Of a stretch of DNA of 64,000 nt, positions 1 through 64,000 are shown one piece after another. The notes under the pieces are model-generated. The model made no database searches. It worked only from the letters and a program-made list of their open reading frames with translations, and had not been told where the DNA came from. Source of the stretch: Naegleria gruberi. Lineage: Eukaryota. Both the position numbers and the translations under genes were made by a program. How positions within the stretch are numbered: the first letter of the stretch is position 1; every line of letters begins with the position of its first letter. The stretch lies in NCBI GenBank assembly GCA_000004985.1, contig GG738865.1; one strand, written 5' to 3'.

Positions 1-417
1 ACCCAAACCCAAACCCAAACCCAAACCCAAACCCAAACCCAAACCCAAACCCAAACCCAACCCAAACCCAAACCCAAACCCAAACCCAAACCCAAACCCA
101 AACCCAAACCCAAACCCAAACCCAACCCAAACCCAAACCCAAACCCAAACCCAAACCCAAACCCAAACCCAAACCCAAACCCAAACCCAAACCCAAACCC
201 AAACCCAAACCCAAACCCAAACCCAAACCCAAACCCAAACCCAAACCCAAACCCAAACCCAAACCCAAACCCAAACCCAAACCCAAACCCAAACCCAAAC
301 CCAAACCCAAACCCAAACCCAAACCCAAACCCAAACCCAAACCCAAACCCAAACCCAAACCCAAACCCAAACCCAAACCCAAACCCAAACCCAAACCCAA
401 ACCCAAACCCAAACCCA
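1..417. repeat. terminal telomeric repeat array (CCCAAA)n, equivalent to (TTTGGG)n on the G-rich strand
   Basis: About 69 perfect tandem hexamers starting at base 1. The C-rich strand runs 5'->3' on the + strand, as expected at a left chromosome end. CCCAA 5-mer variants occur at about 57-62 and 121-126. Degenerate copies (aaccctag, cccaaaatt) follow to about 470. Confidence 0.9.
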
Positions 418-807
418 GAACTAAAAATAGAATTCTTCTAAACCCAACGTTCAAACCCTAGCCCAAAATTATAAACTTATTCAAATATCATAAAATTTTA
501 TATCATTCGACTGCAAATGATGAGTAGAACAACATGTTATATTTAGTTTTTCAATTTATAAAATATTAACTTTGTAAATAATTTCAGATTAAAATTGTTA
601 AAATGAAACCATAGGAAGAATGATAATTTCAAAATCTTTTAATGAGATTATATAGTTTATATCATCATTAACAATATTCATAATCACTCTCATATGAAAT
701 TTCAAAAGTTCAAGTCTGTAGATATAAAAGTATAGAGAGAAAAGGGAAGATGTGAGGTAAAAGAGGTCAACTATAACTTTTGAGTTTCTCATCTAAACAT
801 ATTGAAT

Positions 808-1221
808 CCTGATATGAAAATGTTCCATTTGATGAGTAAACATCGAATATCAAATTTATTTTAACTTTCATATTTAAAGATTTCTTCCCTCAACCACACA
901 TGGTCAACTAGGTATGAAAAGGATAAAATCTTGAAAAAGAACCATTATTGAAACTTTACCAACATGATGTAGATGATCTACAATGATGTAGAATTCAATT
1001 TCATATCATAAGAATCAGAAATGGTACCGTAGGAAGATAATGGTTGACTTTATAAGGTTGACTTTAAGGAAATACAAGTCAGACCAAGTCTATCAAATAC
1101 ATCACTTCAATCAACAAAATATATATGAAAATGCTCCATTCGATGTGTAGAGATAGAATATCAAGTTTATTTTAACTTTCATATTCAATATTTCATCCCT
1201 TTCATACCAACTAGTCAACTG
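808..1221. repeat. subtelomeric satellite; two homologous ~110-nt blocks about 302 bp apart, running into an assembly gap
   Basis: 808-912 (atatgaaaatgttccatttgatgagtaaacatcgaatatcaaatttattttaactttcatat...ggtcaactagg) is clearly homologous to 1110-1221 (atatgaaaatgctccattcgatgtgtagagatagaatatcaagtttattttaactttcatat...agtcaactg). The second copy is cut off by the N run, so further copies are probably hidden in the gap. Confidence 0.6.
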
Positions 1222-2193
1222 NNNNNNNNNNNNNNNNNNNNNNNNNNNNNNNNNNNNNNNNNNNNNNNNNNNNNNNNNNNNNNNNNNNNNNNNNNNNNNN
1301 NNNNNNNNNNNNNNNNNNNNNNNNNNNNNNNNNNNNNNNNNNNNNNNNNNNNNNNNNNNNNNNNNNNNNNNNNNNNNNNNNNNNNNNNNNNNNNNNNNNN
1401 NNNNNNNNNNNNNNNNNNNNNNNNNNNNNNNNNNNNNNNNNNNNNNNNNNNNNNNNNNNNNNNNNNNNNNNNNNNNNNNNNNNNNNNNNNNNNNNNNNNN
1501 NNNNNNNNNNNNNNNNNNNNNNNNNNNNNNNNNNNNNNNNNNNNNNNNNNNNNNNNNNNNNNNNNNNNNNNNNNNNNNNNNNNNNNNNNNNNNNNNNNNN
1601 NNNNNNNNNNNNNNNNNNNNNNNNNNNNNNNNNNNNNNNNNNNNNNNNNNNNNNNNNNNNNNNNNNNNNNNNNNNNNNNNNNNNNNNNNNNNNNNNNNNN
1701 NNNNNNNNNNNNNNNNNNNNNNNNNNNNNNNNNNNNNNNNNNNNNNNNNNNNNNNNNNNNNNNNNNNNNNNNNNNNNNNNNNNNNNNNNNNNNNNNNNNN
1801 NNNNNNNNNNNNNNNNNNNNNNNNNNNNNNNNNNNNNNNNNNNNNNNNNNNNNNNNNNNNNNNNNNNNNNNNNNNNNNNNNNNNNNNNNNNNNNNNNNNN
1901 NNNNNNNNNNNNNNNNNNNNNNNNNNNNNNNNNNNNNNNNNNNNNNNNNNNNNNNNNNNNNNNNNNNNNNNNNNNNNNNNNNNNNNNNNNNNNNNNNNNN
2001 NNNNNNNNNNNNNNNNNNNNNNNNNNNNNNNNNNNNNNNNNNNNNNNNNNNNNNNNNNNNNNNNNNNNNNNNNNNNNNNNNNNNNNNNNNNNNNNNNNNN
2101 NNNNNNNNNNNNNNNNNNNNNNNNNNNNNNNNNNNNNNNNNNNNNNNNNNNNNNNNNNNNNNNNNNNNNNNNNNNNNNNNNNNNNNNNNNNAC
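1222..2193. other. assembly gap (972 N)
   Basis: Run of n characters. ORFs 1111..2268 and 1215..2210 in the track are translations of N and are not real. Confidence 0.99.
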
Positions 2194-2899
2194 AAGGTAG
2201 ATATCATCATTATACATCATGTATATGAGATTGGTGATGATTATAATAACATTCATATTATAGTACAATAAATGTTGAAAAGTTAATTATTAGACAAGTT
2301 GTAACTTTTTATATATACTGATTCAACATGATTAATTGAAAATATCATCTATTTATCTATATATCTACAGTATATTCAAATTTACATTCCAACTCAACTT
2401 TGAAATTTCAGACCCAACAGGGTAAAAATCTTTATGTTTTAAGCAGTGCCTTATAACTTTTTCTAGACTTTATATTTTTCAAATATTTTTGAGATTATAG
2501 TCAACTCATATGTGTATCTATCATATTTGAAATGATTGTGTTCCAAGTCATACTCGTTACTAGGAAATGAAAAATAAAAGTTAAGCACTAGTTTTCAGAG
2601 TTGATTTTCTGAATAAGTACAGTGAATTAAAATTCCATTTCTTTTTTATTATATAGTGTACAACGTCTAGTATGATATTGGTAAAAGTCAATTTGCAACA
2701 ATTGGACAACTAAATTTGGGTAATGGATTTACCCTACAGTCTCCCAAACCCCAAACCAAATAAATGATAATATCGTGTTCCACATCTCAAATAAGGTGGA
2801 CTTTCTTCAAATTATATTTTTTCATTTCAATAAATGCATCCAGTAGATAGTACATGGTGATTTGTCAGGAGAATGGATGGAAATCTGAACGGTCCAGAA

Positions 2900-3707
2900 A
2901 CAACTCCAATTTCACTGAAATTGATATCATGATATGTAGACACTCTAATTAGCATATGGTATCAATTTCATGAATATTGGTGCAGTAGATATCGACATGT
3001 CAACTCTATCAATTTATTGACATGATATCATAGATTATACTCCAACTCATTCATTTTACATACAATCAGCCTAGAGTTGATACCACATAGTCTGTACATC
3101 TATTAAATACATCTAGTGTAGTTTGGAAACAGTTCAAACTACTTTTATAAAATTAATCAGTAAATGTTCAATGTCAACAGTATATATATCCTAGTGAACA
3201 CTCTATCTCAATGAAAGTACATTCAATCATCCTGTAACTTTACCAGATATGTTAAATTACACTATTACACATCTGGTATCAATTTCATAGTGTTAGAATT
3301 GAATTCAATATGATAATAATAACAATTTTTCAAAAAGTCAACTTTCAGTACAAAGATTACACTCCATCTCAGTCAATTTACAAAATATCATACAAGTACC
3401 AAATATGAATACACTTCCCTTAATAAAGAGAACAATCTGATAAAGTTGCATATTCATGGCTCAATATCTTCAAGTCAACTAAGGAACGTATAAGGTAATC
3501 AATAGGGAAGAATCTTATTTTCAAAATTAAATTTTACTATGATACTATATTCACTGAATAATGAAATACTTATACAAGAATCACATGTTCAATTGTTATA
3601 TTCATGTCAGTAATCAGTGAAGGTGACACTTCTTCAACCTTAGTGTACACATCTCAATATGCATACTGTCAATTCCACTGAAACTTGAAATATTACCTAT
3701 CTAGAAA
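2900..3707. repeat. degenerate tandem repeats (period roughly 320-375 bp) in AT-rich non-coding subtelomeric DNA
   Basis: Recurring motifs: ggtatcaatttcat at ~2957 and ~3274; caatttcactgaaattga at ~2912 versus caattccactgaaacttga at ~3665; actccaactcattcattttaca at ~3040 versus actccatctcagtcaatttaca at ~3361. No ORFs. Confidence 0.35.
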
Positions 3708-3757
3708 NNNNNNNNNNNNNNNNNNNNNNNNNNNNNNNNNNNNNNNNNNNNNNNNNN
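3708..3757. other. assembly gap (50 N) immediately preceding the internal telomere-repeat block
   Basis: n run. Confidence 0.99.
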
Positions 3758-4072
3758 CCCAAACCCAAACCCAAACCCAAACCCAAACCCAAACCCAAAC
3801 CCAAACCCAAACCCAAACCCAAACCCAAACCCAAACCCAAACCCAAACCCAAACCCAAACCCAACCCCAACCCAAACCCAAACCCAAACCCAAACCCAAA
3901 CCCAAACCCAAACCCAAACCCAAACCCAAACCCAAACCCAAACCCAAACCCAAACCCAAACCCAAACCCAAACCCAAACCCAAACCCAAACCCAAACCCA
4001 AACCCAAACCCAAACCCAAACCCAAACCCAAACCCAAACCCAAACCCAAACCCAAACCCAAACCCAAACCCA
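3758..4072. repeat. interstitial (CCCAAA)n telomere-like array, about 52 units, same orientation as the terminal array
   Basis: Perfect hexamer tandem with one CCCCAACCCAA variant near 3862. It ends cccacgactaaggtcagacccaac. ORFs 3685..4119, 3693..4094 and 3697..4110 are translations of the repeat (QT/PK, GL, GF dipeptide runs). Confidence 0.9.
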
Positions 4073-4833
4073 CGACTAAGGTCAGACCCAACATTTTGAC
4101 TTTTATTCATCTTAATTAATTATCTCAATAAATACTCATTATAAATCAATATATTATATATCAATATACTCCAAATTGAATATATAATCATAATATAACA
4201 TAATATTACATCGTTATAATGACTTATTTAAGTTAATTTCATATAATAGATTAGACAATTTTAATATCAATGAAAACATTTCAAAATCAATTCAAATCAA
4301 TATATCACATTATAAATCATGTTTATAACAATACATATCAATTTCAAATACTTTGGTATCATTTCAGGATATTTACTATTCAACTTGTCAACGGACCCAT
4401 TCTAACATTGAAGATAGAAATCTGTTCCACTTCAATTCACTTCCAATACATCTGTACATGATAATTAAATATATTAATATCATTTTGACATTCATCCATA
4501 TCATACATGGTACATGGCTGATCCACTTGATACCTACAGGGTTGTGACAATGACATCTACTATACAGATCATCATGAAATTGATACAGCACCTTACCAAT
4601 GATGAATAAACACCACTGTATCAGTTTCATGACAATTTGAAATCATTCAACATGTCAGGAGTGTAATCATGAGAATAATGAATGTCAAGATAATGAAATC
4701 ATATTAATTTTAAAATCTTTCAATTATAATATCATTTATAGATCAATTAATCATGGTATTTCAATAATTGGTATTGAATTTCATATCAATTCATTCAAAC
4801 CTTAATGACCTAACCTTAGATGACCAAGTCAAT

Positions 4834-5412
4834 NNNNNNNNNNNNNNNNNNNNNNNNNNNNNNNNNNNNNNNNNNNNNNNNNNNNNNNNNNNNNNNNNNN
4901 NNNNNNNNNNNNNNNNNNNNNNNNNNNNNNNNNNNNNNNNNNNNNNNNNNNNNNNNNNNNNNNNNNNNNNNNNNNNNNNNNNNNNNNNNNNNNNNNNNNN
5001 NNNNNNNNNNNNNNNNNNNNNNNNNNNNNNNNNNNNNNNNNNNNNNNNNNNNNNNNNNNNNNNNNNNNNNNNNNNNNNNNNNNNNNNNNNNNNNNNNNNN
5101 NNNNNNNNNNNNNNNNNNNNNNNNNNNNNNNNNNNNNNNNNNNNNNNNNNNNNNNNNNNNNNNNNNNNNNNNNNNNNNNNNNNNNNNNNNNNNNNNNNNN
5201 NNNNNNNNNNNNNNNNNNNNNNNNNNNNNNNNNNNNNNNNNNNNNNNNNNNNNNNNNNNNNNNNNNNNNNNNNNNNNNNNNNNNNNNNNNNNNNNNNNNN
5301 NNNNNNNNNNNNNNNNNNNNNNNNNNNNNNNNNNNNNNNNNNNNNNNNNNNNNNNNNNNNNNNNNNNNNNNNNNNNNNNNNNNNNNNNNNNNNNNNNNNN
5401 NNNNNNNNNNNN
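4834..5412. other. assembly gap (579 N)
   Basis: n run. ORFs 4768..5421, 4820..5425 and 4829..5593 are N translations. Confidence 0.99.
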
Positions 5413-5417
5413 AAGAT

Positions 5418-6287
5418 TTGAATAGAGGATATATCATTCTGACTGAATATGCCAATGATATGATTATTGGAGCCAATTTGAATATTACGGGAGTTGGTTT
5501 TGACAGAATTCCAGTAAGAAATGTAACAGTTCGAAATGCTGGTTCACTAATGAACAAGTATCTATCAATGAATGTATCAGAGGGCGATATCACACAAGTT
5601 ACAGGAGAAGATGGGATTTCCTACATGATTTCCAGTTCATCCTATTCAATAGACAATTTGAAATGGAGAATGACAATAGTGTGTGAGGAGAGTGAAATTA
5701 TGGAAAATGTCATTCTTAGCAGTTATGTCATTTTGGGTGTTGCTATTGGAGTCACCTTAATTGGAATGATGTTCAGTATCTTGATAGGATATGCCATAAC
5801 GAAACCTCTTCGAATCATTCAATCCGATTTTGCAAAGATTGAAGTAATGAGTTTGGAAGATATTGAGAGACACTCTTCATTCTTTACCGAAATTAGAAAT
5901 ATCTATGTGAGCTTGTACTTGACAGTCAAGTGGTTACAGGAATTTAGAGCTTTCCTTCCAGAGAATATTCTTAATCAATTGGAAAGCAATGATCCTCAGA
6001 AACCTAAAGTAATTACAACACCTTCAGATCAACATGTCATTGAGAATTCAGCCAAACAACATTACCTAAAAAAGGAGAACTCATCATACTTGGAAGAGAA
6101 ATCCTCCCATACTTCATCATTCTTCCTTGGTGTTGATACCAATACCAATAACAAGATGAATCTCTTCAAAATTGGTTTGTCAACCCTTAACAGCTCTGTA
6201 ATGTATATCAAGATACAGNNNNNNNNNNNNNNNNNNNNNNNNNNNNNNNNNNNNNNNNNNNNNNNNNNNCTGTGTAGATTATTATAA
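5418..6287 (+). pseudogene. truncated paralogue of the Cache/TM/cyclase-homology receptor gene at 23427-26065; 5' end lost in the gap, no cyclase-homology domain downstream
   Basis: The protein GYIILTEYANDMIIGANL...NLKWRMTIV...ILGVAIGVTLIGMMFSILIGYAITKPL...WLQEFRAFLPENILNQLES aligns residue-for-residue with QKGFVIISEYGNDYIIGSSL...NLKWRMTLF...ILGVSIAVAILGILVSILVGWVVTSPF...WLSEIRAFIPDSILNQLDE of the 23427..25106 ORF. The frame opens directly at the gap edge. It closes shortly after a second 51-N gap (6219-6269). No coding potential is seen from 6290 to 7190. Confidence 0.55.
6219..6269. other. assembly gap (51 N)
   Basis: n run. Confidence 0.99.
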
Positions 6288-7197
6288 TCGTAATACCTTA
6301 CAATACCAATAAAACTCAATAGAAGAGTTAATTCTTCTCATTTTCAAATAGATTATTCAATATAGAACACATCTAGATAGTTTCCAGATCATAAAAGTCA
6401 AGCTACTATATATGGTCTTTGATTAAATTTAAAAATAGACTGCCGTTGATTACTGGAATCTTGATTCAAATTTTGTTTTTGAAGGTATGATGATCAAACT
6501 ATTGATTGAAAATCAAACCGATTATTTAATATTGATCATTGAATTGGTAAATAATCACTCTCTTTATAATGCTACATATTGAAGATTGATGCAAATCAAC
6601 GTGATTCAATCTACAAAGGTTGGTAGTTGCACCACTTCGTGGCGAAACTACCCATCCACAATCAATCAACATGTGATTCACTTCCATTCAACTCAATTTG
6701 ACCGTTATAATCAATAAATCAATGAAATGTTCCTTTATTAGCAATACCTATTCAATCTAATGAGTAGATTCACGTCCCAAACATTTGACTTCTCAAAGTC
6801 CATAATTCAAAAGTTGATACTGACCTGACCTTTATATATCTATCAATATAAGAAATGAAAACATCAAATTTACATCATTAATAGATTATAAGAAATATAA
6901 TCAATGATATAAATCTTCACTAAGTAATCTCTTAAATAGCCCAAATAAATCAACTCTGAATCCTAAACTCGTCCAAACACTGAACAGAACTAGATGGTTG
7001 AACAGCTAGTCATTGTTTGCTGTTTTATGGTGTATTCGAGATTTTGAAATCTTGAGAAATATGGATTTCTGATGGTTATTTCTAAACTTTGTTTATTGAC
7101 TTTTATGGAAAGGAATAAAATTGTCATCATGTGATAATTATGACTATCATGACAACAAGAGAATATACACATTTAAACAAAGTCTTTGTTGACATAT

Positions 7198-8016
7198 TTA
7201 TGAATAAAATACAAAAATTGCAAAGAATACCAATGCAATACTAAGGACAATGCTCAAAATATCCATTCCATCGAGAGAATTGAAGAAATTCTTCTTTGGT
7301 GGTGAGGATTCAATTTCAATGTTTGCTTTTTCTGTTTCAATATTTTCTAGTTGACTATCAGTTTCAACATTTTCCAGTGAATTTGGTATGTCAAAACTAA
7401 ATGCAGCGGTTTGAGCTTGAGGAGATCGAGGAACTTGGTTAGTAGATCCAAAACTAAAAGGATCAGAATTTGATAAATTACATGAATTCCCCATCATTTC
7501 ATTAAACATGTTTGTCATGTATTCCCCTTGTTGCTGTCGTAGGAAAGTTTTCAACAGTTCTTCTTGTAATTTCTGTTGTTGCTCCAGCTCACTTGTAGAT
7601 CCAAAACTAAATCCACTTGTTGCCTTTGGTAGTTGAGAGAATTCAGAACCTAAACTAAATCCATTTTGTACTGATTGAGTTGGTGGAGGAGGTAGAAAAT
7701 TACATCCACCAATCTGATTCGATTGTTGTTGCACTAATCCACCACATGTTGGTGGTGAAAAAGCACCAAAAGTAAATCCACCAAAAGAAGGTTGAGGAAC
7801 TTGGTTTGTATTAAATTGACCAAAATTATTTGGGAAATTGTTTGTTGATGAATTAATTTCTGTTGGAAAGAAAGGATTGGCAGATTGAGTGGAGGCAGAT
7901 CCAACATTAAATGCAGAAAAACCTTGGTCAACTGGACCAAACGGACCTAATTGACCTAAATTATTTGCACCTAAATTGCCCAGAACCTTTTCACGTTCTC
8001 TTTTCAAATCAATCAT
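7198..8016 (-). CDS. FG/FxFG-repeat, Q/N-rich protein with a C-terminal transmembrane tail anchor
   Basis: 272-aa ORF. Motifs FGGFTFGAF, GFSFGST and FSFGST. The C terminus ILSIVLSIALVFFAIFVFYS is hydrophobic and sits at the very end of the protein. Confidence 0.5.
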   Translation of the reverse strand: MIDLKREREKVLGNLGANNLGQLGPFGPVDQGFSAFNVGSASTQSANPFFPTEINSSTNNFPNNFGQFNTNQVPQPSFGGFTFGAFSPPTCGGLVQQQSNQIGGCNFLPPPPTQSVQNGFSLGSEFSQLPKATSGFSFGSTSELEQQQKLQEELLKTFLRQQQGEYMTNMFNEMMGNSCNLSNSDPFSFGSTNQVPRSPQAQTAAFSFDIPNSLENVETDSQLENIETEKANIEIESSPPKKNFFNSLDGMDILSIVLSIALVFFAIFVFYS

Positions 8017-8257
8017 TTTTTTTTAATTGTAAAAAAATAAACCACTTCAACAATCAAATGTTTAATTTACAAGGTTCACCTTAAAACTAAAAATAGAATA
8101 AAGAATCTATTATTCTATTACTTTCAAGAGAATTCATTACCTACCTATTGATGATAGAAATGAACATTATCATGATTTAATGATGTTCTTCATTATCAAA
8201 AATAGTAGGATTTAAACGTGGCAAATATCAAATATTAGAAATCCACAATATTCACAT

Positions 8258-11200
8258 TTAAAATAATTTTGCCAATACTGATAGCTCATTAATAATATCA
8301 TTAAACGAAGGTCTTTCCAGTGGTGCCTGATTCCAACATTTCACCATTAAATTTTGATATCTTTCCACTAGTGAAATAATCCCACTTCCATCCAATTGAT
8401 TACTATCCTTTCTGATATTGAAAATTTGTGAATCCTGATTGATAATCCATTCATTAATTTCCTCTCTGGACTTTAATATTATTGGACGATTTCCCAGGGA
8501 GACAAGATAAGGAATTCGATAAGGTGAAGCATCTTTTTGAACTTCCTTAGTAAGAGGATTTTCAATGAACGGAACAATACAGTATAGTAATTCATACATA
8601 ATGATTGAAAAACTGTAAACATCTAATTTTGTAGCAATTTTGAGTGATTTCTTTTCGTCTTTTGGAACAATTGAATCGTCAACTGATTCTGGAGCTAGAT
8701 ACATCAAAGTACCCACGTTCATTGTCATGGTTGACTGAACAGAATTTCTTACCAATCTCACCAATCCAAAATCACATACTTTTCCTTGAAAATGATCATT
8801 CAAAAGAATATTTCCAGGTTTCTATAAAAGGATTAATATTAATCCAATTATGTTAAAATAAAAAAAACGTACCAAATCTCTGTGAATAATTCCAGGTTTC
8901 ATATTATGCAAATAATCCATTCCATTTGCAACATCCAACAGAATGGAAATTCTCATAGAAAATTGTAATCTGAGAGTTCCATTCTTACATTGATAAATTA
9001 CTTGATCCAAACTTCCTTTTGTTAAATATTCAGTGACCATGTACTTGTTTTGTCTAGTAATGGCCACACCATAGAATTGGACAATGTTTAAATGGTGGAG
9101 TCTACTTAAAATAGCTGCTTCCTTGTCGAATTCATCAACTTCATTGGTCATTTCTAATGATTTTATGGATTTGATAGCAACTTTGATATTTCTCCATTTA
9201 CCCAAATAGACAACTAAAATGTTTGAAAACTAAAAATCAACAAGTGACTTACCTCCATTTCCTCCTTCTCCAATCTTTTTCTCTATATGTAAATCCTCAA
9301 TTGGAATGATAAAGCTTTGATCCTCATTATCCAATAATGGAATAAATAAATCCCCATTACCTGCACTAGCAGATGTCGATGCGCTCTTCTTAGAAGCTTT
9401 TGAATGTTGTTTTGTTTCCTCTTCATCATCACTCATATCAAAGATAACCTTCTTATCATTTAGTTTTCTTTCCAATTCCGCTTCTGCTCTATCCTTTTCC
9501 TTCAATCTTCTTAAACTATTGACAACTTTCCTCAAGATGAAATAGATCAGTAATGAAATTAGTAAGCCCATGACAAAAGCCAATATTGTAACTGGCACCA
9601 CAATTGATACGATAAGCCATGTATAATCCTCAGGGTTTTTCACACAAGCGTACAAATAATTCACATCTTTAAATTCAATAATGGTTCCTGGAACTTTTTC
9701 AATGTGATATCCTTTATCACAATTTGCCATGTAAGCTGTGTAATAGAACTTCTGGACGAGTATATCGGCCTTGAAATACATGGATACTTCCACTAGAGAA
9801 GAATTTTCACCATTTGAATTAGTAATAATACTCTGTGGAATATTGACAGCAGAAAATACGTCATTTGCAATTAGATATGGAATTACCTTAATGGTAAAGT
9901 TTCCAATCTCTGTAATGTTGAATACAACCTTTGAGTGCATAGACCCGACACGTATTCTCTCATAATAGAGTGGAATTAGATTTCCAATATTGTCTGTACC
10001 TTTCACATTAAAGGTAAATTCTGATCCAGGTTTAAGAATGTTAGCTGACTTGTTGGTGTCTGATATAATTTCCAATTCACTCAATGCATATGAAAAATTA
10101 TTTGGTATATTGGTTCCAATTATTTCATTTCCAATAATTAGATTTCCAATAAATTCATTACTTGGATCTACACTTTCTGGACCTAAAATATATACAGCAG
10201 CACCCATAAACAATGCTTGATTGTTAATAAACTTGGTATTGATAAAACGTCCATAGCCAACCAAGTACCGTGGAATGTAAGCTATTGCTCCACCTTTTTT
10301 GGCATAATTATTAATAAATGTTGCTGATTTCCATATATAATCATCTACTCTGTTAACTGAGGCATCAGTACATAGGAAAATAGCACCACCCATATTGGAA
10401 TAGTTATCCCGACCTATTACTCTATTGCTATCGAATAGAGATCCAGAATATTGGAATTGAATTACTAATGAACCAATATAGAGTGCACCACCTGAAATCA
10501 GTGCAATATTATTTCTAAAAGTACATGAAATAATATTAAGAGAGTAGGCTAAATCTATAAATATGGCACCTCCTGCACCACCCACTGAGGTATTATTTTC
10601 GAATTGACAATTAGATATTATTCCAATAGCATTAAGGTAACTTCTAGAAAATATTGGAACGAAAATGGCTCCTCCACTTTCCCTTGCCTCGTTACCAAAG
10701 AATGAAGACTTGTCAATTACCAACTTGAATATTCTACTAATGTAAAGACAAGATCCATTGATCCCTCTGTTGTTTAGAAATTGAGAATTTGTAATTGTGA
10801 CTTCATAGCTTTGTTCAATGATTACAAGATTTTTCAGATCTGGATAATAAGAGTTGCTATTGTTTGTCAACGTAATTTGATCAAGTTTCACTGAAGAAAA
10901 TCCTTGAATTGAAGCAAATGACTCTCCGTCATAGCCATGTGTATTTAAAATCTCAATACTGGTACCAAAATCAGCCATAATTGCAGAATCTCCACTATAT
11001 TGTGTAAATTCATTAGTATTGAATGTAATTTTAACAATATTTGTAATTCCAATCTTTGAATTGATTAATAAACATCCATAAACTTGCAACTCTTTAGATG
11101 AAGCAAGAAATAGTTGTGTTTCTTCAAATTTGGTTTGAAAAATTGTAATCTTGTCCATTTCAGAAAATAACATTCCACTTCCCACACCATTTACAATACT

Positions 11201-12220
11201 TTTAAGCAAAAGTAGTGAAGTATATCGATAGACCAGAAATCCTGAATTGGTATTGACAGCTTTCTCATATGCAGCATTTTCAATTAACATGTAATCTCCC
11301 TTGACTTGAGTTCCCAAACAATTTTGTTGGATATTGACAGCCATTAGAATACTAAAGAATGAAACATCAAAAAAGATGTAATTGTAAGCTCTACATCCTC
11401 TAATATTCATATAAAGTGAAAGTCCATTGAACACAACAAGTTGTAGATCAGCTCTCTGTGTTTCTCCTATAATTGGAAATCCACCCTTTTCTTCACAAAA
11501 TAATGCTGAAAGCACATTAACATTATCCATAGATTGAAACGTTACAATGTACACTAGATTCTGTTTAGTTGGTGTAACAATTGATGAATAGCATTCAAAC
11601 ACATCATTCAGTAAAACAAATTTAACAGAAACAGCTCTACTCAATCCAGTATTTTCCAAAAAAGAAGAATAGTTCTGATGAAGAATGTAATCCAAAGAAT
11701 CGAGAGCATGTTGAATAGTTGCACATGGAGTATCCACTGAACGACCACAAACCTCCTCTTTGGCACTTTTTTCAAGTTTTGAATCGACATAGAATGTAAT
11801 CAATAAATTAGAATTTTGATAGACGGCTAATTGTTGTGTAAAAACCTTGTAGGCCTGTGAATTGATCCAGCGCTGATTGTTGGATTTGACACCCCGATGG
11901 TGGTGAGGTTTCGAATTGCCACCATTTGTTTTATAAAATTCTACATTTTCCATAGATAGTGATGGTATTGTAAATTGAGCCTCTCGATTATTGATGAGTT
12001 TGTAGTTGGTATTATTGTTAAAAGTGTAAGGAGTTCTTTGATTTGGACTTGTGCTCCATTCCGAAACCAATCTTGTTGATGAATATTCGTGATGAAAAGT
12101 TGTTGTTGTTGTTCCTGTTGGTGCTACTACTGTCAGTGTTGATGCTGTTGTAGTTTCAATTTGACACACAACCCACAAGACAATCAACAACAGTAACAAA
12201 ACTGTAAACGACAACTTCAT
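8258..12220 (-). CDS. receptor-type TKL serine/threonine kinase: signal peptide, PMP-like parallel beta-helix repeat ectodomain, one TM, cytoplasmic kinase. Three exons, approximately 12220..9253, 9213..8873 and 8821..8258.
   Basis: ATG at ~12220 gives MKLSFTVLLLLLIVLWVVCQ (signal peptide). The ectodomain has GGAI/GGAL-type repeats (GGAGGAIFIDLAYS, SGGALYIGSL, MGGAIFLC, KKGGAIAYI) like polymorphic-membrane-protein beta-helices. The TM segment is WLIVSIVVPVTILAFVMGLLISLLIYFIL. Intron 1 is ~9214-9252, GTAAGT...TTTTAG; splicing it gives IGEGGNGVVYLGKWRNIKVAIK (Gly loop plus VAIK). Intron 2 is ~8822-8872, GTACGT...TATAG; splicing it gives HRDLKPGNILLNDH. DFG and APE motifs follow (CDFGLVRL, LMYLAPE). 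Confidence 0.8.
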
Positions 12221-12324
12221 TATGTTGTGTGAAATTTTTTTGAATACTAATGAAATGTCTGTGCGACATGCAACAGTTGATGAAAAGATTCTCAAATTAA
12301 GAAAGTATTTAATACAGTTAAGAT

Positions 12325-13769
12325 TCAGTCAAAAATGATTGTAATATCAGATAATTTTCCAATTTGGGTGGCTTCTTTGAGCTTGGTGAAAAAGTGAATT
12401 AGACTTGACTTTGGTTTCACAATAATATAAATTGCTGTATATCCTGCTGATACGTGGTCCAGTTTAAATCCACTTGGAATGTCCAATTCAAATAATGTGT
12501 CTCCTGTATTACCTCTAGATTCAATATATTGTCTATTTGGGGAAACAATCATGAGTGATAAATTGGAGGTGCAAAGAGATGATCCTGCATACTTCTTATC
12601 TTGCTTTATAAGTTCTGGCTCGCCCTTTGAGAGCTGATAGAGACTATCATTTTCTATTATAAATTGTCATTGTAAATAGTGAAATATTTTGCATACATAC
12701 TCAACACATATGATCGGTAATTGAATTTACAAACTCCAACATCAATCCAATCATGAATACTAGCATTTAGTTCGACTTGTTGGAAACTACTGATTGTAGC
12801 ACTATCTCCAGAACCACCTTCCATCTTTCCAGACATGAAAATTCTATTATCTTTTAATAATATCAACGTATGATCATATCCTGTTTGTATTTTAGAAATG
12901 TCACAATCAAACTCATAAGAAAATGTATACTTGTTGACATTATCATTTTGTTTGATTCCGAAATTACATAATGAAGCTGATCCAGCTCCATAAATTTTCC
13001 TATTATTCACAGCAAAAACAGTAAAGAAAGTTCCTCCATCAATGTGAGTGATTTTGTAATTGGAAGGTAAATCTAGATGATCCAACGGAATATGTGTAAA
13101 ATCTCCAAATGTTCCAGACTGTGTAATCCCAGTTTGATAGAAATAATTGTGACCAGCTCCAAACAAGTACTTGTCATTAATTACTAACACCGAATGAACC
13201 CATCCTATTAAAGATTTCAATCAAACAACGATCCTTGTCAACATTTAATTCACTTGAAAACATACCACAAGCGATTTTAGTAACTCTGAAATCATGATCA
13301 ATTTTTCCCATTAGTATTAAAGGTTCCATCATTCTTAGAACATCAATCCTTTTGAAATACGGAATTGCTGAAGTATCCTCACCACATCCACACTATTATT
13401 TAAATTAAAATCGTGATGAAGATCAAAACCTACCTGAAGATAAGCATTGTATCCACAAACATATAATTCATCTTCCGTAGTAACCAAGAATACATGCGAT
13501 CTTCCACTAACCATATATTTAATTCTATTAATTATTTCCTCATATTCAACCTTTCCCAAAGTAACCGAACCATGATAAAGTCCTCTCGGTTTATCCACAC
13601 CAGTAACATCACTCCTAGCCCAACTTTCATCAAAAGCCTCCAATTTTACCAACTCTGAGATTTCATTCGCTTTGCATTCAAAGCCTAAATTTTCTCCCTC
13701 TTCTATTAAATATTTGATCATCAAAATATTAAATATTATTTGTATCATCATCATGTGATTGATCATCAA
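12325..13769 (-). CDS. RCC1-like beta-propeller repeat protein, 4 exons (introns ~13394-13434, ~13206-13266, ~12654-12700)
   Basis: Three track ORFs (13335..13769, 12657..13220, 12325..12552) join in frame when GTAGGT...AATAG, GTATGT...TTAATAG and GTATGT...TTATAATAG introns are removed. Repeats are of RCC1 type: VCGYNAYLQCGCGEDTSAIP, KIACGWVHSVLVINDKYLFGAGHNYFYQTGI, IYGAGSASLCNFGI, HTLILLKDNRIFMSG, VSAGYTAIYII. The track start at 13769 is TTG, so the true initiator is uncertain. Confidence 0.6.
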
Positions 13770-13911
13770 ACAAACCTACTCTTCTCTCCATAGAAAAACA
13801 CACGGGAACCTTTCTGTTGCGTCATCACACACAAATTTTTTTTAATAATTTTTCAAATTGAAAATTGCAATTTTTAAAATAGATTTACACACACAGAGAT
13901 GGAAATTTGTT

Positions 13912-14847
13912 TTATTCTTGCTTGGTTGCCAATTTCTTCTTTTCAATTTCAGCATTTTCCAAGGCATGCTCAGGATCTTTCAAGCCCAAAATTCCTCTCC
14001 ATATAATTCTATATAAATAAGGCAGTGTTAAATAAGGCACTGATTCCAAACACCAATACGACCAAATCTCATGAAAAACGCCAAAATTCACAGAAATTGC
14101 AACACTCAAAAGCCAGCCAGAGAAAAGTCCAACGCCAAGAATTTTACCAGACATGAACCAATCGTCACTTCCTTGATATCTGAAAAAGTGTGGCAAGACA
14201 GTGAGTAATAACCAAGTGAACCAATGAGGTGCATATCCATATAAACTATGATAAGGGAACATCCAGTAGAGATGGTTTGGTCCTTGATAGGAACACATGG
14301 AGGTGCCAATGTTTTGTAATGGAACACCAAAGAGTTTGGCCTCAGTTCCATAAGCATTTGGAGTGATTTCCAAATTTGAAGTGTCTTGTCCAGTGGATTG
14401 CAATAGAGAATGAGCTGATTGATTGTTTGTGGCCATGGTGTGTCCTCCCAATCCATAATATCCCATGAATAATGAAATAGAAGAAACTATTAAACAAATG
14501 TAACAAGCTACGAGTGTGAATCGATAGAGTGTCTTTCCTTTTAAAGTATTTCTCAAGCAATAGTAATTGTGTGAAATTGGTTGTCCCCAAATTAGCAAAT
14601 GGGCAACAATTGTCAAATATTTGTTACTATCTGTATTACAAGAATCGGTTAATCCAAAGTAATATTGTAAGAATTGCAAACTTTCCATTAGAAAGTATGT
14701 CAAATAGAGGAAAATGAGTGAAAATAGAGAACCTTTTTGTGCAAAAGTGGCATTCTTTGGAAGAGAAAGGTATCGTCTAGTTTGATCCAAAGTCATCACC
14801 AAGCCAAGGCACGAAAATACGAAAGAACTTGTCATTGACCAACACAT
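13912..14847 (-). CDS. multi-pass integral membrane protein, family not recognised
   Basis: 311-aa ORF with at least 6 hydrophobic segments and a K/E-rich C-terminal tail. Confidence 0.5.
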   Translation of the reverse strand: MCWSMTSSFVFSCLGLVMTLDQTRRYLSLPKNATFAQKGSLFSLIFLYLTYFLMESLQFLQYYFGLTDSCNTDSNKYLTIVAHLLIWGQPISHNYYCLRNTLKGKTLYRFTLVACYICLIVSSISLFMGYYGLGGHTMATNNQSAHSLLQSTGQDTSNLEITPNAYGTEAKLFGVPLQNIGTSMCSYQGPNHLYWMFPYHSLYGYAPHWFTWLLLTVLPHFFRYQGSDDWFMSGKILGVGLFSGWLLSVAISVNFGVFHEIWSYWCLESVPYLTLPYLYRIIWRGILGLKDPEHALENAEIEKKKLATKQE

Positions 14848-14999
14848 CTTTAATTGTACGACTAGTTAAGCGCGTTCAGCGAAATCAAAAACAAGTTTGT
14901 GTGTTGAGTTGTTTTTTTGATGTATTTTTAAAATGGAAAAATACAATAGCAGCAGAGCAAGCAAAAGGGAAGAATCTTTTTGTTTGAATATTCGAGTGT

Positions 15000-16706
15000 T
15001 TAATATTTTCCATACACCGCGCCAAGTGAGGAGGCATACATTGGACGCACAAAAAGTTTATTGTAAAGCTTAAGTGAATAGGAGCAAGATTTGGTCTTTA
15101 ATTGGAACCAGTGCCTTTTCATAATATTAAAAAATTCAGTAAACTCAATTTTTAATTTTTTCCATCGTGATTCCAGATCAATATTACAATACTTTTTACA
15201 ATATTCAGCCAAGTTTTTTGCCAAGGTATTCTCGGATGGTTTAGGTGCTTGGAAATTAGTCTTTTCACATCTCTTGATACAATTCAGCAGTCCATTGTAA
15301 TTTTCCGAAGTTAATTTCTTGGCCATGAGTGAACTGAATGTAATTTTCTTGGCACTGGCAAATCCTCCTGCATTTCCCATTCTCAATTCCACATATCTTG
15401 TTCTGTGATTGTCAATTTTAGTCAGGACTCTAAGGCCAACGTATGGAAATTTAACTTTTTCAGAGTTATTGGAAGAATTCATATCACATGATTTGAATAG
15501 AATGTAAGTTTCAGTCAATTCATCACCAACAAATTTTGCCTGAGTGGAACAGATAACATTGAAACTACGAGTCGAAAAGAGAGGACCCAGCAATAAATCA
15601 GCATTCAACAAGACACTTGGATACTTTTTCATTGAATTACTTGCATCTATGGACGAATAGGTGTGATATCTGAGGTTGGAAAAAGTGTAATCCAAGTGGT
15701 TGTCATAATGGAGAGCTTTGACAATATTCTCAATTGGATATTCAAAAACTCCAACATTCTTTGTTAATCTTAATTGCAACCCATCAGAATAGTCCTTATC
15801 AGATGCCCATTGTACAACTCTTCCTTTATCAAAATAGGTCATGAACCAATCAGATGAATATTCCTTTGCTAAATATTTGGATAATTTCCAATCTCTGTCA
15901 ATGACATATTTCATTGACAAGTCATCAACGGTGAGCTTGTTTGCTGAAGATTGCATTTCTTGATTATATTCATTCTTCTTCTTGTAGCACTCAATTAGGA
16001 ATCTTGGAAGAGTATTCTGCTTAATTCCCTTTTCAGTCCACTTTTTCACAAATTTATAATGTTTGTGTTGGAAGGCAACAAATGTATCCTCCAATATAGT
16101 GTGTAACATGTCACATATTAATTGTACTTCATCCATGAGTGAAGCTTGACTTGTTTCATTCGATTGGTTATTGATTGAGCTTGTTTCATCACATGATTCA
16201 GTTTTGAAAATGAATGATTGGCCAGTTTTGTGAATTTTGTAAATCTTTTCCAAGAATTGACCCAATCTTACATGATGAAACCATCTATAAGCTCTACCTT
16301 GATTTCTCATTGGTATAATCAATAAGATAATGTCAAGCACCAAGTCATTGTCAATAGATACTGATTTACCATTTCTTGAATATTTTGTAACTAAGAGATT
16401 GGACATTATCAAGGAATATTCCTTCAGAAGCAGCATCAATATCATCTTCAAGGATATTACTCGTATTGTCATCATTGTCCTCAGTAGTGGTATGTGTTGT
16501 TTGGTTTTCCTCATGTATAAATGATAACGTATCGTTGGTACTATTGACTTCGAGAGCTTCATTGTACGAAACATCAACAGGTGGCTCTGAGAGATACTTC
16601 TTTTCGAACAGTTTTCTGTGGTTTTGGACTGATTGGAAAGAGAGGTCTCTGTTTGGCAGGAGAATGGCACATAGTGGGAGTCTAATGATTGAGCTTGAAG
16701 ACATTT
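15000..16706 (-). CDS. hypothetical protein locus with a frame discontinuity: an acidic N-terminal ORF (to 16366) followed by a 556-aa ORF. Either two genes or one gene with a 1-nt frameshift.
   Basis: ORF A (MSSSSIIRLPLCAILL...EDNDDNTSNILEDDIDAASEGIF...YKIFKKW*) stops at ~16366 inside ORF B, which is in the -1 frame (..KYSRNGKSVSIDNDLVLDI..). Removing one A from the run AAGAAATGG would fuse them. No GT..AG intron that restores the frame was found. Confidence 0.4.
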   Translation of the reverse strand, partial: KCLQAQSLDSHYVPFSCQTETSLSNQSKTTENCSKRSISQSHLLMFRTMKLSKSIVPTIRYHLYMRKTKQHIPLLRTMMTIRVISLKMILMLLLKEYSLIMSNLLVTKYSRNGKSVSIDNDLVLDIILLIIPMRNQGRAYRWFHHVRLGQFLEKIYKIHKTGQSFIFKTESCDETSSINNQSNETSQASLMDEVQLICDMLHTILEDTFVAFQHKHYKFVKKWTEKGIKQNTLPRFLIECYKKKNEYNQEMQSSANKLTVDDLSMKYVIDRDWKLSKYLAKEYSSDWFMTYFDKGRVVQWASDKDYSDGLQLRLTKNVGVFEYPIENIVKALHYDNHLDYTFSNLRYHTYSSIDASNSMKKYPSVLLNADLLLGPLFSTRSFNVICSTQAKFVGDELTETYILFKSCDMNSSNNSEKVKFPYVGLRVLTKIDNHRTRYVELRMGNAGGFASAKKITFSSLMAKKLTSENYNGLLNCIKRCEKTNFQAPKPSENTLAKNLAEYCKKYCNIDLESRWKKLKIEFTEFFNIMKRHWFQLKTKSCSYSLKLYNKLFVRPMYASSLGAVYGKY

Positions 16707-17188
16707 TTTTTAATTGTGTTGATTGTTTCGGCAGGTGATTCAATTTAAAGAAACTGGTGTCTAAATGGGTTATGAAAAGATTCCTGCCACAAGCTCTTTG
16801 TTTGCATTTAAACAACAAGAGATAAGACTACAGAATGAAACAATAAGATTAGGTAAATTGGCAAAATGGATTCCTCAATCATTTTTTCGCTAAGACCTCC
16901 TATCTTCATGGTTTCGTTGCATTTTCGCTTCGTTCTTATCAGACATTCCAATAAGTGCAAGTTTACCCAAACAAAAGAAAATCTTTACAGTGACAGAGAC
17001 GAAATTGGACGAATTTGGTGCTTGATCGTAAAAGGGAAAAAAGGACGTTGAATAATTTGTAATCCATTTCCTGTAGTTGATGTTATTGTTGTAATAAAGG
17101 ACATTTGATGGTCTCTTGGTTTTGGTTGTGCTTTCCATACGTCGTATCGAATACTAATCCGAACAGTTGTTTGAATCCACAACAAGAA

Positions 17189-18901
17189 TCAAACAACATT
17201 AGATGCATTTCCAACAGTTGGCAAGTTAGTTGGTTTGTGAATTTGTCGTTGCCATTCAATTGCCAATTCACAAATTCGAGGATTAGTTCTCTTCAATCTA
17301 TCATAAACATCCAATAGAGTATGCATGGAAAGAAATTCGAGTTGAGAAAATAAATTCTGTGGCAGATTATCAGTGTGAGAGGTGTTAATTTTGTAAAGTA
17401 TTTCCTCTCTGTGAGTTGCAATATTGGGAATATTCAATTCATAGGTACTTCCTTCATTCAAATAGCTCTGAACAATGTGGAGAGCCATCTCTCTATTTCG
17501 GTTGACTTTAAAAGTTTCCACATCCTTGAAAAATAAAACACCCTCAATACAATAACTTTTTCGACTGAAATCTGTGAGAATTTCAAAAGCTTCCTTATTG
17601 TGTAAACAAAACTCAACTTCTGAATTGTACAATTCCAAATGTCCTCTATAATCTTTTGCAATTGAGTAGCAAATTGGCAAGAGAATGGTAATGAAAACTT
17701 CTAGAGTAGAGAAGGTCATCATGATTAATCCTTGAGGCACAACATGATCTAGAAAGAGTGACATGTAATTGTTTGTAGAAATGACAATATGTGTAATGAC
17801 AAATAGTACTTGTAAAATGACAAGAATAATTGCTTCCTTCTTAATGAACCATGTATCTTCGGTTTTGAAGCAAAGCATTACACAAATAAATTCCATTCCC
17901 AAATAGAAAATGTACAGCATAACTGAAATGATGGAGGGTGTCATGTTGGCATAACATCCTTTCAGACTAATCATGGATGTTTCTTTCATTAGGAATCTAC
18001 TATTTACAAAGAATGTATCCTCAATGGAAGCCAAAACAATCCAAATTATCAAATGTATCAATAAGAATCCAATAAAAACATCCACGGAAAATCTATTACT
18101 CGAAATGAGTGAATTCATTTTGAAAAGGAATTGTTCTCTCCTTCCCAATTTGTGAACACTAAGAAATTCTTGAACATTGTCGAGTCCTGTTGTTTCAATC
18201 ACTGAAATTCTCCTAGTAATGGTGTTGCCATCATCTGTGGCCACAGAGTTTTGAAATAGCGCGACTGACTTGGTCTGTTGTGGTTGTTTCTGTGTTGATG
18301 AATCTTTGAATAGTGATGAAATATTGTCAATCCCTCCAACTACTACTGGTGTCAAACCTCTCCTCTCCAATAAGGTTTGATTCTGTTCGAAATGTTGCTT
18401 TTTATACATATTGACCTTATACTTGATGAACAATCTCAATGTTCTTAAAGTTGAAGGCAATGTCAAACAGGGAGGTAACACAATAAATACCATACTAAAG
18501 AAGAAGCACGGATAGTATTCCCTCCCGACCACATATCTCAATCCAAATCCAAAAACAAATAGAAAACTACTCGACATGGTAAAGAGCATTCCAGTGAGTG
18601 TTCTAGCCTTGATGTGTCCATTATTTCGTTTCCAACACAACCCGAGAGAGCAGAGAAGAATTAGCAAGCTGTAAAACATGAGAAATAATCCAGAAGTGAT
18701 TGGTACAGAAATAATATCTGGACACTCCTCAGTGAAGGACCACTGGTCGGCATTGGAGAGAGGAACCTGTGGCATTTGGAGAATCCAATCAGGACATGAT
18801 GTATTTGTTGTTGATGAATTAGAATTATAATAACGGAATGATGAGGAAGTGCTTGTTGGGAACAGCCAATGTTCATGATTAATGGGATGAGAAAGGTCCA
18901 T
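17189..18901 (-). CDS. seven-transmembrane receptor fused to a C-terminal RGS domain (7TM-RGS)
   Basis: Seven hydrophobic helices lie between residues ~70 and 400. The C terminus has RGS-box motifs: EFCLHNKEAFEILTDFSRKSYCIEGVLFFKDVETFK...ALHIVQSYLNEGSTYELNIP...LFSQLEFLSMHTLLDVYDRLKRTNP. Confidence 0.65.
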   Translation of the reverse strand: MDLSHPINHEHWLFPTSTSSSFRYYNSNSSTTNTSCPDWILQMPQVPLSNADQWSFTEECPDIISVPITSGLFLMFYSLLILLCSLGLCWKRNNGHIKARTLTGMLFTMSSSFLFVFGFGLRYVVGREYYPCFFFSMVFIVLPPCLTLPSTLRTLRLFIKYKVNMYKKQHFEQNQTLLERRGLTPVVVGGIDNISSLFKDSSTQKQPQQTKSVALFQNSVATDDGNTITRRISVIETTGLDNVQEFLSVHKLGRREQFLFKMNSLISSNRFSVDVFIGFLLIHLIIWIVLASIEDTFFVNSRFLMKETSMISLKGCYANMTPSIISVMLYIFYLGMEFICVMLCFKTEDTWFIKKEAIILVILQVLFVITHIVISTNNYMSLFLDHVVPQGLIMMTFSTLEVFITILLPICYSIAKDYRGHLELYNSEVEFCLHNKEAFEILTDFSRKSYCIEGVLFFKDVETFKVNRNREMALHIVQSYLNEGSTYELNIPNIATHREEILYKINTSHTDNLPQNLFSQLEFLSMHTLLDVYDRLKRTNPRICELAIEWQRQIHKPTNLPTVGNASNVV

Positions 18902-19120
18902 TCTTTTTTGATTCTTTGAAACGGATAAGCATGATGAAAACCATCAAAGCCAATCTTGTTACGTAAATTCCCTTCAAATGAGCGAGATAGACAAGAACAT
19001 CATTTTGTTTTTAAAAGTTTTCTTCGAGAAGTGGCGGGTGATTTTATTTTCAAGCCGTTAAAGTTTGAAATTTTTAAAAATTGAATTTATTTGAAAAATA
19101 AATTATTTGAAAAAAAAGCT

Positions 19121-20215
19121 TCACCATGTCAAACTTGCCACCAAAGGTATATGGTCAGATGGAAAGGTAAGAGATGGTAGACACTTGTGTTCGCTAGCTT
19201 GTTCCTCTGTTATTGTGTCCAACACTCTTGTACATACAAGTTGACCAGATTTATCCTGTTGCTGACCCAAGTCCACAGTGAATATGTAATCCAATGTACC
19301 AGAAAAACCATTATTATAGTTTGTGAATGATGGTTCATTTCCTCTCACTTCACGGTAGCAAGACTTGAATTTTCCGAATGGGTTAAACATGACTTGTTCC
19401 ACTCCCTTCTTTGAATTTCCATGCTGTTGTGAAGTCTTCCCACTAGTAACAACTGATGCTTCTGTAAAGATGTTGCAGTCAGAATTGAACGACAATGGTT
19501 TGGCTGTAGGAACCACAGCTTGCCCTTCCACAATCAAGTTGTAAACTTCACTATTAGGTAAAGAGTTGAAATCTCCAGCCAATACCACAGATACTGTTGA
19601 TGAAGAGTTGTATGGCTGTATCATGTTGTAAGCTTGTTGAAGAATGTAGAACATTTGTGAAAGTTTCACTTGTGGATATTCTGGATCCCAAGCAAGATGG
19701 TTATTGATGATTAGAAGGTATTTTGATGAGAGTTTACATTGCAACAATGTCAGATTGGCAGTATCCCTTCTCCCATACATGTAATTAGTCTCCTTTCCCT
19801 TGTCTATCAAGTCAGACAAATTGGCCAAATCCAAGTCTAGGTGAGCAATCTCCACAAATCGGTCAGTCCTCCAAAAGGTAGCACAACCATTACGTTTTCC
19901 TCTCTTTTCAGTGTAAGTAGAATACATGTTCAATTTGTTATTCATCTTCTTTCTCCAATACTTTTGATAATTATCGCATTCTTGAAAACAAATAATTTCT
20001 GGCATTTCCTGATGTTGTTGTTTATCATTAGCCATTCCATAACTTTTAATTTCACGGAACAAACGTTTCCTTCTATATGACCAGCTAGTAATCATTTCAT
20101 AATTTTCAATATTACTAAAAGGTTCCATATCCAATCTTTTAGCATACATTTGTGCTAGAATATTATACGTCAAAATTGTAAATCCAACCTTTTCTCTACT
20201 ACTACTTGCTTCCAT
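19121..20215 (-). CDS. CCR4/nocturnin/angel-family EEP (endonuclease-exonuclease-phosphatase) nuclease
   Basis: Motifs FTILTYNIL, ICFQE, NGCATFW, LAGDFNS, FTNYNNGFSGTLDYIF and PSDHIPLVASL. The true start is probably MEASSS at ~20215; the track ORF extends to 20260. Confidence 0.7.
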   Translation of the reverse strand: MEASSSREKVGFTILTYNILAQMYAKRLDMEPFSNIENYEMITSWSYRRKRLFREIKSYGMANDKQQHQEMPEIICFQECDNYQKYWRKKMNNKLNMYSTYTEKRGKRNGCATFWRTDRFVEIAHLDLDLANLSDLIDKGKETNYMYGRRDTANLTLLQCKLSSKYLLIINNHLAWDPEYPQVKLSQMFYILQQAYNMIQPYNSSSTVSVVLAGDFNSLPNSEVYNLIVEGQAVVPTAKPLSFNSDCNIFTEASVVTSGKTSQQHGNSKKGVEQVMFNPFGKFKSCYREVRGNEPSFTNYNNGFSGTLDYIFTVDLGQQQDKSGQLVCTRVLDTITEEQASEHKCLPSLTFPSDHIPLVASLTW

Positions 20216-20762
20216 TCTCCTCCTCCACTTTAGCATCAGTGATGACTGCCTTCTCGTCATGATGGTTGTACAGCCATTTCCTTCCCATGCATGACGTGAG
20301 CGGGTAGGTAGTGAAGAGTTTTGTGATTTTGTTTTTTTCTTCTGGAGAAATTGCTGATGGCGCGAAATGTTGCTTCCTATTCCTTTGGTTGTTGTTGTTA
20401 TTCCTTTGATGTTGTTGTACTTTATGACTTCTTTCCTTGAGGTTGTTATTGTTATTCATCATGTTATTGGTATTATGGTGTTTCTTTTTTTGTGATGTAG
20501 TTGATAGGTTGGTATGGTTCATCGTCATTGTGTTATTATAGGATTCTTGATAATCATTTCCAAAATTTACATTTTGATAAATGTTATTGAAGAGGTAGAG
20601 AATTATTAACGTGACAAGAAAGTAGACGAAATAGTATCTCCAATTCATCATGGTTATGTCTTTCTTATTTTTGTTGCATCTATTACAATTGAGTATGACA
20701 ACTTTTAAACTGGCATTTGAAGAAGCAAAATCGAGTTTTCTCTTTTTCTTCCAATTAGACAA
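20202..20762 (-). CDS. N/Q-rich ORF with a signal-anchor; it overlaps the 5' end of the EEP gene in another frame and may be its upstream coding part
   Basis: Hydrophobic segment MMNWRYYFVYFLVTLIILYLF, then NNNNNLKERSHKVQQHQRNNNNNQRN. There is a 59-nt overlap with ORF 19121..20260. Confidence 0.3.
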   Translation of the reverse strand: MSNWKKKRKLDFASSNASLKVVILNCNRCNKNKKDITMMNWRYYFVYFLVTLIILYLFNNIYQNVNFGNDYQESYNNTMTMNHTNLSTTSQKKKHHNTNNMMNNNNNLKERSHKVQQHQRNNNNNQRNRKQHFAPSAISPEEKNKITKLFTTYPLTSCMGRKWLYNHHDEKAVITDAKVEEENGSK

Positions 20763-20811
20763 TAAATGTTTCTTTCAATTATTACTCTTTTACTGCTATA
20801 ATCTCATTAAT

Positions 20812-21987
20812 TTACAATTTGGAAGGTCTTGTCATTGGAATCTCTGGTGATGGATAGTATCGCTTAGTAGTGCTTCTTTTGAAATTTCCAAAAATTATAA
20901 ATTCACTTGCATCACTCCACAAGTCACTGAAATTTTTCGTATGCTTTGAGAAGAAACCAACATGTCCAATAGGTAAATATTTTGGAGGTGATTTGTTTTT
21001 CATGAGAGGTCGAGGAATCACCTCAGTGTAAAACTCCTTGCATCTATATAAAAATTTACAATTGAATTTTTCAGTGGAAACTTGATTGGTAAACACATCA
21101 TCTTCAAAGACCCAGTTCAGGAATGTTGTATGGTTGACTGTCGAAGGTAACACCACTTGATTGGTTTTTGGATCTGTCATGTATTCAGGTAGGGTTCCAA
21201 AATGTCTCCACTGCTTTGCAACTCCAGTTGGTAAATCTTCCATTGCATTCCAAAAAGTTCTGGATGGGAAATAGCCATACAGCAATGTCAATAAAGGAAC
21301 ACTTTCAAAAAACATTCGTGTTCTCAAATAATGTTGAAATCTATCCTTATTTCTAAATAAATTAATATATCCATTATATCCATTGAATGCTGATAGCATG
21401 AATCCTCTCTGTACTATAGGTGAAACATCTTTAGGTGTGAGCATCATTAAATAAGCTCCAATTGAATTTCCAACAACACTCACTTCCATTGGAATTCCTT
21501 TATAATTATCCGAATGATAGAAATTAACAAAATCCAAAGCACCTCCATAATCCTTAGCCCAATCAAAAAAGGTACAATTAACAGTTGGCTTTTCTCCATC
21601 TCTCGATTCTCCCATTCCTCTATAATCATATGTCAGAACAATCACTGGCTGATTTCTTTCCATTCCATACGCAACCAAATATTCAGCAAATAGAAAGTGA
21701 TAATCCTGATGCATACCAGTTGCAACACTAATTACAACATAGACAATTTTCTTATTTTCCTCTTTTTGAGAATTACCAAATTCAGATGATGAAGAACTCA
21801 TTGTCTTTTTCATGTACTTTTCATCACTCCAAATGTATCCAATGATTGGATAGGAGTCTTCTCTCGATGGAAAAACTACCTTACTCTTAGTAATTTCTCC
21901 GTTTGATGATGAAGATTTTGATTCTCCTCCAACTGTATCATCTTCCGAAGATACTTTCTCATCCAAGTAGAATTGCTTTTGTTCCAT
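20812..21987 (-). CDS. alpha/beta-hydrolase fold protein
   Basis: Nucleophile elbow VVGNSIGAY (GxSxG). Its position after the strand segment VYVVISVATGMH is typical of the fold. 391 aa. Confidence 0.6.
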   Translation of the reverse strand: MEQKQFYLDEKVSSEDDTVGGESKSSSSNGEITKSKVVFPSREDSYPIIGYIWSDEKYMKKTMSSSSSEFGNSQKEENKKIVYVVISVATGMHQDYHFLFAEYLVAYGMERNQPVIVLTYDYRGMGESRDGEKPTVNCTFFDWAKDYGGALDFVNFYHSDNYKGIPMEVSVVGNSIGAYLMMLTPKDVSPIVQRGFMLSAFNGYNGYINLFRNKDRFQHYLRTRMFFESVPLLTLLYGYFPSRTFWNAMEDLPTGVAKQWRHFGTLPEYMTDPKTNQVVLPSTVNHTTFLNWVFEDDVFTNQVSTEKFNCKFLYRCKEFYTEVIPRPLMKNKSPPKYLPIGHVGFFSKHTKNFSDLWSDASEFIIFGNFKRSTTKRYYPSPEIPMTRPSKL

Positions 21988-22254
21988 TTTTTTATTAATA
22001 ATTAAACGTTTTTTATTCAGGAAGGAGAATTGCTTACTAATTTTTTCTCCAATTCTCCGAAGAAAAAATTGTCCTTAGAAGAAGATATTCAATTTGTTTA
22101 CAATGTAATTGTTACAATTTGTAATTGGATTCTTGAAGAAAGAATGAGTTCATAATATTCATGAACCTGTATGAACTGTTGTTGTAAACCTGTTGCGCCA
22201 ATTTCAATTATAAAATCAACAAATTGAAAAAAAATAGAAGAAGAACTCTGATCA

Positions 22255-22968
22255 ATGCATGCAGAGCAGATGAAGACAGTAGTGGAAGAGTCATCATCAT
22301 TTATTCCATTTGATGGAAAATTATCGGAAATGATGAAAGATGTTCGGGAGGATTTTAATACAGATTTAATTGAGGTGATCATGTTGTGGTTCAATCAATA
22401 CAAGATGAGTCATATTAGTCATTTGTATAGGGATTTGGATGAGATTGGAATGAATGATTTGTGGACTAATGTTTGGTTTGCAAAGGAAGATTCCCAAAAA
22501 TTCATGGATAAAGAATTGAAAAAGTTTGAACCTTTTTATGAACAATATATGAATTATGAACCTAAATATCTGTATGAATATATTGCATTGATTGTGCTTT
22601 ATGATCAAGTTCCGAGAAATATATTTAGGAATAGTGCAAAAGCATACGAGACAGATAGAAAGGCATTGGATTTGGCTCGTTCTCTAGTTCCTTACATGGA
22701 TAAGCTGCCTATTCAGTTTAATATTAGTATTATCATGTCATTTGTACATTCAGAGGAATTGGAGGATTTGAAACAAGCCAAACAGTTTATTGAAGCATTG
22801 GAAATTAAGTATGCCAAGTATAATGTGCTGAAGAATCTCAAGCTCATATTTAAAAATCACAACGATAGAATGGAATTGTTTGGAAGAATTCCTGAAAGAA
22901 ATAAGTATTTGGGAAGAGCATCAACAGAAATGGAATTGACCTATTTGAAGAATATCAATTCTCAATAA
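22255..22968 (+). CDS. DUF924-family protein
   Basis: LYDQVPRNIFR matches the DUF924 D-Q-[FV]-PRN motif. The C terminus FGRIPERNKYLGRASTEMELTYL matches the conserved FGRFPHRNxxLGRxSTxEE end. ATG at 22255. Confidence 0.7.
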   Translation: MHAEQMKTVVEESSSFIPFDGKLSEMMKDVREDFNTDLIEVIMLWFNQYKMSHISHLYRDLDEIGMNDLWTNVWFAKEDSQKFMDKELKKFEPFYEQYMNYEPKYLYEYIALIVLYDQVPRNIFRNSAKAYETDRKALDLARSLVPYMDKLPIQFNISIIMSFVHSEELEDLKQAKQFIEALEIKYAKYNVLKNLKLIFKNHNDRMELFGRIPERNKYLGRASTEMELTYLKNINSQ

Positions 22969-23088
22969 TACTGGAAAGAAATAGTATCATTCTCCATCTA
23001 TTTCAAAAAAAAGAAAGCAACTATAAAACTTATAAAGGAGCCTAGACAATCTGTACTCGTTCAATATCATAACTTTTATAGAATGAAT

Positions 23089-23207
23089 GGCTACGGCCAT
23101 ATCACGATGAATGCACCTCATCCCGTCCGATTTGAGAAGTTAAGCATCGTCGAGCTACATCAGTACTGAGGTTGGAGACAACTTGGGAACCTGTGGTGCT
23201 GTAGTCT
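23089..23207 (+). rRNA. 5S ribosomal RNA gene, solitary
   Basis: GGCTACGGCCATATCAC...CATCCCGTCCGATTTGAGAAGTTAAGC...AGTACTGAGGTTGGAGACAACTTGGGAACCTGTGGTGCTGTAGTC aligns along its whole length with eukaryotic 5S consensus. The ends pair (GGCTACGG with CTGTAGTC). A TTTTT pol III terminator follows at 23207-23211. Confidence 0.9.
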
Positions 23208-23426
23208 TTTTATCTTTTAAACCATGTTATGGTTCTTATTCTTTTATTTGGTTTTTAAACTGGTTGTTAACATTTGATCTTTGTGTATTCGAGGAAGTGT
23301 TGTACTCTTTGTCTCCTTGAAGTTTGGTTGTTTAAAGTGGAACATTTTATTAACTTGTTGTGTGGGAAGAAGTTTTATTCTTTGAGTTTGGAACTTGGTT
23401 TCTATTGTAGATTAGTTGACAACTGT

Positions 23427-26065
23427 TTATTCTTCGGGTGTGGAATACAACAGTGCTGAAGGTAATCTCTCACCTGGTTTGATAAAACTCACAAATTCCT
23501 TGGCTACAGCCGAATGGTAATATAACAGATTTGGATTTGTTGTTGATTCTTGCACTGTTGATATTAAATGTTCTAATCTCATTACAACAACATCGTTAGG
23601 ATCCAATCTTTTGGCTTCTGCAAGTTCCTTTCTCATCTTGGTCAAATCATCTTGATCGAATTCATCATCCACAAATAATTTTGAAAAGTATGAAGAAAAT
23701 GCATCAAATTTAGAGTTGGCCTTCTTTTGCTCCAATTCATAAAGCCATTCATCATCTTGCACAATATTCTTTCTAAGAATTTCATATACTGTATCTATTT
23801 GTCCCTTCTCCTTATTCCAGATTCTTTCTGTTGGCCTAGTAATAAAAGACTCCTGTGTTTGTGTAAATGTCCTTGAATCACAAATGATTGCCACATTAAG
23901 ATACCATGAAAAGTCATTCAATAGTTTGGCTCTTTCAATAACCTCTCCAACCAGAGCCATGTAACGCATTTGCTTATTACCAACATTACCTTGAATCATT
24001 TGACCTGATGAAATGGAGATGCATGATTTCAGAGCTATTTGATCATCTTTTTGAATTTGATCATTAATGGAATTGAAAAAGGTTTGTATCTTTAGGGCTG
24101 TTTCAATGGCAGTACTTGAAGGACTCTTATCTGAAGGTGAAAATATAATGACATATTCATTGTAGGCTTTGATTTGTAAATCTGCCTTACAGGTCTTACA
24201 CATTTGTGAAATTGCGGTCAGACATTTAGAAATCAAGTTCTGTAACAATCCAGATTCGTAATCAAAGTTATTCTGATTCAGATTTGGAATGGTCAAATAC
24301 ATGATGGAACACTCTTTCATTCCCAGACCAAGTTTGAATAAATGACTGGACTTGTGATTGGAATTTCTGTGATGGGATTGATGTTGATGAATAGAAATTA
24401 CATCTGAGGCACCGTTTGAACTTCTTCTCGAAATTGTATCAAAATTATTGTTGGAATTCTTGGCTGCTGCTGTAAATGAATTAGCATTATCAGTATTGGT
24501 TTCGGTATCTTGCTTGGCTTCATCCAATTGATTCAAAATGGAATCTGGAATGAATGCTCTAATTTCAGAAAGCCATCTTATTGTTTCACTCAGAGAGGCA
24601 TAGATTGCTTTGGGCTCGCTAAAAATTGAACTTCTTCTTTGAATTTCAGACAAGTGCAAGGTTTCAATATTCTTAAAATCTTGCTGAAGTTTTGCAAATG
24701 GGCTTGTTACTACCCAACCAACAAGAATGCTCACAAGAATTCCCAAAATGGCCACAGCAATAGAAACTCCAAGAATAACCCAACTACTTTCAATAATTCC
24801 CTTCTTAATTTCAGATTCATCAAAGAAGAGAGTCATTCTCCACTTTAAATTGTGGAATGTATAAGGTGCAGAAGAGATGAGGAATGAATTTCCCAAACCA
24901 TTATCCAAACTTGTTTGGAAAGAGGTCAAATTTGCAATATTATTCTCTTGTTGATGTTTGAACAGTTTCTCCATCATTTTACCTGCATTTTGTGAGACAA
25001 TTTCAGTTGTTTTGACTCTCTTTGAATCAACTCCATCCACAGCTAGAGAAGATCCAATAATATAATCATTGCCATACTCTGAAATGATCACAAATCCTTT
25101 TTGCATGACTTTTACAGATGATAAAAACTTGGCGATTGCTGCCAGTGAAATGTTGATCTTGGCAAATCCAATTCTTGTCTTGTTAGTTGATGAGGTTGGA
25201 TCTGATCTCCTATAAATTGGTGTACTCCAAAAACTCGAAATTGGTCCATTAATTACTATTTAAATTAGGTTGAATAATAATAAGAATTAGAGTTAATACG
25301 GTTAGAATATGAGAGAAAACACATACCCTTATAAGGAGCTCCAAAACCACCATTCACATATTGACTATGAACAATCATTGATTCCTTATAGTAATCTGTA
25401 TTGGCTACTACATAGGTAATATTAGTAGTGACCTTATCTGGATAGTATTCTCCTGTGGTCATGTTTGCCTTGTACATGATAAATCGTGAACCCTCTGGTT
25501 TTCTCACATACACCAATGAACCATCTGCATTGACACTGTAGGCATAAAGAGCATTGTTTCCATCCTCTCCAAAACACAGATTTGTCACTGTGACTCCAAA
25601 TTGTTTCACTCGTGTAAAGAGATAGTATTGTATCGATTCAGCCATATCCACAAATCCATTATGGTAATCCTCAGCTATGGAATCGGCAACATATTTGGCT
25701 GGTAACAGTTGTGAATTGACAAAGCCACCAATCTTTTCATTCATATTTTCAATAATTACCTTAACTTGATCCAAAGAGGCCTGTTCATTCATTGTATAGG
25801 AAGTGATCCAGATAGTCAATGCTGTCGTCACCACAACCATCATGATCATGACAATGAGGAATAATCTTACACTGAGTAGAAATCTGAGACAACACCCCCT
25901 ATCTGATGATGAGTAGCCATCATCATAATCCTGCCCTCCCGAATCATCTTCAGGGAACATGTTCTGTAAATTATTATTCTGCACATATTTTGCTGATTTT
26001 GAGAAGGAGAGTTCAGTTTCTGATGTTGTTGATTGTTGAGGAACCACCCTATTCGTTACTACCAT
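23427..26065 (-). CDS. receptor with TM, extracellular Cache-like domain, TM, juxtamembrane linker and a class-III nucleotidyl-cyclase homology domain, apparently catalytically degenerate. Two exons, approximately 26065..25327 and 25255..23427.
   Basis: The intron at ~25256-25326 (GTATGT...AAATAG) joins ..GAPYKG to VINGPISSFWS.. in frame. The first TM is FLLSVRLFLIVMIMMVVVTTALTIWI and the second is WVILGVSIAVAILGILVSILVGWVV. The cyclase-homology core is CSIMYLTIPNL...KAYNEYVIIFS...GQMIQGNVGNKQMRYMALVGEVIERAKLL. By eye this aligns to vlFaDIvgFT...GDaym...GpvvaGvvG.kr.rYdvwGdtVNtAsRmE, with the metal-binding Asp pair and the N/R transition-state residues replaced. Confidence 0.65.
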
Positions 26066-26911
26066 ATTGTATTGTTGTTGTTGTTTAAATGTATATTAAC
26101 GTGGATGATGATGAAGGGGTAATAATAATATTGAATATAAGTTTATAATATAACCGTTAGTATAATATCTAAAAAACGCGAGAAGTATAATTCTTCCTTA
26201 ATATATAAATCACAAATTCTAGTTTTTAATTTCAAATCTTCTAAATGTTTGATGCAACTCTCTCTATTCAATGATTAAAAAAACAAGCCTTATTACTTCT
26301 TGAAATGGCCAATTTAACAACACAACAAGAATATGCAACGTTTTTTACTTTGAGTTGTTTTTTTTTGGAGGGAAACTGGTTCAAGAACAGTTAGACCATT
26401 AGGAGTGTTCAAAAAATCAAAAAGGATATAGAAATAAGTTCAAATAAGGAAGAATTTTTGGATTTAGGTTGAAGTAGACTTTGTTAAGGCACAGTAAACA
26501 CAAGTAATAGTGTAAACTTTTATAATACAAGAGAATCTTTTGTTTAAATGGTGATTATTCTACTTTTAAAGATGCTTAATTCTCCTGGATCTGTTTGCTC
26601 AGGTTCATTCAAAACAATAATGCCAGAGTGAAATAGGATTTGCATTTACAGCCAAGTCTTCAAACACTGGGCTTTACATTCTAATATACCAAAAGGATGT
26701 TCTAGATCAGATAAGCCTTAGTGGGCGCCTGACAAAAATCATATGATAGTTAATTGGAACTCTCGCAATATTATTTTCATCCTCCTCATTCCAACACCTC
26801 TCCAACTCTGTGTCCTTCACTCCAATCTTTAAAAAAAGCGATAAGGACGATGCCTTAGTGCTCAACAACCTTAAAAAAACAAACAACAACAATTTGTTTG
26901 ATATAGGAGAG

Positions 26912-27588
26912 ATGAATAAATACCCAACATCATTAAGTGTATCGAGGAGAGCAATTCTTACTGTCTTGTTGGGACTACTGCTCTTGATTGCATTTTGCAG
27001 CTCGACTTCTTTCATTCATGCACAAGAAGAACAACAAGCAGGAAGACAACATCCACAACCTTCAGGAATGAGACCAAGACCACCACGTCCAATTCATTCA
27101 GGAGAAAGACCACCAAGACCTCATCCTGAACACTCTGGAATAAGACCAAGACCATCTGGAGGACACAAACTCCATCCACAGCCAAGACCTTCAGGAATGA
27201 GACCACGTCCATCTTATGCTCGTCCAAGACCTTCTGGACCAAAACCTCGTCCACCAGGACCAAAACATTCAGGACAAAGACCACCACGTCCACAGCTCCA
27301 CCAAAAGATTCTACAACTATTGAGCCAGACAATGATATTGCTCAAAATCAAACTGGAGAAATTTACCATGGAGAAAAGGAAGGAAATGAATTGACAATGG
27401 AAATTATCATCTTTTCTAGTGTTGGAGCTGGAATTTTATTGATTGGAGTTGTAATTGCTATTGCTCTTGTTAATTTCTTGATTTTGAAAAATAACAAGAC
27501 TAAATTTCAAACTCATACTGAACTTGTGGATGATGAAGCTGATACTACAAGAATTTTGGGTATTAACGATGGATCTGTTCATGCCTAA
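26912..27588 (+). CDS. type-I membrane protein with signal peptide and Pro/Arg-rich (RPRPSG) repeats; a C-terminal TM plus tail is encoded in the +2 frame. Frameshifted or dual-frame low-complexity gene.
   Basis: ATG at ~26912 gives the signal peptide MNKYPTSLSVSRRAILTVLLGLLLLIAFCSSTSFIHA. PRP repeats run to the stop at 27394. The other frame is open from ~27130 and reads ..KTSSTRTKTFRTKTTTSTAPPKDSTTIEPDND..GEIYHGEKEGNELTMEIIIFSSVGAGILLIGVVIAIALVNFLIL.. (S/T-rich stalk, TM, short tail) to 27588. Confidence 0.45.
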
Positions 27589-27927
27589 ATAAAAAGTCAA
27601 TATAATTCAAACCTTGATATTACACCAAGTTTACAACACAGTTTTATTCAATTTTAGAAAGATCCAATGGTAAGATTTTGTTCTTTCAAGGAAACAATCT
27701 TTTGAGGACTCGAAAATTTCAACACCCATCACTAGCAATCGTATATCTCTCTTCATTCAAAACTGTCAAAGATCTTATTAACTGAGGTCAGTACCTCCAT
27801 CCAAATCCTTTAAAAACCTTCTTTAATCCTCACTCCCAAATCTCTCCCAGCAACGTTTTTTCCCACAATGGTCATAATTGAAATAAATTGAAAAACCGTT
27901 AAAGTGGCTGTTATTCAAATCAAAAAA

Positions 27928-28215
27928 ATGTCTGTACATTCCTACCATCACGATAACAATGAATATCCCTATGTTGTTAAGGGGTATGCTGCTAATAGTG
28001 GCAGCTCGCATCACTCGGGTGATCAGACTGAGATGGAAATGCTCAGATCAGTCAAACATAAAACTACACAACAATTGAGTGACCAGATGCATTGTGTGCT
28101 CAATGTGGTCAATCTTCCGAGTTCGAATGGTGAGGGAAAGGGTGATAGCAGTAGTAGAATGAGTTCAAGTCGTTCGAATGTATCGTCTTCAGTGGATTCC
28201 GCAAGGAAGCATTGA
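27928..28215 (+). CDS. small (~95 aa) protein, member 1 of a tandem paralogue pair, function unknown
   Basis: MSVHSYHHDNNEYPYVV...QQLSDQMHCVLNVVNLPSSN is paralogous to the next gene. ATG at 27928; the track start at 27904 is GTG. Confidence 0.55.
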   Translation: MSVHSYHHDNNEYPYVVKGYAANSGSSHHSGDQTEMEMLRSVKHKTTQQLSDQMHCVLNVVNLPSSNGEGKGDSSSRMSSSRSNVSSSVDSARKH

Positions 28216-28653
28216 TTTTATTCCGGATACATCATTATCACCTAAGAAGAAAATATTCTCTAAGATCTCCCTCAACAATATGTAAATAATTACTAAGAGT
28301 TATTTGTAAATATATAAATAAATACATCATGCTAGGAAAATTCTATTAATATAAATAACAGTAATATATTATTTTGCCTCAGTTCTGTAACGTCTATCAA
28401 GATTGCGCCCAATGTTCAAACAAGAACATGATGGCAACTTTATTAGGGCCAATGACTAATAGGGGTTCATTAAGGAAGTCAAAATTGTTGTTGGATTTTT
28501 ATTAAAAAACAAAATCTCATCACTTTCAGCTCTGAATTATTCTTCGTTTTTTGGTTGAGTTATCCAGTAGCTATTAAGAACAAAACCGTTATTTCATTAT
28601 CCAATCTCTCTACTAACAGACAAACATTCATCAAGAGTCTAAATATCGCAAGT

Positions 28654-28926
28654 ATGAGTACCTTCACACCACACCATTATCGTGACAATCAAGAATATCC
28701 ATACGTTGTTCATTCACATGTAAATTTGAAAACCAAGAGTGAATATCATGCAGAGATGAATCACTTGAGAAGTTTACCTCACAAATCAACAAGCCAATTA
28801 GCTGATCAAATGCATTGTGTTGTAAAGGTGGTTCAATCCTTACCTCCATCAAACTCTTCAGTTGAATTGAATACAGCCTCAAAGGTTTCATCAATCTCCC
28901 TCAATAGAAAATCATTCAGAAAATAA
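28654..28926 (+). CDS. small (~90 aa) protein, member 2 of the tandem paralogue pair
   Basis: MSTFTPHHYRDNQEYPYVV...SQLADQMHCVVKVVQSLPPSN shares the motifs EYPYVV and QL[SA]DQMHCV with member 1. The track start at 28555 is TTG. Confidence 0.55.
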   Translation: MSTFTPHHYRDNQEYPYVVHSHVNLKTKSEYHAEMNHLRSLPHKSTSQLADQMHCVVKVVQSLPPSNSSVELNTASKVSSISLNRKSFRK

Positions 28927-29196
28927 GGGAGGAAGAAATTCTGTGATGCGATCTTCTGGAAGCTCTCTAAAGAGATACTTTAAGCCCTAATACTAATAAT
29001 TATTTAATTGTCTCTGTGATGATTTAATAATTATTTAATTAATCTATCCTAAGTATCATCCTAAGCTTCCTAATACTAACTGTAAATACTTCCCTAACAC
29101 AATGTCCTCTCCCTTTGTAAATATAATTTATCAACTAATTAATAAAACAAAACAACAACATGTTCTTTCACCTAACATTGACAAATTAAAACTATT

Positions 29197-30721
29197 TTAA
29201 TAGGAAGAAGTCTTCTTCTTTTTAACTTGTCTAGATGATGAAGAGGATGCTGAAGATCTCTTAACACTTCCTCTTGAACGAGAGGATGATGAGGAAGATG
29301 ATTTCTTACCTCCTCTCTTCACAGCGGCACTTTTTGATGAAGGTCTACCACCAACTCCCTTACTTGCCTTCTTTGCTCCCTTAACACCTCTCTTTGATGA
29401 TGTGGAAGATTTCAATGAGCTCTTTGAGCTGCTCTTCTTGCTTGACTTTCCAGCAGTTCTAATCTTCTTGTCAGCACCCTTGAATTTAGTAACCAATTTC
29501 TTATTAACAAAGACCTTCTTGTAATTGTTGAGTCTGGAATTGGCATCTTTCAAACTCTTGACACCAACTTGCTTTCTGACCTTATCATTGTGCTTTTTAA
29601 TATATGCTTTGATACCATTAGCAGTGGATGGCATGTAAATTCTCTTATTCAAACCAAGAGCAGTGAAACCCTTTCCAGAGCTAATGGCAGATTGAACCTT
29701 TTTCAATGTTCCTCTAATTTCAGAAAGAGATTTAGTCTTGAGAACTGGAGCAATATTTCTGGCAATAGTATTTTCAATAGTTGCAACATGAGTCTCTGAA
29801 AATCTATTAAGATTCATTCCCAATTGTTGAGCACGTCTTGACATGTTACCCAAACCAATATGAGCTAGAGTCTTGGCAATTGGTCCAGCAACATAATTGG
29901 CAGCAGAAGAAATGGAATTGGAATAGTGTCCAACATGTTCAGTGGATTCCAATGAAGTTTCAGATGCTGTTTCATCATTTTCCAAAGTTTGAGCACCACC
30001 TGAGGAGGATGATGCAGCAGAAGCAGATGCAACTGTTGCAGATAGGGTATTCTTTAAGAGATCAGCTCCTGGATGTGAAGTTTTGGAAAGTAAATTGGAA
30101 ACAATTAACATGAGTTGAGATTTGACTTGTTTTTGTTCAGAAGTTTGAGTTGGAATGGCTTCCACAATCTAAAATGATCCAACCACACACATTTTAAAAT
30201 TCCAATATAATCAATATTCCATCAAATCCAATAAATTTTACAAAAATTGTAAAATAACATACAGCATTCAAATCTTCAGCAAAATACAACAAATTTCCAG
30301 CAATAACTCTTTCATCAAATGGGGTAATAGTACTCTTCAATGCTTCAGAAAGAGTTCCAGCTTTAGTTTTTTCATCAGCAGCTTCAAAATTAACACTTGA
30401 TGAAGATTCGTCTTGATTAGTTAACCTTTCGTGTGTTGCTGGCTTTTCTTCCTTGACTGGTTCAACAGGTTGAGAAGGAACTTGATTATTTTGTGGTTCA
30501 GGTTGTGGAGTTTCTTTCTTTTCCTCTGGTTGACTTGTTTGTTCAGGTTGAGGAGTTGCAACTGCTGGTGAATTGGTTTTGCCTTTTGCAGCCAAATTCA
30601 AATTGACCACAACAGAAACGTTTTCTTGAGTTTTGGCCAAACCATCAGCTGCCAATGTGAAAGAAGCAGCAAGGATTGTGAGAAGAAGGATGGAAAATAC
30701 CAACACAAGCGGTTTTGTCAT
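29197..30721 (-). CDS. secreted protein with a P/Q/E-rich region and a Lys/Ser-rich basic C terminus; 2 exons (intron ~30166-30259)
   Basis: Signal peptide MTKPLVLVFSILLLTILAASFTLAA. Removing the GTATGT...TTTTAG intron joins ..LLYFAEDLNA to IVEAIPTQTSEQ.. in frame. The C terminus has KKSSSKSS/SSSSSSRSRGSVKR runs. Confidence 0.55.
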
Positions 30722-31068
30722 TTTTTAGCGAGATGTTCTCATGTCATTAATCGAGTTGCGAAAAAGTGAAACAAGATCTCTAAGAGTGACACTGAAAATT
30801 GATAGAAAATGCAGAAAGGAAAGAAACAAAATATGCCTGCAACAATTTAACAAAATGGTTAATTAATCTCATTCGAAACCAGACTATAGTTGTTTACAAA
30901 AATTCTTAACACAACCACAAAGATTCTCGTTGTATGCAAAGATAACATTACGTCTCTGTTGGCTAACCAAATTTTCCGATCTATTCCCCAATAGTGCTTA
31001 GTTTCGTATTAAGAAGTCTTTCAAGTCACCTTTCATCAGTCAATTCATCTTTAAACATCAACTAAAAA

Positions 31069-31740
31069 ATGGCAAGATACTCTTTCCTTCTTGTACTATC
31101 AACCTTCCTCATCTTGTTATCAGCAACATACCACTTGACAAATACAATGTCAACCAAAACCAACAGTCCAAACCTCTTGCTCGTATCAATAACATTGGAA
31201 AAGCACAAAATATTTGATGGTAGAAGTTTGCAAGATATCAGGAATTATTGTTGATGATTCCGTGTTGAATTTTTGACTTGACACCAAAGAAATTTGCTTC
31301 ATCCACTGTTTCTAATAGTAGTGGAAAGGTAAAATCTGGTAAATCATCAAGCAGATCTGTATCTTCATCAAGAAAATCAAAGACTTCTAAAAATGGAAAA
31401 GTTGGTGGAAATAATTTACAAAAAAGTGGAAGAAAAAACAACAATCAAAAAAGAGGTCGTTAAAATCTTCAAAGAAAACCTCAAAAACTCTCAAGAGAAG
31501 AGTCAATTCTGGTGGTGTTGTTACTCTCGCTAAGAAACCAAAGAAATCTTCAGCAGCTTCTGGAGTCAATTCTGGAGATCATGTGAAATATTACAACAGA
31601 GATTTTGTAAATTATCAATGGGTATTTATTCAGTCAATTCTGACACTGTTGTTGCAGCTCATGCTGTTCAAATTATTGGTTGGGGTGAGGAAAATGGAAA
31701 TGCATATTGGCTTTGTATTTATTTGAAATAATATTTACAA
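31069..31740 (+). pseudogene. decayed cathepsin B-like (papain C1) gene relic with frameshifts, embedded among K/S-rich low-complexity ORFs
   Basis: Frame 1 at ~31625-31715 encodes GIYSVNSDTVVAAHAVQIIGWGEENGNAYWL. Compare cathepsin B [31 protein letters not shown] (active-site His region). Just upstream, frame 3 encodes VKYYNRDFVNYQ (compare VYSDFLLYKSGVYQ). The two parts are separated by a 1-nt frame change. No intact propeptide or Cys active-site region is present, and the whole locus spans under 700 bp. Confidence 0.5.
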
Positions 31741-31947
31741 TATTTCAATAAATATTAAAATTTCAGCCCTCGCTATTGGGGACAAAAACAGTCCGCACTA
31801 GCACGCAATTGCTTTCCGTTATATATGCGCTTTCATTGTTGTTCAAAAAAAATCAACAACAGGATTTTTCACTTTTGGTTTAGAAATTCTTCACATCATC
31901 TTGTTGTAAAAAAAACCGTTACCTTTTTTCATCATCATTAAAGCATC

Positions 31948-32999
31948 ATGGAAGAAAAATTAGCAGCCAATCCATCAGAGAGTACCGAGGCAAGCAAGAG
32001 TAAACTTCCTTCTCAAATATCATCACGTCCAACAGAGTTTGATATCAAGGCTCCGATTGAATATGATAAAATTTCAATGCCACCTTGTTTGAAGGAGGAA
32101 CAACATAAAGCCTTTTTAGAAATGGTTAGATTAACAAGGGAATATGAGGAAACAAATGGTTTGACACCTTATCAGAAATATTACATTTATTATGCTGATG
32201 CTGATCATCATTGTTTAGTTAGATATTTACGTGCTAGAGATTTTGATGTGCATAAGGCTTTTAACTTGTTGAAACATTCATTGGAATGGATTGAATCATA
32301 CAAGCCACACATGATTAATGCAACAAAAATCGACCATGAAGGGTCTACAGGAAAGATGTTTGTTCATGGACATGATAAATTCGGAAGACCTGTTGTCTAT
32401 CTTGTTCCTGCAAGAGAGAATACCTATGATAATGTTGCTAATATTGAATTGTTGGTTTATACGTTGTGGACTGCTGTTGATAGAATGGATGATGGTCATA
32501 CCCAAATGGTTTGTTTCATTTGTTTTTAACTCATTACCAAATTATTTAATTATGAATAATAATTCATTTGGAATAATGTTAATAGGTTTGGATTTGTGAT
32601 TATTCGGGATATTCAATGAAGAATGCACCAAGTTTATCTGTCTGTAAACAAACAGTTGAAATTTTGAGTAGTCATTTCCCTGAAAGATTGGGAGTTGCCT
32701 TAATTATGAATCCACCAAGAGTTTTCAGTTGGTTCTGGAAGCTCATTAGTCCATTTATTCCAGCTGCCACAAAGGAAAAGATTAAATTCTGTAACACTTC
32801 TAATAAGGAAGAAATGATGAAATTTATGGAACCTTACTTTACACCTGATCTTGTTTTAAAAGATTTTGGCGGTGAAAATGAATTTGAATTTGCAAAGGTC
32901 TGGAAACAAGATAAGGTTCTAGACAATACTCGTCTGAAAAAGATTAATGATTTTGGTTTGGCTGATGTTTCTTCACTTTTTGCCAATGTTGAACCATAA
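31948..32999 (+). CDS. Sec14-like / CRAL-TRIO lipid-transfer protein, 2 exons (intron 32509-32585)
   Basis: CRAL-TRIO N-terminal motif HHCLVRYLRARDFDVHKAFNLLKHSLEW. GRPVVYL follows. The GTTTGT...TTAATAG intron joins ..GHTQM to VWICDYSGYSMKNAPSLS. The C-terminal domain has HFPERLGVALIMNPPRVFSWFWKLISPFI. Confidence 0.75.
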
Positions 33000-33194
33000 A
33001 CTCTGAATATGTTTTGTTTCATATTATTTATCCATCTATTATTACTATTATATTACTGCATCTGTTTTGGTCTAGAAATTAGGAGCGTTGAGATTTTTTC
33101 CCGCCAATAAAAAAACAGTTTTATTATTCAAAAAAAAATCCTTAATGACCATCTTCCCTCATCATCCCATCACTTCCTCTGCACAACAATCATC

Positions 33195-36100
33195 ATGATG
33201 AAATCGATTAGTAACAATAAATCCAAAAGGGAACAGCAACAACGCTCAATGAGCAAATCTTTATCATCGAGTACAATATCCACCCTCCATCAACAACCAG
33301 AAAAAACAACACCCAAAAGAAGAAAATCACAAAATACAAGTCAAGCTCCTGTGCTTGTGGCAGCTTCTCTTGATGATTTTAGTCTTGCTTCTTCAACTCT
33401 TCAAAAAAATGTTCAAGACTCTATTCTAACCACAACTCCATCAACAGTACCAACACCTCTGGTTCAAGTTTCTTTATTTTCCATTCTGAATAAGAGTGGA
33501 TCTTCGGCGCCAAAATTGCCAACAATTTTCAATGATGATGAGGATGAGCAAGAGGTAGAGGAGAGTGAGAGCATAATTTCCTTCCGAAACAATGAAGAAA
33601 TTAGTCAACAACCATCCCGACCAGAATTATCAGCCGCTGAAAACACTTCCCTCTCCGAGCAACAATATTCCTCTCCTCAAATAATGTTCAAAGAATTGAC
33701 GAGGGAGAAATTATTCTCTCAAAAAACATCCCCCAAAAGACCTCTCGTAATTAAATCTTGTGCACATCCAAAGGATAGTACATTTTCCACAGTCAATTTA
33801 ATGTTGGAAAAGGTTTTAAAAATTATTGGAAACTCAAAGAAAGGAACCTTTCTCTTTTTAACAAGATCCAATATGGACTCTCGTATTATCAAGGATATCC
33901 TACTCCAACAAGTTCCTGACCAGATGAAGGATATTAAAGTCATGTCATTTCACACCTTCTCCAGTACCATCCTTAAAAAGGCAGGAAAACCATATGGAAA
34001 TTCTGGATTTAAGATCATTTCCAATGAGGATACTAGATTTTGTTTGAGTAAGGTATTGGAACATAATGATAAAACCAACTCTCTTAAGGAATTATCAATG
34101 GATGTGGAGGGTATTCAGAATTTTATTGAAGCTCTCAAACTGGAAATGAAAACTCCAGACATGCTCCTCCGCGAAATCATTTCACAACACCAAAGAGATT
34201 CAGTCAATGGAGAGAGAAGAAAGTTAATGTTGCTGCAAAATATTTACAGTGAATATGAAAATCTGAAAATGCAAAGTAAGAGTTTGGATTTTACAGATTT
34301 ATTATTGCAATGTCATACTCTCCTGACAAATCCATCATCTGAAACTCTCTCCAACATTGGGCTATCGAATAGATCTGATCTTTATATTCTAATTGATGAT
34401 TTTGAATTGTTAGATCTTCCTCAACATACTCTTTGTAAAGATATTATTTATTTGATGAGTCAAACTCAACAGACATCCATCAAGAGTGTATTGCTAGGAA
34501 CTCAAAAATTGGATTGTGATAATTTGGCTAATTTAAAGCAAACTTTTATGGATCCATTTAGTTTTGATATTTTCAATTTTGATTCTATTGAAGATCAAAT
34601 GAAAGAGACAAAGATCGCAGCCCATCATATACCAATTGAATCAACAAATATATTTGATGATCTCAAATCAGGAGAGTTAGTTTGGAGGTACATTTCTATT
34701 GAAGGGAAAATATTGGATGAAAAAACTTTGCATACAGTCGTTTCAAGATTTGCCGTTAAGGGATTTGAAAAGAATGAAAATGAAACCATCAGTGACATTC
34801 CAACAGAGACAATTCAAATAAGTCCAGAGACTAGTGAGCTTATCTTCCAAAGTGACTCCCTTTCTACCCCAATAGGTGCTGCTGACTATCTGACTGCTCC
34901 ACAAAAAGTATGCAATATTTATTTGGAGTTTTCCTCGAAGAAGGAACAAATGGAATGGTTGGCATCTATTGAAAGAGGAATCATGCTTCAACAAAAGCCA
35001 CTCAAGATGCCACCTTGTTTCAAGGACAAGTGTCAAAAGTTAGATGTAACCAAAGATCAAAAAACAACATTCCAACCCAAGATTAGAATCAATAGGGAAA
35101 AGATTAGAGATATGGTCTATTACAGGCACTCAATATCTGAACAATTCCTCATGAAACTAGAACATGTCATCAACATAATCGAGCAACATATTAACAAGAG
35201 TGCCAAAGCAGCAATTGGAGACGATGTTCCTCTCAAGAATTTAGTAATGAGTAGAATATTCAAGCAACTTGGACAAGAAACACCTGACCAGATAATTATT
35301 GTGGATTTGAAATTGGAGGATTTTTGTCAAGAATGGGAAAAGGATTGGAAGAATTCTTTATTATGGGGTGAAAAGGTAACAGAGCCTTCAACCTCTGAAA
35401 AACTCATGAAATCCATTGCCGAGACTTTATCAAAACTTGGTCAAGAATGTGAAGAAACAACAACACCGATAGTATTGGAAGAAAGTCTTGAAGAGAAAAT
35501 CGAACAAACATCTATGATTGAGGAGCAACCAAAAGAAGAATTTAACAACATGGAAGAGGAGGAAGACCAGATTATCAGTGATATTGTCTCACCAAATTTT
35601 AAAACTCCAAACAATGTCTCCTCTCTTGATGCTCTCATTTCTTCTGCCAACACTGAAAATCCAATGACCATTGAGCAATTGGCTTCGTCAGTTATTGATG
35701 AGGAAATTTATGTTTCTCCTGACAGACAACCATCAAGGGATAGTACTCCACCAAAATCCACTGAAAAAACTCCAAATCAAACAACTATTACTCTTGAACC
35801 AATAAGTACAAACTACTCGAATTATGATGCTAGATCCATTCTGGATCATTTCAGAAAGACACTTTCCACCCAAAAAATCGAACCAACAAAAACACTAGTC
35901 CCCCAAGACAATAAGAAACAACTTATAGAAATTGATTACGAGATGAATAGACTCCTGAATGCCACTCAAGAACACGTCATGCTCGACGACTCTGCCTATG
36001 CCTTTGATTCATCGAAACCACAACTCGACATTACATTCAATAATCAATCGGCATTGAACATGACTGATATTTCTCAAAAACCACTCTTTACACCAACCAA

Positions 36101-36764
36101 GCCATCCTCAAACTTGGCCAAACTTAGAGAGCTAACCTCTCCAAACTCTCCAAGCACTGTATTTTCTAGTATTGTTTCCAAATCTCTTTCCAAAAAGTTA
36201 ACTTCTCCACCTCCTAAAACAAGTCCTTCAATAACCCCTTCGAGAGCTGAACGAAGAAATGCCAAACTTGTTCAAGTCAAATCTGGTTCACCAAGTAAGA
36301 TTATTCAAGTAATTAAAACTCTCAAAACTGGTGTGACCATATATAAACACTCATCGAGTGGAACCTCTAAGAAGAAACTTGTCCACCTATTCCTCTCTGC
36401 AGACGAGAACTTTGTTTGCTATGTGAAACCAGAGTCGAGAAATATTGTCCCTCTCTATGAAATTAAATCCAAATTCCCAGTATCTTCGATCAGATATCTC
36501 CAAAAGGGAGAACTTGTTAAGAAGAGAAGACTATTGGAAATTAAGGGTGGTATTGCAAGTACCTTATTAGGTATCAAGAAGGAGGAAATGAAAGTCGATT
36601 CAACTGTTCTCTTTTCCTTCTGTCTCCCAGAGAGGTATTTAGATTTTGAAGCCAAATCAATAATTGAGTGTCAAACATGGTTTGACATGTGGGAATACTT
36701 TGTAGCAGCTATAGCTAAAAATCAAGCCGAAAAGCAGGTTGAAGAACCAAGTGTTTCTCAATAA
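33195..36764 (+). CDS. large (1189 aa) protein with a degenerate UvrD/Rep-like helicase core and two PH-like domains
   Basis: IIGNSKKGTFLFLTRS lies where Walker A GxGKT is expected. VMSFHTFSSTILKK...FKIISNEDTRFCLSKVL resembles vGTFHslc.riLr...f.IlD..dq..ll. SLDFTDLLLQCHTLL...DLYILIDDFELLD resembles vDFaeLLl.a..Ll...ILVDEFQDtn (motif II with E replaced). PH-like folds occur at ~480-590 and at the C terminus (..LVHLFLSADENFVCYVKPES...ECQTWFDMWEYFVAAI). Confidence 0.5.
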   Translation: MMKSISNNKSKREQQQRSMSKSLSSSTISTLHQQPEKTTPKRRKSQNTSQAPVLVAASLDDFSLASSTLQKNVQDSILTTTPSTVPTPLVQVSLFSILNKSGSSAPKLPTIFNDDEDEQEVEESESIISFRNNEEISQQPSRPELSAAENTSLSEQQYSSPQIMFKELTREKLFSQKTSPKRPLVIKSCAHPKDSTFSTVNLMLEKVLKIIGNSKKGTFLFLTRSNMDSRIIKDILLQQVPDQMKDIKVMSFHTFSSTILKKAGKPYGNSGFKIISNEDTRFCLSKVLEHNDKTNSLKELSMDVEGIQNFIEALKLEMKTPDMLLREIISQHQRDSVNGERRKLMLLQNIYSEYENLKMQSKSLDFTDLLLQCHTLLTNPSSETLSNIGLSNRSDLYILIDDFELLDLPQHTLCKDIIYLMSQTQQTSIKSVLLGTQKLDCDNLANLKQTFMDPFSFDIFNFDSIEDQMKETKIAAHHIPIESTNIFDDLKSGELVWRYISIEGKILDEKTLHTVVSRFAVKGFEKNENETISDIPTETIQISPETSELIFQSDSLSTPIGAADYLTAPQKVCNIYLEFSSKKEQMEWLASIERGIMLQQKPLKMPPCFKDKCQKLDVTKDQKTTFQPKIRINREKIRDMVYYRHSISEQFLMKLEHVINIIEQHINKSAKAAIGDDVPLKNLVMSRIFKQLGQETPDQIIIVDLKLEDFCQEWEKDWKNSLLWGEKVTEPSTSEKLMKSIAETLSKLGQECEETTTPIVLEESLEEKIEQTSMIEEQPKEEFNNMEEEEDQIISDIVSPNFKTPNNVSSLDALISSANTENPMTIEQLASSVIDEEIYVSPDRQPSRDSTPPKSTEKTPNQTTITLEPISTNYSNYDARSILDHFRKTLSTQKIEPTKTLVPQDNKKQLIEIDYEMNRLLNATQEHVMLDDSAYAFDSSKPQLDITFNNQSALNMTDISQKPLFTPTKPSSNLAKLRELTSPNSPSTVFSSIVSKSLSKKLTSPPPKTSPSITPSRAERRNAKLVQVKSGSPSKIIQVIKTLKTGVTIYKHSSSGTSKKKLVHLFLSADENFVCYVKPESRNIVPLYEIKSKFPVSSIRYLQKGELVKKRRLLEIKGGIASTLLGIKKEEMKVDSTVLFSFCLPERYLDFEAKSIIECQTWFDMWEYFVAAIAKNQAEKQVEEPSVSQ

Positions 36765-36932
36765 ACATATTTTTCTTTCAAATTTCAATACCCTCAATCC
36801 AAAACTATTAATTTAAACCTATTTCACATCATTGAGTTTTTGAAATGGAAATTCATAAAGGAGTCCAAACAATGTTAAGGATATCAAGGAAAAAATCTCT
36901 CAAATATTTTAAAAAAATATTATCCAAACATC

Positions 36933-37727
36933 ATGTACAACCAAAGTGAAACGGCAATCTTTAACAACGAAGAGCAGCCACCTCAAGTAGAAGATGCCTA
37001 TGCCGGATATGATGATGTTGCCACAGGAACAACAGAAGCACCTGGATTGTCTGCCGAAATTGTCTATCATCCTTACTTTCAATTGGCAACATTTTGCTTA
37101 ATAATGGGAGTTATTGGTGTTGTTGCTGTTCCAATCTCTGGTTGGTTTATTGGTGATGGATTATATCGTTCCTATAGCGGACCATCACATTTATTAGATG
37201 TTGTTGTTTGCTTATTGGTTGGATTATTCTTAATGGCCCTTACTTTGATGATTGTTGGATTTATTTTGGCTGTTTTGGCTACCCAATGGAATTACATTCA
37301 TGAAGGTACATCAAAGGAACAGTATGGAGCAGGTGAAGGAATGACATCAACCCCAGTATACGATCAAAAGACTATTGTTCAAAAGAGGAGAACATTTATC
37401 ATTTCAGTAATCTTTACCGTTCCATACTCTATTATTGGTTTTTATTATTGTATTGCTGGATTAGTTGCTGTTATTTCCACAGCCTCATCAAATTTCCCAA
37501 CATTTACTAACTTTGTCGATTACACTGGATTTGGTTTGGGATTTTTAATGCTCTATTTTGGTTGTGCTTTGATTTCGCTTACAGTCATGATCTCAGTAGG
37601 TCTTTTCAGAAGTTGGAAACAAGCTGAAACCTCTGATCCAGGTTGTTCACATCCTATTCTTCAAAAGATTGGAGACTTTTTGAAGAGATATGTTTGCTGT
37701 GTTAATGGTCAAGTTGCCGAAGCTTAA
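36933..37727 (+). CDS. four-TM membrane protein, family unknown
   Basis: 264 aa with four long hydrophobic helices (e.g. FQLATFCLIMGVIGVVAVPISGWFIG, VVVCLLVGLFLMALTLMIVGFILAVLA). Confidence 0.5.
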   Translation: MYNQSETAIFNNEEQPPQVEDAYAGYDDVATGTTEAPGLSAEIVYHPYFQLATFCLIMGVIGVVAVPISGWFIGDGLYRSYSGPSHLLDVVVCLLVGLFLMALTLMIVGFILAVLATQWNYIHEGTSKEQYGAGEGMTSTPVYDQKTIVQKRRTFIISVIFTVPYSIIGFYYCIAGLVAVISTASSNFPTFTNFVDYTGFGLGFLMLYFGCALISLTVMISVGLFRSWKQAETSDPGCSHPILQKIGDFLKRYVCCVNGQVAEA

Positions 37728-37747
37728 ATAAACTAAATATTTCACTC

Positions 37748-40700
37748 TTACTTTTTTTTATTGGAAATTGAGTTGGTGGTTGGTAAGAGTGATGTAGGTG
37801 GCTGAACCTTATCTCCTAGATTTCGTTTCTTTTCAGCTTTAATCAGTCTTTGATTTTCTGCTGTTAAGGTTTCTAAATTGTCTTTCAGTTGTTGTAGCTC
37901 GGACTTGGTTTGTTCTTGCAATCGTAATAGATTGGATTTTTCGTATTCTAGTTGTTTGAGGTGATTGTTAAGAAGGGTATTGTTTTCCTCAAGCTTTCGT
38001 CCATATTCTTCGACTTGCATGAGTTGGGTCTTTTGTTTTTCAAAGTCCACTTCAATCTTACGATATTTAGAAATATCCAATTGAGTTTTTCTAAGCTCCT
38101 TTTCATATTTTGATATGGTTTCCTCCTTACTCTTGTTAACTTGCATGATTTGTTGGGCAAGCTCAACGTTCTTTTGTTTGAGTCTCAAAATTTCAGATCT
38201 TAATTGTTTCCACAAGTCAACCGTGGTATTTGGTGAGAGTGGAGTGGTTTGAATAATTGCTGAGAATTTACCATTTCTGTGAGTTGGAGTTTTAGAAGCC
38301 ATCTCAGGAGATCCTTCAACACTTGAAGGAGGACCTCCACCCTTGGTCAATTGTTCTAAAAGTCTTTCCACTTCTTGTTGCATCTTTTCATTAGATTGTC
38401 TATTTTCATCGAATTGGCGTTTCAGGTCATAGTTTTCCCTTCTCAGATCGTTCAATTCTCTGCTCTCGACAGCAGAGTTTTGAGATTTTGTCATCAAACT
38501 CTTCTCAAGTGCTTCCTTCTCCTTATTTAACCTTTCGATATTAAGAGCATTATTGGAAAGACTTTCTTGGAGAGAGTTGAGCACTTGGTTAGCATTTTGC
38601 ATTTCTCTATCGTGTTCCAATTGCTGTTTTGCTAAAAGACTTTGCAAGTTTGAAATCAAGTCGTTCTTTTCTTGTAATTCATTGAATGATGAGGAAATTT
38701 GTTCTTGGAAGTGAGTGATTTCCGTCTCGGCTCTCTCCTTGTAAATATTGTAAGTTTCCATGAATCTGTCCAATTCCTCCTTTGATTTTTGAATTTCCCT
38801 TTCCTTTTCAGAAATAGTGTTTTCCTTCTTTTCTATATTCTTCTCTAGTTGATCAATTTGGTTTAAGAGTTCTTGATTATCTCCTTGAGATTTGAGGTCT
38901 TCCCTAATTGTATCAATTGTAAGCTTATAATCCTCAACTTGAATTTTTAGAACTAGTATTTCATTATTGAGTGACTCTACTTCTTGATTTGACTCATCAA
39001 GAAGTGCCTTATATCTTTCACAGCCATCCAGTGATCTTTCCAACTTTGAATTTATCTCGTCATCCCCAGAGCTTAATTGATTTTGAAGGTCATTATTTTT
39101 TCTTTGTATTTGCTCCAAATCTTTCTCAATGGCTTTCAATTGTTCCTTTAATTTTTCATTTTCTTCATCTAGTTGTTCCAATCGAGAAGAATACTCATCA
39201 ATGGTGGAATCCTTAATGTCCAACAATGATTTCACCTCTGTATTTTCCTTCTCCAAATCTGCCATGATGGATTCCTTATTTTTGATTTCGTGAGAGTAAT
39301 TTTCTAGTAATTCCTCAAGTCTACTTCTTTCCTCATCAAATTCTTGCTTCTCAAGTTCCTTTCTTTCCTCAATTTGTTTTAGCTCTTCTTCCATTTCATT
39401 TAGACTATTCTCTAGATCTAAATTTCTTTCTTCCAACCTTTTGATTTGTTCATTTTCGGAATCGCTCTTTCCATTTAATGTATCTTTCAAAATATCAATA
39501 TCTCTTCCTAATTGCGTAATCTCCTTGCATTTAATATTGAACTGTTTCTCCTTATCTTGTAGTTTTTCTTCCACACCATTCAACTGCTTTTGTTGCTGCA
39601 CGAGTTCAGCTCGCAAAGAATAAATCTCATCATCCTTATCCTTAACTTCATCGAGAAGAGATTCTATTTGAGCATTTTGTCCTTCCAGCTGTTCGAAAGT
39701 TGACTCTGCTGCTTCTTGCTTGGTTGAAAGGAGGTCTTCCACATTCTGCTGGGATTCTGTCAATTTTCCTTCTAAATCTTCAACAATTTCTTCCTTTTCT
39801 TCAAGCATTTTCTTCAATGCCTCCAATTCTGAATTCATCAATTTCACTTGTTGAGAGGTATTTGCAATCACATTCTTGTTATTGTTATCCTCATCGATTC
39901 TCTCTTGCAGTGTTTCCAGCAATTCCTCATACTTTTTTCGTTCAGCTTCCAAATCATCCTCTAGATTTTGTTTATGAATTGGAATTTCTTCCAAATCTTT
40001 AGTCAGTTTGGTGGATGATTCGTTTGCCTTGTTCACTTCTGCTGTCATTAGTTCAACAACAGTCCTAGCCTCGTTCAATTCCTTCTCTAAATCTGTTATT
40101 TTGTTTGTTGTTGCCTCTTGGTTCTTTGTATCTTGATTTTGAAGGGTTTCAATTTCATTCTCTAGAATCTTTCTTTCCCTTTCAAAGTCGTCGCTCTGAG
40201 TTTGCATTTCATTCTTGATTCTTTCCAGCTCCTTCTCCAACAGTTCGAGCACTTTCTTATTGGCATCAATTCCATAGGAAATGTTCTGAGAAATGAAATC
40301 CCTCTCCTCCACTAAAGTTTGATTTTCAGTTATGAGCTTTTCCACAGCTTCCTCTTTTTCGGCAAGCTTGTCAAGCAATTGCTGTATCTGCCCATCTCTC
40401 TCTTTTAACAATTCTTCGTCGACAAGTGGTTTCTCCTCTTCGAATATTGAGCATTGAACAGGTGTTTCTGCAATTGTTTTTTGTTCTGTTTCTGTGTTGG
40501 TGCTATTTTCAGAAGTATTTGAAACAGGGATATAGGTTTGGGTTGGAGCTTCATTGGTGCTGGTTTGTACTTGTGTGCTCGCTTCTTTGACCTCCAAGTC
40601 TGTATTTGTACTCTCATCATTGGTAAGATTTAAAAGGTTATGATCTGCTTGCACGGATTCTTCTTTAGATTGTGGAACATCCTCTTCTTTAGAATCTGCC

Positions 40701-41905
40701 ACTGGATGACTTGAAGAAAAACTTGAATTTAATGGAGGTATAGGAGGTACACAATACACCAACTCAACAATTTTATCGTTCAAGCCATTGATTTTTTCCT
40801 CAAACGATATCTTTTCATTTTCAAATTGTTGTTTTTCCTCCTCCAGATTTGTGATTGTTTCTTCTTTTGATTTCAACTCATTTTCCAATTCCCTAAGTTT
40901 CTCTTTGTTTTCCTCCTCTATAATTGATAATTTTTCCTCCTTTGATTTTAATTCGCTCTCCATTTCCTTAAGCTTTTCCTTCAACTGAGAACATTTTTCG
41001 ACAATGTTGCAAATCTGCTCCTCTTCCTTTTCCTCTTCCTCACTAATATGTACATTTTCATCGAACATAAAATCTTTTGAAGGTAATTCCTGTAGAGATT
41101 CATTAGTGTATGATTCCCCATGGTTGGATGGAGATGTGAGTTTGTTTGGTGTAATGTTAGAAGTGAAATTCAAGAGTTTTGTCAACTCTTCTTCATCTGA
41201 AAAATCTCCATCATTAATATTTGGGATATCGATATGAATAGGAGTTTGTGAAATAGAGGAAGAACCTAGAATGAAATCCAATGGTTTTGACCTCCTTTCA
41301 GAATGATAGAAAAATGGACTGTTTGAGTTTGTTACTCGATTATTTGATGGTTCTGTTGTTGGTGATACATTTCTCCTGATTACTATTTTAGTTGAGCCAT
41401 GAAGATTGGTAGGAGTTTTGTTAGACTTGTTCAATTCACTCTCCAAGGTCACATTTCCATTAGAGTCTGTTGGGAGGGAAATATAAGGATGCAGATATCC
41501 ACAACCACAACGAGCATGAGAAACTTTGGTTCCTCTTGGAAAGAATCTTTTGAAAATGTTTTTAACCTCAGTTTCCTGTAATTCATCTAGGGAAATAGAT
41601 CCATCCTTTTGATTCATTTGTGATGATGATTGTTGATGATGGTTTGGTTCCTTCTTCGATTGAATGATGGTAGAAAATGTATTTTCATTATTCCGAGATA
41701 ATACAATTGGTTTAGATTTGGATTTGTTGCATAGAGAGTGTTTGATATTCTCTGTTGTTATATTATGTAAATGTAAATGTTTTGATGAGGGTGCAAATGT
41801 TCTATTACTATTTAATGAACCAATATTAAGTGGAGGTATTCTCACTTCATGCTCCGTTGATATTTTGTGTTTTTTCAATTCCAAATATTCCTCAGATGAA
41901 GCCAT
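37748..41905 (-). CDS. long coiled-coil protein (1385 aa), myosin-tail/golgin-like, no motor domain
   Basis: About 900 residues of E/K/L/Q-rich heptad-like sequence (LKEKLKEMESELKSKEEKLSIIEEENKEKLRELENELKSKEE...). N-terminal S/N-rich region. Single ORF. Confidence 0.6.
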   Translation of the reverse strand: MASSEEYLELKKHKISTEHEVRIPPLNIGSLNSNRTFAPSSKHLHLHNITTENIKHSLCNKSKSKPIVLSRNNENTFSTIIQSKKEPNHHQQSSSQMNQKDGSISLDELQETEVKNIFKRFFPRGTKVSHARCGCGYLHPYISLPTDSNGNVTLESELNKSNKTPTNLHGSTKIVIRRNVSPTTEPSNNRVTNSNSPFFYHSERRSKPLDFILGSSSISQTPIHIDIPNINDGDFSDEEELTKLLNFTSNITPNKLTSPSNHGESYTNESLQELPSKDFMFDENVHISEEEEKEEEQICNIVEKCSQLKEKLKEMESELKSKEEKLSIIEEENKEKLRELENELKSKEETITNLEEEKQQFENEKISFEEKINGLNDKIVELVYCVPPIPPLNSSFSSSHPVADSKEEDVPQSKEESVQADHNLLNLTNDESTNTDLEVKEASTQVQTSTNEAPTQTYIPVSNTSENSTNTETEQKTIAETPVQCSIFEEEKPLVDEELLKERDGQIQQLLDKLAEKEEAVEKLITENQTLVEERDFISQNISYGIDANKKVLELLEKELERIKNEMQTQSDDFERERKILENEIETLQNQDTKNQEATTNKITDLEKELNEARTVVELMTAEVNKANESSTKLTKDLEEIPIHKQNLEDDLEAERKKYEELLETLQERIDEDNNNKNVIANTSQQVKLMNSELEALKKMLEEKEEIVEDLEGKLTESQQNVEDLLSTKQEAAESTFEQLEGQNAQIESLLDEVKDKDDEIYSLRAELVQQQKQLNGVEEKLQDKEKQFNIKCKEITQLGRDIDILKDTLNGKSDSENEQIKRLEERNLDLENSLNEMEEELKQIEERKELEKQEFDEERSRLEELLENYSHEIKNKESIMADLEKENTEVKSLLDIKDSTIDEYSSRLEQLDEENEKLKEQLKAIEKDLEQIQRKNNDLQNQLSSGDDEINSKLERSLDGCERYKALLDESNQEVESLNNEILVLKIQVEDYKLTIDTIREDLKSQGDNQELLNQIDQLEKNIEKKENTISEKEREIQKSKEELDRFMETYNIYKERAETEITHFQEQISSSFNELQEKNDLISNLQSLLAKQQLEHDREMQNANQVLNSLQESLSNNALNIERLNKEKEALEKSLMTKSQNSAVESRELNDLRRENYDLKRQFDENRQSNEKMQQEVERLLEQLTKGGGPPSSVEGSPEMASKTPTHRNGKFSAIIQTTPLSPNTTVDLWKQLRSEILRLKQKNVELAQQIMQVNKSKEETISKYEKELRKTQLDISKYRKIEVDFEKQKTQLMQVEEYGRKLEENNTLLNNHLKQLEYEKSNLLRLQEQTKSELQQLKDNLETLTAENQRLIKAEKKRNLGDKVQPPTSLLPTTNSISNKKK

Positions 41906-42348
41906 CTCTTTTGATGATTTTAATTGCTTAGGTTTACGATTTGCCGCTTTTTTTTTTAAATTTAAAACAAAACCTCAGTTAACATCAAGATTATGCTTTC
42001 AACAGGACATTGGACAAGCTTAATAAATAGAAATCCAGCACTACAATATTTTAGCGATAAAACGACTTTTCACCTCACAGCCATTCAATACCAGCAGGTC
42101 AATATTTAATTAATTAAGGGAAAATTGGATAGGGAAGAAAGTATTAAGAATCAATGGTATTCCTCAGATTTATTTAGTCGAATGAAAAGTGACATCTCCA
42201 CTTGCATTTACGTGTGTAAGTCTGCATAGCAATTCCTCATAATTTTGGAACTATTTTTTTCACGCTATTATTTATTATTTAAATATTTACAAAGATTACA
42301 ATGTTAATCTCACAACAATTAAAAGGAAATTAAATTTCATTCATATTT

Positions 42349-42759
42349 TTACCACTTCTTTTCATGGTATTCCTCTCTTGAAATTGTAGAGTGAGTGGAT
42401 GGCACACTAGATTGATTTAACATGGCATCCTTTGTTGGAACTGTAGTTGTGGTTCTAGTACTTGAGAGAGGATTTGTTGTGACTGGAGGTACTCCAACAT
42501 CTTTAGCTCCAAGCTCTTGAGCCAAGTGTGGATCGGTTTCTGCTAGCTTCTTTTGTTCTCTGGTTTGATAGGTAATGTTGGTGTCAGTATCGTGGGTGAA
42601 TGGATGTTTAATCTTTTCAGCAATGTTATGTAAGGTTCCTCCTCCTGTGGTACTTGTCTTTTGTGGTTGCATTTTGTTGTATTGTTTTTGATTGAGTAAA
42701 TATGAGTTCGTTTCTCTTTTCAGATTTGAAGGTTTTGCTAGCATTACTTTTTTGACCAA
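42349..42759 (-). CDS. small hydrophilic protein (136 aa), T/S-rich, unknown
   Basis: ORF only; no recognisable domain. Confidence 0.3.
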   Translation of the reverse strand: MVKKVMLAKPSNLKRETNSYLLNQKQYNKMQPQKTSTTGGGTLHNIAEKIKHPFTHDTDTNITYQTREQKKLAETDPHLAQELGAKDVGVPPVTTNPLSSTRTTTTVPTKDAMLNQSSVPSTHSTISREEYHEKKW

Positions 42760-42888
42760 TTGACTGATTTAGTAATTATGAAAATAGAAAATATATAATT
42801 ATATCTTTTTTGGACAACCCTATAATGCAAGTTCAATTACAATCAAATTGGATATATATGAATAAACAACCCAAAAAACTCCCAACAT

Positions 42889-43401
42889 CTAATCCTCCTC
42901 ATAGTTTACAATAAATCCAATATTTTCAAAACTAAAATCATTCTTGTATAAATGCACATTCCTCATGTGCTCGTCTCTCTCTTCACTTGTTCTGAATTTG
43001 GCATTACAAATGGATTTATCTTCAACCAAGCATTGATAACAATCCTTTTTGAGAGTCATCACACTAAAGAATGAATCATGCTTCTCCTCCAAATGTACTG
43101 ATAAGAGAAATGCACTCGGAAATACTCTACTACACTCTGTACAAACATGTTTATGGAGAGTTTCCAAATGATGTTCATATTCAAAATTATTTCCAACATA
43201 TTGTCCACATAATTCACAATTAAATCCTTCTTCCTGATAATTAATTTCCTCATCACTAAAATCTTCTTCCGATATTATTAAATTAGAATCATGAGCCATG
43301 ATGGTAGAATCAAGAAAAGAGGGTGGAATACTCCCACAAGAAAAGAATGAATCAATAGGAGAGATGATTCTTCTCAGTCGAGGGAAGGAACTCTCATTCA
43401 T
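42889..43401 (-). CDS. C2H2 zinc-finger protein
   Basis: CELCGQYVGNNFEYEHHLETLHKH, CTECSRVFPSAFLLSVHLEEKHD and CNAKFRTSEERDEHMRNVH are C-x2-C...H-x3-5-H fingers. The probable start is MAHDSN at ~43299. Confidence 0.6.
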   Translation of the reverse strand: MNESSFPRLRRIISPIDSFFSCGSIPPSFLDSTIMAHDSNLIISEEDFSDEEINYQEEGFNCELCGQYVGNNFEYEHHLETLHKHVCTECSRVFPSAFLLSVHLEEKHDSFFSVMTLKKDCYQCLVEDKSICNAKFRTSEERDEHMRNVHLYKNDFSFENIGFIVNYEED

Positions 43402-43764
43402 TTTTCATCTTGATTTTTTGTATTTGATTTAATTTTTAAATTTTAAATTTTAAATTTATGGTCATCTACAGTTTCATTCTGTAGATTTAGATGGTAATGA
43501 AATGATTTTTTAAAGAATGAGATTATTTTGTTAAGAGCACTATTTATTAGGCGAGGAAGAACTCTCTTGTTGATGGTTGATTTTTCTCCACGAGGGTAGA
43601 ATGGGTTAATGGATAAATCGTGTTTGATCCCTCACTTTCTGATGAGGGATCCATGTGTGGATGATAATAAGCCTATTCCAAATCGGTTTGTGTTCCCCGA
43701 AGGCAATAGATGATGTTTTTAAGAAGCTAGGAAGGTGGTTGACATTGTATCATCACAAACAATC

Positions 43765-44970
43765 TTACATGTTAATAGCCTCCAAAGATTGTGGTTGTTG
43801 TTTAAGAGAGTCAACAATAACAGCAGTAGAATTGGAGTTGGAGGACAATAATTGCTCCCATTCACTACAAATCTCATCAATACAAACAGGTCTCAATGGA
43901 AGAATACTACCCCACATGGATGGAGCACAGTTTGCTAATGTTGTTGTTTGATGCTGATCATTAATCATCAAATGATTACATACAGTAGAGTTGGACAATG
44001 AAGAGGAAGCAGATGGTGAAGCTATCGAATTGTTGCAAGATGAAGTAATACCCTCTCCGATTACCAAAGGTTTCAATACACCCGAAGAAGTGCTTGGTAT
44101 CACATGTTGTTGTGCTTGCTCCGAATTATTATTTACACTATTCGGAGTAGCGTGAGAAATCACAGAATTCTGTTGAGCAACAGATGCTTGTTCATGTTGT
44201 TGGAGTGTGCCACTATATCCATTGTCATTGTTATTGCTCATTAACAATTCTACTAAACTTGAAGTATTTTCGATAATGGTTGGTTTCTCAGCTACTAGTA
44301 CAGGTTGAGTTGTGGTAGATGGATTCGTGCTGAAAAAGTTATCATTTAAATTGGGAAATTCTTGATTAATAATATTAGGGGAGAGTGCAAATGATGGAAG
44401 TGTTGATGATTTAATCATCATGTTTGAATCCGAATCAAAGGAAACAATTGGGAATGAATTTGTAATTGTTCCACTACTCATTGATGTAAAAGGTGTTGTT
44501 GCTACCTCCATGTTATTGTTGCTGCTGCTGCAGATGCTTGCAGACTTTTTCCTCTTCTTACTACTAGTTGATTGAGATGTTGCAGAGGAATTGTTTGTTG
44601 TTGTCTTTCTCTTGTTTGTTATTGTTTGATGATTGACCTTATTGTAAATATTACCATTGAAACTACTCTCAAAGGAAGAACATGTACTTGCTGAGGTATC
44701 CATCATTCTCATCTCAAAGTAATTCTCTTTGAAACGCTTATTCTTATTGAATTTTCTCATTCTAAAACCTGGAGTATCTTGCAAGGTTTTATTTATGGAT
44801 GGAGATGTTGATGTCATATTATCTGCTACTTGATTGAGTTGACTAGTGGTGGTAGCATTACTAATTCCACAAGAAGGTGTTGATGAATTACTTGTTGGAT
44901 ATTCTGTTTGTTTCATGATTAGTTGTTGTTTTTTTGCAATTCGAAACAACAATGGAGGTGATTTGTTCAC
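43765..44970 (-). CDS. S/T/N/Q-rich low-complexity protein with a short basic patch (RMRKFNKNKRFKENY); possible nuclear regulator
   Basis: 401-aa ORF with coding-like codon usage but no recognisable domain. Confidence 0.4.
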   Translation of the reverse strand: MNKSPPLLFRIAKKQQLIMKQTEYPTSNSSTPSCGISNATTTSQLNQVADNMTSTSPSINKTLQDTPGFRMRKFNKNKRFKENYFEMRMMDTSASTCSSFESSFNGNIYNKVNHQTITNKRKTTTNNSSATSQSTSSKKRKKSASICSSSNNNMEVATTPFTSMSSGTITNSFPIVSFDSDSNMMIKSSTLPSFALSPNIINQEFPNLNDNFFSTNPSTTTQPVLVAEKPTIIENTSSLVELLMSNNNDNGYSGTLQQHEQASVAQQNSVISHATPNSVNNNSEQAQQHVIPSTSSGVLKPLVIGEGITSSCNNSIASPSASSSLSNSTVCNHLMINDQHQTTTLANCAPSMWGSILPLRPVCIDEICSEWEQLLSSNSNSTAVIVDSLKQQPQSLEAINM

Positions 44971-45953
44971 ACATAATCATAATGATGAAGATATTGTTGT
45001 TTGGTTGTGATAATAACTTGGTGTCAGCATGCCAACAATGAAGTTAAACAGTGCGAAAGAGCATTCATTATTGATTAGTCGTATTTCTCACTCTTTATTG
45101 TTTGGCCTCTTACCGAATTGTTTGAGGTAAAACTTTACGCCTATTGCAGGACTTTTCGACGTTTTACAGTCATGCCCTACCGAAGGCCTCAACTAGAACT
45201 GACGTGAAATGACAGTAGCGTATTTTCATCTTGTTGGGGTATTATGCCAAACTTTTTAAAATGTGGACTTGTTGTCAAATATGGTCAGATGATGGATTTA
45301 GCTGGTGATGTTGATACGCGTTCTAACATTATATTGTTATTTAACTTATTTTATGTGTTGGACAAATTGTGGAGGGGTTACAGTTTTACTTGTTGTTTTT
45401 GCCAGTTTCGTTATTTCAAAGAATTCAACAATAATTAACTATATGTGCATGGAATTGAGATTCACAATAGTTAAATGCGCTTAGAATATATTTTGAAATC
45501 ATCTTGCTTTATTATCTCATGCATGATGAATGGTTTACTTGCAGTTTGTCTTAGTAAAAAGGAAGAACTTACAGGAACCGCTCGGGTTTTAATCTGTAAA
45601 AAGAAGGAATAAAACATGATGTGACATGTATTGACTGTTTATCAAATGACATTAACAAACTTAAATACAGTAATTATAATCAATAACCAAATGAATCTGG
45701 TGTTACTCTTTCCAGTTCTATCAAAACAGAAGGAATTAGGAACTTTAACAATAGATCAGTAAACAACATTGACAATTGTTTTTTTAATAAGGTAGCCACT
45801 TCCCTTCCAACCAAATCCAAACGTTAAAGATATCTTGTTAGCTTCACATTGATTTACAACGATTGTATGGTTATTAGAATAATATTTGAATTGAGGGAAA
45901 TAATTGTTTCAGTCCTCTCAAACAGCATCTGTTATAAGATTATAATCCAATGC

Positions 45954-47339
45954 TCACAATCCAACAATATTCACCTTCTTCTTCTTTTTCTTTGCCAACA
46001 TTTCTTGTTCTATTTCTTCTGAGGTTTTGTTCTTCTTTTTAGAGGTGGAGGATTTGGTTTTATCCTCAGTTGTGGTGGCCTGTTTGGCTATCTTATCATC
46101 TTTCTTTGGTGTAGGTGGTGGCACTACTTTTTGTTGTATATTCTCATTTGTGGCCTTAGTTTCATTATCATTGGATACGAATTTTTTCAATGCTTGATTG
46201 ACCTTAGCGAAATAGGGATGTTCTGGATTGGATTCTCTCAATTTTTCCTCAATTTTGGAAGAAATTTCAGCCCTTTGTTTACTTGTATAGAGTGCCATAC
46301 TTTCGAGAACTCCACTCGATCTAATGATGGCAGCCCTCACCTCTTGAATACCAAGCATATTTTCAGAACTGGTTGGAATAATGTATGGGAAACATGTTCT
46401 AAAGGCCTCTCCAGATTTCATAGCATCGTAGGTAACTTGCATCAATTCACACAAGTGTTCATGAGATACTTTATCACACTTGGTGAGAATTATTTGATAG
46501 GGAACTCCTGATTCCTCCAACATGTCCATAAATTCACAATCCTGTTCATAAATACCATATCTTGCATCCAATAATATGAAAACTCTTCTCAATACTGTAT
46601 TTTCTGTGCAGTATTGTCTCAGTACTGTATTCCAACCCTTGATTTTTTCCTTATTTCCTTCAGCGTATCCATATCCAGGTAAATCCACAACATAGAGCAT
46701 GTCATGCATATTGAAATAATTAATACGTTTCGTGTGACCTGGCGTCGATGACACTCTAGCCAATCTATCAGAATCCACAATAGAATTCAATAAACTCGAT
46801 TTTCCAACATTACTTCTTCCAGCAAATGCAATTTGTGGCATTTTCTCATTCGGTTCTGGAAATTCCTCAACTGTTCCACAAGTAAATTCCATCTTTGAGT
46901 GTTCCCTACTGAAAATATATTCAATATCAGAGTAGGTCACTGGAAGTTCTCCCTCAAGTTTTGTAGTAACAATATCAGGTGCCGAGTTGAGAATTATTGG
47001 TGGAGAAATGTAATCAGGTGCAGAAGGAACAGGTAATCCATTAAAGGTGTACTTGTACTTTTTCATTAGAGTTTTAGGATCAAAGGAAGAGACAATGGAT
47101 GTTGATTCTTCCATTTCATTTTCATCATCTATCAAAATATCATCATTATTTGATGATGAAAATTTATCATCGGAATAATATCGTTTTTGAATGGATGAAG
47201 TTGTAGTGTTGTTGAGAATGGAATTGATAACAAATTGTTGATTTGTAATTGTTTGAAAAACTTGTTGCTGTTTTGAATATTGATTGAAAAGATGCAATTG
47301 TTTTGATGATGACCCTATTCTACTAATTAATTTGTGCAT
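45954..47339 (-). CDS. EngB/YihA-family GTP-binding protein, probably organellar ribosome-biogenesis GTPase, with a K/E-rich C-terminal extension
   Basis: G1 FAGRSNVGKSSLLNSI, G2 region TPGHTKRIN, G3 VVDLPGYGYA, G4 ILTKCDK. The N-terminal ~60 aa is presequence-like. Confidence 0.75.
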   Translation of the reverse strand: MHKLISRIGSSSKQLHLFNQYSKQQQVFQTITNQQFVINSILNNTTTSSIQKRYYSDDKFSSSNNDDILIDDENEMEESTSIVSSFDPKTLMKKYKYTFNGLPVPSAPDYISPPIILNSAPDIVTTKLEGELPVTYSDIEYIFSREHSKMEFTCGTVEEFPEPNEKMPQIAFAGRSNVGKSSLLNSIVDSDRLARVSSTPGHTKRINYFNMHDMLYVVDLPGYGYAEGNKEKIKGWNTVLRQYCTENTVLRRVFILLDARYGIYEQDCEFMDMLEESGVPYQIILTKCDKVSHEHLCELMQVTYDAMKSGEAFRTCFPYIIPTSSENMLGIQEVRAAIIRSSGVLESMALYTSKQRAEISSKIEEKLRESNPEHPYFAKVNQALKKFVSNDNETKATNENIQQKVVPPPTPKKDDKIAKQATTTEDKTKSSTSKKKNKTSEEIEQEMLAKKKKKKVNIVGL

Positions 47340-47417
47340 TTTTTTACTTTTAATTCAATTATTATTATTTTCATAATTTACTAAATATTTAGGAATAAAT
47401 TGAAAAAGATAATTATT

Positions 47418-48734
47418 TTACTTGGAAATCTTTGTAAAATCAGGGAATAAATTCAAATTCTTAAAGTATTTGATTTGTTCTTCAATAAGATCCTTGGTAA
47501 CCTTTGGATGTTCATAATTGAAGCCAGTATCCTTTTCAATCAATGATCCATCAACAGAGAGTGAGTTATTGTACAATAATTCCTTATCAATGTAAGGTGA
47601 AAGAGGAGTAAATTTGATTCCTGATTGTTTGATCATTTCACTCCAAGGATTCATGTGATTTTCGTTAGCAGTTTCAGCAGCACTCTTCATGTTCAATTTG
47701 GCTGCTTGTGAGAGAAGTGTTCCAAAGAATCCAGTTTCAATTCCGAAAATTTGTTCGAAAATTTCATTAATCTTCTTTTGATCTGTTTGATTCTTATCAC
47801 TCAAATTATAGACAAGAGTTCCAGTTGATTTGGTATTCATGTAGACATGCCAGAGAGCACGAGCAACATCTCTAACGTGAACAGTATTAATACACAAATC
47901 ACCACTCCACAAGAATTTCATCTTATCCTTGGTGAGAGTATAAGTACAGGCACAAGTAATACGTGGAGTAAGACCATTCAAATCAGCAGGTCCATAAATT
48001 ATTGATGGACGAAGAATGACCAATTTTTGAGAGAGTTCAGGTGAAAGCTTTTTCAATTCATCTTCAGCTTGAGCCTTGAACTTAGCTTGATTAGTCCATG
48101 GAGCAATCTTGTCAGTTTCTTTACTGGCCTTGCTACCAGAGTCATAGACTTGAGCAGTACTAACTTCAACATACTTTTCAATTGATGACAAGTAATTGAG
48201 AGCTTCCTTGGCACAGTTAATAGAAATGTCGAAAATCATTTGCTTGTAAGTGGCTTCTTCTTGTCCGTATCTGGTTTCAGCAGCCAAATTGACAACAAAT
48301 TGATATGGTCCAGTGGTATCTTCAAAAGCCTTTTTAATGTGAGTTGGATTAGACAAGTTAGCTTGTTTGAATTCAACAATTGGATTGTTTTCATAAATGT
48401 TGAGGAATTCTTCGGACAAGTAGGCTATTGTTGTTGTTTAAATTAATTTAATTATGAAATATATTATTGATGATGATGAATTTAAATTGATGATGAACAG
48501 ATGATGATGACAGTCGACGGTGATTCAAATGATTATTCATAAGCATCACCATTAAATATTAATAATAATTAATTAACAACAATAATATTCAAAACATACC
48601 AGTCTTTGGCAATTGCTTATCAGCAACTCTAATCTTACTAGCCAAATCTTTATCCACAAGGTATTTAACAAAATGTCTACCGACAAATCCAGTTCCTCCC
48701 AAAACGAGCACTCTTGGTTTAGCTGTTGGCATTT
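47418..48734 (-). CDS. NAD(P)-binding Rossmann-fold epimerase/dehydratase-like (extended SDR) protein, 2 exons (intron ~48420-48584)
   Basis: MPTAKPRVLVLGGTGFVGRHFVKYL (GxxGxxG). The GTATGT...CAATAG intron joins ..DKQLPKT to AYLSEEFLNIY.. in frame. The downstream exon is 333 aa and ends ..FTKISK. Confidence 0.65.
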
Positions 48735-49257
48735 TCTCTTTTATAGTACAATATTTAATAACAACACAACAATAATACAATTAATTATCAAAGTCTTCCG
48801 CGCTCACCCAAGAAAAAACCAAGAAAAAAATTCTTCTCTCTTTTTTATTAAAATTTGATGATGAAGAGAATGCTGCATTGTCTTTATGCTTGATGGCTGT
48901 TGTTGGTGATATGATGAATATCGAACCATGTACGCGATGACTTCGAATGTTCACCTGTGCTCGGATTTATGAGAGATTTGGTTTTTGACGAGTTTTGTGT
49001 GATTCGTTCAGTGCACTCTTAGGAAGGTTTGACTTGATTTGGAGCACCATTTGAATTGAAGATATTGAGAGCAGAGGATTAAGGGATTTTGATGAGATTG
49101 GTGTGCCATTGAGTGGATAATAGTGTAATTTATCATTGTATTGAAAATATTATGACCTACCATTGTTAATTTCAACACAGTTGATCTGACATCACCTGCC
49201 AAATGCAAGTTCATCTTTCTGACATTTCAAATTTACATCATTTTAAAAAAATTCACA

Positions 49258-49824
49258 ATGCAAATCAACGGCAAACTTGTTTTCACCCTCCTATTGGCTG
49301 TTGTATTGTTATTCTTCATTGCTGACTCTCAACAATCATGTAGTGGTCTTCCAACTTGTTCAACTCCTCGTGCTGGACACAAACCTTCTGTGAATGGTTG
49401 CGGACCTAGACATTCAAAGATCTTGAACTTGTTAGGAAATGTTCTTTTCAAAGCTTTTGAAGAATGTTGTAATGGTCATGGTATGTTTCTTCTTTCAAAA
49501 ATTATCGGATTGACCATTTTATTTTGTTTGGCATGTTTTAATTGACTATTTAATTTTGGAAAAGATGTTTGTTATGAAACATGTGGAGTTTCTAGATCAA
49601 CTTGTGATAGTCAACTTTATAGTTGCATGAAGCAAGTTTGTAAGAAACAATCAAGACTCAAGAGAGGTTGGTGTGAATTGAAAGCTAAGGGAATTAACAT
49701 GGGATTGAAACCTGATTTTGATGTGAATTGTAAGGCATTTGCTGGAGCTCAAAATAAGGCATGTGATTGCTCTGTTGCTGCACCAGCTTCCAATGATGAT
49801 GATGATCTTTCAGATGAGGAATAA
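49258..49824 (+). CDS. secreted group-XII-type phospholipase A2 homologue, 2 exons (49258..49480, 49565..49824)
   Basis: Signal peptide MQINGKLVFTLLLAVVLLFFIADS. NGCGPRHSKIL matches the PLA2G12 NGCGSP motif. Removing the GTATGT...AAAG intron (49481-49564) creates CCNGHD|VCYETCG, identical in pattern to the PLA2G12 catalytic CCNxHDxCYETCG. Further Cys follow: STCDSQLYSC, CKK, CDC. Confidence 0.7.
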
Positions 49825-49924
49825 ATTGTATTTGCAACAAACTTTGAATTTGCTTTAAATTTTTGTGGAATATGGATTAATCTTGTTTATGGTTGACAAT
49901 TAACTAAATATGAATAAGAGAATT

Positions 49925-52900
49925 TTATTTGGATGTGAGAGAGGATGGTAGGTAGAATTTCAGAGAAGGAATGGTAACTGATGAATTATCAAGTAGGGAT
50001 CTTCCAGTAATTTGCAAGAGTACAAAATCGTCATCTGAATTGAAAGCATTGAAATTCACCCAAAGTTGGACCAATTTAGAGCTCATTCTCTGATTCAATG
50101 GAGATACAGTAGAGAATACAAATTGAAAATTGGAATAGATTGAGTAGGAATTGCCAGATGCATTGGAATCTTTCAATTCTATAGAAAGAGTTTCACATGA
50201 GTATTTTTCCTTCATCATGTCAACAATATCCTTAATTGTAAAGTCTTGTCTTTCATTTGCATTGTTAAGTTCTAAAAGATCCCATTCTGTTACAGAAATA
50301 GTTTCATTTCCTGTATTAAGGGAAAAGCTTTGTGTTCTCAAATGTAAGTATTTAAAAAAATCTGTTGAATACTTTCCACTACAATCTATTGAATAACTGG
50401 GGAATTGTTCACCTTTCATAGGAGATTCTTGTACAAGCTTTCCAATAATTGTTAAAAGTATTGTAACAATCAAACACATACCTTGTAATATTGTAAAGTT
50501 GCATATCCAGCAGTTATTGAATTACTAATTGAATTGCTAGGAGTCAATCCAACCACTCTCTTAATATAGTGTTTATCCACTATTGGTGGAATTTTATAGC
50601 ATTGAGCTCTAACTAGAGCACATGCTTGAACGAAATCCAAATGTAAATCATTGTAAGGATCAAAAGTAATGAATTCAATATTCAATTGGTTCAATATTGT
50701 TTCAATTTTTTCTTTCAATGTTTCTTCAGAAAGTTCAGAATCAATTTTTTTCATTCCCAAATCTTCTTCTTTCAAAACTTTGGCTAATATTTCTTTCAAT
50801 TCTTCCATATTTGGTAAATCAACTGAATAAACCTTGGATCTCAAAATAGCACTATATAGAACAAAATCCAAGTGAGAGGCATTGATAGCATTGAAAGGAA
50901 CAGGAACTGGTCTTCTCATTCTAGCCAAATATTCAGGTAAAGTGCCATTCCTCATGAATGGAGCAAAATATGTTTCTAATATTTCACTAATTCCCTTATC
51001 GAAATATTCATTGAATTTGACAACTGCCCATCTTATGCTATTTTCAAAATGGCAAGGATTGTATAGAACAATATCAGTGTACTTGTCTCTGAAATCACCA
51101 AATGGGCCTAAATGAATGAGTAAATTATCCTTATACATTTCTTTGAAAGGATAGTCAATTGAGAAATTTATCATATCCTTCATGGAGCCATAATAATTGA
51201 TTATTTGTGGATAGGATACTTCGTTACTCTCCCTAACATGCTTTCCACTCAAGTGTGGAATCATTAAAGTGACATTTCCTTTCATACATTCACTTGTGGC
51301 AAAAATTGCTCTTTTGGTAGAATTAATGACACGAGAAACAATTAAATCAGCAATTGGTTTTCCAGGAACTGTGCACGTATATCCACTATATTGATCCAAA
51401 TTATTCCAAGAAAATTGTTCCTCTTCTTCATTCACTGGTCTTGCTCTCGCATATTCTTCAACCATGTCAATTTTCATTTGAGGATTAATGTGATTTTTCA
51501 CGTAGTCTATTGCGAGCATGGACTTGATATTGGCAAACTTACTTATATCCTCCTCTATAATGAATGGATGTGTTATGAGATTTGGTAAGATGGCCTCCTT
51601 GGCATCGACAAGAGTTGTGGATGGAGCTTCTTCATGAGAACTGAGACCCATCAGGGCATAATTCTTCAAACATTCCCATCCTAATCCACCCATTCCAAAT
51701 ATTACCTCATTAGATTTCATTATTTTTGATTGTAATGTTTTACCAATCAAGTTAATTTGTTGTTGAAATCTTTTCATTTTGTGTGGAATGTTAACACAAT
51801 CTTCGTGAGTTGGAAGAGGACTTGGCAGGCAATCCCATGCATCTAAACATTCCCATTGATCAATTATTGGAAAGTAATACATACTCAAATTCTTGAGAAT
51901 TTCCATCACAATGAAAGCTCCCGTGATGCTTGTGAATGGAGCTGACCTTCCTTGACATGTGAAAGCAAGGGTTTTGCAAATTTCTTGATTGAAGAATTGG
52001 TTTGGAATTCTATCTTTTGCAAATTGCACAAATTCTAAAGCATCTTGCTCATGGTAAGGTTTTGGAATTTTTCCATTCTCCCTTTCGAATAGTTCAAGTT
52101 GAGTGAAAGCATGTCTCTTCTCTACCTTCGTCCTTGAATCCGAATCTTTAAATGTTGGATTATCCAACTCTTCTTTAAGTGATTTAAGCTTGTGAGATCT
52201 TATATCTAGACCAGTAACATTACATTTCATGAAATAAGCTGAGCCATCCCCCAATTCGAATTTTCCAAAATTAGTAGAATCCAAATCTACAACCACTCGA
52301 TTTCCAATCTTTGATTTGATTCTAACCGCCTTGTGTTCATTCAATTCCGTCATTCCCCTAACATTTCTAAAGACAATATTTTGATGAACATTCATTCCCT
52401 CTTCCTTATTAAATTCATCATCTAAAAGATCAATTTTTGTTGGGTTTCCATTGATGATATCCTTAATTGAACAACCTTCTTTGAAGCCAGGGTTCAGATC
52501 TTTGATTTTGTGTTCGCCCATATCATAGAATATTAAACATGATAAGCCCTTCATGTCGGATGCCACGAATTTAATATTATTATCGTGACAGGTTTGAGCC
52601 AAATCAATCAGTGATGAAAGAGAATGTTCAGTACAAATAATAAAATCAAACTCTTTCAAAAACTGCACATCACCTGCCAAGCTGTCAACTTGACCATCTT
52701 TCACATTAATTTGTGCAAATGGATTCAATCCATTCAACACAATCATTGCTCTCTCCGCTCTATTTCTTCCAATCACTTCTACCTCCTTCGAATCGGCAAC
52801 AATCGAATAAAAATCTGCCAAATCCTCATACGAAACCATCTTTGAATCCATCAGTGTTAATTGTTCAATTCCATTTTGGAGTAAATTCTTTGCCACTTCC

Positions 52901-53073
52901 AATCCAAGTCCTCCCATTCCACACACCAACACTCTACACTTATTGAAGGTTGTGATTTTATCCTCTGGCCACCACGTATGCACCAATGTATCATAGAATT
53001 GCTGTTTGGTTAGTGTCGACATTTTTTTTTCTTTTGAAAAGTCGCACACTTTTGGCGGGAAGATGTTTAACAT
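49925..53073 (-). CDS. UBA1-type E1 ubiquitin-like-activating enzyme (two ThiF/MoeB adenylation folds, catalytic Cys, C-terminal UFD in exon 2); intron ~50438-50481
   Basis: First fold VLVCGMGGLGLEVAKNLLQNGIEQLTLMD; second fold VIFGMGGLGWECLKNYALMGLS. Catalytic region YNPCHFENSIRWAVVKFNEYF (compare [23 protein letters not shown]). The GTATGTG...GGAAAG intron joins ..ATLQYYK to LVQESPMKGEQFP.. (ORF 49925..50479). The initiator may be MLN (53073) or MSTLTK (~53022). Confidence 0.75.
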
Positions 53074-53396
53074 TGTTTTACAATCAAATTGCTTTATTCT
53101 CTGTTATTTATTAGTATTGAATATCAAAGGTGAAATAAAGAGAATAGAAGGGAGAATAAAGGCGCCTTCTCACTACAGCTTTGTCAAAAAAGCTTATTTG
53201 GAATGGATAAATGTAAAAAATTTGTGCTTGTGGTGTAATGCATACAATCAAATTGTAGTGGCTGTCTTTGTTTCACTTTTCATCATTATTAACATGTCAA
53301 ATTCACAATGATTAATGACATTTTGATCAAACAATTCTCATAAAAAAACTTTACAAAGGTTCAATTATTCGAGAATTTACAAAACTCAAAAAAAAA

Positions 53397-55532
53397 ATGT
53401 CCTACTCATCTGAAGAAGATTATCAAGAAGAAGAACCTTTTTCCTCCTCATCACCATCATCACCATCATCATCCTCTTCTGGAGACGAAGAAGAAGAATC
53501 AACAGATGATCGATATGTGAGAGCGGAGGGTAATAATCCAAAGAGAAAAAACCTAAATGTCACCAGCAATAGCAGTAGCAGCAATATGAATTTTATTCAA
53601 AGCAATTTTAATGATCATCATTATATTTATCCTGATTCTGATCTAAATTATGGTTTTTTTCTTAATACTACTGCTAATAGAAGAAGTAGTAGTAGTATCA
53701 GTGGTGGTGATAAGAAGAATGGAGCAGCTGCATTTACATTTACTGCATCGGGACAACCGTTTGGAATTTCTGGTGGTGGTCTTGGTGGTGGTGATCAAAC
53801 TCTAATTTCCTCATCAAATTCAAATAGTTTTTCTTCATCAAATTCAACTCCGTGTGGTGGTTTCAAGTTTGATGATACTTCTAAAGTCCTGTTTAGTCAA
53901 CAAAAACCAATATTTGGTTCTTTTAATACTTCTCAGCCTTTTGGTACTAATAGTGGTGATGATCATCAAGCTACTAACAATTCAAATAGTTCAAATACTA
54001 ATAATGCATCATCCACTTCATCATTGGCAGCATCGGAAGAGAAATTATTTGTCTTTGGAAGTGTTCCATCATCCTCATCCACTTCATTAAGCCACTCACC
54101 AACAAAGACAATGCATAGAAGAGGCATAAATGTTGCATCCAAGAATAGGAATGAAAATATTGATAACATATTCAATTCATTGCCAAAACCTCCTACTTTT
54201 GGTTATCAACAAGCAGTTGATCAAAAAGATAGTACCACTGGTGATTCTTTATCAGAGATGAGTCAGTCCTTGTATAGTATTTTGAGAATGGCTAAAGTGA
54301 AGGGAGTTACCACTAAAATATCTGAACTCAAATCAAGAAAGGAACCGAGAAAATATCAAATCAAATCCTATCCAAGAGATTTAATATTGGAAGGTGGAAT
54401 GTTGCAAGTTTATGCATTTAAGCCACTATTGAAAATTGTTGCTCCTAATTTTTGTAAGAATGTCATTTGTAATGAACCATTATTGCATAGATTGGAAAGT
54501 AAGGAGATTGAAACATTGAATTTCTTCATATACATGATCTATTCGAAATCATCCTTTACAAATTTCAGCTTGTTTCCAAGCTTACCATTTTTGGTGTTTT
54601 TAATGGACGTGAGTAAGGAAGATTTTCTGCAACAGAAGAGCTACTTTATTAGTCAACTTGGCTTTGTTTATTTGAATACCAAAAACGCTGTGGACATTCT
54701 AGTGGGAACTGACAAGTACATTGCATTAAGAAACGAACTGTTCACAGAGGATATTTCTCTTAAATTTTTAGATCAAGTCAGAATCACTTGCTTGGAGTAT
54801 ATTGGAGCCAATTCGTCGTGCAAAGAATTTGATTACAATCAAGATCCAAGAGTGAAAGATTATGTATTGGAATTCTACAGATATAAGCATGTGACCCGTG
54901 ATATTGTGCCACCTTTTCAAACACCAGTCGTCATTGGAGGCATTAACATTATCTATAACTTTAAAGAGGACAGTGATGCTGTGGTGAAAATTCCTGATTC
55001 TCTGGGAGGAGTCAAAACCATATATTGTCACAAGACTGTGCTCTCCAGTGCTTCTGAAATGTTGGAAGTAAATTTTGGACCCAATTGGAGCAATGAAGAG
55101 GATGAAGACGGAAGAGCCATCATCAATGTTGAACATCTCATTGAAGTTGCCTCAGATCCAAGTGTAATGGAATTTATTATCGAGTATGCCTATGGAATTT
55201 TTGCACCAATCAAGGTTTCTTCCAAGCAAGTAATTCCACTCATTAAGGCTGCACATTTCTATAGAATTCAGGGCCTTCTCGATGAGTGTCTCTACTTGTG
55301 TGTGAATAGGGACAAGCTCTCCTTTTTCGAAGTGGCCGAATCTCTAGAGGATCATTTCGAAGACGAAACCATGGAAGCTTTTGAGGATGTTATGGTAGAA
55401 ATTGGAACTGCCAATTACCCCTTCATTATTGGAGCAAGTGATGAAGAATTAATGAAATTGCCAAAGAGAATGCTTATTAAGATGTTCAGAAAGATTTACA
55501 AAACATACATTCCAAATATCAAAACCTTGTAA
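53397..55532 (+). CDS. protein with an S/N-rich, FG-containing N-terminal half and a C-terminal BTB/POZ domain
   Basis: N-terminal half: SSSSPSSPSSSSSGDEEEE, GQPFGISGGGLGGG, PIFGSF, QPFGTNSG, LFVFGSV. BTB domain: KTIYCHKTVLSSASEMLEVNFG...INVEHLIEVASDPSVMEFIIEYAYGIFAPIKVSSKQVIPLIKAAHFYRIQGLLDECLYL. Confidence 0.6.
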   Translation: MSYSSEEDYQEEEPFSSSSPSSPSSSSSGDEEEESTDDRYVRAEGNNPKRKNLNVTSNSSSSNMNFIQSNFNDHHYIYPDSDLNYGFFLNTTANRRSSSSISGGDKKNGAAAFTFTASGQPFGISGGGLGGGDQTLISSSNSNSFSSSNSTPCGGFKFDDTSKVLFSQQKPIFGSFNTSQPFGTNSGDDHQATNNSNSSNTNNASSTSSLAASEEKLFVFGSVPSSSSTSLSHSPTKTMHRRGINVASKNRNENIDNIFNSLPKPPTFGYQQAVDQKDSTTGDSLSEMSQSLYSILRMAKVKGVTTKISELKSRKEPRKYQIKSYPRDLILEGGMLQVYAFKPLLKIVAPNFCKNVICNEPLLHRLESKEIETLNFFIYMIYSKSSFTNFSLFPSLPFLVFLMDVSKEDFLQQKSYFISQLGFVYLNTKNAVDILVGTDKYIALRNELFTEDISLKFLDQVRITCLEYIGANSSCKEFDYNQDPRVKDYVLEFYRYKHVTRDIVPPFQTPVVIGGINIIYNFKEDSDAVVKIPDSLGGVKTIYCHKTVLSSASEMLEVNFGPNWSNEEDEDGRAIINVEHLIEVASDPSVMEFIIEYAYGIFAPIKVSSKQVIPLIKAAHFYRIQGLLDECLYLCVNRDKLSFFEVAESLEDHFEDETMEAFEDVMVEIGTANYPFIIGASDEELMKLPKRMLIKMFRKIYKTYIPNIKTL

Positions 55533-55554
55533 CATTCTCGGTTTGATGTATTTA

Positions 55555-56208
55555 TTAGTTTTTGAAAATTCTCATTACAGTAACCAAATAGTCACGATAT
55601 TTCTCTCCAAATAAAGAGATTACTTCTTCCTTGCTTTCAAAGGCAGATCTATTATTCTTCCAAACACGGAAACAGAATCTGTTTCTTGCATTCCATTCAG
55701 CTCCATCCTTATCCAAGGTCACATGTTTGTAATAACCAGTAATTAACATCTTGACCTTTTCTTTCACAAGTGGAATATTTTTAGAGGATTGGAATGAGTT
55801 GACTAAATTGTGGAATGGAACAGATCCCTTCAAGTTTCCATGCAAGATTCCAGCAGCTTCAATTTCATCCTCAGATTGAATAAAGAGATTAGCAGTTTCA
55901 TAGGATGCAGAATTGTTAATCAAATGATTAATGGAAATACTAATCTTTTTGCTAATTATTGGTTGAGTGATGGATTTCATAAATTTAATTGATTCTTCTT
56001 CATTGAAAGGAGAGTAATATTCTCCCTTTTCAATGGCAACTTTCTTCTTGTTTGGAGTTTGAAAGTTGACAGTTTGAATCAATAAACAAATGAGTCCTGA
56101 TTTGCTATTTACCATTGAGTGAATATCAGAAATATCCTCCTTTTCATTCAAATACTCTGATGCTACCTTAATGAATGGTAAAATATTAACACGGAAGGAT
56201 TCGTCCAA
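55555..56208 (-). CDS. hypothetical protein (217 aa), directly downstream of the vWA gene on the same strand; could be a 3' exon of it
   Basis: Open frame with no recognisable domain. The track start is TTG. The frame extends upstream to a TAA 30 nt before it. Confidence 0.3.
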   Translation of the reverse strand: MDESFRVNILPFIKVASEYLNEKEDISDIHSMVNSKSGLICLLIQTVNFQTPNKKKVAIEKGEYYSPFNEEESIKFMKSITQPIISKKISISINHLINNSASYETANLFIQSEDEIEAAGILHGNLKGSVPFHNLVNSFQSSKNIPLVKEKVKMLITGYYKHVTLDKDGAEWNARNRFCFRVWKNNRSAFESKEEVISLFGEKYRDYLVTVMRIFKN

Positions 56209-56313
56209 TTTCGAAACAAGACCAGTTGCAAGTTGACCTAATCTTTGAATATTTCCGAAGAAAATTCCACATTAGTGTTAAATTCTGAAGCTTGTGGTTT
56301 GTTCTTCTCTGGC

Positions 56314-58638
56314 TCATCTGAAATTGACAATTTGTTCTTCTTCTTGAGCAGTTGCTTCCAATAATTGTTTCATTTTTGAAATGTATTGATTTTCTGAAGT
56401 TTCTTTCTTATTTTGGAACATTTTCTTTTTAACAATCTCAATTTGGGAATCTATAATTTCATCGAGTTGCAACATTTCACACATATCCTTTTCAGAGAAG
56501 GAATTTCTTTCAAGGATACTGCTGGATCTTCTCAAATCCTCTTCCATAATATTTTGGAAGAATAGTTTCCAATTAATGGAAGTGGAAGAAACCTTTCCAC
56601 CAATTATGGAACACAAGACTGTGGCGAGGAAGATTTGATTTTTTGGAATGGAATCTTGGAATCTAACATTGACATCTTGATTATAGTTCAATAACTTTTG
56701 ATTAATTGAGTCGTATTCGTTCAATTCTTCCAAAACTTTAGAACAAGTTTCCAAAATAATTTGCAATTGATGTTTGGAGAATTCACTTTTTCCTTGACTA
56801 TACGAAAGAACTGCCTTCACCAATACCAAAAATGGAATAGTTTCCAATTGTTCCTTCATATATCCTAATGGCTCCAAGGTTGCAACATATCCCAAAATAC
56901 TCTTCATCTTTTCCTTTGCAACTTTCCAGTGCTCTTCATTAATATACAATGGCAACACTCCAGAAATATTCTCTTTTGCAGTTCCAGTCAATACAGTTCC
57001 TGATTGACCAGAAAATCCTCCGTGGACACTAATTTGGTCATTGGTATTTTCCAATGAAAACAAGACAGAATCCAAGAATGATTCAGCTGTCATCATGGTT
57101 GCACTGACAGATTTGATTTCTACAAGAGAAGGATCTTTGATTGCATTTTCTGGACGAATGACATCAAGAGCCAAACACAAGCAATCACGATCTTGCAATG
57201 CTTCCAACCAATTTTGACAGGAAATGATGCAAGTTCCGTATTTCTCTATTGATTCATTGTACTTTTCATTCAATTCTTCAAAATTCATTTCATTAACGTA
57301 TTGCTCAATTACAGTTTCAGAATCTTTGAAAATTGAAGCATTTTCTTGCTTTCTCATGTCCAATTTCTTTTTCAAGCATTGATTAGTGACAGAACGATAA
57401 GCAATATCATTCAAGGTTGCAAGTTTGTCATTGGAAAAATTTCCAATCATGGCACTTGAAAGAATTTCATTAAATTTCACCAAAGTTTCATGAATAGTAT
57501 TTCTGAAATCGTACAAATCTCTCCTCAAAATTCGATTCTTCATTCTCTGAATATTCAAAGTAATGATTGCCAACTTGTCTTGCAATTTCTTTCCCTTATT
57601 AAAGAATTCATTAAGGGTTTCTTTTGGAGTATTGGAAGAAATGTTGGTAGTAATTTCCAATAAGGATTTTTCAATGTATTTGATGATAATCTTAATTAGA
57701 GTTGGATCGTTTTTATCCGATTGATCATTTTGATTCGCTAATGGCACAATGTTCACCACTTTTGAAAAAAGTTCAATCGAATAAGTAAACGAATCCTCTG
57801 GTTTCTTCTCAATGAACGCATATCCTCTATATCTGCCTTCTTGCTCTTGAGAAGTGAAGGAAACTCTCATGGTTTTCTCAACTTGATTTCCATCATCCTT
57901 AATTGACAAGATTCCAACACTTGAATTAGAGGTCAATAATCCAATGAGATTTTCCATCGATTGATTAATTTCATTGGCATCTTTCACATATTGGAAAGTT
58001 CCTTGAACTGAACCCAATTGAGTAATTTGGGTCAATAATGCAACATCGTGACTAGAGGTGAAACCAATGGTGTGAAATTCGAAACTTTGAGTTTTAGTTT
58101 CGAGAACTTTCTTCATCTGTTCAATGGCTTTTTCTCTCTTATGACTGGATCCATCTTGTCCATCGGTGAAAAACAAGATTGCAACCTCAGATTGACTATT
58201 AAACATGTCTAATTTTGAAATGGCCTCAAATACACAGGTAAAATCAGTTCCTCCACCAGCTTGAATCTGTTCAAGAGTTGATTGTCTAGTTTCGGCTGGT
58301 TTCTTCCTCAAATCATACAACTCTGCAGAGGTATCATAGGCAATCAATACAACATCTGGTATATCGACAACTTGTTCAAATAAATTCGAAATTGCAATCT
58401 TTGCTTGATCAATTCCTTGACCACGCATCGATCCAGAAACATCCAATGCAATTACAATTTGCTTTTCCTTCCTCTGAATATTCGAAATGAGATCAAATTG
58501 AAGACAAGTTATGCTATCATCAATTTCATATTGACGAGTTTCAATATTATTATTATCTGATTGTTTGGAGGAGGACATTGTGTTTGTTTTTTTTTTAATT
58601 TGTTTTTTTTTGTTGATTCTTGATTGACCAAAGTTCAT
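56314..58638 (-). CDS. large von Willebrand factor A (vWA) domain protein with an intact MIDAS
   Basis: IVIALDVSGSMRG (DxSxS), AGGGTDF and FFTDGQD. About 190-aa vWA domain followed by ~500 aa of unassigned sequence. Confidence 0.6.
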   Translation of the reverse strand: MNFGQSRINKKKQIKKKTNTMSSSKQSDNNNIETRQYEIDDSITCLQFDLISNIQRKEKQIVIALDVSGSMRGQGIDQAKIAISNLFEQVVDIPDVVLIAYDTSAELYDLRKKPAETRQSTLEQIQAGGGTDFTCVFEAISKLDMFNSQSEVAILFFTDGQDGSSHKREKAIEQMKKVLETKTQSFEFHTIGFTSSHDVALLTQITQLGSVQGTFQYVKDANEINQSMENLIGLLTSNSSVGILSIKDDGNQVEKTMRVSFTSQEQEGRYRGYAFIEKKPEDSFTYSIELFSKVVNIVPLANQNDQSDKNDPTLIKIIIKYIEKSLLEITTNISSNTPKETLNEFFNKGKKLQDKLAIITLNIQRMKNRILRRDLYDFRNTIHETLVKFNEILSSAMIGNFSNDKLATLNDIAYRSVTNQCLKKKLDMRKQENASIFKDSETVIEQYVNEMNFEELNEKYNESIEKYGTCIISCQNWLEALQDRDCLCLALDVIRPENAIKDPSLVEIKSVSATMMTAESFLDSVLFSLENTNDQISVHGGFSGQSGTVLTGTAKENISGVLPLYINEEHWKVAKEKMKSILGYVATLEPLGYMKEQLETIPFLVLVKAVLSYSQGKSEFSKHQLQIILETCSKVLEELNEYDSINQKLLNYNQDVNVRFQDSIPKNQIFLATVLCSIIGGKVSSTSINWKLFFQNIMEEDLRRSSSILERNSFSEKDMCEMLQLDEIIDSQIEIVKKKMFQNKKETSENQYISKMKQLLEATAQEEEQIVNFR

Positions 58639-58857
58639 CCCCCTGATGTGGTTTAAATATGAATTTGAAGGTTATGGTTGTGGGGAGGATGAACTTTGTG
58701 AATGGATATATGCAATTATGAAAAATACGAAAGGAAGTGTGGTTGGTTGACTTTGAAACATGTTGCAACATGATAAAATTTTCTTTTTATAAATAATTTA
58801 TTAGGAAAACATTGTCAAAATAACATATTGATTAATTATAAGCAAATTAAAAAGTGA

Positions 58858-59239
58858 TTGATCATTACAAAAGTAACTGCTGAAGGATTGAAATACCTCA
58901 CTAAATTGGAACAATTGACTGACCTGGATGTTTCTTCATGCAATATTCGACATGAAGGAGCCAAAGTCCTTAGTGAAATGGCTCAATTAAAAACACTCGT
59001 CTTGCAAGACTGTAATATTGGAATGGAAGAGACTAGAAATAAGCTAGCTTACCCAATTGACTTCACTCAATATTCATAGTAATAATATTGGTGATAAGGG
59101 AGCCGAATCAATCACTACTAAACTAGAAAATCTTACAATTCTCGATATTAGTTTTAGAGAATTTAATGAAGAAATTAAGAAATCCATTTATTCAATGAAG
59201 AATTTAACAATAATCAATAATAATAGTATCATTGATTAA
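58858..59239 (+). pseudogene. 5'-truncated, frameshifted fragment of an RNI-type LRR gene (paralogue of 59865-61052)
   Basis: Two ORFs in different frames both encode LRR_6-like repeats: LTDLDVSSCNIRHEGAKVLSEMAQLKTLVLQDCNIG and LTSLNIHSNNIGDKGAESITTKLENLTILDIS. A 1-nt change near aagctagctt (~59041-59050) would fuse them (..RNKL|LTQLTSLNIHSNN..). No N-terminal coding sequence or start. Confidence 0.5.
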
Positions 59240-59277
59240 CGATTATCAGATTATTCTAGAGAATTCTGCTTGCTTAG

Positions 59278-59667
59278 TTATTCATTGAAATATATTGAGG
59301 TAATCATTCCAAGAGACAATGCCATCAACACAACAATATCAACATTACAAACTCTTACAATCTGTCTATTTACCATTGACTGTTTTTTTGATAATCTACT
59401 CAACCAAATAAAGGATGCCACACTAACAATACCAGATCCAAATGCCAATCCATACAATTCTGGTCTAAATGCTCCATAACAATGAAAAGTTCCAAGTAAT
59501 CCAAATAGTACAGCTCTATGTCTCATTAAAATTTCAAGATTCTCCTCATTGATTGGAATTCCATATAATTTCTCTAATTGCCTTGATCCTAGAAGGCCAG
59601 ATAGTGGCAACAAGTGGACAATACCCGAAAGAAGAAGAGAGGCAGCTGGAATGTAATGATGAAACAT
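59278..59667 (-). CDS. small membrane protein (129 aa, 3-4 TM)
   Basis: MFHHYIPAASLLLSGIVHLLPLSGLLG...LYGLAFGSGIVSVASFIWL...VDIVVLMALSLGMITSIYF hydrophobic segments. ATG start. Confidence 0.4.
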   Translation of the reverse strand: MFHHYIPAASLLLSGIVHLLPLSGLLGSRQLEKLYGIPINEENLEILMRHRAVLFGLLGTFHCYGAFRPELYGLAFGSGIVSVASFIWLSRLSKKQSMVNRQIVRVCNVDIVVLMALSLGMITSIYFNE

Positions 59668-59864
59668 TTTTTAAAGAATTTCTTCTTCTGCAGAAATTAT
59701 AATCAAATGATAATATTTAATAAAAATTAATTTTCAATCAATTAATTTCATATCTTCGGAATGTTGTTGTAACATGTTAGTGTTTAATTATGTTGTAAAT
59801 AATATTTAAAATATTTAAAATAATAATAATAAAAAAATGATTAAAGGTGAAATAGTGGCCTCAG

Positions 59865-61052
59865 GTGGTAGGTGATCAAAATCATCGATATTATTATATT
59901 ATATTTATCGGATGGTTTCGAATTATAGACCAATTTGTGAGTGATGTTTGTGGAGAGATTATTTCATACATTGACGATACGTGGTTTATTTTGAATAATT
60001 GCACATTGATTTCGAAACAATGGTTGAATGCGATCAAGAATTATGCAAAACTTTATGCAGAATTTAGAAAAGATTTGACCGAGGAAAGAGTTAAATTATT
60101 ATTCGAAAGTTCATTCTTGGACAGAATTATTGGAATGATAATATATTTACATGATCCGTGTGATGAATTTTGGCGAAATCTTTGGAAATTTACAAACTTA
60201 CAATTTTTCAATTTTAGTGGATCTGCTTGGAAAGCAAGAGAATTGAATGAAAAAAAACTTGCAATGATCTGTCAATTGAAGCAATTAAATAGTTTGAATA
60301 TTGGATATTGTTCTGTAGAAGATATAGCACCATTGGGTCAATTGAAAGATTTGACATGTTTAAATATTAATCATATTCCTATTGGATTGGAAGGATTGAA
60401 AATAATTGGTGAAAATTTACAACAATTGAAAAGTCTCGATGTTACTAATTGTGGAATTACCAATGAAGCAGCTCAATACATCAGACAATTGAATAATCTG
60501 GAGAGTTTAACCATTACCTTTGTATTTTATCAAAAATGCTTGAAAGGAGTTGAAGCTCTGAGTGAAATGAAACAATTGAAATCACTAAATATTGGTAATA
60601 GTAGTGATATTGGTGGACCTCAGGGAGCAAAACTAATCAGCTCATTGTATAATCTGACTAGTTTAAGGATGGATGGGACTATGATTGAAGATGAAGGAGC
60701 AAGATTCATTTCTGAATTGAAACACTTGAGATTCCTAGACCTTACTGGAAATAACATATCTGATGAAGGTGCCAAATCTATCAGTGGATTGAAACATGTG
60801 ACAGATCTTGATATGGCTCGAAATGATATTGGTGATGAAGGAGCAAAAGCAATTGCAACTATGAACCAGTTAAAAAGGCTAATTCTTGACAACAACAAAA
60901 TAGGGGATGATGGAGCTCAATACATTGGCAAATTACCACAATTGAGATCTCTTGCTGTTTGTGGAAATAGAATAACTCCAGTATCTATCCAAAATTTAAG
61001 AATGAGTTTTTCTCCTCCATTTGGATTCATGGCTTTCAATCAATCATACTAA
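59865..61052 (+). CDS. F-box-like / RNI-type leucine-rich-repeat protein
   Basis: N-terminal IISYIDDTWFILNNCTLISKQWLNAIKNY is F-box-like. It is followed by about 10 LRR_6 repeats of the ribonuclease-inhibitor type (LDLTGNNISDEGAKSISGLKHVTDLDMARNDIGDEGAKAIATMNQLKRLILDNNKIGDDGAQYIGKL). Confidence 0.65.
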   Translation: MVGDQNHRYYYIIFIGWFRIIDQFVSDVCGEIISYIDDTWFILNNCTLISKQWLNAIKNYAKLYAEFRKDLTEERVKLLFESSFLDRIIGMIIYLHDPCDEFWRNLWKFTNLQFFNFSGSAWKARELNEKKLAMICQLKQLNSLNIGYCSVEDIAPLGQLKDLTCLNINHIPIGLEGLKIIGENLQQLKSLDVTNCGITNEAAQYIRQLNNLESLTITFVFYQKCLKGVEALSEMKQLKSLNIGNSSDIGGPQGAKLISSLYNLTSLRMDGTMIEDEGARFISELKHLRFLDLTGNNISDEGAKSISGLKHVTDLDMARNDIGDEGAKAIATMNQLKRLILDNNKIGDDGAQYIGKLPQLRSLAVCGNRITPVSIQNLRMSFSPPFGFMAFNQSY

Positions 61053-61234
61053 ATCCTATCCTTCTTCTTCTATTTCTTATATTAAAGATATAAAACTTGG
61101 TGGGCTGGTTCTCTATATGATGTTCCTAACTGATATTATTGAGTGCAATAGGTGTGTGTGTGCGTTGTTGGAAAAATACACAAATTGTTGTTGTGATAAA
61201 ATCACATCAAATTGGAAAAATTGAAATTAAAAAA

Positions 61235-62287
61235 ATGTCGCTCCAACTACTCATCAATAATCTCGCATTGGTATTTGATACGAACAGTCCAGTGTCGAGT
61301 GTTGCAATGATTATGGTCGGATGTGTGCTGAACGTTGTAGTTTTGGAAATGATTTTAAATATTGACTCAAAATTAGGACCACTCATTACATTGATACAAT
61401 TTATTTTTATTGCTTTGGAGTCTATAAGACATAATATTGATTGGGAGACAAAGTCTTTGAAGAAGAGAGCCATTCCGTTGTGGTTTTATTGTATTTTAGT
61501 ATTCTTGTTCTTTTTCCAATCCGTTGTAAATAATTTAGTATTTTCGTATCACATTTCGATTGTACTTCACACAATATTTAGATCCAGCTCATTGTTGATG
61601 AATTTAGCTATCGGAATTTTAATGTTTGGAAAAACTCATTCAAAGGAAAAGATTTACTCTGTTGTGTTGATTACTGTTGGAATTTTCTTGGCTGTGGTTG
61701 CCTCCAATAAGAGTGAATCAACAGTTTTTGGACAGGAAATTAATGGATCTGAATGGTTTGTTGGATTAATGCTCTTAACAGCAAGTCAATTCATGACTGG
61801 GTTATTGGGAAATTTACAATCGTATGCCTATCAAAAATATGGAACCAACGATGAGAATGAGAATATTTTCTATTCACACGTATTGTCCATTCCATGTTTC
61901 ATATTCTTCGCTCCATCACTGATTGAAAATTACTACTCCATGCAACAACATCCAATTTTGTATTGGTACATGTTTTTGAGTGTACTAACTCAAATTGTGT
62001 GTATTAAGGGTGTCTACAAATTGACTGCTCAAACCAACTCTTTGGCCACTACTTTGACCATTACTGTGAGAAAGTTTGTCAGCTTGTTGTTTAGTATCTT
62101 TTACTTTGGAAATACCTTTACCCTTCTCCATACCTTCAGTACCTTCTTGGTCTTTTATGGCACACACTTGTTTGTTCAGAAACCAAAGAATGTTATTACT
62201 GCTTCAGATTCAGCTCCTCCAACACCAACAACAGAGCTTCCTTCTTCAACAAAATCGGAAAAGCCAAAGGAAGTTCACACTAATTAA
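61235..62287 (+). CDS. SLC35B4/YEA4-family nucleotide-sugar (UDP-xylose/UDP-GlcNAc) transporter
   Basis: Matches SLC35B4 along its whole length: NLVFSYHISIVLHTIFRSSSLLMNLAIGILMF (compare NYALNLNIAMPLHMIFRSGSLIANMILGIIIL), LTITVRKFVSLLFSIFYFGNTFTLLHTFSTFLVFYGT (compare VTLVVTLRKFVSLIFSILYFQNQFTLWHWLGTLFVFIGT). ATG at 61235. Confidence 0.8.
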   Translation: MSLQLLINNLALVFDTNSPVSSVAMIMVGCVLNVVVLEMILNIDSKLGPLITLIQFIFIALESIRHNIDWETKSLKKRAIPLWFYCILVFLFFFQSVVNNLVFSYHISIVLHTIFRSSSLLMNLAIGILMFGKTHSKEKIYSVVLITVGIFLAVVASNKSESTVFGQEINGSEWFVGLMLLTASQFMTGLLGNLQSYAYQKYGTNDENENIFYSHVLSIPCFIFFAPSLIENYYSMQQHPILYWYMFLSVLTQIVCIKGVYKLTAQTNSLATTLTITVRKFVSLLFSIFYFGNTFTLLHTFSTFLVFYGTHLFVQKPKNVITASDSAPPTPTTELPSSTKSEKPKEVHTN

Positions 62288-62375
62288 ACTAGTTTTCAAG
62301 TTCAATTTACTATTTTACATGGTTACTTATTGACAGTTTAAGAATTTATTTTAATTTTACTGACACTTTCTCAAT

Positions 62376-63821
62376 TCATTTGAACTCTTCGTCAACGAAT
62401 ATAGAAAAGTGGCTAGCAGGTTTTGAAATTGAAGCACCAATTGGTTGCAACATCCCCAACATCATGTCATCGTTTTGTTGTGGTAGTGAGTAATTTGTCC
62501 ACTTGTCAGGTTTCTCATTATTTTCCTTTTCTTGCTCTTGTTCACTTGTCAAGAATCGAGGTCCCATAGATGTTAGTTCTTTTGGAATTTGGAAAGGTAG
62601 AGTTCTAGTTGTGGCGGCATGGGCAATCTTTTCAGCACTTCCATTCGATTCATCATAAATCACAAAGTTATTAATTGGTGAATTCTTCTGAGAGAGACTG
62701 GCATTGCTATTTTTCATTTTAGTTGGTTTCATGGAAGGAATTGGAGGTCCTGATCTTAGGGGTCCACTGGGTATGGCAGTTGTTGGTCTTATTGAGGTTG
62801 GTTTCTTGGCTAGGCTATTGAAAGGTAATCTCTGGTTGTTGGAATCAGTAGCACTCTGCGGGTTGTGTCCTCCAATCATTGGTGGTGCTGTTTGAATTGT
62901 TGAGCTTGCCATGGTTGTTGAGGAAGTGGATGAGGCAGTCCTGTTTAGAATACTCTTCATGAAACGAGCCTTCACACCAGTGTGGAAAGTTTGTAGAGAT
63001 TTTGCAGGTTGAGCTCCTCTATTGATACCCTGTTCAAGAACAGCATCAGCTGCTTTCAAATCCTTTCGATCTTCCAATAGGGTGGCCCATCTAATGTACA
63101 GTTCAGAATGATTGAGACAAATCTTTTTAGACTCCAAAAATGTAAAGACATCAATTGGGTCCAAACACTGGTCTGCATATTTGAGCCAAACTCCCAGATA
63201 TCGTTCATCATTCCTATATCTTTCCAATAATTGTTGATTGGAGAGAATAAACTTTGTACATGCTTGCAGAGTTGGAACGTATTGAGAAGCCTTACTAAGT
63301 GTTGGATAACTCTTTTCAATCCACTCTACATATTCCAACCAAACAGTGATTGGATCTAAATGATTCGACAAGGATGCAATTCTCTTCTCAAATTGTTTTC
63401 TCTCCACTGAAAGTTTTGGTTTCATATTGTGATTATCAAAGCACACCTTTGATTTGGTGAGATTGGAAAAATTGAAATGTGGCTTTCCTTGTTGTGGTAT
63501 TGGACTGGCATCTGTCATGGCACAATCATCCTCCCCAGGTGCTGATAATGCCACAATTGTGTTAAATCCATTAAAACTACTATTCATACACGAGGTTGGT
63601 GAAAACATTCCAGTAGGAGACATTGGAGTCGAGCAAGCATTCACATTATTCGAAGCAGTCATGAGTGGATTGAAAGATGTAGAGCTACTGCTACCATTAA
63701 ATGATGTACAAAGGGTTGGTGGACTCTGGAGTGATGTAGACACAGAACCACTTCCAGGTAGCATGATTGGCTGGAGTGGCTTAATTTCCTGTAAAGGTTG
63801 TTTACCAAATATTCTCCTCAA
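62376..63821 (-). CDS. Mad3/BubR1-like spindle-checkpoint protein (Mad3-BUB1 homology region I, KEN box, no kinase domain)
   Basis: DPITVWLEYVEWIEKSYPTLSKASQYVPTLQACTKFILSNQQLLERYRNDERYLGVWLKYADQ...ELYIRWATLLEDRKDLKAADAVLEQGINRGAQP matches the Mad3_BUB1_I TPR domain. A KEN motif sits in EQEKENNEK. The stop at 62376 lies 88 bp from the convergent SLC35B4 stop, leaving no room for a kinase domain. The N terminus may continue in an upstream exon. Confidence 0.7.
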   Translation of the reverse strand: MRRIFGKQPLQEIKPLQPIMLPGSGSVSTSLQSPPTLCTSFNGSSSSTSFNPLMTASNNVNACSTPMSPTGMFSPTSCMNSSFNGFNTIVALSAPGEDDCAMTDASPIPQQGKPHFNFSNLTKSKVCFDNHNMKPKLSVERKQFEKRIASLSNHLDPITVWLEYVEWIEKSYPTLSKASQYVPTLQACTKFILSNQQLLERYRNDERYLGVWLKYADQCLDPIDVFTFLESKKICLNHSELYIRWATLLEDRKDLKAADAVLEQGINRGAQPAKSLQTFHTGVKARFMKSILNRTASSTSSTTMASSTIQTAPPMIGGHNPQSATDSNNQRLPFNSLAKKPTSIRPTTAIPSGPLRSGPPIPSMKPTKMKNSNASLSQKNSPINNFVIYDESNGSAEKIAHAATTRTLPFQIPKELTSMGPRFLTSEQEQEKENNEKPDKWTNYSLPQQNDDMMLGMLQPIGASISKPASHFSIFVDEEFK

Positions 63822-64000
63822 ATCAGTGGCCTTTCTACCACCTTTCAGAGGAATGATATTCTCCTTTGCAGCTTCAAATTCCTCAAAATCAACAATGACC
63901 CTTTCCTCTGTTGATGTTGGTTGTTGTGTTGAATCTTGAATTCCACTTTGATTGTTATTATTATGAGTATTAATGGCAATTGGAGATTGGAAACTATTAG

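What the first reader, a model, noticed from the sequence alone, without database searches (positions are those of the whole stretch)
1..4100. Chromosome end with (TTTGGG)n telomere, subtelomeric satellite and a second internal telomere block
The window starts with about 0.4 kb of perfect CCCAAA hexamers in the orientation expected for a left chromosome end. TTTGGG on the G strand is not TTAGGG, TTTAGGG or TTGGGG, so the repeat itself helps narrow the lineage. A ~300-bp-period satellite follows (808-1221) and runs into a gap. A second perfect (CCCAAA)~52 block sits 3.76 kb inside, in the same orientation, immediately after a 50-N gap. That is either a genuine interstitial telomeric sequence (for example from end healing or a subtelomeric duplication) or a scaffolding join between a telomere-bearing contig and another contig.
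Basis: seen in the sequence. Interest (0 to 1): 0.55.

Follow-up and report, generated by a model that had tools for sequence, protein, structure and literature searches.

The report
Naegleria chromosome end with second telomere block
The window opens on a chromosome end of a Naegleria amoeba capped by the (TTTGGG)n telomere already proposed for N. gruberi in 2013, and the second telomere block 3.8 kb inside sits on a tiny contig next to an assembly gap, so it is more likely an assembly effect than a true internal telomere.

Summary
The two repeat blocks are real. Positions 1-417 hold 67 CCCAAA units plus 2 CCCAA units. Positions 3758-4072 hold 50 CCCAAA units plus one CCCAA and one CCCCAA. 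Both are in left-end orientation, and the second starts directly after a 50-N gap. They are near-perfect, not perfect.

The claimed satellite is one pair of about 100-nt segments 311 bp apart, with no visible array.

The organism is a Naegleria. Genes use the standard code, one protein is 78% identical to N. lovaniensis, and a metagenome contig is 98.9% identical in DNA. TTTGGG was already reported as the candidate N. gruberi telomere (Fulneckova et al. 2013), so the motif is not new.

New here:
- The roughly 280 bp next to each block are weakly but significantly homologous at the same offset from the repeats.
- A short decayed telomere-like tract (2743-2760) lies between the blocks in the same orientation.
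- The first 6.3 kb is split into four read-sized contigs, while the other 58 kb has no gaps.

I favour (about 0.55) that block 2 is the terminal telomere of an alternative version of this end, a haplotype or a paralogous end, threaded in by scaffolding. A true interstitial tract remains possible (about 0.3). Only reads spanning 3700-4100 can decide. Interest is low.

The parts
1..417 (+). Telomere array 1. C-strand (CCCAAA)67 plus 2 CCCAA units; G-strand TTTGGG. It begins at window base 1.
418..700 (+). Telomere-adjacent element 1. It starts with degenerate telomere-like units (AAACCCAACGTTCAAACCCTAGCCCAAAA) and is homologous to 4073-4352 at the same offset from the array.
   Evidence: BLAST 470-695 vs 4129-4349, 62% identity. 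Local score 35 vs 19.4+-2.9 in dinucleotide shuffles, and 12-24 against 18 other non-coding chunks; the alignment starts 52 and 56 nt from the junctions. Alignments.
812..1220 (+). One pair of about 100-nt direct repeats (812-909 and 1123-1220) spaced 311 bp apart. The second copy runs into a gap.
   Evidence: (D2)
1222..2191 (.). Assembly gap, 970 N
2743..2760 (+). Relic telomere-like tract CCCAAACCCCAAACCAAA, in the same orientation as both arrays. It is the only such match outside the arrays in 64 kb.
   Evidence: 0.08 expected by chance in the whole window, both strands
2897..3390 (+). Decayed local tandem duplication (2897-3068 vs 3213-3390, spacing about 316 bp, 62% identity), unrelated in sequence to the 812/1123 pair.
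   Evidence: z 11
3708..3757 (.). Assembly gap, 50 N, directly distal to array 2. The contig before it (2192-3707) ends in unique sequence, not in repeats.
3758..4072 (+). Telomere array 2. (CCCAAA)50 plus CCCAA and CCCCAA, same orientation as array 1. It forms the first 315 nt of a 1076-nt contig (3758-4833).
4073..4352 (+). Telomere-adjacent element 2, homologous to 418-700. The first bases share ACTAA and A(A/G)ACCCAAC(G/A)TT with element 1.
4834..5412 (.). Assembly gap, 579 N
5415..6218 (+). Open frame of 268 codons filling an 806-nt contig between two gaps. It is a truncated paralogue (38% identity) of the N-terminal half of the gene at 23427-25106 (-). No frame stays open after the 51-N gap at 6219-6269.
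   Evidence: no Pfam family; no database homologue

Best explanation
The window starts at a left chromosome end of a Naegleria genome, most likely N. gruberi or a very close relative, in a gapped scaffold assembly. That the gaps and small contigs come from a draft clone-based (Sanger-type) assembly is my inference from contig sizes and from memory; the tools do not show it.

Block 1 (1-417) is the telomere. It is the C-strand copy of (TTTGGG)n, which telomerase would add to the 3' G-strand end from a CCCAAA-containing RNA template. This mechanism is established for this class of repeat but is not shown here.

Block 2 (3758-4072) is a second authentic telomere-subtelomere junction, not a random microsatellite. 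It has the same unit, the same orientation and a similar length. The roughly 280 bp proximal to it are homologous to the 280 bp proximal to block 1, at the same offset.

I think block 2 is most likely terminal in the molecules it was read from. On this view it caps an alternative version of this end, either a shorter haplotype or a paralogous end whose proximal sequence collapsed onto this scaffold. The scaffolder then threaded the 1.1-kb contig that carries it in series with the contigs of the longer version (1-1221 and 2192-3707). On that reading the scaffold's order Tel-A-Tel-B does not exist on one DNA molecule.

Shown: the arrays, their orientation, the gap positions, the flank homology and the organism. 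Inferred: terminality of block 2 and the scaffolding history.
For: Organism:
- Standard-code ORFs cover about 48 kb of the 62 kb.
- The UAA transporter at 61139-62287 is 78% identical to N. lovaniensis and 69% to Willaertia magna.
- A metagenome contig is 98.9% identical over 3.36 kb.
- TTTGGG is the published candidate telomere of N. gruberi (PMC3622300).

Arrays.

Block 2 behaves like a contig end:
- It starts at the first base after the gap, with no distal unique sequence.
- The contig before the gap ends in unique sequence with no CCCAAA. If a long interstitial array had broken the assembly, both contigs facing the gap should end in repeats.
- An array of only about 315 bp would be short enough for single reads to cross (inference).

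Assembly state: the first 6.3 kb is split into contigs of 1221, 1516, 1076 and 806 nt by four gaps, while the remaining 57.7 kb has none. That pattern fits thin or conflicting read support at this end.

Array quality: 50 of 52 units in array 2 are perfect, yet the flanking elements are only 56-62% identical. The only other telomere-like tract is decayed to 18 nt. A tract internalised long ago should have decayed too, so block 2 is either maintained at a terminus or was internalised very recently.

Flank homology anchored at the junction (z 5.3-6.0) argues against a random break healed by telomerase.
Against: - No read-level data are available, so contiguity across 3708-3757 is untested.
- N-run lengths differ (970, 50, 579, 51). 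They therefore look like mate-pair estimates, which would mean that clones link the distal contigs to this scaffold.
- The relic tract at 2743-2760, in the same orientation, shows that telomere repeats have been internalised in this very subtelomere before. This raises the prior for a real interstitial tract.
- Head-to-tail Tel-element-Tel-element layouts do exist in nature, for example yeast Y' elements separated by internal TG1-3 tracts (my knowledge).
- I could not examine any other chromosome end of this genome to see whether the telomere-adjacent element is general.
Confidence: 0.55

Rival explanations
1. Block 2 is a genuine interstitial telomeric tract. On this view an older chromosome end (array 2 plus element 2) was extended when about 3.7 kb from another end, carrying its own telomere-adjacent element and telomere, was added onto it. 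The addition could have come by recombination or break-induced replication within the repeats, or by end joining. The old telomere was left inside. The gap would then reflect only thin coverage.
For: - Both arrays have the same orientation, and each is followed by a homologous roughly 280-bp element, as expected for stacked end modules.
- A decayed telomere-like tract at 2743-2760 in the same orientation shows earlier internalisation in this subtelomere.
- Scaffolding placed the distal contigs here, and the varied N-run lengths suggest mate-pair estimates.
- Genome surveys often find internal telomere blocks longer than 100 bp (PMC3622300).
Against: - The array touches the gap, so no sequence shows unique DNA joined to its distal side.
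- The contig distal to the gap does not end in repeats.
- The array is near-perfect although the duplicated flanks have diverged to about 60% identity and the other relic has decayed to 18 nt.
- A 315-bp tract should have been crossed by ordinary reads (inference).
Confidence: 0.3
2. Block 2 reflects heterogeneity within the culture. In some chromosome copies the end broke at about 4072 and was healed by de novo telomere addition. Both the long and the truncated versions were sequenced and then merged in one scaffold.
For: - The first 6.3 kb is fragmented into read-sized contigs, which would fit mixed templates.
- Array 2 is near-perfect, as newly synthesised repeats would be.
Against: A random break would not be expected to land exactly where the adjoining 280 bp are homologous, at the same offset, to the sequence next to the terminal telomere. 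That points to an evolved end structure rather than a fresh break.
Confidence: 0.1
3. The locus is not from Naegleria but is a ciliate macronuclear chromosome end with alternative telomere-addition sites. Paramecium uses TTTGGG mixed with TTGGGG.
For: CCCAAA hexamers occur in Paramecium telomeres (10.1101/2025.11.06.686955). Alternative telomere-addition sites a few kb apart are typical of ciliate macronuclei (my knowledge).
Against: - The standard genetic code gives 40 ORFs of at least 150 aa covering most of the window.
- The closest named proteins are from Naegleria and Willaertia.
- The arrays hold 117 CCCAAA units against 1 CCCCAA, not a random mixture.
Confidence: 0.01
4. The segment between the arrays (418-3707) is a telomere-targeting mobile element, like MoTeR, Athena/Terminon or SART/TRAS, which inserts at telomeres and leaves repeat tracts between copies.
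For: The head-to-tail layout of telomere tract, element and telomere tract resembles such insertions (my knowledge; MoTeR paper listed).
Against: - No ORF longer than 64 aa lies in 418-3707 outside the gaps.
- Six-frame translations of 418-1221, 2192-3707 and 4073-4833 hit no Pfam family at E<=0.1.
- No second copy of this sequence occurs in the window.
- The 970-N gap could hide something, but it is far too short for a reverse-transcriptase gene plus its flanks.
Confidence: 0.03

Closest known systems
Candidate telomere repeat TTTGGG of Naegleria gruberi (Fulneckova et al. 2013, Genome Biol Evol, PMC3622300)
   Same: Same hexamer, same genus by gene content, and found at a sequence end in the expected orientation.
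   Different: Nothing differs for the motif itself. That paper inferred the repeat in silico and said experiments were still needed. It does not describe this locus, the telomere-adjacent element or the internal block.
Paramecium macronuclear telomeres (random mixture of TTGGGG and TTTGGG)
   Same: TTTGGG is one of the two hexamers.
   Different: Here the arrays are almost purely TTTGGG (117 units against 1 CCCCAA). The genome uses the standard code and is heterolobosean, not ciliate.
Yeast subtelomeres: Y' and X elements separated by internal TG1-3 tracts (my knowledge)
   Same: If block 2 is truly internal, the layout is telomere, element, internal telomere tract, element, all in one orientation, with related sequence next to each tract.
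   Different: No helicase-like ORF or any other coding remnant lies in the distal segment. The related flanks are only about 60% identical. Contiguity is unproven.
Human subtelomeric (TTAGGG)n-like islands at duplicon boundaries (my knowledge)
   Same: The 18-nt degenerate tract at 2743-2760, in the same orientation as the terminal array, looks like such a relic.
   Different: Human islands are usually degenerate. The 315-bp block 2 is near-perfect.
Internal telomere arrays beside N gaps in draft scaffolds, a standard sign of a false or haplotype-stacking join (my knowledge of assembly quality control)
   Same: The array begins at the gap edge, sits on a read-sized contig and lies in a heavily fragmented scaffold end.
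   Different: The two arrays are head-to-tail, not the head-to-head pattern of a simple end-to-end join of two scaffolds. The distal piece is only 3.7 kb.

Membership tests
Telomerase-type telomere repeat array (TnGm class) | Tandem short repeat with strict strand asymmetry (G/T-rich on one strand) | tested here: met
   Period 6, 69.8 and 52.7 copies, 99% matches. All 120 array matches are on the + strand as CCCAAA.
Telomerase-type telomere repeat array (TnGm class) | Located at the physical end of the molecule with the G-strand running 5'->3' towards the end | tested here: inconclusive
   Array 1 starts at window base 1 in the correct orientation, but the window does not say whether base 1 is the end of the record. 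Array 2 has the correct orientation for the sequence to its right but is placed 3.76 kb inside the scaffold, next to a gap.
Telomerase-type telomere repeat array (TnGm class) | The same repeat caps the other chromosome ends of the genome | not testable with these tools
The literature reports TTTGGG as the candidate for N. gruberi from assembly ends (PMC3622300).
Telomerase-type telomere repeat array (TnGm class) | Terminal position and telomerase synthesis shown experimentally (Bal31 sensitivity, TRAP assay, RNA template) | not testable with these tools
   The 2013 paper itself states that experiments are required.
Interstitial telomeric sequence (for block 2) | Non-telomeric sequence contiguous with the tract on both sides in one molecule | tested here: inconclusive
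   The proximal side is contiguous (4073 onward). The distal side is a 50-N gap (3708-3757), and the preceding contig ends without repeats.
Interstitial telomeric sequence (for the 2743-2760 tract) | Short, degenerate telomere-like tract embedded in unique sequence | tested here: met
   CCCAAACCCCAAACCAAA lies inside contig 2192-3707 and is the only match outside the arrays, with 0.08 expected.
Subtelomeric satellite | Several head-to-tail copies of a unit of some hundred bp | tested here: not met
   TRF finds no long-period array. There is only one pair of about 100-nt segments at 311-bp spacing. Any further copies would have to be inside the 970-N gap.
Ciliate (Paramecium-type) macronuclear telomere | Random mixture of C4A2 and C3A3 units; ciliate nuclear genetic code in neighbouring genes | tested here: not met
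   117 CCCAAA against 1 CCCCAA. Standard-code ORFs and Naegleria-like proteins.
Telomere-targeting retroelement arrays (MoTeR, Athena/Terminon, SART/TRAS) | Reverse-transcriptase ORF or its remnant between the telomere tracts | tested here: not met
   No ORF longer than 64 aa and no Pfam hit in six frames.

The most novel reading that the evidence does not exclude
Block 2 is truly internal. On this reading Naegleria subtelomeres grow by stacking end modules: each module has a telomere tract followed by a conserved roughly 280-bp telomere-adjacent element. A fresh 315-bp tract (3758-4072) and an old decayed one (2743-2760) would record successive rounds of end capture. This would be the first description of subtelomere architecture and a telomere-associated sequence in Heterolobosea.
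Probability: 0.3. Interest if true: 0.35.

Novelty: already known. Interest (0 to 1): 0.2.

Why it matters
The telomere motif is unusual among eukaryotes but was already reported for N. gruberi, so this locus mainly illustrates a published in-silico inference. It adds a little practical value. It gives a concrete junction (417/418) and a candidate telomere-adjacent element that could serve as probes or primers for the experimental confirmation that is still missing (Bal31, TRF or STELA-type assays). It also flags a probable scaffolding problem at 3708-3757 in the assembly. If the internal block proved real, it would give a first view of how subtelomeres are built in a deep-branching eukaryotic lineage, which would be of modest specialist interest.

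Tried and rejected
1. Ciliate origin. I considered Stentor, Paramecium or another ciliate with alternative telomere-addition sites. I rejected this because the standard code gives long ORFs and the homologues are from Naegleria and Willaertia.

2. Finding the source record or independent contigs of this end. Exact-protein look-ups of eight window ORFs found nothing. These covered 22255-22968, 53397-55532, 7198-8016, 4388-4630, 4270-4461, 598-792 and 6990-7172. A closely related strain exists in metagenome run ERR1078381, but I could only reach its contig for window 60.6-64 kb.

3. A homologue search with the subtelomeric ORF 5415-6218, meant to reach contigs near the junction, found nothing. 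The first protein search (E1 enzyme) gave only distant hits at about 25% identity and did not identify the organism.

4. A metagenome scan for the shared junction motif CCCAAACCCAAACCCANNACTAA gave 26 loci. All carried only 2-4 units in unrelated sequence, so they are chance matches and not Naegleria ends.

5. Reaching a telomere in N. lovaniensis through synteny failed. The orthologue lies 97-118 kb inside a 444-kb contig, out of reach of the 10-kb flank.

6. I tested whether the distal segment (418-3707) is a colinear copy of the proximal one (4073 onward), as stacked haplotigs would be. Only the first roughly 280 bp are related, at about 60% identity, and the rest is unrelated.

7. A third copy of the telomere-adjacent element was sought with an nhmmer profile. 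None was found in the window.

8. Rfam and tRNA scans of the region found nothing in 1-8 kb.

9. Literature searches for later work on Naegleria telomeres found only the 2013 survey.
Full report
**What is in the sequence**

The window begins with a period-6 array at 1-417: 69.8 copies, 99% matches. Unit by unit it is 67 CCCAAA and 2 CCCAA, ending in CCCA before unique sequence.

A second array of the same unit and strand lies at 3758-4072: 52.7 copies, 99% matches. It holds 50 CCCAAA plus an adjacent CCCAA-CCCCAA pair. Its first base follows a run of exactly 50 N at 3708-3757.

With up to three mismatches, (CCCAAA)3 matches 121 times in the window against 0.08 expected. Every match is on the + strand. 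The arrays are therefore real, strongly non-random and oriented as a left chromosome end should be, with the C-rich strand 5' at the end. They are near-perfect rather than perfect. I cannot check that window base 1 is the end of the record, so 417 bp is a minimum length.

**The 'satellite'**

TRF reports no long-period array. There is one pair of about 100-nt segments, 812-909 and 1123-1220, spaced 311 bp apart. They are 77% identical without gaps and 83% with gaps, with z = 28 against shuffles. The second copy runs into the 970-N gap.

A second, unrelated and more decayed pair lies at 2897-3068 and 3213-3390, spaced about 316 bp apart at 62% identity, with z = 11. These are local tandem duplications. 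Nothing visible qualifies as a satellite, although the gap could hide more copies.

**Whose genome this is**

The window is 34% G+C. Under the standard genetic code it carries 40 ORFs of at least 150 aa, which together span about 48 of the 62 kb of real sequence. The domains are ordinary eukaryotic ones: E1 enzyme, BTB, VWA, RGS, LRR, kinase and Mad3/BUB1.

The UAA-type sugar transporter at 61139-62287 is 78% identical to a Naegleria lovaniensis protein and 69% to one from Willaertia magna. It is 100% identical to a protein from a metagenome. That metagenome contig is 98.9% identical in DNA to window 60650-64000. The UAA and Mad3/BUB1 gene pair is syntenic in N. lovaniensis.

So the window comes from a Naegleria. 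The N. gruberi draft assembly is the most likely source. That last step is an inference from the G+C content, the gapped scaffold and the literature below. The collection searched returned no protein named as N. gruberi.

**What is already known**

Fulneckova et al. 2013 (PMC3622300) searched 143 genome assemblies for terminal minisatellites. [quoted passage not shown] My searches found no later work on Naegleria telomeres.

TTTGGG is otherwise known as one of the two hexamers mixed at random in Paramecium telomeres. Here the arrays are almost purely TTTGGG, and the genome is not ciliate. The motif is therefore not a new finding.

**Anatomy of the end**

The first 6.3 kb consists of four small contigs of 1221, 1516, 1076 and 806 nt, separated by gaps of 970, 50, 579 and 51 N. 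The remaining 57.7 kb has no gap.

No ORF longer than 64 aa lies in the real sequence of 418-4833. Six-frame translations of 418-1221, 2192-3707 and 4073-4833 hit no Pfam family. This excludes a recognisable retroelement or helicase element.

The 806-nt contig is one open frame (5415-6218). It is 38% identical to the N-terminal half of the gene at 23427-25106, and it has no continuation after the next gap. It is a truncated subtelomeric paralogue or a broken assembly of one. The first solid gene is a receptor-type kinase at 8258-12295.

First, the sequences immediately proximal to the two arrays are related.
- BLAST aligns 470-695 with 4129-4349 at 62% identity.
- A local alignment scores 35 against 19.4 +/- 2.9 for dinucleotide shuffles (maximum 29 in 300), and 12-24 for 18 other non-coding chunks of this region.
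- The alignment starts 52 and 56 nt from the respective junctions and ends at 278 and 277 (z = 6.0 with a second null).
- The first bases after each array also share ACTAA and A(A/G)ACCCAAC(G/A)TT.
- The similarity is weak: 56% over the global alignment.
- It is anchored at the same offset from the repeats, which is hard to get by chance. A profile of the two finds no third copy in the window.

I read this as a diverged telomere-adjacent element present at both junctions.

Second, the only other telomere-like tract in the whole window is CCCAAACCCCAAACCAAA at 2743-2760. It is on the same strand and lies between the two arrays. It looks like a decayed internalised telomere remnant.

**What the internal block is**

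Block 2 has all the features of a real telomere-subtelomere junction. The open question is whether it is terminal or internal in the cell.

Points favouring a terminal block placed inside by scaffolding:
- The array begins at the gap edge, so no sequence shows anything joined to its distal side.
- The preceding contig ends in unique sequence, not in repeats. If a long interstitial array had broken the assembly, both contigs facing the gap should end in repeats. A 315-bp tract would be short enough for ordinary reads to cross.
- The contig that carries it is read-sized, and the whole end is fragmented. That fits thin or conflicting read support, for example diverged haplotypes or a collapsed paralogous end.
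- 50 of 52 units are perfect, although the related flanks have diverged to about 60% and the other relic has decayed to 18 nt. The array is therefore either maintained by telomerase at an end or very recently internalised.

Points favouring a true interstitial tract:
- The N-runs differ in length, so they look like mate-pair estimates. That would mean clones link the distal contigs here.
- The two arrays are head-to-tail, each with a related element, like stacked end modules.
- The relic at 2743-2760 shows that internalisation has happened in this subtelomere before.

A fresh break healed by telomerase is less likely. It would not be expected to land where the flank is homologous, at the same offset, to the flank of the terminal telomere.

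My estimates are 0.55 for an alternative end threaded in by scaffolding, 0.30 for a true interstitial tract and 0.10 for healing heterogeneity. The remainder goes to a mobile element or other explanations.

**What I could not do**

No reads and no other part of the genome were available.
- Exact-protein look-ups for window ORFs found nothing.
- The homologue search from the subtelomeric ORF found nothing.
- A metagenome scan for the shared junction motif returned only chance matches with 2-4 units.
- The N. lovaniensis orthologous region is too far from a contig end to reach.

**Verdict**

This is a real Naegleria chromosome end with the already published TTTGGG candidate telomere. The 'satellite' is not one. 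The internal block is an authentic telomere junction whose internal placement is unproven and more likely an assembly effect. Interest is low. The only modestly novel points are the conserved telomere-adjacent element and the relic tract, which need other chromosome ends and read-level data to evaluate.

Noticed in passing
window 23089-23207 (+): A single 5S rRNA gene (Rfam RF00001, 102.7 bits, full length) sits alone between protein-coding genes about 23 kb from the telomere. It is not in a 5S array and not linked to other rRNA genes.
   Followed up: no
window 5415-6218 (+) and 23427-25106 (-): The read-sized subtelomeric contig is one open frame. It is 38% identical (E 8e-56) to the N-terminal half of a 559-aa protein encoded 18 kb further in. 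That protein has one predicted membrane-spanning stretch. Neither sequence hits any Pfam family, and the fragment has no database homologue. This appears to be a lineage-specific gene family with a truncated copy at the chromosome end.
   Followed up: partly
window 812-1220 and 2897-3390: Two unrelated local duplications in the subtelomere have nearly the same spacing, 311 and about 316 bp. I have no explanation for the shared period.
   Followed up: partly
window 56-60 and 121-125: The two short CCCAA units in array 1 are exactly 65 nt apart, that is 10 perfect units plus 5 nt. This could be a small higher-order duplication within the telomere or a recurring read error. Array 2 has a different variant pattern (CCCAA-CCCCAA near 3860-3870), so the two arrays are not copies of the same reads.
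   Followed up: no
L001 (ENA ERZ929261, run ERR1078381, project PRJEB11402) vs window 60650-64000: An environmental metagenome contains a strain 98.9% identical in DNA to this window over 3.36 kb. That data set could provide an independent view of this chromosome end if its reads were searched for the 417/418 and 4072/4073 junctions.
   Followed up: partly
window 50470-53073 (-): An E1 ubiquitin-activating-enzyme-like ORF of 867 aa is only about 25% identical to its best database hits. It shows no match to the C-terminal ubiquitin-fold domain (PF09358) that nearly all of those hits carry. It may be a divergent or truncated E1 paralogue, or the domain may lie beyond an intron.
   Followed up: no
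window 2906-2980: A 25-nt inverted repeat (80% complementary, 25-nt spacer) lies inside the first copy of the 2897/3213 duplication. Related GGTATCAATTTCAT motifs recur at 3275 and, inverted, at 4552-4586 (I1, I4, D6). This is a short dispersed motif in the subtelomere of unknown meaning.
   Followed up: no

What the first reader, a model, noticed from the sequence alone, without database searches (positions are those of the whole stretch)
8258..12220. Receptor kinase with a PMP-like beta-helix ectodomain
The signal peptide, roughly 850-aa ectodomain of GGA[IL]-type parallel beta-helix repeats, single TM and TKL-type kinase are all supported by two cleanly spliced short introns. The splices reconstruct the Gly loop plus VAIK and the HRDLKPGN motif. 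PMP-like repeats are best known from Chlamydia adhesins and from surface proteins of some protists; fused to an active kinase they form an unusual sensor architecture.
Basis: partly seen in the sequence, partly recalled or inferred. Interest (0 to 1): 0.55.

Follow-up and report, generated by a model that had tools for sequence, protein, structure and literature searches.

The report
Naegleria receptor kinase with beta-helix ectodomain
This is a real, intact three-exon gene of the amoeba Naegleria gruberi encoding a membrane receptor with an adhesin-like beta-helix outside the cell and an apparently active protein kinase inside; relatives exist in other Naegleria-group amoebae, but none has been studied.

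Summary

The window is Naegleria gruberi NEG-M, and the gene lies ~8 kb from a TTTGGG telomere array. Full-length collinear homologues are already public as "hypothetical" proteins: N. fowleri FDP41_004237, N. gruberi NAEGRDRAFT_74710 and Willaertia magna ABK040_005398. The architecture is therefore a conserved, uncharacterised heterolobosean receptor-kinase family, not a one-off.

The most likely mechanism is inferred, not shown: the beta-helix binds an extracellular, probably glycan or surface, ligand, which clusters the receptor and activates the kinase. Interest is modest. The finding is correct and the family is unstudied, but it is a lineage-specific variant of a familiar theme.

The parts
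8258..12220 (-). Whole gene (ATG to TAA): 3 exons, 1290-aa receptor kinase
   Evidence: Collinear with N. fowleri FDP41_004237.
9253..12220 (-). Exon 1: signal peptide, ectodomain, TM, juxtamembrane segment and first half of the Gly loop (aa 1-989 plus 1 nt)
   Evidence: A single ORF. Splice donor is GGAG|GTAAGT.
9214..9252 (-). Intron 1, 39 nt, GTAAGT...TTTTAG, phase 1
   Evidence: L001 (>=90% identical to N. fowleri) has a 128-nt intron at the same position. The intron is absent in L002 and P0076, whose sequences run straight through the junction.
8873..9213 (-). Exon 2: kinase N-lobe to HRDL (VAIK K1004, alphaC E1021, HRD D1102)
8822..8872 (-). Intron 2, 51 nt, GTACGT...TATAG, phase 0, between HRDL and KPGN
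   Evidence: Introns sit at the same position in L001 (69 nt) and L002 (36 nt). Absent in N. gruberi paralogue P0076.
8258..8821 (-). Exon 3: KPGN, DFG (D1120), APE, C-lobe, TAA stop at 8258-8260
12140..12220 (-). Signal peptide (aa 1-27, MKLSFTVLLLLLIVLWVVCQIETTTAS)
   Evidence: Hydrophobicity scan. Inferred, since no dedicated predictor was available.
11804..12139 (-). Thr/Asn-rich, poorly conserved N-terminal stretch (aa 28-139), probably disordered or glycosylated
   Evidence: Not alignable among homologues. Excluded from the confident model.
10121..11803 (-). Predicted right-handed parallel beta-helix (aa ~140-700), starting with a conserved YVD...CG.S.D.PC cap motif
10121..10780 (-). Canonical PMP-type repeats (aa ~481-700): six paired FxxN...GGA[ILV] coils
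9623..10120 (-). Membrane-proximal ectodomain region (aa 701-866), fold unresolved; conserved Cys pair (C834, C859) just before the TM
   Evidence: pLDDT below 50 for aa ~700-830 and ~70-77 for aa 831-866. The conserved C...Y.C pattern appears in the family alignment.
9545..9619 (-). Single transmembrane helix (aa ~868-892)
9296..9544 (-). Juxtamembrane segment (aa 893-975): conserved K(E/D)RAE..(L/I).DK..IF, an acidic/Ser-rich linker of variable length, then PLL and FIIPIED(I/L).IEKK
   Evidence: Invariant columns in alignment A1. Also.
8261..9295 (-). Protein kinase domain (aa 976-1290; interrupted by both introns)
   Evidence: Pfam. PDB relatives CTR1, TNNI3K, IRAK4, LysM-RLK, TAK1.

Best explanation
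The locus is an intact Naegleria gruberi gene for a type-I single-pass receptor protein kinase.

Outside the cell it carries a long right-handed parallel beta-helix. The C-terminal ~220 aa of that helix are PMP-type FxxN/GGA[ILV] coils. A membrane-proximal domain of unknown fold follows.

Inside the cell, a conserved juxtamembrane segment leads into a catalytically complete TKL-like kinase with Ser/Thr-type signatures (HRDLKPGN, GTLMYLAPE).

Shown here: the gene structure, the domain order, intact catalytic motifs, the beta-helix fold prediction, and conservation of the whole architecture in N. fowleri, N. gruberi (a paralogue) and Willaertia magna.

Inferred: the beta-helix acts as the ligand-binding or adhesive sensor, most plausibly for a polymeric glycan or a cell/prey surface. 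This is what most solved beta-helices of this shape bind. Ligand-induced clustering would then activate the kinase by trans-autophosphorylation of its Ser/Thr-rich activation segment, feeding into motility, phagocytosis or differentiation signalling.
For: Gene model and motifs.

Pfam kinase hits at 2e-49 and 2e-48, and Chlam_PMP at the cut-off.

TKL-type best solved relatives.

Signal peptide, single TM and positive-inside residues.

Whole-ectodomain homologues: P0002 (E=8.8e-70, query aa 109-765), P0004 and P0076.

Intron positions shared with L001 and L002, and the intronless paralogue P0076.

End-to-end collinearity with N. fowleri FDP41_004237, 35% identity over 1257 columns.

The same Pfam architecture in N. 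fowleri, W. magna and the N. gruberi paralogue. Their names.

AF2 pLDDT 71.9, with 256 residues at >=90.

The ectodomain diverges faster than the kinase (27-39% against 58% identity to the N. fowleri homologue), as expected for a ligand-facing domain.
Against: There is no transcript or protein evidence for this locus; splicing is supported only by homology and motif reconstruction.

The Chlam_PMP score in this protein is exactly at the threshold.

Aa ~320-370 and ~700-830 are modelled with low confidence, so part of the ectodomain fold is unknown.

AF2 is reported to over-predict beta-solenoids for repeat sequences (title and abstract of bioRxiv 10.1101/2024.10.30.621056, listed). The independent PMP profile matches mitigate this concern.

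Ligand, oligomeric state, substrate and kinase activity are all untested.

TKL membership rests on best-hit similarity, not on a phylogeny.
Confidence: 0.85

Rival explanations
1. Two separate genes: a secreted or anchored PMP-like surface protein, and an independent cytoplasmic kinase encoded by the downstream exons.
For: In the public annotations of N. lovaniensis (L003) and N. fowleri (L004), paralogous loci are split into a Chlam_PMP gene followed 45-92 nt later by a kinase gene on the same strand.
Against: In the window, one uninterrupted ORF runs from the signal peptide through the TM and juxtamembrane segment into the Gly loop. Exons 2-3 lack a Gly loop and an initiator context of their own. 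The L003 and L004 splits are caused by apparent 1-nt frameshifts inside conserved family sequence. Full-length single models exist for N. fowleri FDP41_004237, N. gruberi NAEGRDRAFT_74710 and W. magna.
Confidence: 0.03
2. A decaying subtelomeric pseudogene, or a pseudokinase that only scaffolds and has no catalytic signalling.
For: The gene lies ~8 kb from a telomere array, a typical location for fast-evolving and often degenerating surface-protein genes. The exact protein was not found in the public protein collection.
Against: The 3873-nt CDS has no stop or frameshift. All catalytic residues are intact: GxGxxG, K1004, E1021, D1102, N1107, D1120 and APE. The kinase is 58% identical to the N. 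fowleri homologue.
Confidence: 0.07
3. The beta-helix is an enzyme (a glycoside hydrolase, polysaccharide lyase or epimerase) tethered to the membrane, and the kinase reports or regulates that activity rather than simple ligand binding.
Against: Sequence identity to these is 7-16% and no Pfam enzyme family was hit. The sequence signature is the PMP adhesin-type repeat, for which no catalytic activity is known (established knowledge of chlamydial Pmps; PMC10715098). No catalytic residues were identified.
Confidence: 0.08
4. The ectodomain was recently acquired by horizontal transfer from Chlamydia-like endosymbionts of amoebae.
For: The repeat type is named after Chlamydia, and amoebae host chlamydiae (general knowledge).
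Against: There is no autotransporter barrel or Pmp middle domain. The two best PMP-only matches that were examined lie on large eukaryote-like contigs, next to reverse-transcriptase, ZBED5-like and ephrin-domain genes. Identity to any PMP-only protein is only ~30-36% over ~200 aa. The N-terminal half of the helix has homologues only in the family itself.
Confidence: 0.03

Closest known systems
Naegleria fowleri FDP41_004237 (XP_044561655.1, A0A6A5BQ57; 1259 aa, 'hypothetical protein / protein kinase domain-containing protein')
   Same: The two proteins are collinear from the YVD...CG.S.DTPC cap through the beta-helix, PMP coils, membrane-proximal domain, TM, juxtamembrane motifs and kinase to the last residue. 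A contig >=90% identical to it has introns at the same two positions. Pfam finds Chlam_PMP plus kinase.
   Different: Overall identity is only 35%: 27-39% in the ectodomain and 58% in the kinase. The N. fowleri protein has longer juxtamembrane and activation-segment inserts. Whether it is the orthologue or a paralogue was not established.
Naegleria gruberi NAEGRDRAFT_74710 (XP_002670288.1, D2W030) and Willaertia magna ABK040_005398 (KAL9644919.1)
   Same: Both have the same PMP beta-helix, TM, KERAE juxtamembrane segment and TKL kinase architecture.
   Different: These are paralogues or more distant members, with 45% kinase identity. The N. gruberi paralogue is intronless, and its model starts inside the helix.
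Chlamydial polymorphic membrane proteins (Pmp autotransporters; Pfam PF02415 repeat)
   Same: They share paired FxxN and GGA[ILV] tetrapeptides that form coils of a parallel beta-helix exposed on the cell surface (PMC10715098, PMC11166332).
   Different: The window protein has no Pmp middle domain or autotransporter beta-barrel. It is anchored by an alpha-helical TM and fused to a kinase. It is eukaryotic and spliced. It shares the repeat type, not family membership.
Entamoeba histolytica transmembrane kinases (TMKs) and other protist single-pass TM kinases surveyed by Yin et al. 2023 (PMC10463195)
   Same: These are type-I single-pass receptors with a lineage-specific ectodomain and a Ser/Thr/Tyr-superfamily kinase in amoeboid protists. 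That survey reports that ~40% of protist TMK non-kinase domains have no Pfam annotation.
   Different: The Entamoeba ectodomains are Cys-rich CXXC-type repeats (my own knowledge), not a beta-helix. PMP, beta-helix and Naegleria are not mentioned in that paper's text.
Plant RLK/Pelle receptor kinases and Raf-like CTR1 (TKL group)
   Same: These are the closest solved kinase domains: CTR1 at 9e-41 and LysM-RLK/CERK1 at ~1e-30. The receptor logic is the same: an extracellular glycan- or peptide-binding domain, a single TM, and a TKL kinase.
   Different: The ectodomain fold differs (LRR, LysM, malectin or WAK in plants). The fusion is probably independent. No phylogeny was done.
Trichomonas vaginalis Pmp-like surface proteins
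   Same: These are eukaryotic surface proteins with FxxN/GGA repeats and a C-terminal TM (cited in PMC10715098).
   Different: To my knowledge they carry only short cytoplasmic tails and no kinase domain.

Membership tests
Eukaryotic protein kinase superfamily (Pfam PF00069 / PF07714) | Profile score above the curated cut-off | tested here: met
   PK_Tyr_Ser-Thr scored 168.7 bits (cut-off 23.1). Pkinase scored 165.5 bits (cut-off 31.7).
Eukaryotic protein kinase superfamily (Pfam PF00069 / PF07714) | Catalytic residues: GxGxxG, VAIK Lys, alphaC Glu, HRD Asp with catalytic-loop Asn, DFG Asp, APE | tested here: met
   GEGGNG 984-989, K1004, E1021, D1102, N1107, D1120, APE 1146-1148. All are invariant in family alignment A1.
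Eukaryotic protein kinase superfamily (Pfam PF00069 / PF07714) | Phosphotransferase activity | not testable with these tools
   Requires a biochemical assay.
TKL (tyrosine-kinase-like) group | Closest affinity to TKL families (Raf/MLK/IRAK/RLK-Pelle) rather than to other groups | tested here: inconclusive
   The best solved relatives are all TKL: CTR1, TNNI3K, IRAK4, LysM-RLK and TAK1. Src and Abl come next. No group-level phylogeny was made.
Chlam_PMP repeat proteins (PF02415) | Profile score at or above the gathering threshold | tested here: met
   20.6 bits against a cut-off of 20.6, which is borderline; 4 stretches. Homologues score 23-48 bits.
Chlam_PMP repeat proteins (PF02415) | Repeated paired FxxN and GGA[ILV] tetrapeptides | tested here: met
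   Six pairs at aa 507-676, against 0.007 expected by shuffling.
Chlam_PMP repeat proteins (PF02415) | Repeats form coils of a parallel beta-helix | tested here: met
Chlamydial Pmp autotransporters (type V secretion) | C-terminal autotransporter beta-barrel (PF03797) and Pmp middle domain | tested here: not met
   No such Pfam hit down to E=1. The C-terminus is a TM helix plus a kinase.
Type-I single-pass receptor kinases | N-terminal signal peptide, exactly one TM helix, kinase on the cytoplasmic side | tested here: met
   Hydrophobic segments occur only at aa 1-27 and 868-892, and a basic cluster follows the TM. The prediction is from sequence only; localisation was not tested.
Heterolobosean PMP-beta-helix/TKL receptor kinase family (uncharacterised; N. 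fowleri FDP41_004237, N. gruberi NAEGRDRAFT_74710, W. magna ABK040_005398) | Collinear homology across ectodomain, TM, KERAE / FIIPIED juxtamembrane motifs and kinase | tested here: met
Heterolobosean PMP-beta-helix/TKL receptor kinase family (uncharacterised; N. fowleri FDP41_004237, N. gruberi NAEGRDRAFT_74710, W. magna ABK040_005398) | Shared intron positions (Gly loop, phase 1; HRDL|KPGN, phase 0) | tested here: met
   L001 has both introns, L002 has the second, and P0076 has neither.
Entamoeba-type TMKs | Cys-rich CXXC repeat ectodomain | tested here: not met
   There are only 13 Cys residues in the mature 840-aa ectodomain and no CXXC repeats.

The most novel reading that the evidence does not exclude
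The family may be a heterolobosean class of pattern-recognition receptor kinases. In this reading the beta-helix reads, or even cleaves, bacterial, prey or host surface glycans and directly triggers phagocytic or adhesive signalling, a convergent counterpart of plant glycan-sensing RLKs. The N. fowleri member would then be relevant to host-cell recognition. The subtelomeric position and the fast-evolving ectodomain would reflect diversifying selection on ligand specificity.
Probability: 0.15. Interest if true: 0.65.

Novelty: new variant of a known kind. Interest (0 to 1): 0.35.

Why it matters
How free-living and pathogenic Naegleria sense surfaces, prey and hosts is poorly understood. A conserved receptor kinase with an adhesin or glycan-binding type ectodomain is a concrete, testable candidate sensor, and it has a full-length counterpart in the brain-eating amoeba N. 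fowleri.

It also illustrates that protist receptor kinases recombine one kinase module with very different ectodomains. A sister protein in a metagenome carries EGF repeats on the same juxtamembrane-kinase module.

Finally, current Naegleria annotations split some paralogues into two genes at apparent frameshifts, so the size of this family is probably underestimated.

The sequences themselves have been public since the 2010 N. gruberi genome. What is new is the recognition and description of the architecture, not the existence of the gene.

Tried and rejected
1. AF2 on the ectodomain without an alignment gave pLDDT 33.7 and was unusable.

2. Word-indexed homology searches with the ectodomain or the full protein returned only one hit each. 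They were probably swamped by repeat and kinase words. Only the profile of the juxtamembrane-plus-kinase region worked.

3. The metagenome DNA scan with A1 used the generic pattern HRDLKPGN and returned 80 unrelated kinases of ~30% identity, none from the family.

4. Fold search against afdb50 was unavailable.

5. hhalign of the N-terminal ectodomain half against the PMP part found no significant similarity. I therefore do not call the whole ectodomain 'PMP repeats'.

7. Exact look-up of the 1290-aa protein and of the exon-1 ORF found no record, and neighbour-based locus look-ups failed. I could not determine whether GenBank has a model for this locus.

8. The chlamydial-HGT idea was rejected: the nearest PMP-only proteins examined lie on eukaryote-like contigs.

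9. Literature searches for the architecture or the accession numbers found nothing.

10. There are no paralogues of this gene elsewhere in the window.
Full report
OBSERVATION. The region lies on the minus strand of an AT-rich (33% GC), gene-dense eukaryotic window. A 1021-codon ORF at 9230-12295 contains the first ATG at 12220. It runs through a hydrophobic N-terminus, a long ectodomain, one hydrophobic helix and an acidic linker, and ends 8 codons after ...KKIGEGGNGG. Two further ORFs downstream carry the rest of a kinase domain.

Joining them at GT-AG sites gives the following model. Exon 1 is 9253-12220. Intron 1 is 9214-9252 (39 nt, GTAAGT..TAG, phase 1). Exon 2 is 8873-9213. Intron 2 is 8822-8872 (51 nt, GTACGT..TAG, phase 0). 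Exon 3 is 8258-8821 and ends in TAA. The CDS is 3873 nt and encodes 1290 aa.

Catalytic residues are all present: K1004, E1021, D1102, N1107, D1120 and APE 1146-1148. A Kyte-Doolittle scan finds only two hydrophobic segments, aa 1-27 and aa ~868-892. The second is followed by RKVVNSLRRLKEK, giving type-I topology.

SUPPORT FOR THE SPLICING WITHOUT RNA DATA. A full HMMER scan of 1.84 billion representatives with the ectodomain found three proteins homologous over the whole ectodomain; the other 147 of the 150 listed hits match only the PMP-repeat part.

- P0002 stops at ...GEGGNGG, the same place as our exon 1. Its contig (L001) has a 128-nt GTAAGT...AG intron at that position and a 69-nt intron at HRDL|KPGN.
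- P0004 (L002) reads straight through the first junction (GEGGSGCVYLARW...VAIK). It has only the second intron, 36 nt, at the identical position.
- P0076 has neither intron and encodes ectodomain, TM and a complete kinase in one ORF.

Cluster look-up shows that P0002 is >=90% identical to N. fowleri FDP41_004237 (1259 aa) and that P0076 is N. gruberi NAEGRDRAFT_74710. The N. fowleri protein aligns with ours from aa 142 to the C-terminal residue, at 35% identity over 1257 columns, with no gap at either junction. The kinase exons therefore belong to the same gene as the ectodomain.

THE ECTODOMAIN. Pfam gives Chlam_PMP at 20.6 bits, exactly the gathering cut-off. The homologues score 23-48 bits, and W. 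magna also hits Beta_helix PF13229.

Canonical paired FxxN...GGA[ILV] motifs occur six times, all between aa 507 and 676. Shuffling gives 0.007 on average. This same stretch is what matches the PMP-repeat proteins that make up most of the 2108 hits at E<=0.001. The N-terminal part (aa 125-470) has no significant profile similarity to the PMP part. Its only detected homologues are family members: P0002 and P0004 among the HMMER hits and the N. lovaniensis upstream ORF.

Single-sequence AF2 failed. With a 34-row alignment the model reached mean pLDDT 71.9 and pTM 0.62. By region, aa ~140-290 scored 70-94, aa ~320-370 was low, aa ~420-700 was mostly above 90, aa ~700-830 was below 50, and aa 831-866 was ~70-77.

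The ectodomain is therefore a beta-helix of roughly 400-560 residues whose last ~220 residues are PMP-type coils. A low-complexity Thr/Asn-rich leader precedes it. An unresolved ~165-aa membrane-proximal region with a conserved Cys pair follows it.

THE KINASE. Pfam hits are 2e-49 and 2e-48. The best solved relatives are CTR1 (9e-41), TNNI3K, IRAK4, LysM-type RLKs/CERK1 and TAK1, all TKL, followed by Src and Abl. HRDLKPGN and GTLMYLAPE are Ser/Thr-type signatures (established kinase knowledge).

The juxtamembrane segment is conserved across the family: K(E/D)RAE..(L/I).DK..IF, then PLL, then (F/I)II(P/N)IED..I. The same juxtamembrane-kinase module occurs with a different, EGF-repeat ectodomain in a metagenomic relative (P0159). 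This indicates ectodomain shuffling on a common signalling module.

WHOSE GENOME. Six ORFs of the window are exact matches to Naegleria gruberi NEG-M proteins on an 820-kb scaffold: XP_002677663, XP_002677665, XP_002677760, XP_002677761, XP_002677757 and XP_002677759.

The window begins with (CCCAAA)n arrays at 1-417 and 3758-4072. The complement, TTTGGG, is the candidate N. gruberi telomere repeat reported by Fulneckova et al. 2013 (PMC3622300). The gene is thus about 8 kb from a probable chromosome end.

The exact 1290-aa protein is not in the protein collection.

The closest named kinases are from N. lovaniensis, N. fowleri, Acrasis kona and W. magna. At two paralogous loci, in N. lovaniensis and N. 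fowleri, the public annotation has a Chlam_PMP gene immediately followed by a kinase gene. The break is an apparent 1-nt frameshift inside conserved sequence. That points to assembly error or pseudogenisation rather than true separate genes.

MECHANISM. Shown: architecture, intact motifs, predicted fold and conservation. Inferred: the beta-helix is the sensor or adhesive module and the kinase is activated by ligand-driven clustering.

Three points favour binding to a polymeric glycan or a surface. The structural neighbours are nearly all carbohydrate-active or adhesive beta-helices. The ectodomain evolves faster than the kinase, at 27-39% against 58% identity. The ectodomain carries 11 N-glycosylation sequons.

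An enzymatic role is possible but unsupported. A chlamydial origin is not supported: there are no autotransporter parts, and the nearest PMP-only relatives examined lie on eukaryote-like contigs.

NOVELTY AND VERDICT. I found no paper describing a PMP or beta-helix ectodomain on a protein kinase, in Naegleria or elsewhere. A 2023 survey notes that ~40% of protist TM-kinase ectodomains lack any annotation. The sequences, however, are public and automatically annotated as hypothetical proteins or kinases.

The finding is correct. It is a lineage-specific variant of the receptor-kinase theme and a member of a small conserved heterolobosean family. It is worth noting and easy to test, but not a surprise to a specialist. 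Interest 0.35.

Noticed in passing
window 1-417 and 3758-4072: There are two arrays of the hexamer CCCAAA (complement TTTGGG), with ~70 and ~53 copies at 99% match. The first sits at the very start of the window. TTTGGG is the candidate N. gruberi telomere repeat (PMC3622300), so the window starts at a probable chromosome end, with an interstitial telomere array 3.3 kb further in. The first 6 kb is GC 21-28% with strong GC skew.
   Followed up: partly
window, whole: The source is identified as Naegleria gruberi strain NEG-M. Six ORFs are exact matches to XP_002677663, XP_002677665, XP_002677757, XP_002677759, XP_002677760 and XP_002677761, on an 820,293-bp scaffold.
   Followed up: yes
window 8016-17189, minus strand: GenBank protein ids of the flanking minus-strand genes are EFC45013 (7198-8016) and EFC45015 (17189-18901). 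That numbering leaves room for only one model (EFC45014) between them. The interval nevertheless holds four ORF-supported genes: the receptor kinase, an RCC1-like gene at 12325-13769, a DUF5765 gene at 13912-14847 and an ORF at 15000-16670. Some may be unannotated. This is inferred from the numbering only.
   Followed up: partly
L003 ~4880-4910 (N. lovaniensis PYSW02000006.1) and L004 ~4940-4960 (N. fowleri VFQX01000067.1): Paralogous PMP-ectodomain/kinase receptors are annotated as two adjacent genes each. The split coincides with an apparent 1-nt frameshift inside conserved family sequence, which suggests an assembly indel or a pseudogene.
   Followed up: partly
P0159 (JGI metagenome protein, 501 aa): The same juxtamembrane and kinase module (YIIPIEDI...GAGG) is fused to an EGF-repeat ectodomain instead of a beta-helix. 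This points to ectodomain shuffling within this kinase family.
   Followed up: partly
L001 (ENA ERZ2098899 NODE_921, 9433 bp): This metagenome-assembly contig encodes a protein that falls in the 90%-identity cluster of N. fowleri FDP41_004237. Naegleria fowleri-like DNA is therefore present in that public sample.
   Followed up: no
window 12325-13769, minus strand: The gene directly upstream, only ~104 nt from the receptor's ATG, is an RCC1-repeat protein split over at least three ORFs by short introns (e.g. GTATGT...ATAG at ~12553-12656).
   Followed up: no
window 7198-8016, minus strand: The downstream neighbour NAEGRDRAFT_66949 (D2VDK3) is a 272-aa low-complexity protein rich in FG/FSFG-like motifs, with a C-terminal hydrophobic tail and no Pfam hit.
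   Followed up: no
window 36933-37727, plus strand: This 264-aa ORF has an exact match only in Logan/ENA assemblies and not among the named N. gruberi NCBI proteins. It may be an unannotated gene.
   Followed up: no

Follow-up and report, generated by a model that had tools for sequence, protein, structure and literature searches.

Two unannotated tandem genes of Naegleria gruberi as apparent members of a genus-restricted family of small proteins

Introduction

ARPP-19/ENSA/Igo and PKI are small, heat-stable, intrinsically disordered regulators with short defining motifs, namely FDSGDY in ENSA and the RRNAI pseudosubstrate in PKI. A second described system with a bearing on the present locus is found in Euplotes, where AAA-UAA and AAA-UAG are used as +1 programmed ribosomal frameshift sites. 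Closest in sequence to the genes described here are four annotated, uncharacterised predicted proteins from the genus Naegleria, D2UX99, D2VH93, FDP41_007189 and C9374_011825.

The subject of this report is a pair of short ORFs, ORF1 and ORF2, within a 64-kb stretch of DNA from N. gruberi NEG-M, the whole of which is referred to as the window. Their predicted products can be likened to ARPP-19/ENSA/Igo and PKI by functional analogy, in that they are ~10 kDa, hydrophilic and largely disordered, with a short conserved segment that may act as a binding motif or helix and with candidate basophilic phosphorylation sites. However, there is no sequence relationship to these regulators: FDSGDY and RRNAI are absent from the family sequences, and there is no Pfam match. 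ORF1 and ORF2 fall in the same size class as the four annotated Naegleria proteins and likewise have the conserved core, disordered flanks rich in Ser and a basic C-terminus, but they differ from them in being unannotated, arranged in tandem and non-syntenic with the N. fowleri/N. lovaniensis locus.

Results

The window is AT-rich (~34% GC) and contains long ORFs and eukaryotic domains. Domain matches within it include Chlam_PMP, RGS and cyclase, and a conserved GTPase encoded there has its best matches in N. fowleri (56%) and Willaertia (54%), which is indicative of Heterolobosea. Four of the window ORFs are matched exactly by D2VDK6, D2VDK7, D2VDL3 and D2VDM0, which belong to an 820-kb scaffold of N. 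gruberi NEG-M. The window begins with an (ACCCAA)x70 array, and a second array resides at 3758-4072. TTTGGG is the candidate telomere repeat of N. gruberi (PMC3622300). Given this terminal array of the TTTGGG type, the ORF pair appears to lie ~27.5 kb from a chromosome end, in a subtelomeric position.

ORF1 and ORF2 (Table 1) are separated by 438 bp and share the + strand, as the first-pass annotation had it when it described a tandem pair about 440 bp apart on one strand. That description was accurate in its other particulars as well; as a minor correction, ORF2 starts at 28654 and not at 28655. In a BLASTP comparison, 39 of 84 aligned residues are identical (46%, E 3e-20), and every motif previously proposed to be common to the two proteins can be found in the alignment: the MS..HH start, EYPYVV, the central block comprising EM..LRS and HK[TS]T.QL[SA]DQMHCV..VV, and the S-rich tails.

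Table 1. Positions of the ORF pair, its conserved cores and its flanking elements within the window
Feature	Position	Strand	Description
ORF1 CDS	27928..28215	+	95 aa; range includes stop 28213-28215; MSVHSYHHDNNEYPYVV...SARKH, then stop
ORF1 conserved core	28030..28116	+	aa 35-63, EMEMLRSVKHKTTQQLSDQMHCVLNVVNL; predicted helix-loop-helix
ORF2 CDS, in-frame reading	28654..28926	+	90 aa; range includes stop 28924-28926; MSTFTPHHYRDNQEYPYVV...KSFRK, then stop
ORF2 conserved core	28753..28842	+	aa 34-63, EMNHLRSLPHKSTSQLADQMHCVVKVVQSL; predicted helix-loop-helix
+1-frame continuation after the ORF2 AAA-TAA stop	28925..28990	+	KGGRNSVMRSSGSSLKRYFKP, then stop; family hallmark C-terminus
10-mer AAAACCGTTA, candidate promoter/5′ element of ORF1	27892..27901	+	27-36 nt upstream of ORF1 ATG
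10-mer AAAACCGTTA near ORF2	28582..28591	+	63-72 nt upstream of ORF2 ATG
12-mer TTTGTAAATATA, shared 3′-flank element	28303..28314	+	88 nt past ORF1 stop
12-mer TTTGTAAATATA	29114..29125	+	188 nt past ORF2 in-frame stop, 124 nt past +1-frame stop

The resemblance does not continue into the surrounding DNA. The flanks of the two ORFs, upstream regions included, do not align, different codons are used at 23 of 40 identical residues, and synonymous differences between the paralogs are saturated (pS = 0.87, as against pN = 0.45). No third copy was detected by tblastn within the window. Because the likeness exists at the protein level only and synonymous sites are saturated, the pair is better ascribed to an old duplication held by protein-level selection than to a recent DNA repeat; they are distinct protein-coding genes of N. 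gruberi NEG-M that go back to an old tandem duplication. ORF2 is the more conservative copy, having kept KSEYxxEM and a trace of a family C-terminus (YFKP, see below), and ORF1 is further diverged.

Both genes are missing from NCBI/UniProt and from the public proteome of N. gruberi. The sole copy in databases, P0001, corresponds to ORF1 and is an ORF call of prokaryotic style on a metagenome contig (L001). This contig is 96.4% identical to window positions 23440-28448, so that the strain comparison, which stops at 28448, covers ORF1. All seven substitutions within ORF1 are synonymous and fall at third codon positions (0 non-synonymous, 0 indels). Synonymous changes make up 20% of the possible ORF1 substitutions, and the observed pattern therefore has P ~1e-5 under random placement. 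For neighboring bona fide genes, the same comparison gives synonymous:non-synonymous counts of 16:5 and 7:2, and the 233 nt lying 3′ of ORF1 contain 7 substitutions together with 10 indel columns. Selection is also apparent in the N. fowleri/N. lovaniensis orthologue, for which dN/dS is 0.13 overall and 0.05 in a 49-codon core. An A occupies position -3 relative to the ATG of both ORF1 and ORF2. The reading of these ORFs as non-coding DNA was rejected on the basis of the selection data, that is, the ORF1 strain comparison and the orthologue dN/dS.

Searching 1.84 billion representative proteins exhaustively with a profile of the pair (HMMER) identified five true relatives, the remaining matches being repeats or low-complexity sequence. 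These relatives, which matched the pair profile at whole-library E values of 2e-5 to 1.5e-4, comprise two N. gruberi proteins, D2UX99 (NAEGRDRAFT_61688, 137 aa) and D2VH93 (NAEGRDRAFT_68133, 115 aa, a single exon on contig L002), together with FDP41_007189 of N. fowleri (149 aa), C9374_011825 of N. lovaniensis (119 aa as annotated, in a model apparently truncated at its N-terminus) and P0124, a read-assembled protein from soil. In tblastn, ORF2 matches the loci of the N. gruberi, N. lovaniensis and N. fowleri members at 1e-8 to 1e-9, and a profile of the family recovers ORF1, as P0001, at 3e-26. No member was found outside Naegleria, Willaertia included, among the 1.84 billion representative proteins; a further search of the word-indexed kind, using the family profile, yielded no additional relatives, and a scan of JGI metagenome DNA for further relatives found nothing. 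No mention of the locus tags or accessions of the members turned up in the literature searched, and the supplements of Naegleria omics papers provided no useful match.

The family alignment contains 13 invariant columns, all of them represented in both ORF1 and ORF2, and a core that can be written EMxxLRxVxxK[ST]TxQLx[DE]QMxCVxxVVxNL, with one invariant Cys. In ORF1, the invariant family residues are M36, L39, R40, K45, T47, Q49, L50, Q53, C56, V57, V60 and V61. Two subgroups can be distinguished. Subgroup A, to which ORF1, ORF2 and the proteins of N. fowleri and N. lovaniensis belong, is His-rich, contains HK[ST]T and EY[PF] and has ...[RK]KH as its characteristic end, whereas subgroup B (D2UX99, D2VH93 and P0124) carries [KN]KST and terminates in ...S[ML][RK]xYFKP. 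The ...ARKH end of ORF1 fits this pattern and is similar to ...KKH in the N. fowleri and N. lovaniensis members, with which ORF1 and ORF2 also have the HK[ST]T and EY[PF] features in common; the in-frame reading of ORF2 ends in ...SFRK. The N. fowleri locus shares synteny with that of N. lovaniensis, but neither is syntenic with the window. Judged by these sequence features, ORF1 and ORF2 are new, unannotated members of an existing, uncharacterised family that appears to be restricted to Naegleria. As members of a small family confined to this genus, they are very probably real genes.

The ORF1 and ORF2 proteins (~10 kDa) are mostly disordered, in keeping with a family whose members, at 90-150 aa, are hydrophilic, mostly basic, Ser-rich and largely disordered (GRAVY -0.75 to -1.5; Ser 15-22%; pI 9.4-10.4, except for ORF1 at 7.1). 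AlphaFold2 models built on an alignment of 7 sequences place helices at residues 29-40 and 47-60 of ORF1 (pLDDT 74-79) and at residues 28-40 and 46-62 of ORF2 (pLDDT 82-89), with low confidence in the remainder of each protein. The prediction for the ~30-residue core is a pair of amphipathic helices with a K-[ST]-T turn between them.

No Pfam family was matched above threshold by ORF1, ORF2 or their relatives; matches of the relatives to VBS_C3G9, NCD2 and LURAP were rejected, being sub-threshold and differing between members. Likewise, a profile search of PDB sequences (hmmsearch) gave no significant match (best E 0.14), and a Foldseek comparison of the ORF2 model with the PDB returned 0 matches. 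The initial impression that the pair belongs to no known family is therefore borne out, and the suggestion of a lineage-specific family has become sharper, as the HMMER search recovers only Naegleria relatives and a single soil sequence. Its further suggestion of secreted peptides is not supported: Kyte-Doolittle hydropathy, a heuristic rather than a dedicated signal-peptide predictor, gives the first 20 residues means of -1.09 (ORF1) and -1.22 (ORF2), with top 15-residue windows of 0.59 and 0.81, and these hydrophilic N-termini and the remaining sequence contain neither a signal peptide nor a membrane segment by this measure.

Each gene is accompanied by short sequence elements of its own. 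The 10-mer AAAACCGTTA occurs in three exact copies within the window, all on the + strand and each just upstream of a + strand ATG, the genes concerned being ORF1, ORF2 and a CRAL-TRIO gene (ATG at 31948). The distance from AACCGTTA to the ATG is 34 nt for ORF1, 70 nt for ORF2 and 34 nt for the CRAL-TRIO gene, and the AAAACCGTTA upstream element is kept in the metagenomic strain. The reverse complement of this 10-mer, TAACGGTTTT, is Myb-like. On the other side of the genes, the 12-mer TTTGTAAATATA has exactly two copies in the window, one 3′ of each gene. The presence of a separate AAAACCGTTA and TTTGTAAATATA at each ORF suggests that ORF1 and ORF2 may be independent transcription units. TGTAA/AATAAA was also considered as a general 3′-end signal, and its position proved inconsistent after other genes.

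Discussion

Overall, the reading of the locus as a genus-restricted gene pair whose products would be small intracellular adaptors or regulators seems reasonably likely, although the adaptor or regulator role, the likeliest function considered, is by itself less probable than not. The idea of small regulators, which the first-pass annotation had raised, is plausible in view of the short helical hairpin predicted to be conserved within an otherwise disordered, basic, Ser-rich protein. How such proteins might act can be sketched from their modeled architecture, and the following scheme is offered as a tentative one. The proteins would act inside the cell, in the cytosol or the nucleus, with the helical hairpin and its single invariant Cys as the working part; the hairpin would bind a conserved Naegleria partner or self-associate, and the variable Ser-rich, basic tails could tune this interaction by way of phosphorylation or localisation. 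Candidate motifs of the basophilic-kinase type include RERLFS and ARSVKS, found in the YFKP subgroup, as well as RRST, conserved in both N. fowleri and N. lovaniensis; ORF1 has SRMS and SRS. All of these are short motifs that lie within low-complexity Ser/Arg-rich sequence.

The 3′ end of ORF2 invites a second interpretation. The in-frame reading terminates in the context AGA AAA TAA GGG, and directly beyond this point the +1 frame reads KGGRNSVMRSSGSSLKRYFKP followed by a stop. Across the six frames of the window (127,996 codon positions), the tetrapeptide YFKP has a single occurrence, 62 nt past the ORF2 stop, where it is itself followed by a stop codon, as in the S[ML][RK]xYFKP termini of D2UX99, D2VH93 and P0124. 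ORF2 would therefore combine subgroup-A features near its N-terminus with a +1-frame trace of the subgroup-B ending. The YFKP-stop in the +1 frame renders the 3′ end of ORF2 ambiguous, and ORF2 as read may be a truncated allele.

This interpretation, to which we would give about an even chance, takes the ORF2 reading to be that of a damaged, frameshifted allele or else the product of an assembly error. The ancestral or functional protein would have had ~111 aa and ended in ...SFR(N)KGGRNSVMRSSGSSLKRYFKP, and an extra A in AGAAAAT would have created the AAA-TAA stop. It is in keeping with this reading that the unique YFKP-stop follows immediately after the ORF2 stop in the +1 frame, that the +1 frame is open across the junction, that the stop sits within an A-run, and that a canonical GTAnGT donor, present in each of the seven inferred introns of the window, is lacking here. 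The tail is thus probably a frameshift relic, to judge by the arrangement of the two frames, and insertion of one nucleotide in the A-run is the simplest reading of it; the insertion could be carried by a real allele or, less likely, be an assembly error. These considerations apply to the one available ORF2 allele, because the metagenomic contig ends short of this gene. On the other hand, the KSFRK terminus of the in-frame reading is itself similar to two endings of the family, (S)YFKP and SARKH, and so the short form of ORF2 may be functional. The +1-frame tail is the sole element of the locus that could raise the importance of the ORF pair.

The composition of ORF1 and ORF2 raises the further possibility that they are small His/Cys metal-binding proteins, acting as a buffer or chaperone, in which the His stretches and the His-Cys pair of MHCV would coordinate Zn, Cu or Ni. 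His accounts for 8.4-8.9% of residues in ORF1 and ORF2 and for 13.4% in the N. fowleri member. HHQHH and HHHHH runs occur in the tails of the N. fowleri and N. lovaniensis proteins, and the invariant Cys adjoins a His in both ORF1 and ORF2. This feature is not, however, family-wide: D2UX99 and D2VH93 have 1.5-1.7% His, which confines His-richness to subgroup A. Moreover, the alignment has zero invariant His columns, its invariant positions being hydrophobic and polar helix residues and the single Cys, and neither family member appears in two supplementary files of a paper on copper metabolism in N. gruberi and N. fowleri. A metal-binding role is therefore unlikely.

Conceivably, the YFKP tail of ORF2 could also be translated, either through a programmed +1 frameshift at AAA-UAA-G or through excision of a short, unconventional intron whose GT would be at 28861 or 28885 and whose AG would be at 28927. 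The AGA AAA TAA GGG context invites comparison with the AAA-UAR sites of Euplotes, since ORF2 ends in AAA-TAA and the +1 frame encodes a conserved family C-terminus, and an AAA-UAA site followed by a conserved +1 ORF is indeed what ORF2 exhibits. The region beyond the ORF1 stop is suggestive as well, in that its +1 frame is open for ~22 codons, ends in ...PKKKIFSKISLNNM followed by a stop, which is weakly like RERLFSARSVKSM, and contains an exact 11-mer, ATCTCCCTCAA, in common with the ORF2 tail. Despite the shared 11-mer, this ORF1 post-stop tail was rejected as a homologue of the family tail, as the likeness is not significant (local score 25; post-stop DNA p = 0.09). The ORF1 stop context, CAT-TGA, would also leave a P-site codon, CAU, that cannot re-pair in the +1 frame.

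Other comparisons point in the same direction. In the N. fowleri and N. lovaniensis genes, the sequences past the stop do not align and contain non-triplet indels, so conserved +1 coding in these orthologues was rejected, and in D2VH93 the YFKP terminus is read in frame. The Euplotes-type arrangement is thus not conserved among the orthologues and paralogs considered (N. fowleri, N. lovaniensis, ORF1 and D2VH93). In this respect ORF2, as a candidate site, differs from the sites of Euplotes, and a 1-nt insertion explains the arrangement equally well. To our knowledge, no such +1 frameshifting has been reported in Heterolobosea. With regard to splicing, every GT..AG combination was enumerated for the downstream tails, the candidate donors being GTGGAT, GTATCG, GTTGAA and GTTTCA. 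By comparison, each of the seven introns inferred for the window, 39-94 nt in length, starts with GTAnGT; GTTGAA and GTTTCA, the donors that would serve the ORF2 tail, are unlike this consensus, and canonical splicing of the tails is accordingly unlikely. Taken together, translation of the ORF2 tail appears very improbable, and a +1 frameshift at the ORF2 AAA-UAA, though mechanistically conceivable, is unsupported. If frameshifting or a micro-intron were nonetheless to operate, the gene would yield short and long isoforms of a Naegleria-specific regulator, and in the case of +1 frameshifting a Euplotes-like site of this kind would have been reported for the first time in a heterolobosean.

The remaining reading, in which the ORFs would be non-coding DNA or frames open by chance, as their shortness, their omission from the genome annotation and their subtelomeric locus might imply, or would encode classically secreted peptides, is hardly credible in light of the uniformly synonymous ORF1 substitutions, the protein-level conservation across three Naegleria species and the lack of a signal peptide or hydrophobic segment.

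The pair supplies the annotation of N. gruberi NEG-M with two genes that it lacked, and the motif and alignment now define a genus-restricted family whose members are stored in databases as unrelated “predicted proteins”. The surprise is modest, since protist genomes commonly encode small disordered proteins of the orphan kind. The family has a member in the brain-eating amoeba N. fowleri, and genus-specific small proteins that are so strongly conserved (core dN/dS 0.05) are candidates for a part in Naegleria-specific biology, and might also be of diagnostic use.

Chromosomal setting

Two tandem hexamer arrays lie near the start of the window, the second of them interstitial and 3.3 kb further in than the first (see table). 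Both read TTTGGG in reverse complement, matching the candidate telomere repeat of N. gruberi (PMC3622300), which places the start of the window at a chromosome end. The first 6 kb have a GC content of just 21-28% and a strong GC skew. Further in there is a full-length 5S rRNA gene, which is solitary and flanked by protein-coding genes; a search of the 64-kb window found no tRNA genes.

Features of the window (nucleotide positions)
Feature	Position	Strand	Remark
(ACCCAA)x70 array	1-417		
(CCCAAA)x53 array	3758-4072		
Putative intron	8822-8872	-	
Putative intron	9214-9252	-	
Putative intron	12654-12700	-	
5S rRNA gene	23089-23207	+	Rfam RF00001, 102.7 bits
Putative intron	25256-25326	-	
Pro-rich repeat ORF, then ORF in different frame	26810-27588	+	
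AAAACCGTTA	27892-27901	+	exact copy
AAAACCGTTA	28582-28591	+	exact copy
Putative intron	30169-30262	-	
AAAACCGTTA	31912-31921	+	exact copy
264-aa ORF	36933-37727	+	found in Logan and ENA contigs only
461-aa ORF	45954-47339	-	YihA/EngB-like GTPase
Putative intron	49481-49564	+	
Putative intron	50438-50481	-	

Introns and gene models

Neighbouring long ORFs are connected by putative introns of 39-94 nt, all seven of which begin with GTAnGT (GTATGT in most) and end with AG. Joining across them unites, for example, ORFs of 266 and 559 aa into one cyclase-like gene, and ORFs of 175 and 322 aa into one gene, which is Ser-rich and apparently encodes a signal peptide. Two other long ORFs, of 264 and 461 aa, have no exact match among the NCBI proteins of N. 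gruberi, and may be unannotated or represented by differing gene models. At 9881-10000 of contig L005, the 119-aa N. lovaniensis model C9374_011825 appears to be short of about 40 residues at its N-terminus: the in-frame sequence upstream of it, MSSSHLNTPHPSYLSKHRNS..., matches the N-terminus of the N. fowleri protein.

A variable locus and a second N. gruberi strain or haplotype

Upstream of ORF1, a Pro-rich ORF with RPRPSG-type repeats and a hydrophobic stretch close to its N-terminus is followed by an ORF in another frame that contains a clear transmembrane segment; the two are probably a single gene for a mucin-like membrane protein, split by either an intron or a frameshift. The part with the repeats is hypervariable relative to L001, one of two N. 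gruberi-like contigs in a single "metagenome" assembly (ENA ERZ929261, run ERR1078381), with 92 difference columns, mostly indels, within 26940-27439. The identity of L001 to the NEG-M window reaches only 96.4%; the other contig, L002, carries a gene whose predicted product does not differ from NEG-M D2VH93. A second strain of N. gruberi is present in the ERR1078381 sample, or else a divergent haplotype.

A 10-mer shared by three upstream regions

The 10-mer AAAACCGTTA occurs exactly three times in the window, each time in sense orientation and 27-72 nt 5′ of a start codon, namely those of ORF1, ORF2 and the CRAL-TRIO gene. Its reverse complement, TAACGGTTTT, is similar to the Myb site YAACGG. 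It is possible that this 10-mer constitutes a promoter or 5′-UTR element of N. gruberi.

Follow-up and report, generated by a model that had tools for sequence, protein, structure and literature searches.

A degenerate UvrD/PcrA-like half-helicase joined to a PLC-δ1-type PH domain in Naegleria gruberi and related amoebae

The window analyzed here, a stretch of 64,000 nucleotides of N. gruberi contig GG738865.1, encodes a 1189-residue protein in which the helicase part consists of domains 1A and 1B only and the 2A/2B half is absent. We consider, at a probability of roughly 55%, that this protein is a dead UvrD/PcrA-type SF1A remnant re-used as a non-catalytic adaptor, probably tethered to phosphoinositide-containing membranes. 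As judged from sequence comparison it is a real, conserved and uncharacterized non-enzymatic protein, not a working helicase; the gene product is regarded as real because its gene has been conserved among related amoebae.

The protein is specified by a single uninterrupted ORF on the + strand (33195..36764; 1189 codons followed by a stop codon) in a genome with a GC content of 35%. The product is 100% identical to the N. gruberi "predicted protein" XP_002677663.1 / D2VDL3 (NAEGRDRAFT_48687). That the fusion is an artefact of the gene model is ruled out, as the N. gruberi ORF is continuous. Low-complexity sequence makes up much of the chain, which is divided as follows:

33195..33701, + strand, residues 1-169: low-complexity N-terminal extension, specific to N. 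gruberi
33702..34604, + strand, residues 170-470: UvrD/PcrA-like domains 1A and 1B, that is, one RecA-like domain with a helical insertion
34656..34994, + strand, residues 488-600: central β-rich domain with a C-terminal helix, probably PH-like
35094..35429, + strand, residues 634-745: middle segment, predicted to be helical, with low model confidence and poor conservation
35430..36284, + strand, residues 746-1030: acidic low-complexity linker rich in Ser, Thr and Pro
36306..36710, + strand, residues 1038-1172: C-terminal PH domain of the PH_12 / PLC-δ1 type

The same five-part architecture is present in four further genes, from Willaertia magna, Acrasis kona and two metagenome contigs, and at least five divergent lineages retain the order of the domains, with 14-45% identity per segment. 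The family, found so far in heterolobosean amoebae, was recovered by exhaustive HMMER search. Word-indexed searches retrieved only the protein itself and one bacterial-type helicase with the full-length query, intact helicases (missing the family members) with the head-domain profile, and three short fragments with the C-terminal profile. A scan of metagenome DNA with a four-sequence alignment added one new locus, L003, on a 2.5 kb contig that is cut off upstream, together with a duplicate of L002. The searches yielded no orthologue in either N. fowleri or N. lovaniensis. The relatives found outside the family by exhaustive search are PcrA-like helicases of 596-1146 residues with intact motifs; two of them are named, as DNA helicase II / PcrA. 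Gene calls on record truncate or split three of the four orthologues: the deposited W. magna model has its C terminus cut short, the A. kona model lacks the N-terminal half, and one metagenome gene is broken into fragments. Public tables already list separate, automatically assigned Pfam matches for two orthologues.

Nothing aligns with the N-terminal extension in the orthologues with a readable N terminus (W. magna and the metagenome locus L005), and the internal Met164 could be the true start codon. Within the extension, TPKRRKS at residues 39-45 resembles a nuclear localization signal and is a candidate for one. At the other end of the protein, TPTK (residues 966-969) lies inside the acidic linker and a second [ST]PxK site, SPSK (residues 1032-1035; 36288-36299), lies between the end of the linker and the C-terminal PH domain; both may be CDK-type sites. 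The neighboring genes are unrelated (a CRAL/TRIO gene, a membrane ORF and a coiled-coil ORF), no nuclease gene is among them, and the N. gruberi locus shows no synteny with that of W. magna. A telomere-type repeat is located at the start of the window, ~33 kb from the gene.

The similarity of the head to UvrD/Rep helicases is, by its sequence scores, far above chance. Its match to PF00580 exceeds the gathering threshold (56.3 bits vs the Pfam cut-off of 23, E = 5.3e-15) and covers residues 204-417, equivalent to profile positions 31-235 of 271. The NCBIfam PcrA model TIGR01073 is also matched (E = 5.6e-10), and BLASTP against an intact 738-residue helicase gives 32% identity over 186 residues (E = 1e-14). 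Searching PDB sequences by phmmer gave a marginal match to PcrA with the trimmed head (E = 0.009) and nothing useful with the whole protein. The head superposes on helicases of 540-720 residues over ~300 residues only. The UvrD/Rep-like stretches quoted in the original prediction are all present in the protein (SFHTF, residues 251-255; LDFTDLL, residues 364-370; YILIDDFEL, residues 397-405). In the LDFTDLL segment D196, F197 and D199 (numbering of the trimmed query) are invariant in 18 sequences, and the invariant residues of the family cluster at structural positions.

The helicase motifs were examined in an alignment of the query with its 15 closest full-length intact helicases, all 15 of which keep AGxGSGKT, DE[FY]QD and GDxxQxIY. 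The equivalent positions in N. gruberi, in order along the chain, are:

33756..33782, + strand, residues 188-196: P-loop (Walker A) position, SCAHPKDST, degenerate and without Gly-Lys-Thr
33828..33848, + strand, residues 212-218: GNSKKGT, a turn connecting helix α1 to the strand of motif Ia
33852..33884, + strand: motif Ia equivalent, LFLTRSNMDSR (ILAxTFTNKAAxEM in intact helicases)
33945..33959, + strand: motif Ib equivalent, SFHTF, conserved
34284..34304, + strand: LDFTDLL, the 1B-to-1A return segment, conserved
34383..34409, + strand: motif II / Walker B equivalent, YILIDDFEL, in which the DEFQD box reads DDFEL
34476..34526, + strand: motif III position, SIKSVLLGTQKLDCDNL, GDxxQSIYxWRGA lost, aromatic residues included

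The AGxGSGKT of the intact helicases aligns opposite residues 188-196, which in the AF2 model form a low-confidence loop between a strand (residues 184-189) and a helix (residues 197-212). GNSKKGT, which had been proposed as the Walker A position, is rejected: the PcrA alignment sets residue 220 opposite PcrA residue 59, in motif Ia, so that the assignment is off by ~22 residues and the aligned P-loop is CAHPKDST. The claim it was meant to support, namely that a working P-loop is absent, nevertheless holds, since CAHPKDST is dead as well. A pattern search found neither [AG]xxxxGK[ST] nor GK[ST] anywhere in the 1189 residues, so the protein does not carry an intact copy at another position. The reading of the DEFQD box as DDFEL is correct; the catalytic Glu of motif II, part of DExQD in 15 of 15 reference helicases, is replaced by Asp in N. 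gruberi. At the aligned position of motif III the sequence reads LLGTQKLDCDNL, in which GDxxQxIYxWRGA is not recognizable.

In the orthologues the motifs have decayed to different extents. The GxxxxGK[ST] P-loop is kept in two of the four, W. magna (GDRNTGKT) and L005 (GEEHKGKS, which appears after removal of a gt...ag intron). Motif II reads DD, DD, DQ, DE and DC across the five members, with an invariant first Asp and loss of the catalytic Glu in four, while motif III is lost in all five and domain 2A is absent from every family member. Relaxed selection on catalysis with retention of the fold would give this pattern.

No match to PF13361, which represents 2A/2B with motifs IV-VI and the arginine finger, was found in the protein at E ≤ 10, and the AF2 model after residue 470 contains β-strands and helices without a second RecA fold. 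In SF1A helicases the second motor domain 2A, with motifs IV-VI and the arginine finger, completes the ATP site and grips DNA. From what is known of such helicases, neither ATP hydrolysis nor translocation on DNA is to be expected of the protein. With motifs I, II and III degenerate and the second RecA-like half missing, the case for a pseudo-helicase is stronger than originally argued.

The place of the second motor domain in the chain is occupied by the central β-rich domain, which carries an invariant E587-W588 in its helix. Modeled in the context of the protein, it reaches a pLDDT of 82-93 in the first strands (residues ~490-540) and of 75-90 in the last strand and helix, and a fold search with this in-context model retrieves DH/PH modules at E = 2e-4 to 6e-4. 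Modeled alone, its pLDDT is 39, and PH domains dominate the resulting fold-search list without any being significant (all E > 0.6). Pfam PH profiles match the segment weakly in one of three members (E = 0.005 and 0.018), and when hhalign is used to compare it with the profile of the C-terminal PH domain the probability is 0.6%. The segment is probably PH-like according to the model; the central PH domain of the original prediction receives suggestive but indecisive structural support and weak sequence support.

The proposed PH domain at the C terminus fares considerably better. PF16457 (PH_12) matches nine of nine family members with a best E-value of 3.7e-10, PF00169 also matches six of the nine, and among solved structures the PLC-δ1 PH domain is the nearest (PDB: 1mai, E = 0.0044). 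The N. gruberi copy alone scores 26.2 bits against PF16457, just under the cut-off of 27 (E = 1.2e-5), so the sequence-based assignment is convincing across the family but borderline for the N. gruberi sequence by itself. This is the best-conserved segment of the protein (45% identity). W1162 in the C-terminal helix is invariant, the closer set of sequences shows no change at K1051, K1059, K1060 or K1061, and R1111-R1112 are conserved. The basic β1-β2 signature K...K/R-x-K/R and the helix Trp are both present and align with those of the PLC-δ1 PH domain, and the likeness to the PLC-δ1 sequence, as compared in a version only partly verified against the 1mai match, runs through the whole domain including the basic hairpin.

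Since the PH domain is the most conserved part of the protein and its basic β1-β2 residues are kept, we infer an adaptor with a membrane anchor. In PLC-δ-type PH domains the basic β1-β2 residues bind phosphoinositide head groups, and their conservation here is what suggests membrane or lipid targeting. The PH domain would anchor the protein to a phosphoinositide-rich membrane, the dead helicase head and the central domain would provide a protein-binding platform, and the long, presumably disordered linker would join the head to the PLC-δ-type PH domain. The conserved [ST]PxK sites near the PH domain could make anchoring dependent on phosphorylation. We also offer, as a considerably less probable idea, a more detailed version in which heterolobosean amoebae would possess a hitherto unrecognized family where half of a PcrA-type motor has become a membrane-recruited binding or sensing module, whose P-loop might still bind nucleotide in some species and whose PLC-δ-like PH domain might direct it to PI(4,5)P2-type membranes under phosphorylation control; a helicase fold of DNA motors would then be linked to membrane signaling or trafficking. 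Several points run against the adaptor reading: the N. gruberi PH domain by itself scores just under the Pfam cut-off, the central domain is no more than probably PH-like, the P-loop kept in two orthologues means that binding of nucleotide may have retained a role in the family, the N-terminal PKRRK stretch could send the N. gruberi protein to the nucleus rather than to a membrane, folds of the PH type can bind protein or histone as well, and N. fowleri and N. lovaniensis gave no orthologue.

The protein might be a nuclear or DNA-associated adaptor, with the dead head recognizing DNA or a repair or replication partner, in the manner of RecC and AddB, and the PH-like folds binding protein or histone, as such folds are also known to do. 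We regard this as rather unlikely. In PcrA the Phe of motif Ia and the aromatic residues of motif III stack on single-stranded DNA, and here they are replaced; the NLS-like stretch sits in an extension missing from the orthologues with a readable N terminus; and the C-terminal domain matches the lipid-binding PH_12 and PLC-δ1 type, not the PH-like type of TFIIH or FACT. Somewhat less probable still in our view is a nucleotide-binding switch, in which 1A would act as a non- or slowly hydrolyzing NTP sensor controlling what the head binds, a regulation that N. gruberi would have lost. The P-loops of W. magna (GDRNTGKT) and L005 (GEEHKGKS) and the first Asp of motif II, invariant in five of five members, are in line with such a switch; however, no member has domain 2A, required to complete the SF1A ATP site, four of the five have lost the catalytic Glu, and the N. 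gruberi P-loop is destroyed.

A decaying relic, that is, a helicase gene acquired horizontally or duplicated and now eroding as a functionless ORF, might be suspected from the degenerate catalytic motifs, the abundance of low-complexity sequence, the distance of ~33 kb to a telomere-type repeat and the failure to find an orthologue in N. fowleri. It is made very improbable by an ORF that is intact over 1189 codons, by a domain order kept in at least five divergent lineages, and by invariant residues located at structural positions. The above-threshold PF00580 score is the one point in favor of an active but unorthodox helicase or ATPase, which we find scarcely credible for a protein without P-loop, catalytic Glu, motif III or 2A/2B; an active helicase is contradicted by the sequence, with motifs I-III lost and 2A/2B absent.

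The literature searched contains no paper on the protein or its architecture, and the literature on heterolobosean helicases and gene transfer yielded nothing relevant; the suggestion that the domain combination is undescribed agrees with this lack of any paper naming the protein. The stakes are modest, as this is one lineage-restricted, uncharacterized gene. Should membrane targeting prove correct, a fold of DNA motors would clearly have been recruited for work unrelated to DNA. The family also catches catalytic decay under way, since two lineages still have the P-loop that N. gruberi has lost. A practical gain is that the truncated W. magna and A. kona models and the split metagenome gene are exposed.

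Compared with known systems, the protein is closest in its head to the UvrD/PcrA/Rep SF1A helicases (PF00580 + PF13361), with which 1A and 1B are homologous and superposable. Both have motif Ib (FHTF), the LDFxDLL segment and the initial Asp of motif II. The N. gruberi protein differs in that it lacks 2A/2B, a P-loop, the catalytic Glu and motif III, belongs to a eukaryote and is fused to PH domains. Srs2, FBH1 and Hmi1 are eukaryotic UvrD-like helicases that are complete and active with intact motifs; they share with the present protein a eukaryotic host and a UvrD-type N-terminal domain. We know of no description of a eukaryotic UvrD-type core with one RecA-like domain and PH domains. The re-use of dead enzymes as scaffolds is well known, and for this same fold AddB and RecC are inactive SF1 helicase-fold subunits of bacterial end-resection machines. 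They keep both RecA-like domains, have no PH domain and act on DNA in a helicase-nuclease complex, whereas the N. gruberi protein keeps half a core and has no nuclease neighbor at its locus. With the PLC-δ1 PH domain and PH_12 the family shares the basic β1-β2 hairpin and the C-helix Trp, and it differs from them in an extra basic insertion of ~16 residues with an invariant RR (VKxRRQxEIK) and in that the PH domain is attached to a dead helicase instead of a phospholipase.

The open reading frame 33195..36764 (+) encodes 1189 residues with 100% identity to XP_002677663.1 (NAEGRDRAFT_48687; UniProt ID: D2VDL3), a "predicted protein" from an 820 kb contig of the eukaryote Naegleria gruberi, and a literature search found no paper naming any of these entries. 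The frame is single and unbroken, with an in-frame stop at 33108 and the first ATG at 33195. Its similarity to UvrD-type helicases, claimed in the original prediction, is real. PF00580 (UvrD-helicase) matches residues 204-417 with E = 5.3e-15 and 56.3 bits, well above the curated cut-off of 23, over profile positions 31-235 of 271, starting just past the profile's P-loop. The best NCBIfam model is PcrA (E = 5.6e-10), far short of equivalog level, and an intact 738-residue helicase aligns in BLASTP along 186 residues at 32% identity (E = 1e-14). An AlphaFold2 model of residues 170-745, built from an 18-sequence alignment of family members and trimmed intact helicases, has a mean pLDDT of 65, rising to 80-93 across residues ~220-390; its Foldseek matches are PcrA (E = 6e-12), UvrD, Rep, UvrD1, AddB, AdnB, and RecB.

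The motifs of the head were read by aligning it with 15 full-length relatives, all of which carry AGxGSGKT, DE[FY/A]QD, and GDxxQxI[YF].

Helicase motif positions in the N. gruberi head
Residues 188-196: P-loop position, SCAHPKDST (AGxGSGKT in the 15 relatives)
Motif Ia position: LFLTRSNMDSR
Motif Ib position: SFHTF, conserved
LDFTDLL segment: conserved
Motif II position: YILIDDFEL, with DEFQD replaced by DDFEL as previously proposed
Motif III position: LLGTQKLDCDNL, motif not recognisable

GNSKKGT (residues 212-218), earlier taken as the Walker A position, was misplaced and is the turn preceding the motif Ia strand, since the relatives and the model put the P-loop at residues ~187-196. In the PDB alignment, which is independent, residue 220 stands opposite PcrA residue 59 in motif Ia, and in the model residues 187-195 form a low-confidence loop leading from the first strand to helix α1. 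The conclusion that the P-loop is not functional nevertheless holds: a scan of all 1189 residues for an intact Walker A elsewhere found neither [AG]xxxxGK[ST] nor GK[ST].

A stronger finding than the degenerate motifs is that only half of the motor is present. PF13361 (UvrD_C) gives no match to the protein at E ≤ 10, and the model contains only the first RecA-like domain, continuing past residue ~470 as a β-rich domain and then helices. In SF1A helicases such as PcrA and UvrD, domains 1A and 2A enclose the ATP site between them, with 2A supplying motifs IV-VI including the arginine finger, and aromatic residues of motifs Ia and III stack on single-stranded DNA. ATP turnover and translocation are implausible because both 2A and these aromatics are missing. 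The pseudo-helicase reading is thus sound, and from sequence and model the N. gruberi protein is very probably not an active helicase.

Only 19 matches came out of an exhaustive HMMER search that covered 1.84 billion representatives. Traced to DNA, these revealed the same order of parts in four more genes, including the orthologues sought in related genomes.

Loci of the four further family members
Willaertia magna, JBEGDK010000017.1, 3400-6595: KAL9657591.1, deposited model stops within the PH domain
Acrasis kona, JAOPGA020000683.1, ~4050-7479: KAL0480687.1, deposited 492-residue "PH domain-containing protein", C-terminal half only
L005 (JGI metagenome contig 3300062347), 5974-11186: intron-rich gene
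L002 (JGI metagenome contig): gene cut off at the contig 5′ end

The public gene calls for the first three are wrong. In W. magna the genomic ORF 4838..6595 completes the PH domain with 42 codons beyond the deposited protein. KAL0480687.1 is without the entire helicase-like and central half, although tblastn locates the helicase-like sequence at 4198-5253, and an ORF spans 4441..7479. In L005 gene calling broke the gene into seven (a 1061-residue product and six small ones upstream of it), and three of the fragments match PF00580. Identity in the five-way alignment is 26% for the head, 20% for the central domain, 14% for the helical middle, 22% for the linker, and 45% for the C-terminal PH domain; nothing in W. 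magna or L005, the orthologues with a readable N terminus, corresponds to N. gruberi residues 1-169. Neither N. fowleri nor N. lovaniensis contributed an orthologue to the matches, though one may simply be missing from the collections searched. So far the architecture is found only in heterolobosean amoebae and in two metagenome contigs of unassigned source.

Surroundings of the N. gruberi gene in the window
1-417: near-perfect (ACCCAA)x70 array, telomere-type hexamer at the extreme start
1222-2191 (970 bases), 3708-3757 (50), 4834-5412 (579), and 6219-6269 (51): N runs, assembly gaps
3758-4072: near-perfect (CCCAAA)x53 array, the same hexamer in another register (TTTGGG on the opposite strand)
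31948-32999, +: Sec14-like lipid-transfer gene (CRAL_TRIO_N and CRAL_TRIO), directly upstream
36933-37727, +: 264-residue ORF downstream, several hydrophobic, probably transmembrane stretches, no Pfam match
37748-41905, −: 1385-residue Glu/Lys/Leu-rich ORF downstream, coiled-coil-like, sub-threshold CAF1A_acidic as its only match

The telomere-type repeat suggests that the window probably starts at a chromosome or scaffold end, so that the studied gene, about 33 kb in, would be subtelomeric. The second array may be a mis-joined scaffold end, as it directly follows the 50-N gap, and the N runs may be part of the reason why the first 6 kb are reported as very low in GC (21-28%). The Sec14-like gene comprises two ORFs, apparently parted by one short intron (~32530-32615), and is a second lipid-related gene adjoining the PH-domain gene; W. 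magna lacks this arrangement, and no synteny was found between the two loci.

Comparison across the family shows helicase catalysis in the process of decaying. The P-loop keeps an intact form in W. magna (GDRNTGKT) and, once a gt...ag intron is removed, in L005 (GEEHKGKS), and is lost in N. gruberi. Motif II reads DD, DD, DQ, DE, and DC in the five members, all of which have lost motif III and the 2A domain. What is conserved is structural (FHTF, EDTRFC, YSEYxxLKxQSxSLDFxDLL, LQYEI); together with the decayed catalytic motifs, this pattern is what marks a fold that is maintained in order to bind and no longer to catalyse. Nucleotides may still be bound to some extent in certain lineages.

The central domain, also proposed to be a PH domain, is probably PH-like. 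In the large model its first strands have pLDDT 82-93 and its last strand and helix 75-90, a Glu-Trp in the terminal helix (E587-W588) is invariant, and DH/PH modules are among the Foldseek matches (E = 2e-4 to 6e-4). Against this, hhalign with the C-terminal PH profile was negative and the domain modelled alone reaches only pLDDT 39, the region being covered in both models by the same three family sequences; a fold search with the lone model lists many PH domains, every one at E > 0.6. Pfam PH models matched one of three orthologues (E = 0.005 and 0.018). Because the domain is confident only with the head present, it (residues 488-600, window 34656-34994) may pack against 1A.

The proposed C-terminal PH domain is better supported. 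The whole-protein Pfam scan gave only PF00169 at residues ~1038-1172 (E = 0.1), and PH_12 (PF16457; cut-off 27) gives the N. gruberi copy by itself 26.2 bits. Among nine related sequences, PH_12 matches all (best E = 3.7e-10) and PF00169 six. The closest solved chain to the family profile is the PLC-δ1 PH domain (1mai, E = 0.0044). Alignment with a PLC-δ1 PH sequence, of which the 1mai profile alignment confirms two segments only, is co-linear across the basic β1-β2 hairpin (YK-HSSSGTS-KKK vs LK-VKSSSW-RRER) and the C-helix Trp; unlike PLC-δ1, the family has some 16 additional residues, a basic insertion in which an RR is invariant. Judged by these profiles, the domain is a genuine PH domain of the PH_12/PLC-δ kind. 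We also noticed [ST]PxK motifs, in agreement with the proline-directed (CDK-type) kinase consensus, at residues 966-969 in the linker (TPTK, window 36090-36101) and 1032-1035 (SPSK, 36288-36299), the latter just ahead of the PH domain; TPKK or MTPTK counterparts in the other four members make them conserved across the family.

The protein is a dead half-core remnant of the UvrD family with a PLC-δ-type PH domain beyond a long low-complexity linker. The PH domain would tether it to a phosphoinositide membrane, the head and central domain would act as a protein-binding platform and, more tentatively, proline-directed kinases might regulate the tether through the conserved [ST]PxK sites. We give this whole package a probability of about 0.55; membrane targeting as such, predicted from the PH domain, is a tentative call slightly short of even odds. 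An adaptor in the nucleus or on DNA, like RecC and AddB, would share the dead helicase scaffold and is unlikely. A nucleotide-binding switch would suit the P-loops of W. magna and L005, and is quite improbable with that of N. gruberi lost. A relic without function would match the decayed motifs and leave the conserved structural ones unexplained; we give it very little weight, and an active enzyme, with UvrD homology for it and the missing 2A half against it, almost none.

All relatives outside the family in the exhaustive search are intact PcrA-like helicases from metagenomes, which is compatible with, and no proof of, a bacterial origin. As a dead remnant serving as a binding platform, the protein would resemble AddB and RecC, dead SF1 helicase scaffolds, in its way of working. 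It falls outside that group, however, because AddB and RecC have retained two RecA-like domains and do their work as parts of helicase-nuclease complexes. With UvrD and PcrA it is homologous, yet of the five features of sequence and structure by which SF1A helicases are defined it lacks four. It is a pseudo-enzyme from an SF1 helicase, and its architecture of a truncated core plus a PH domain is new.
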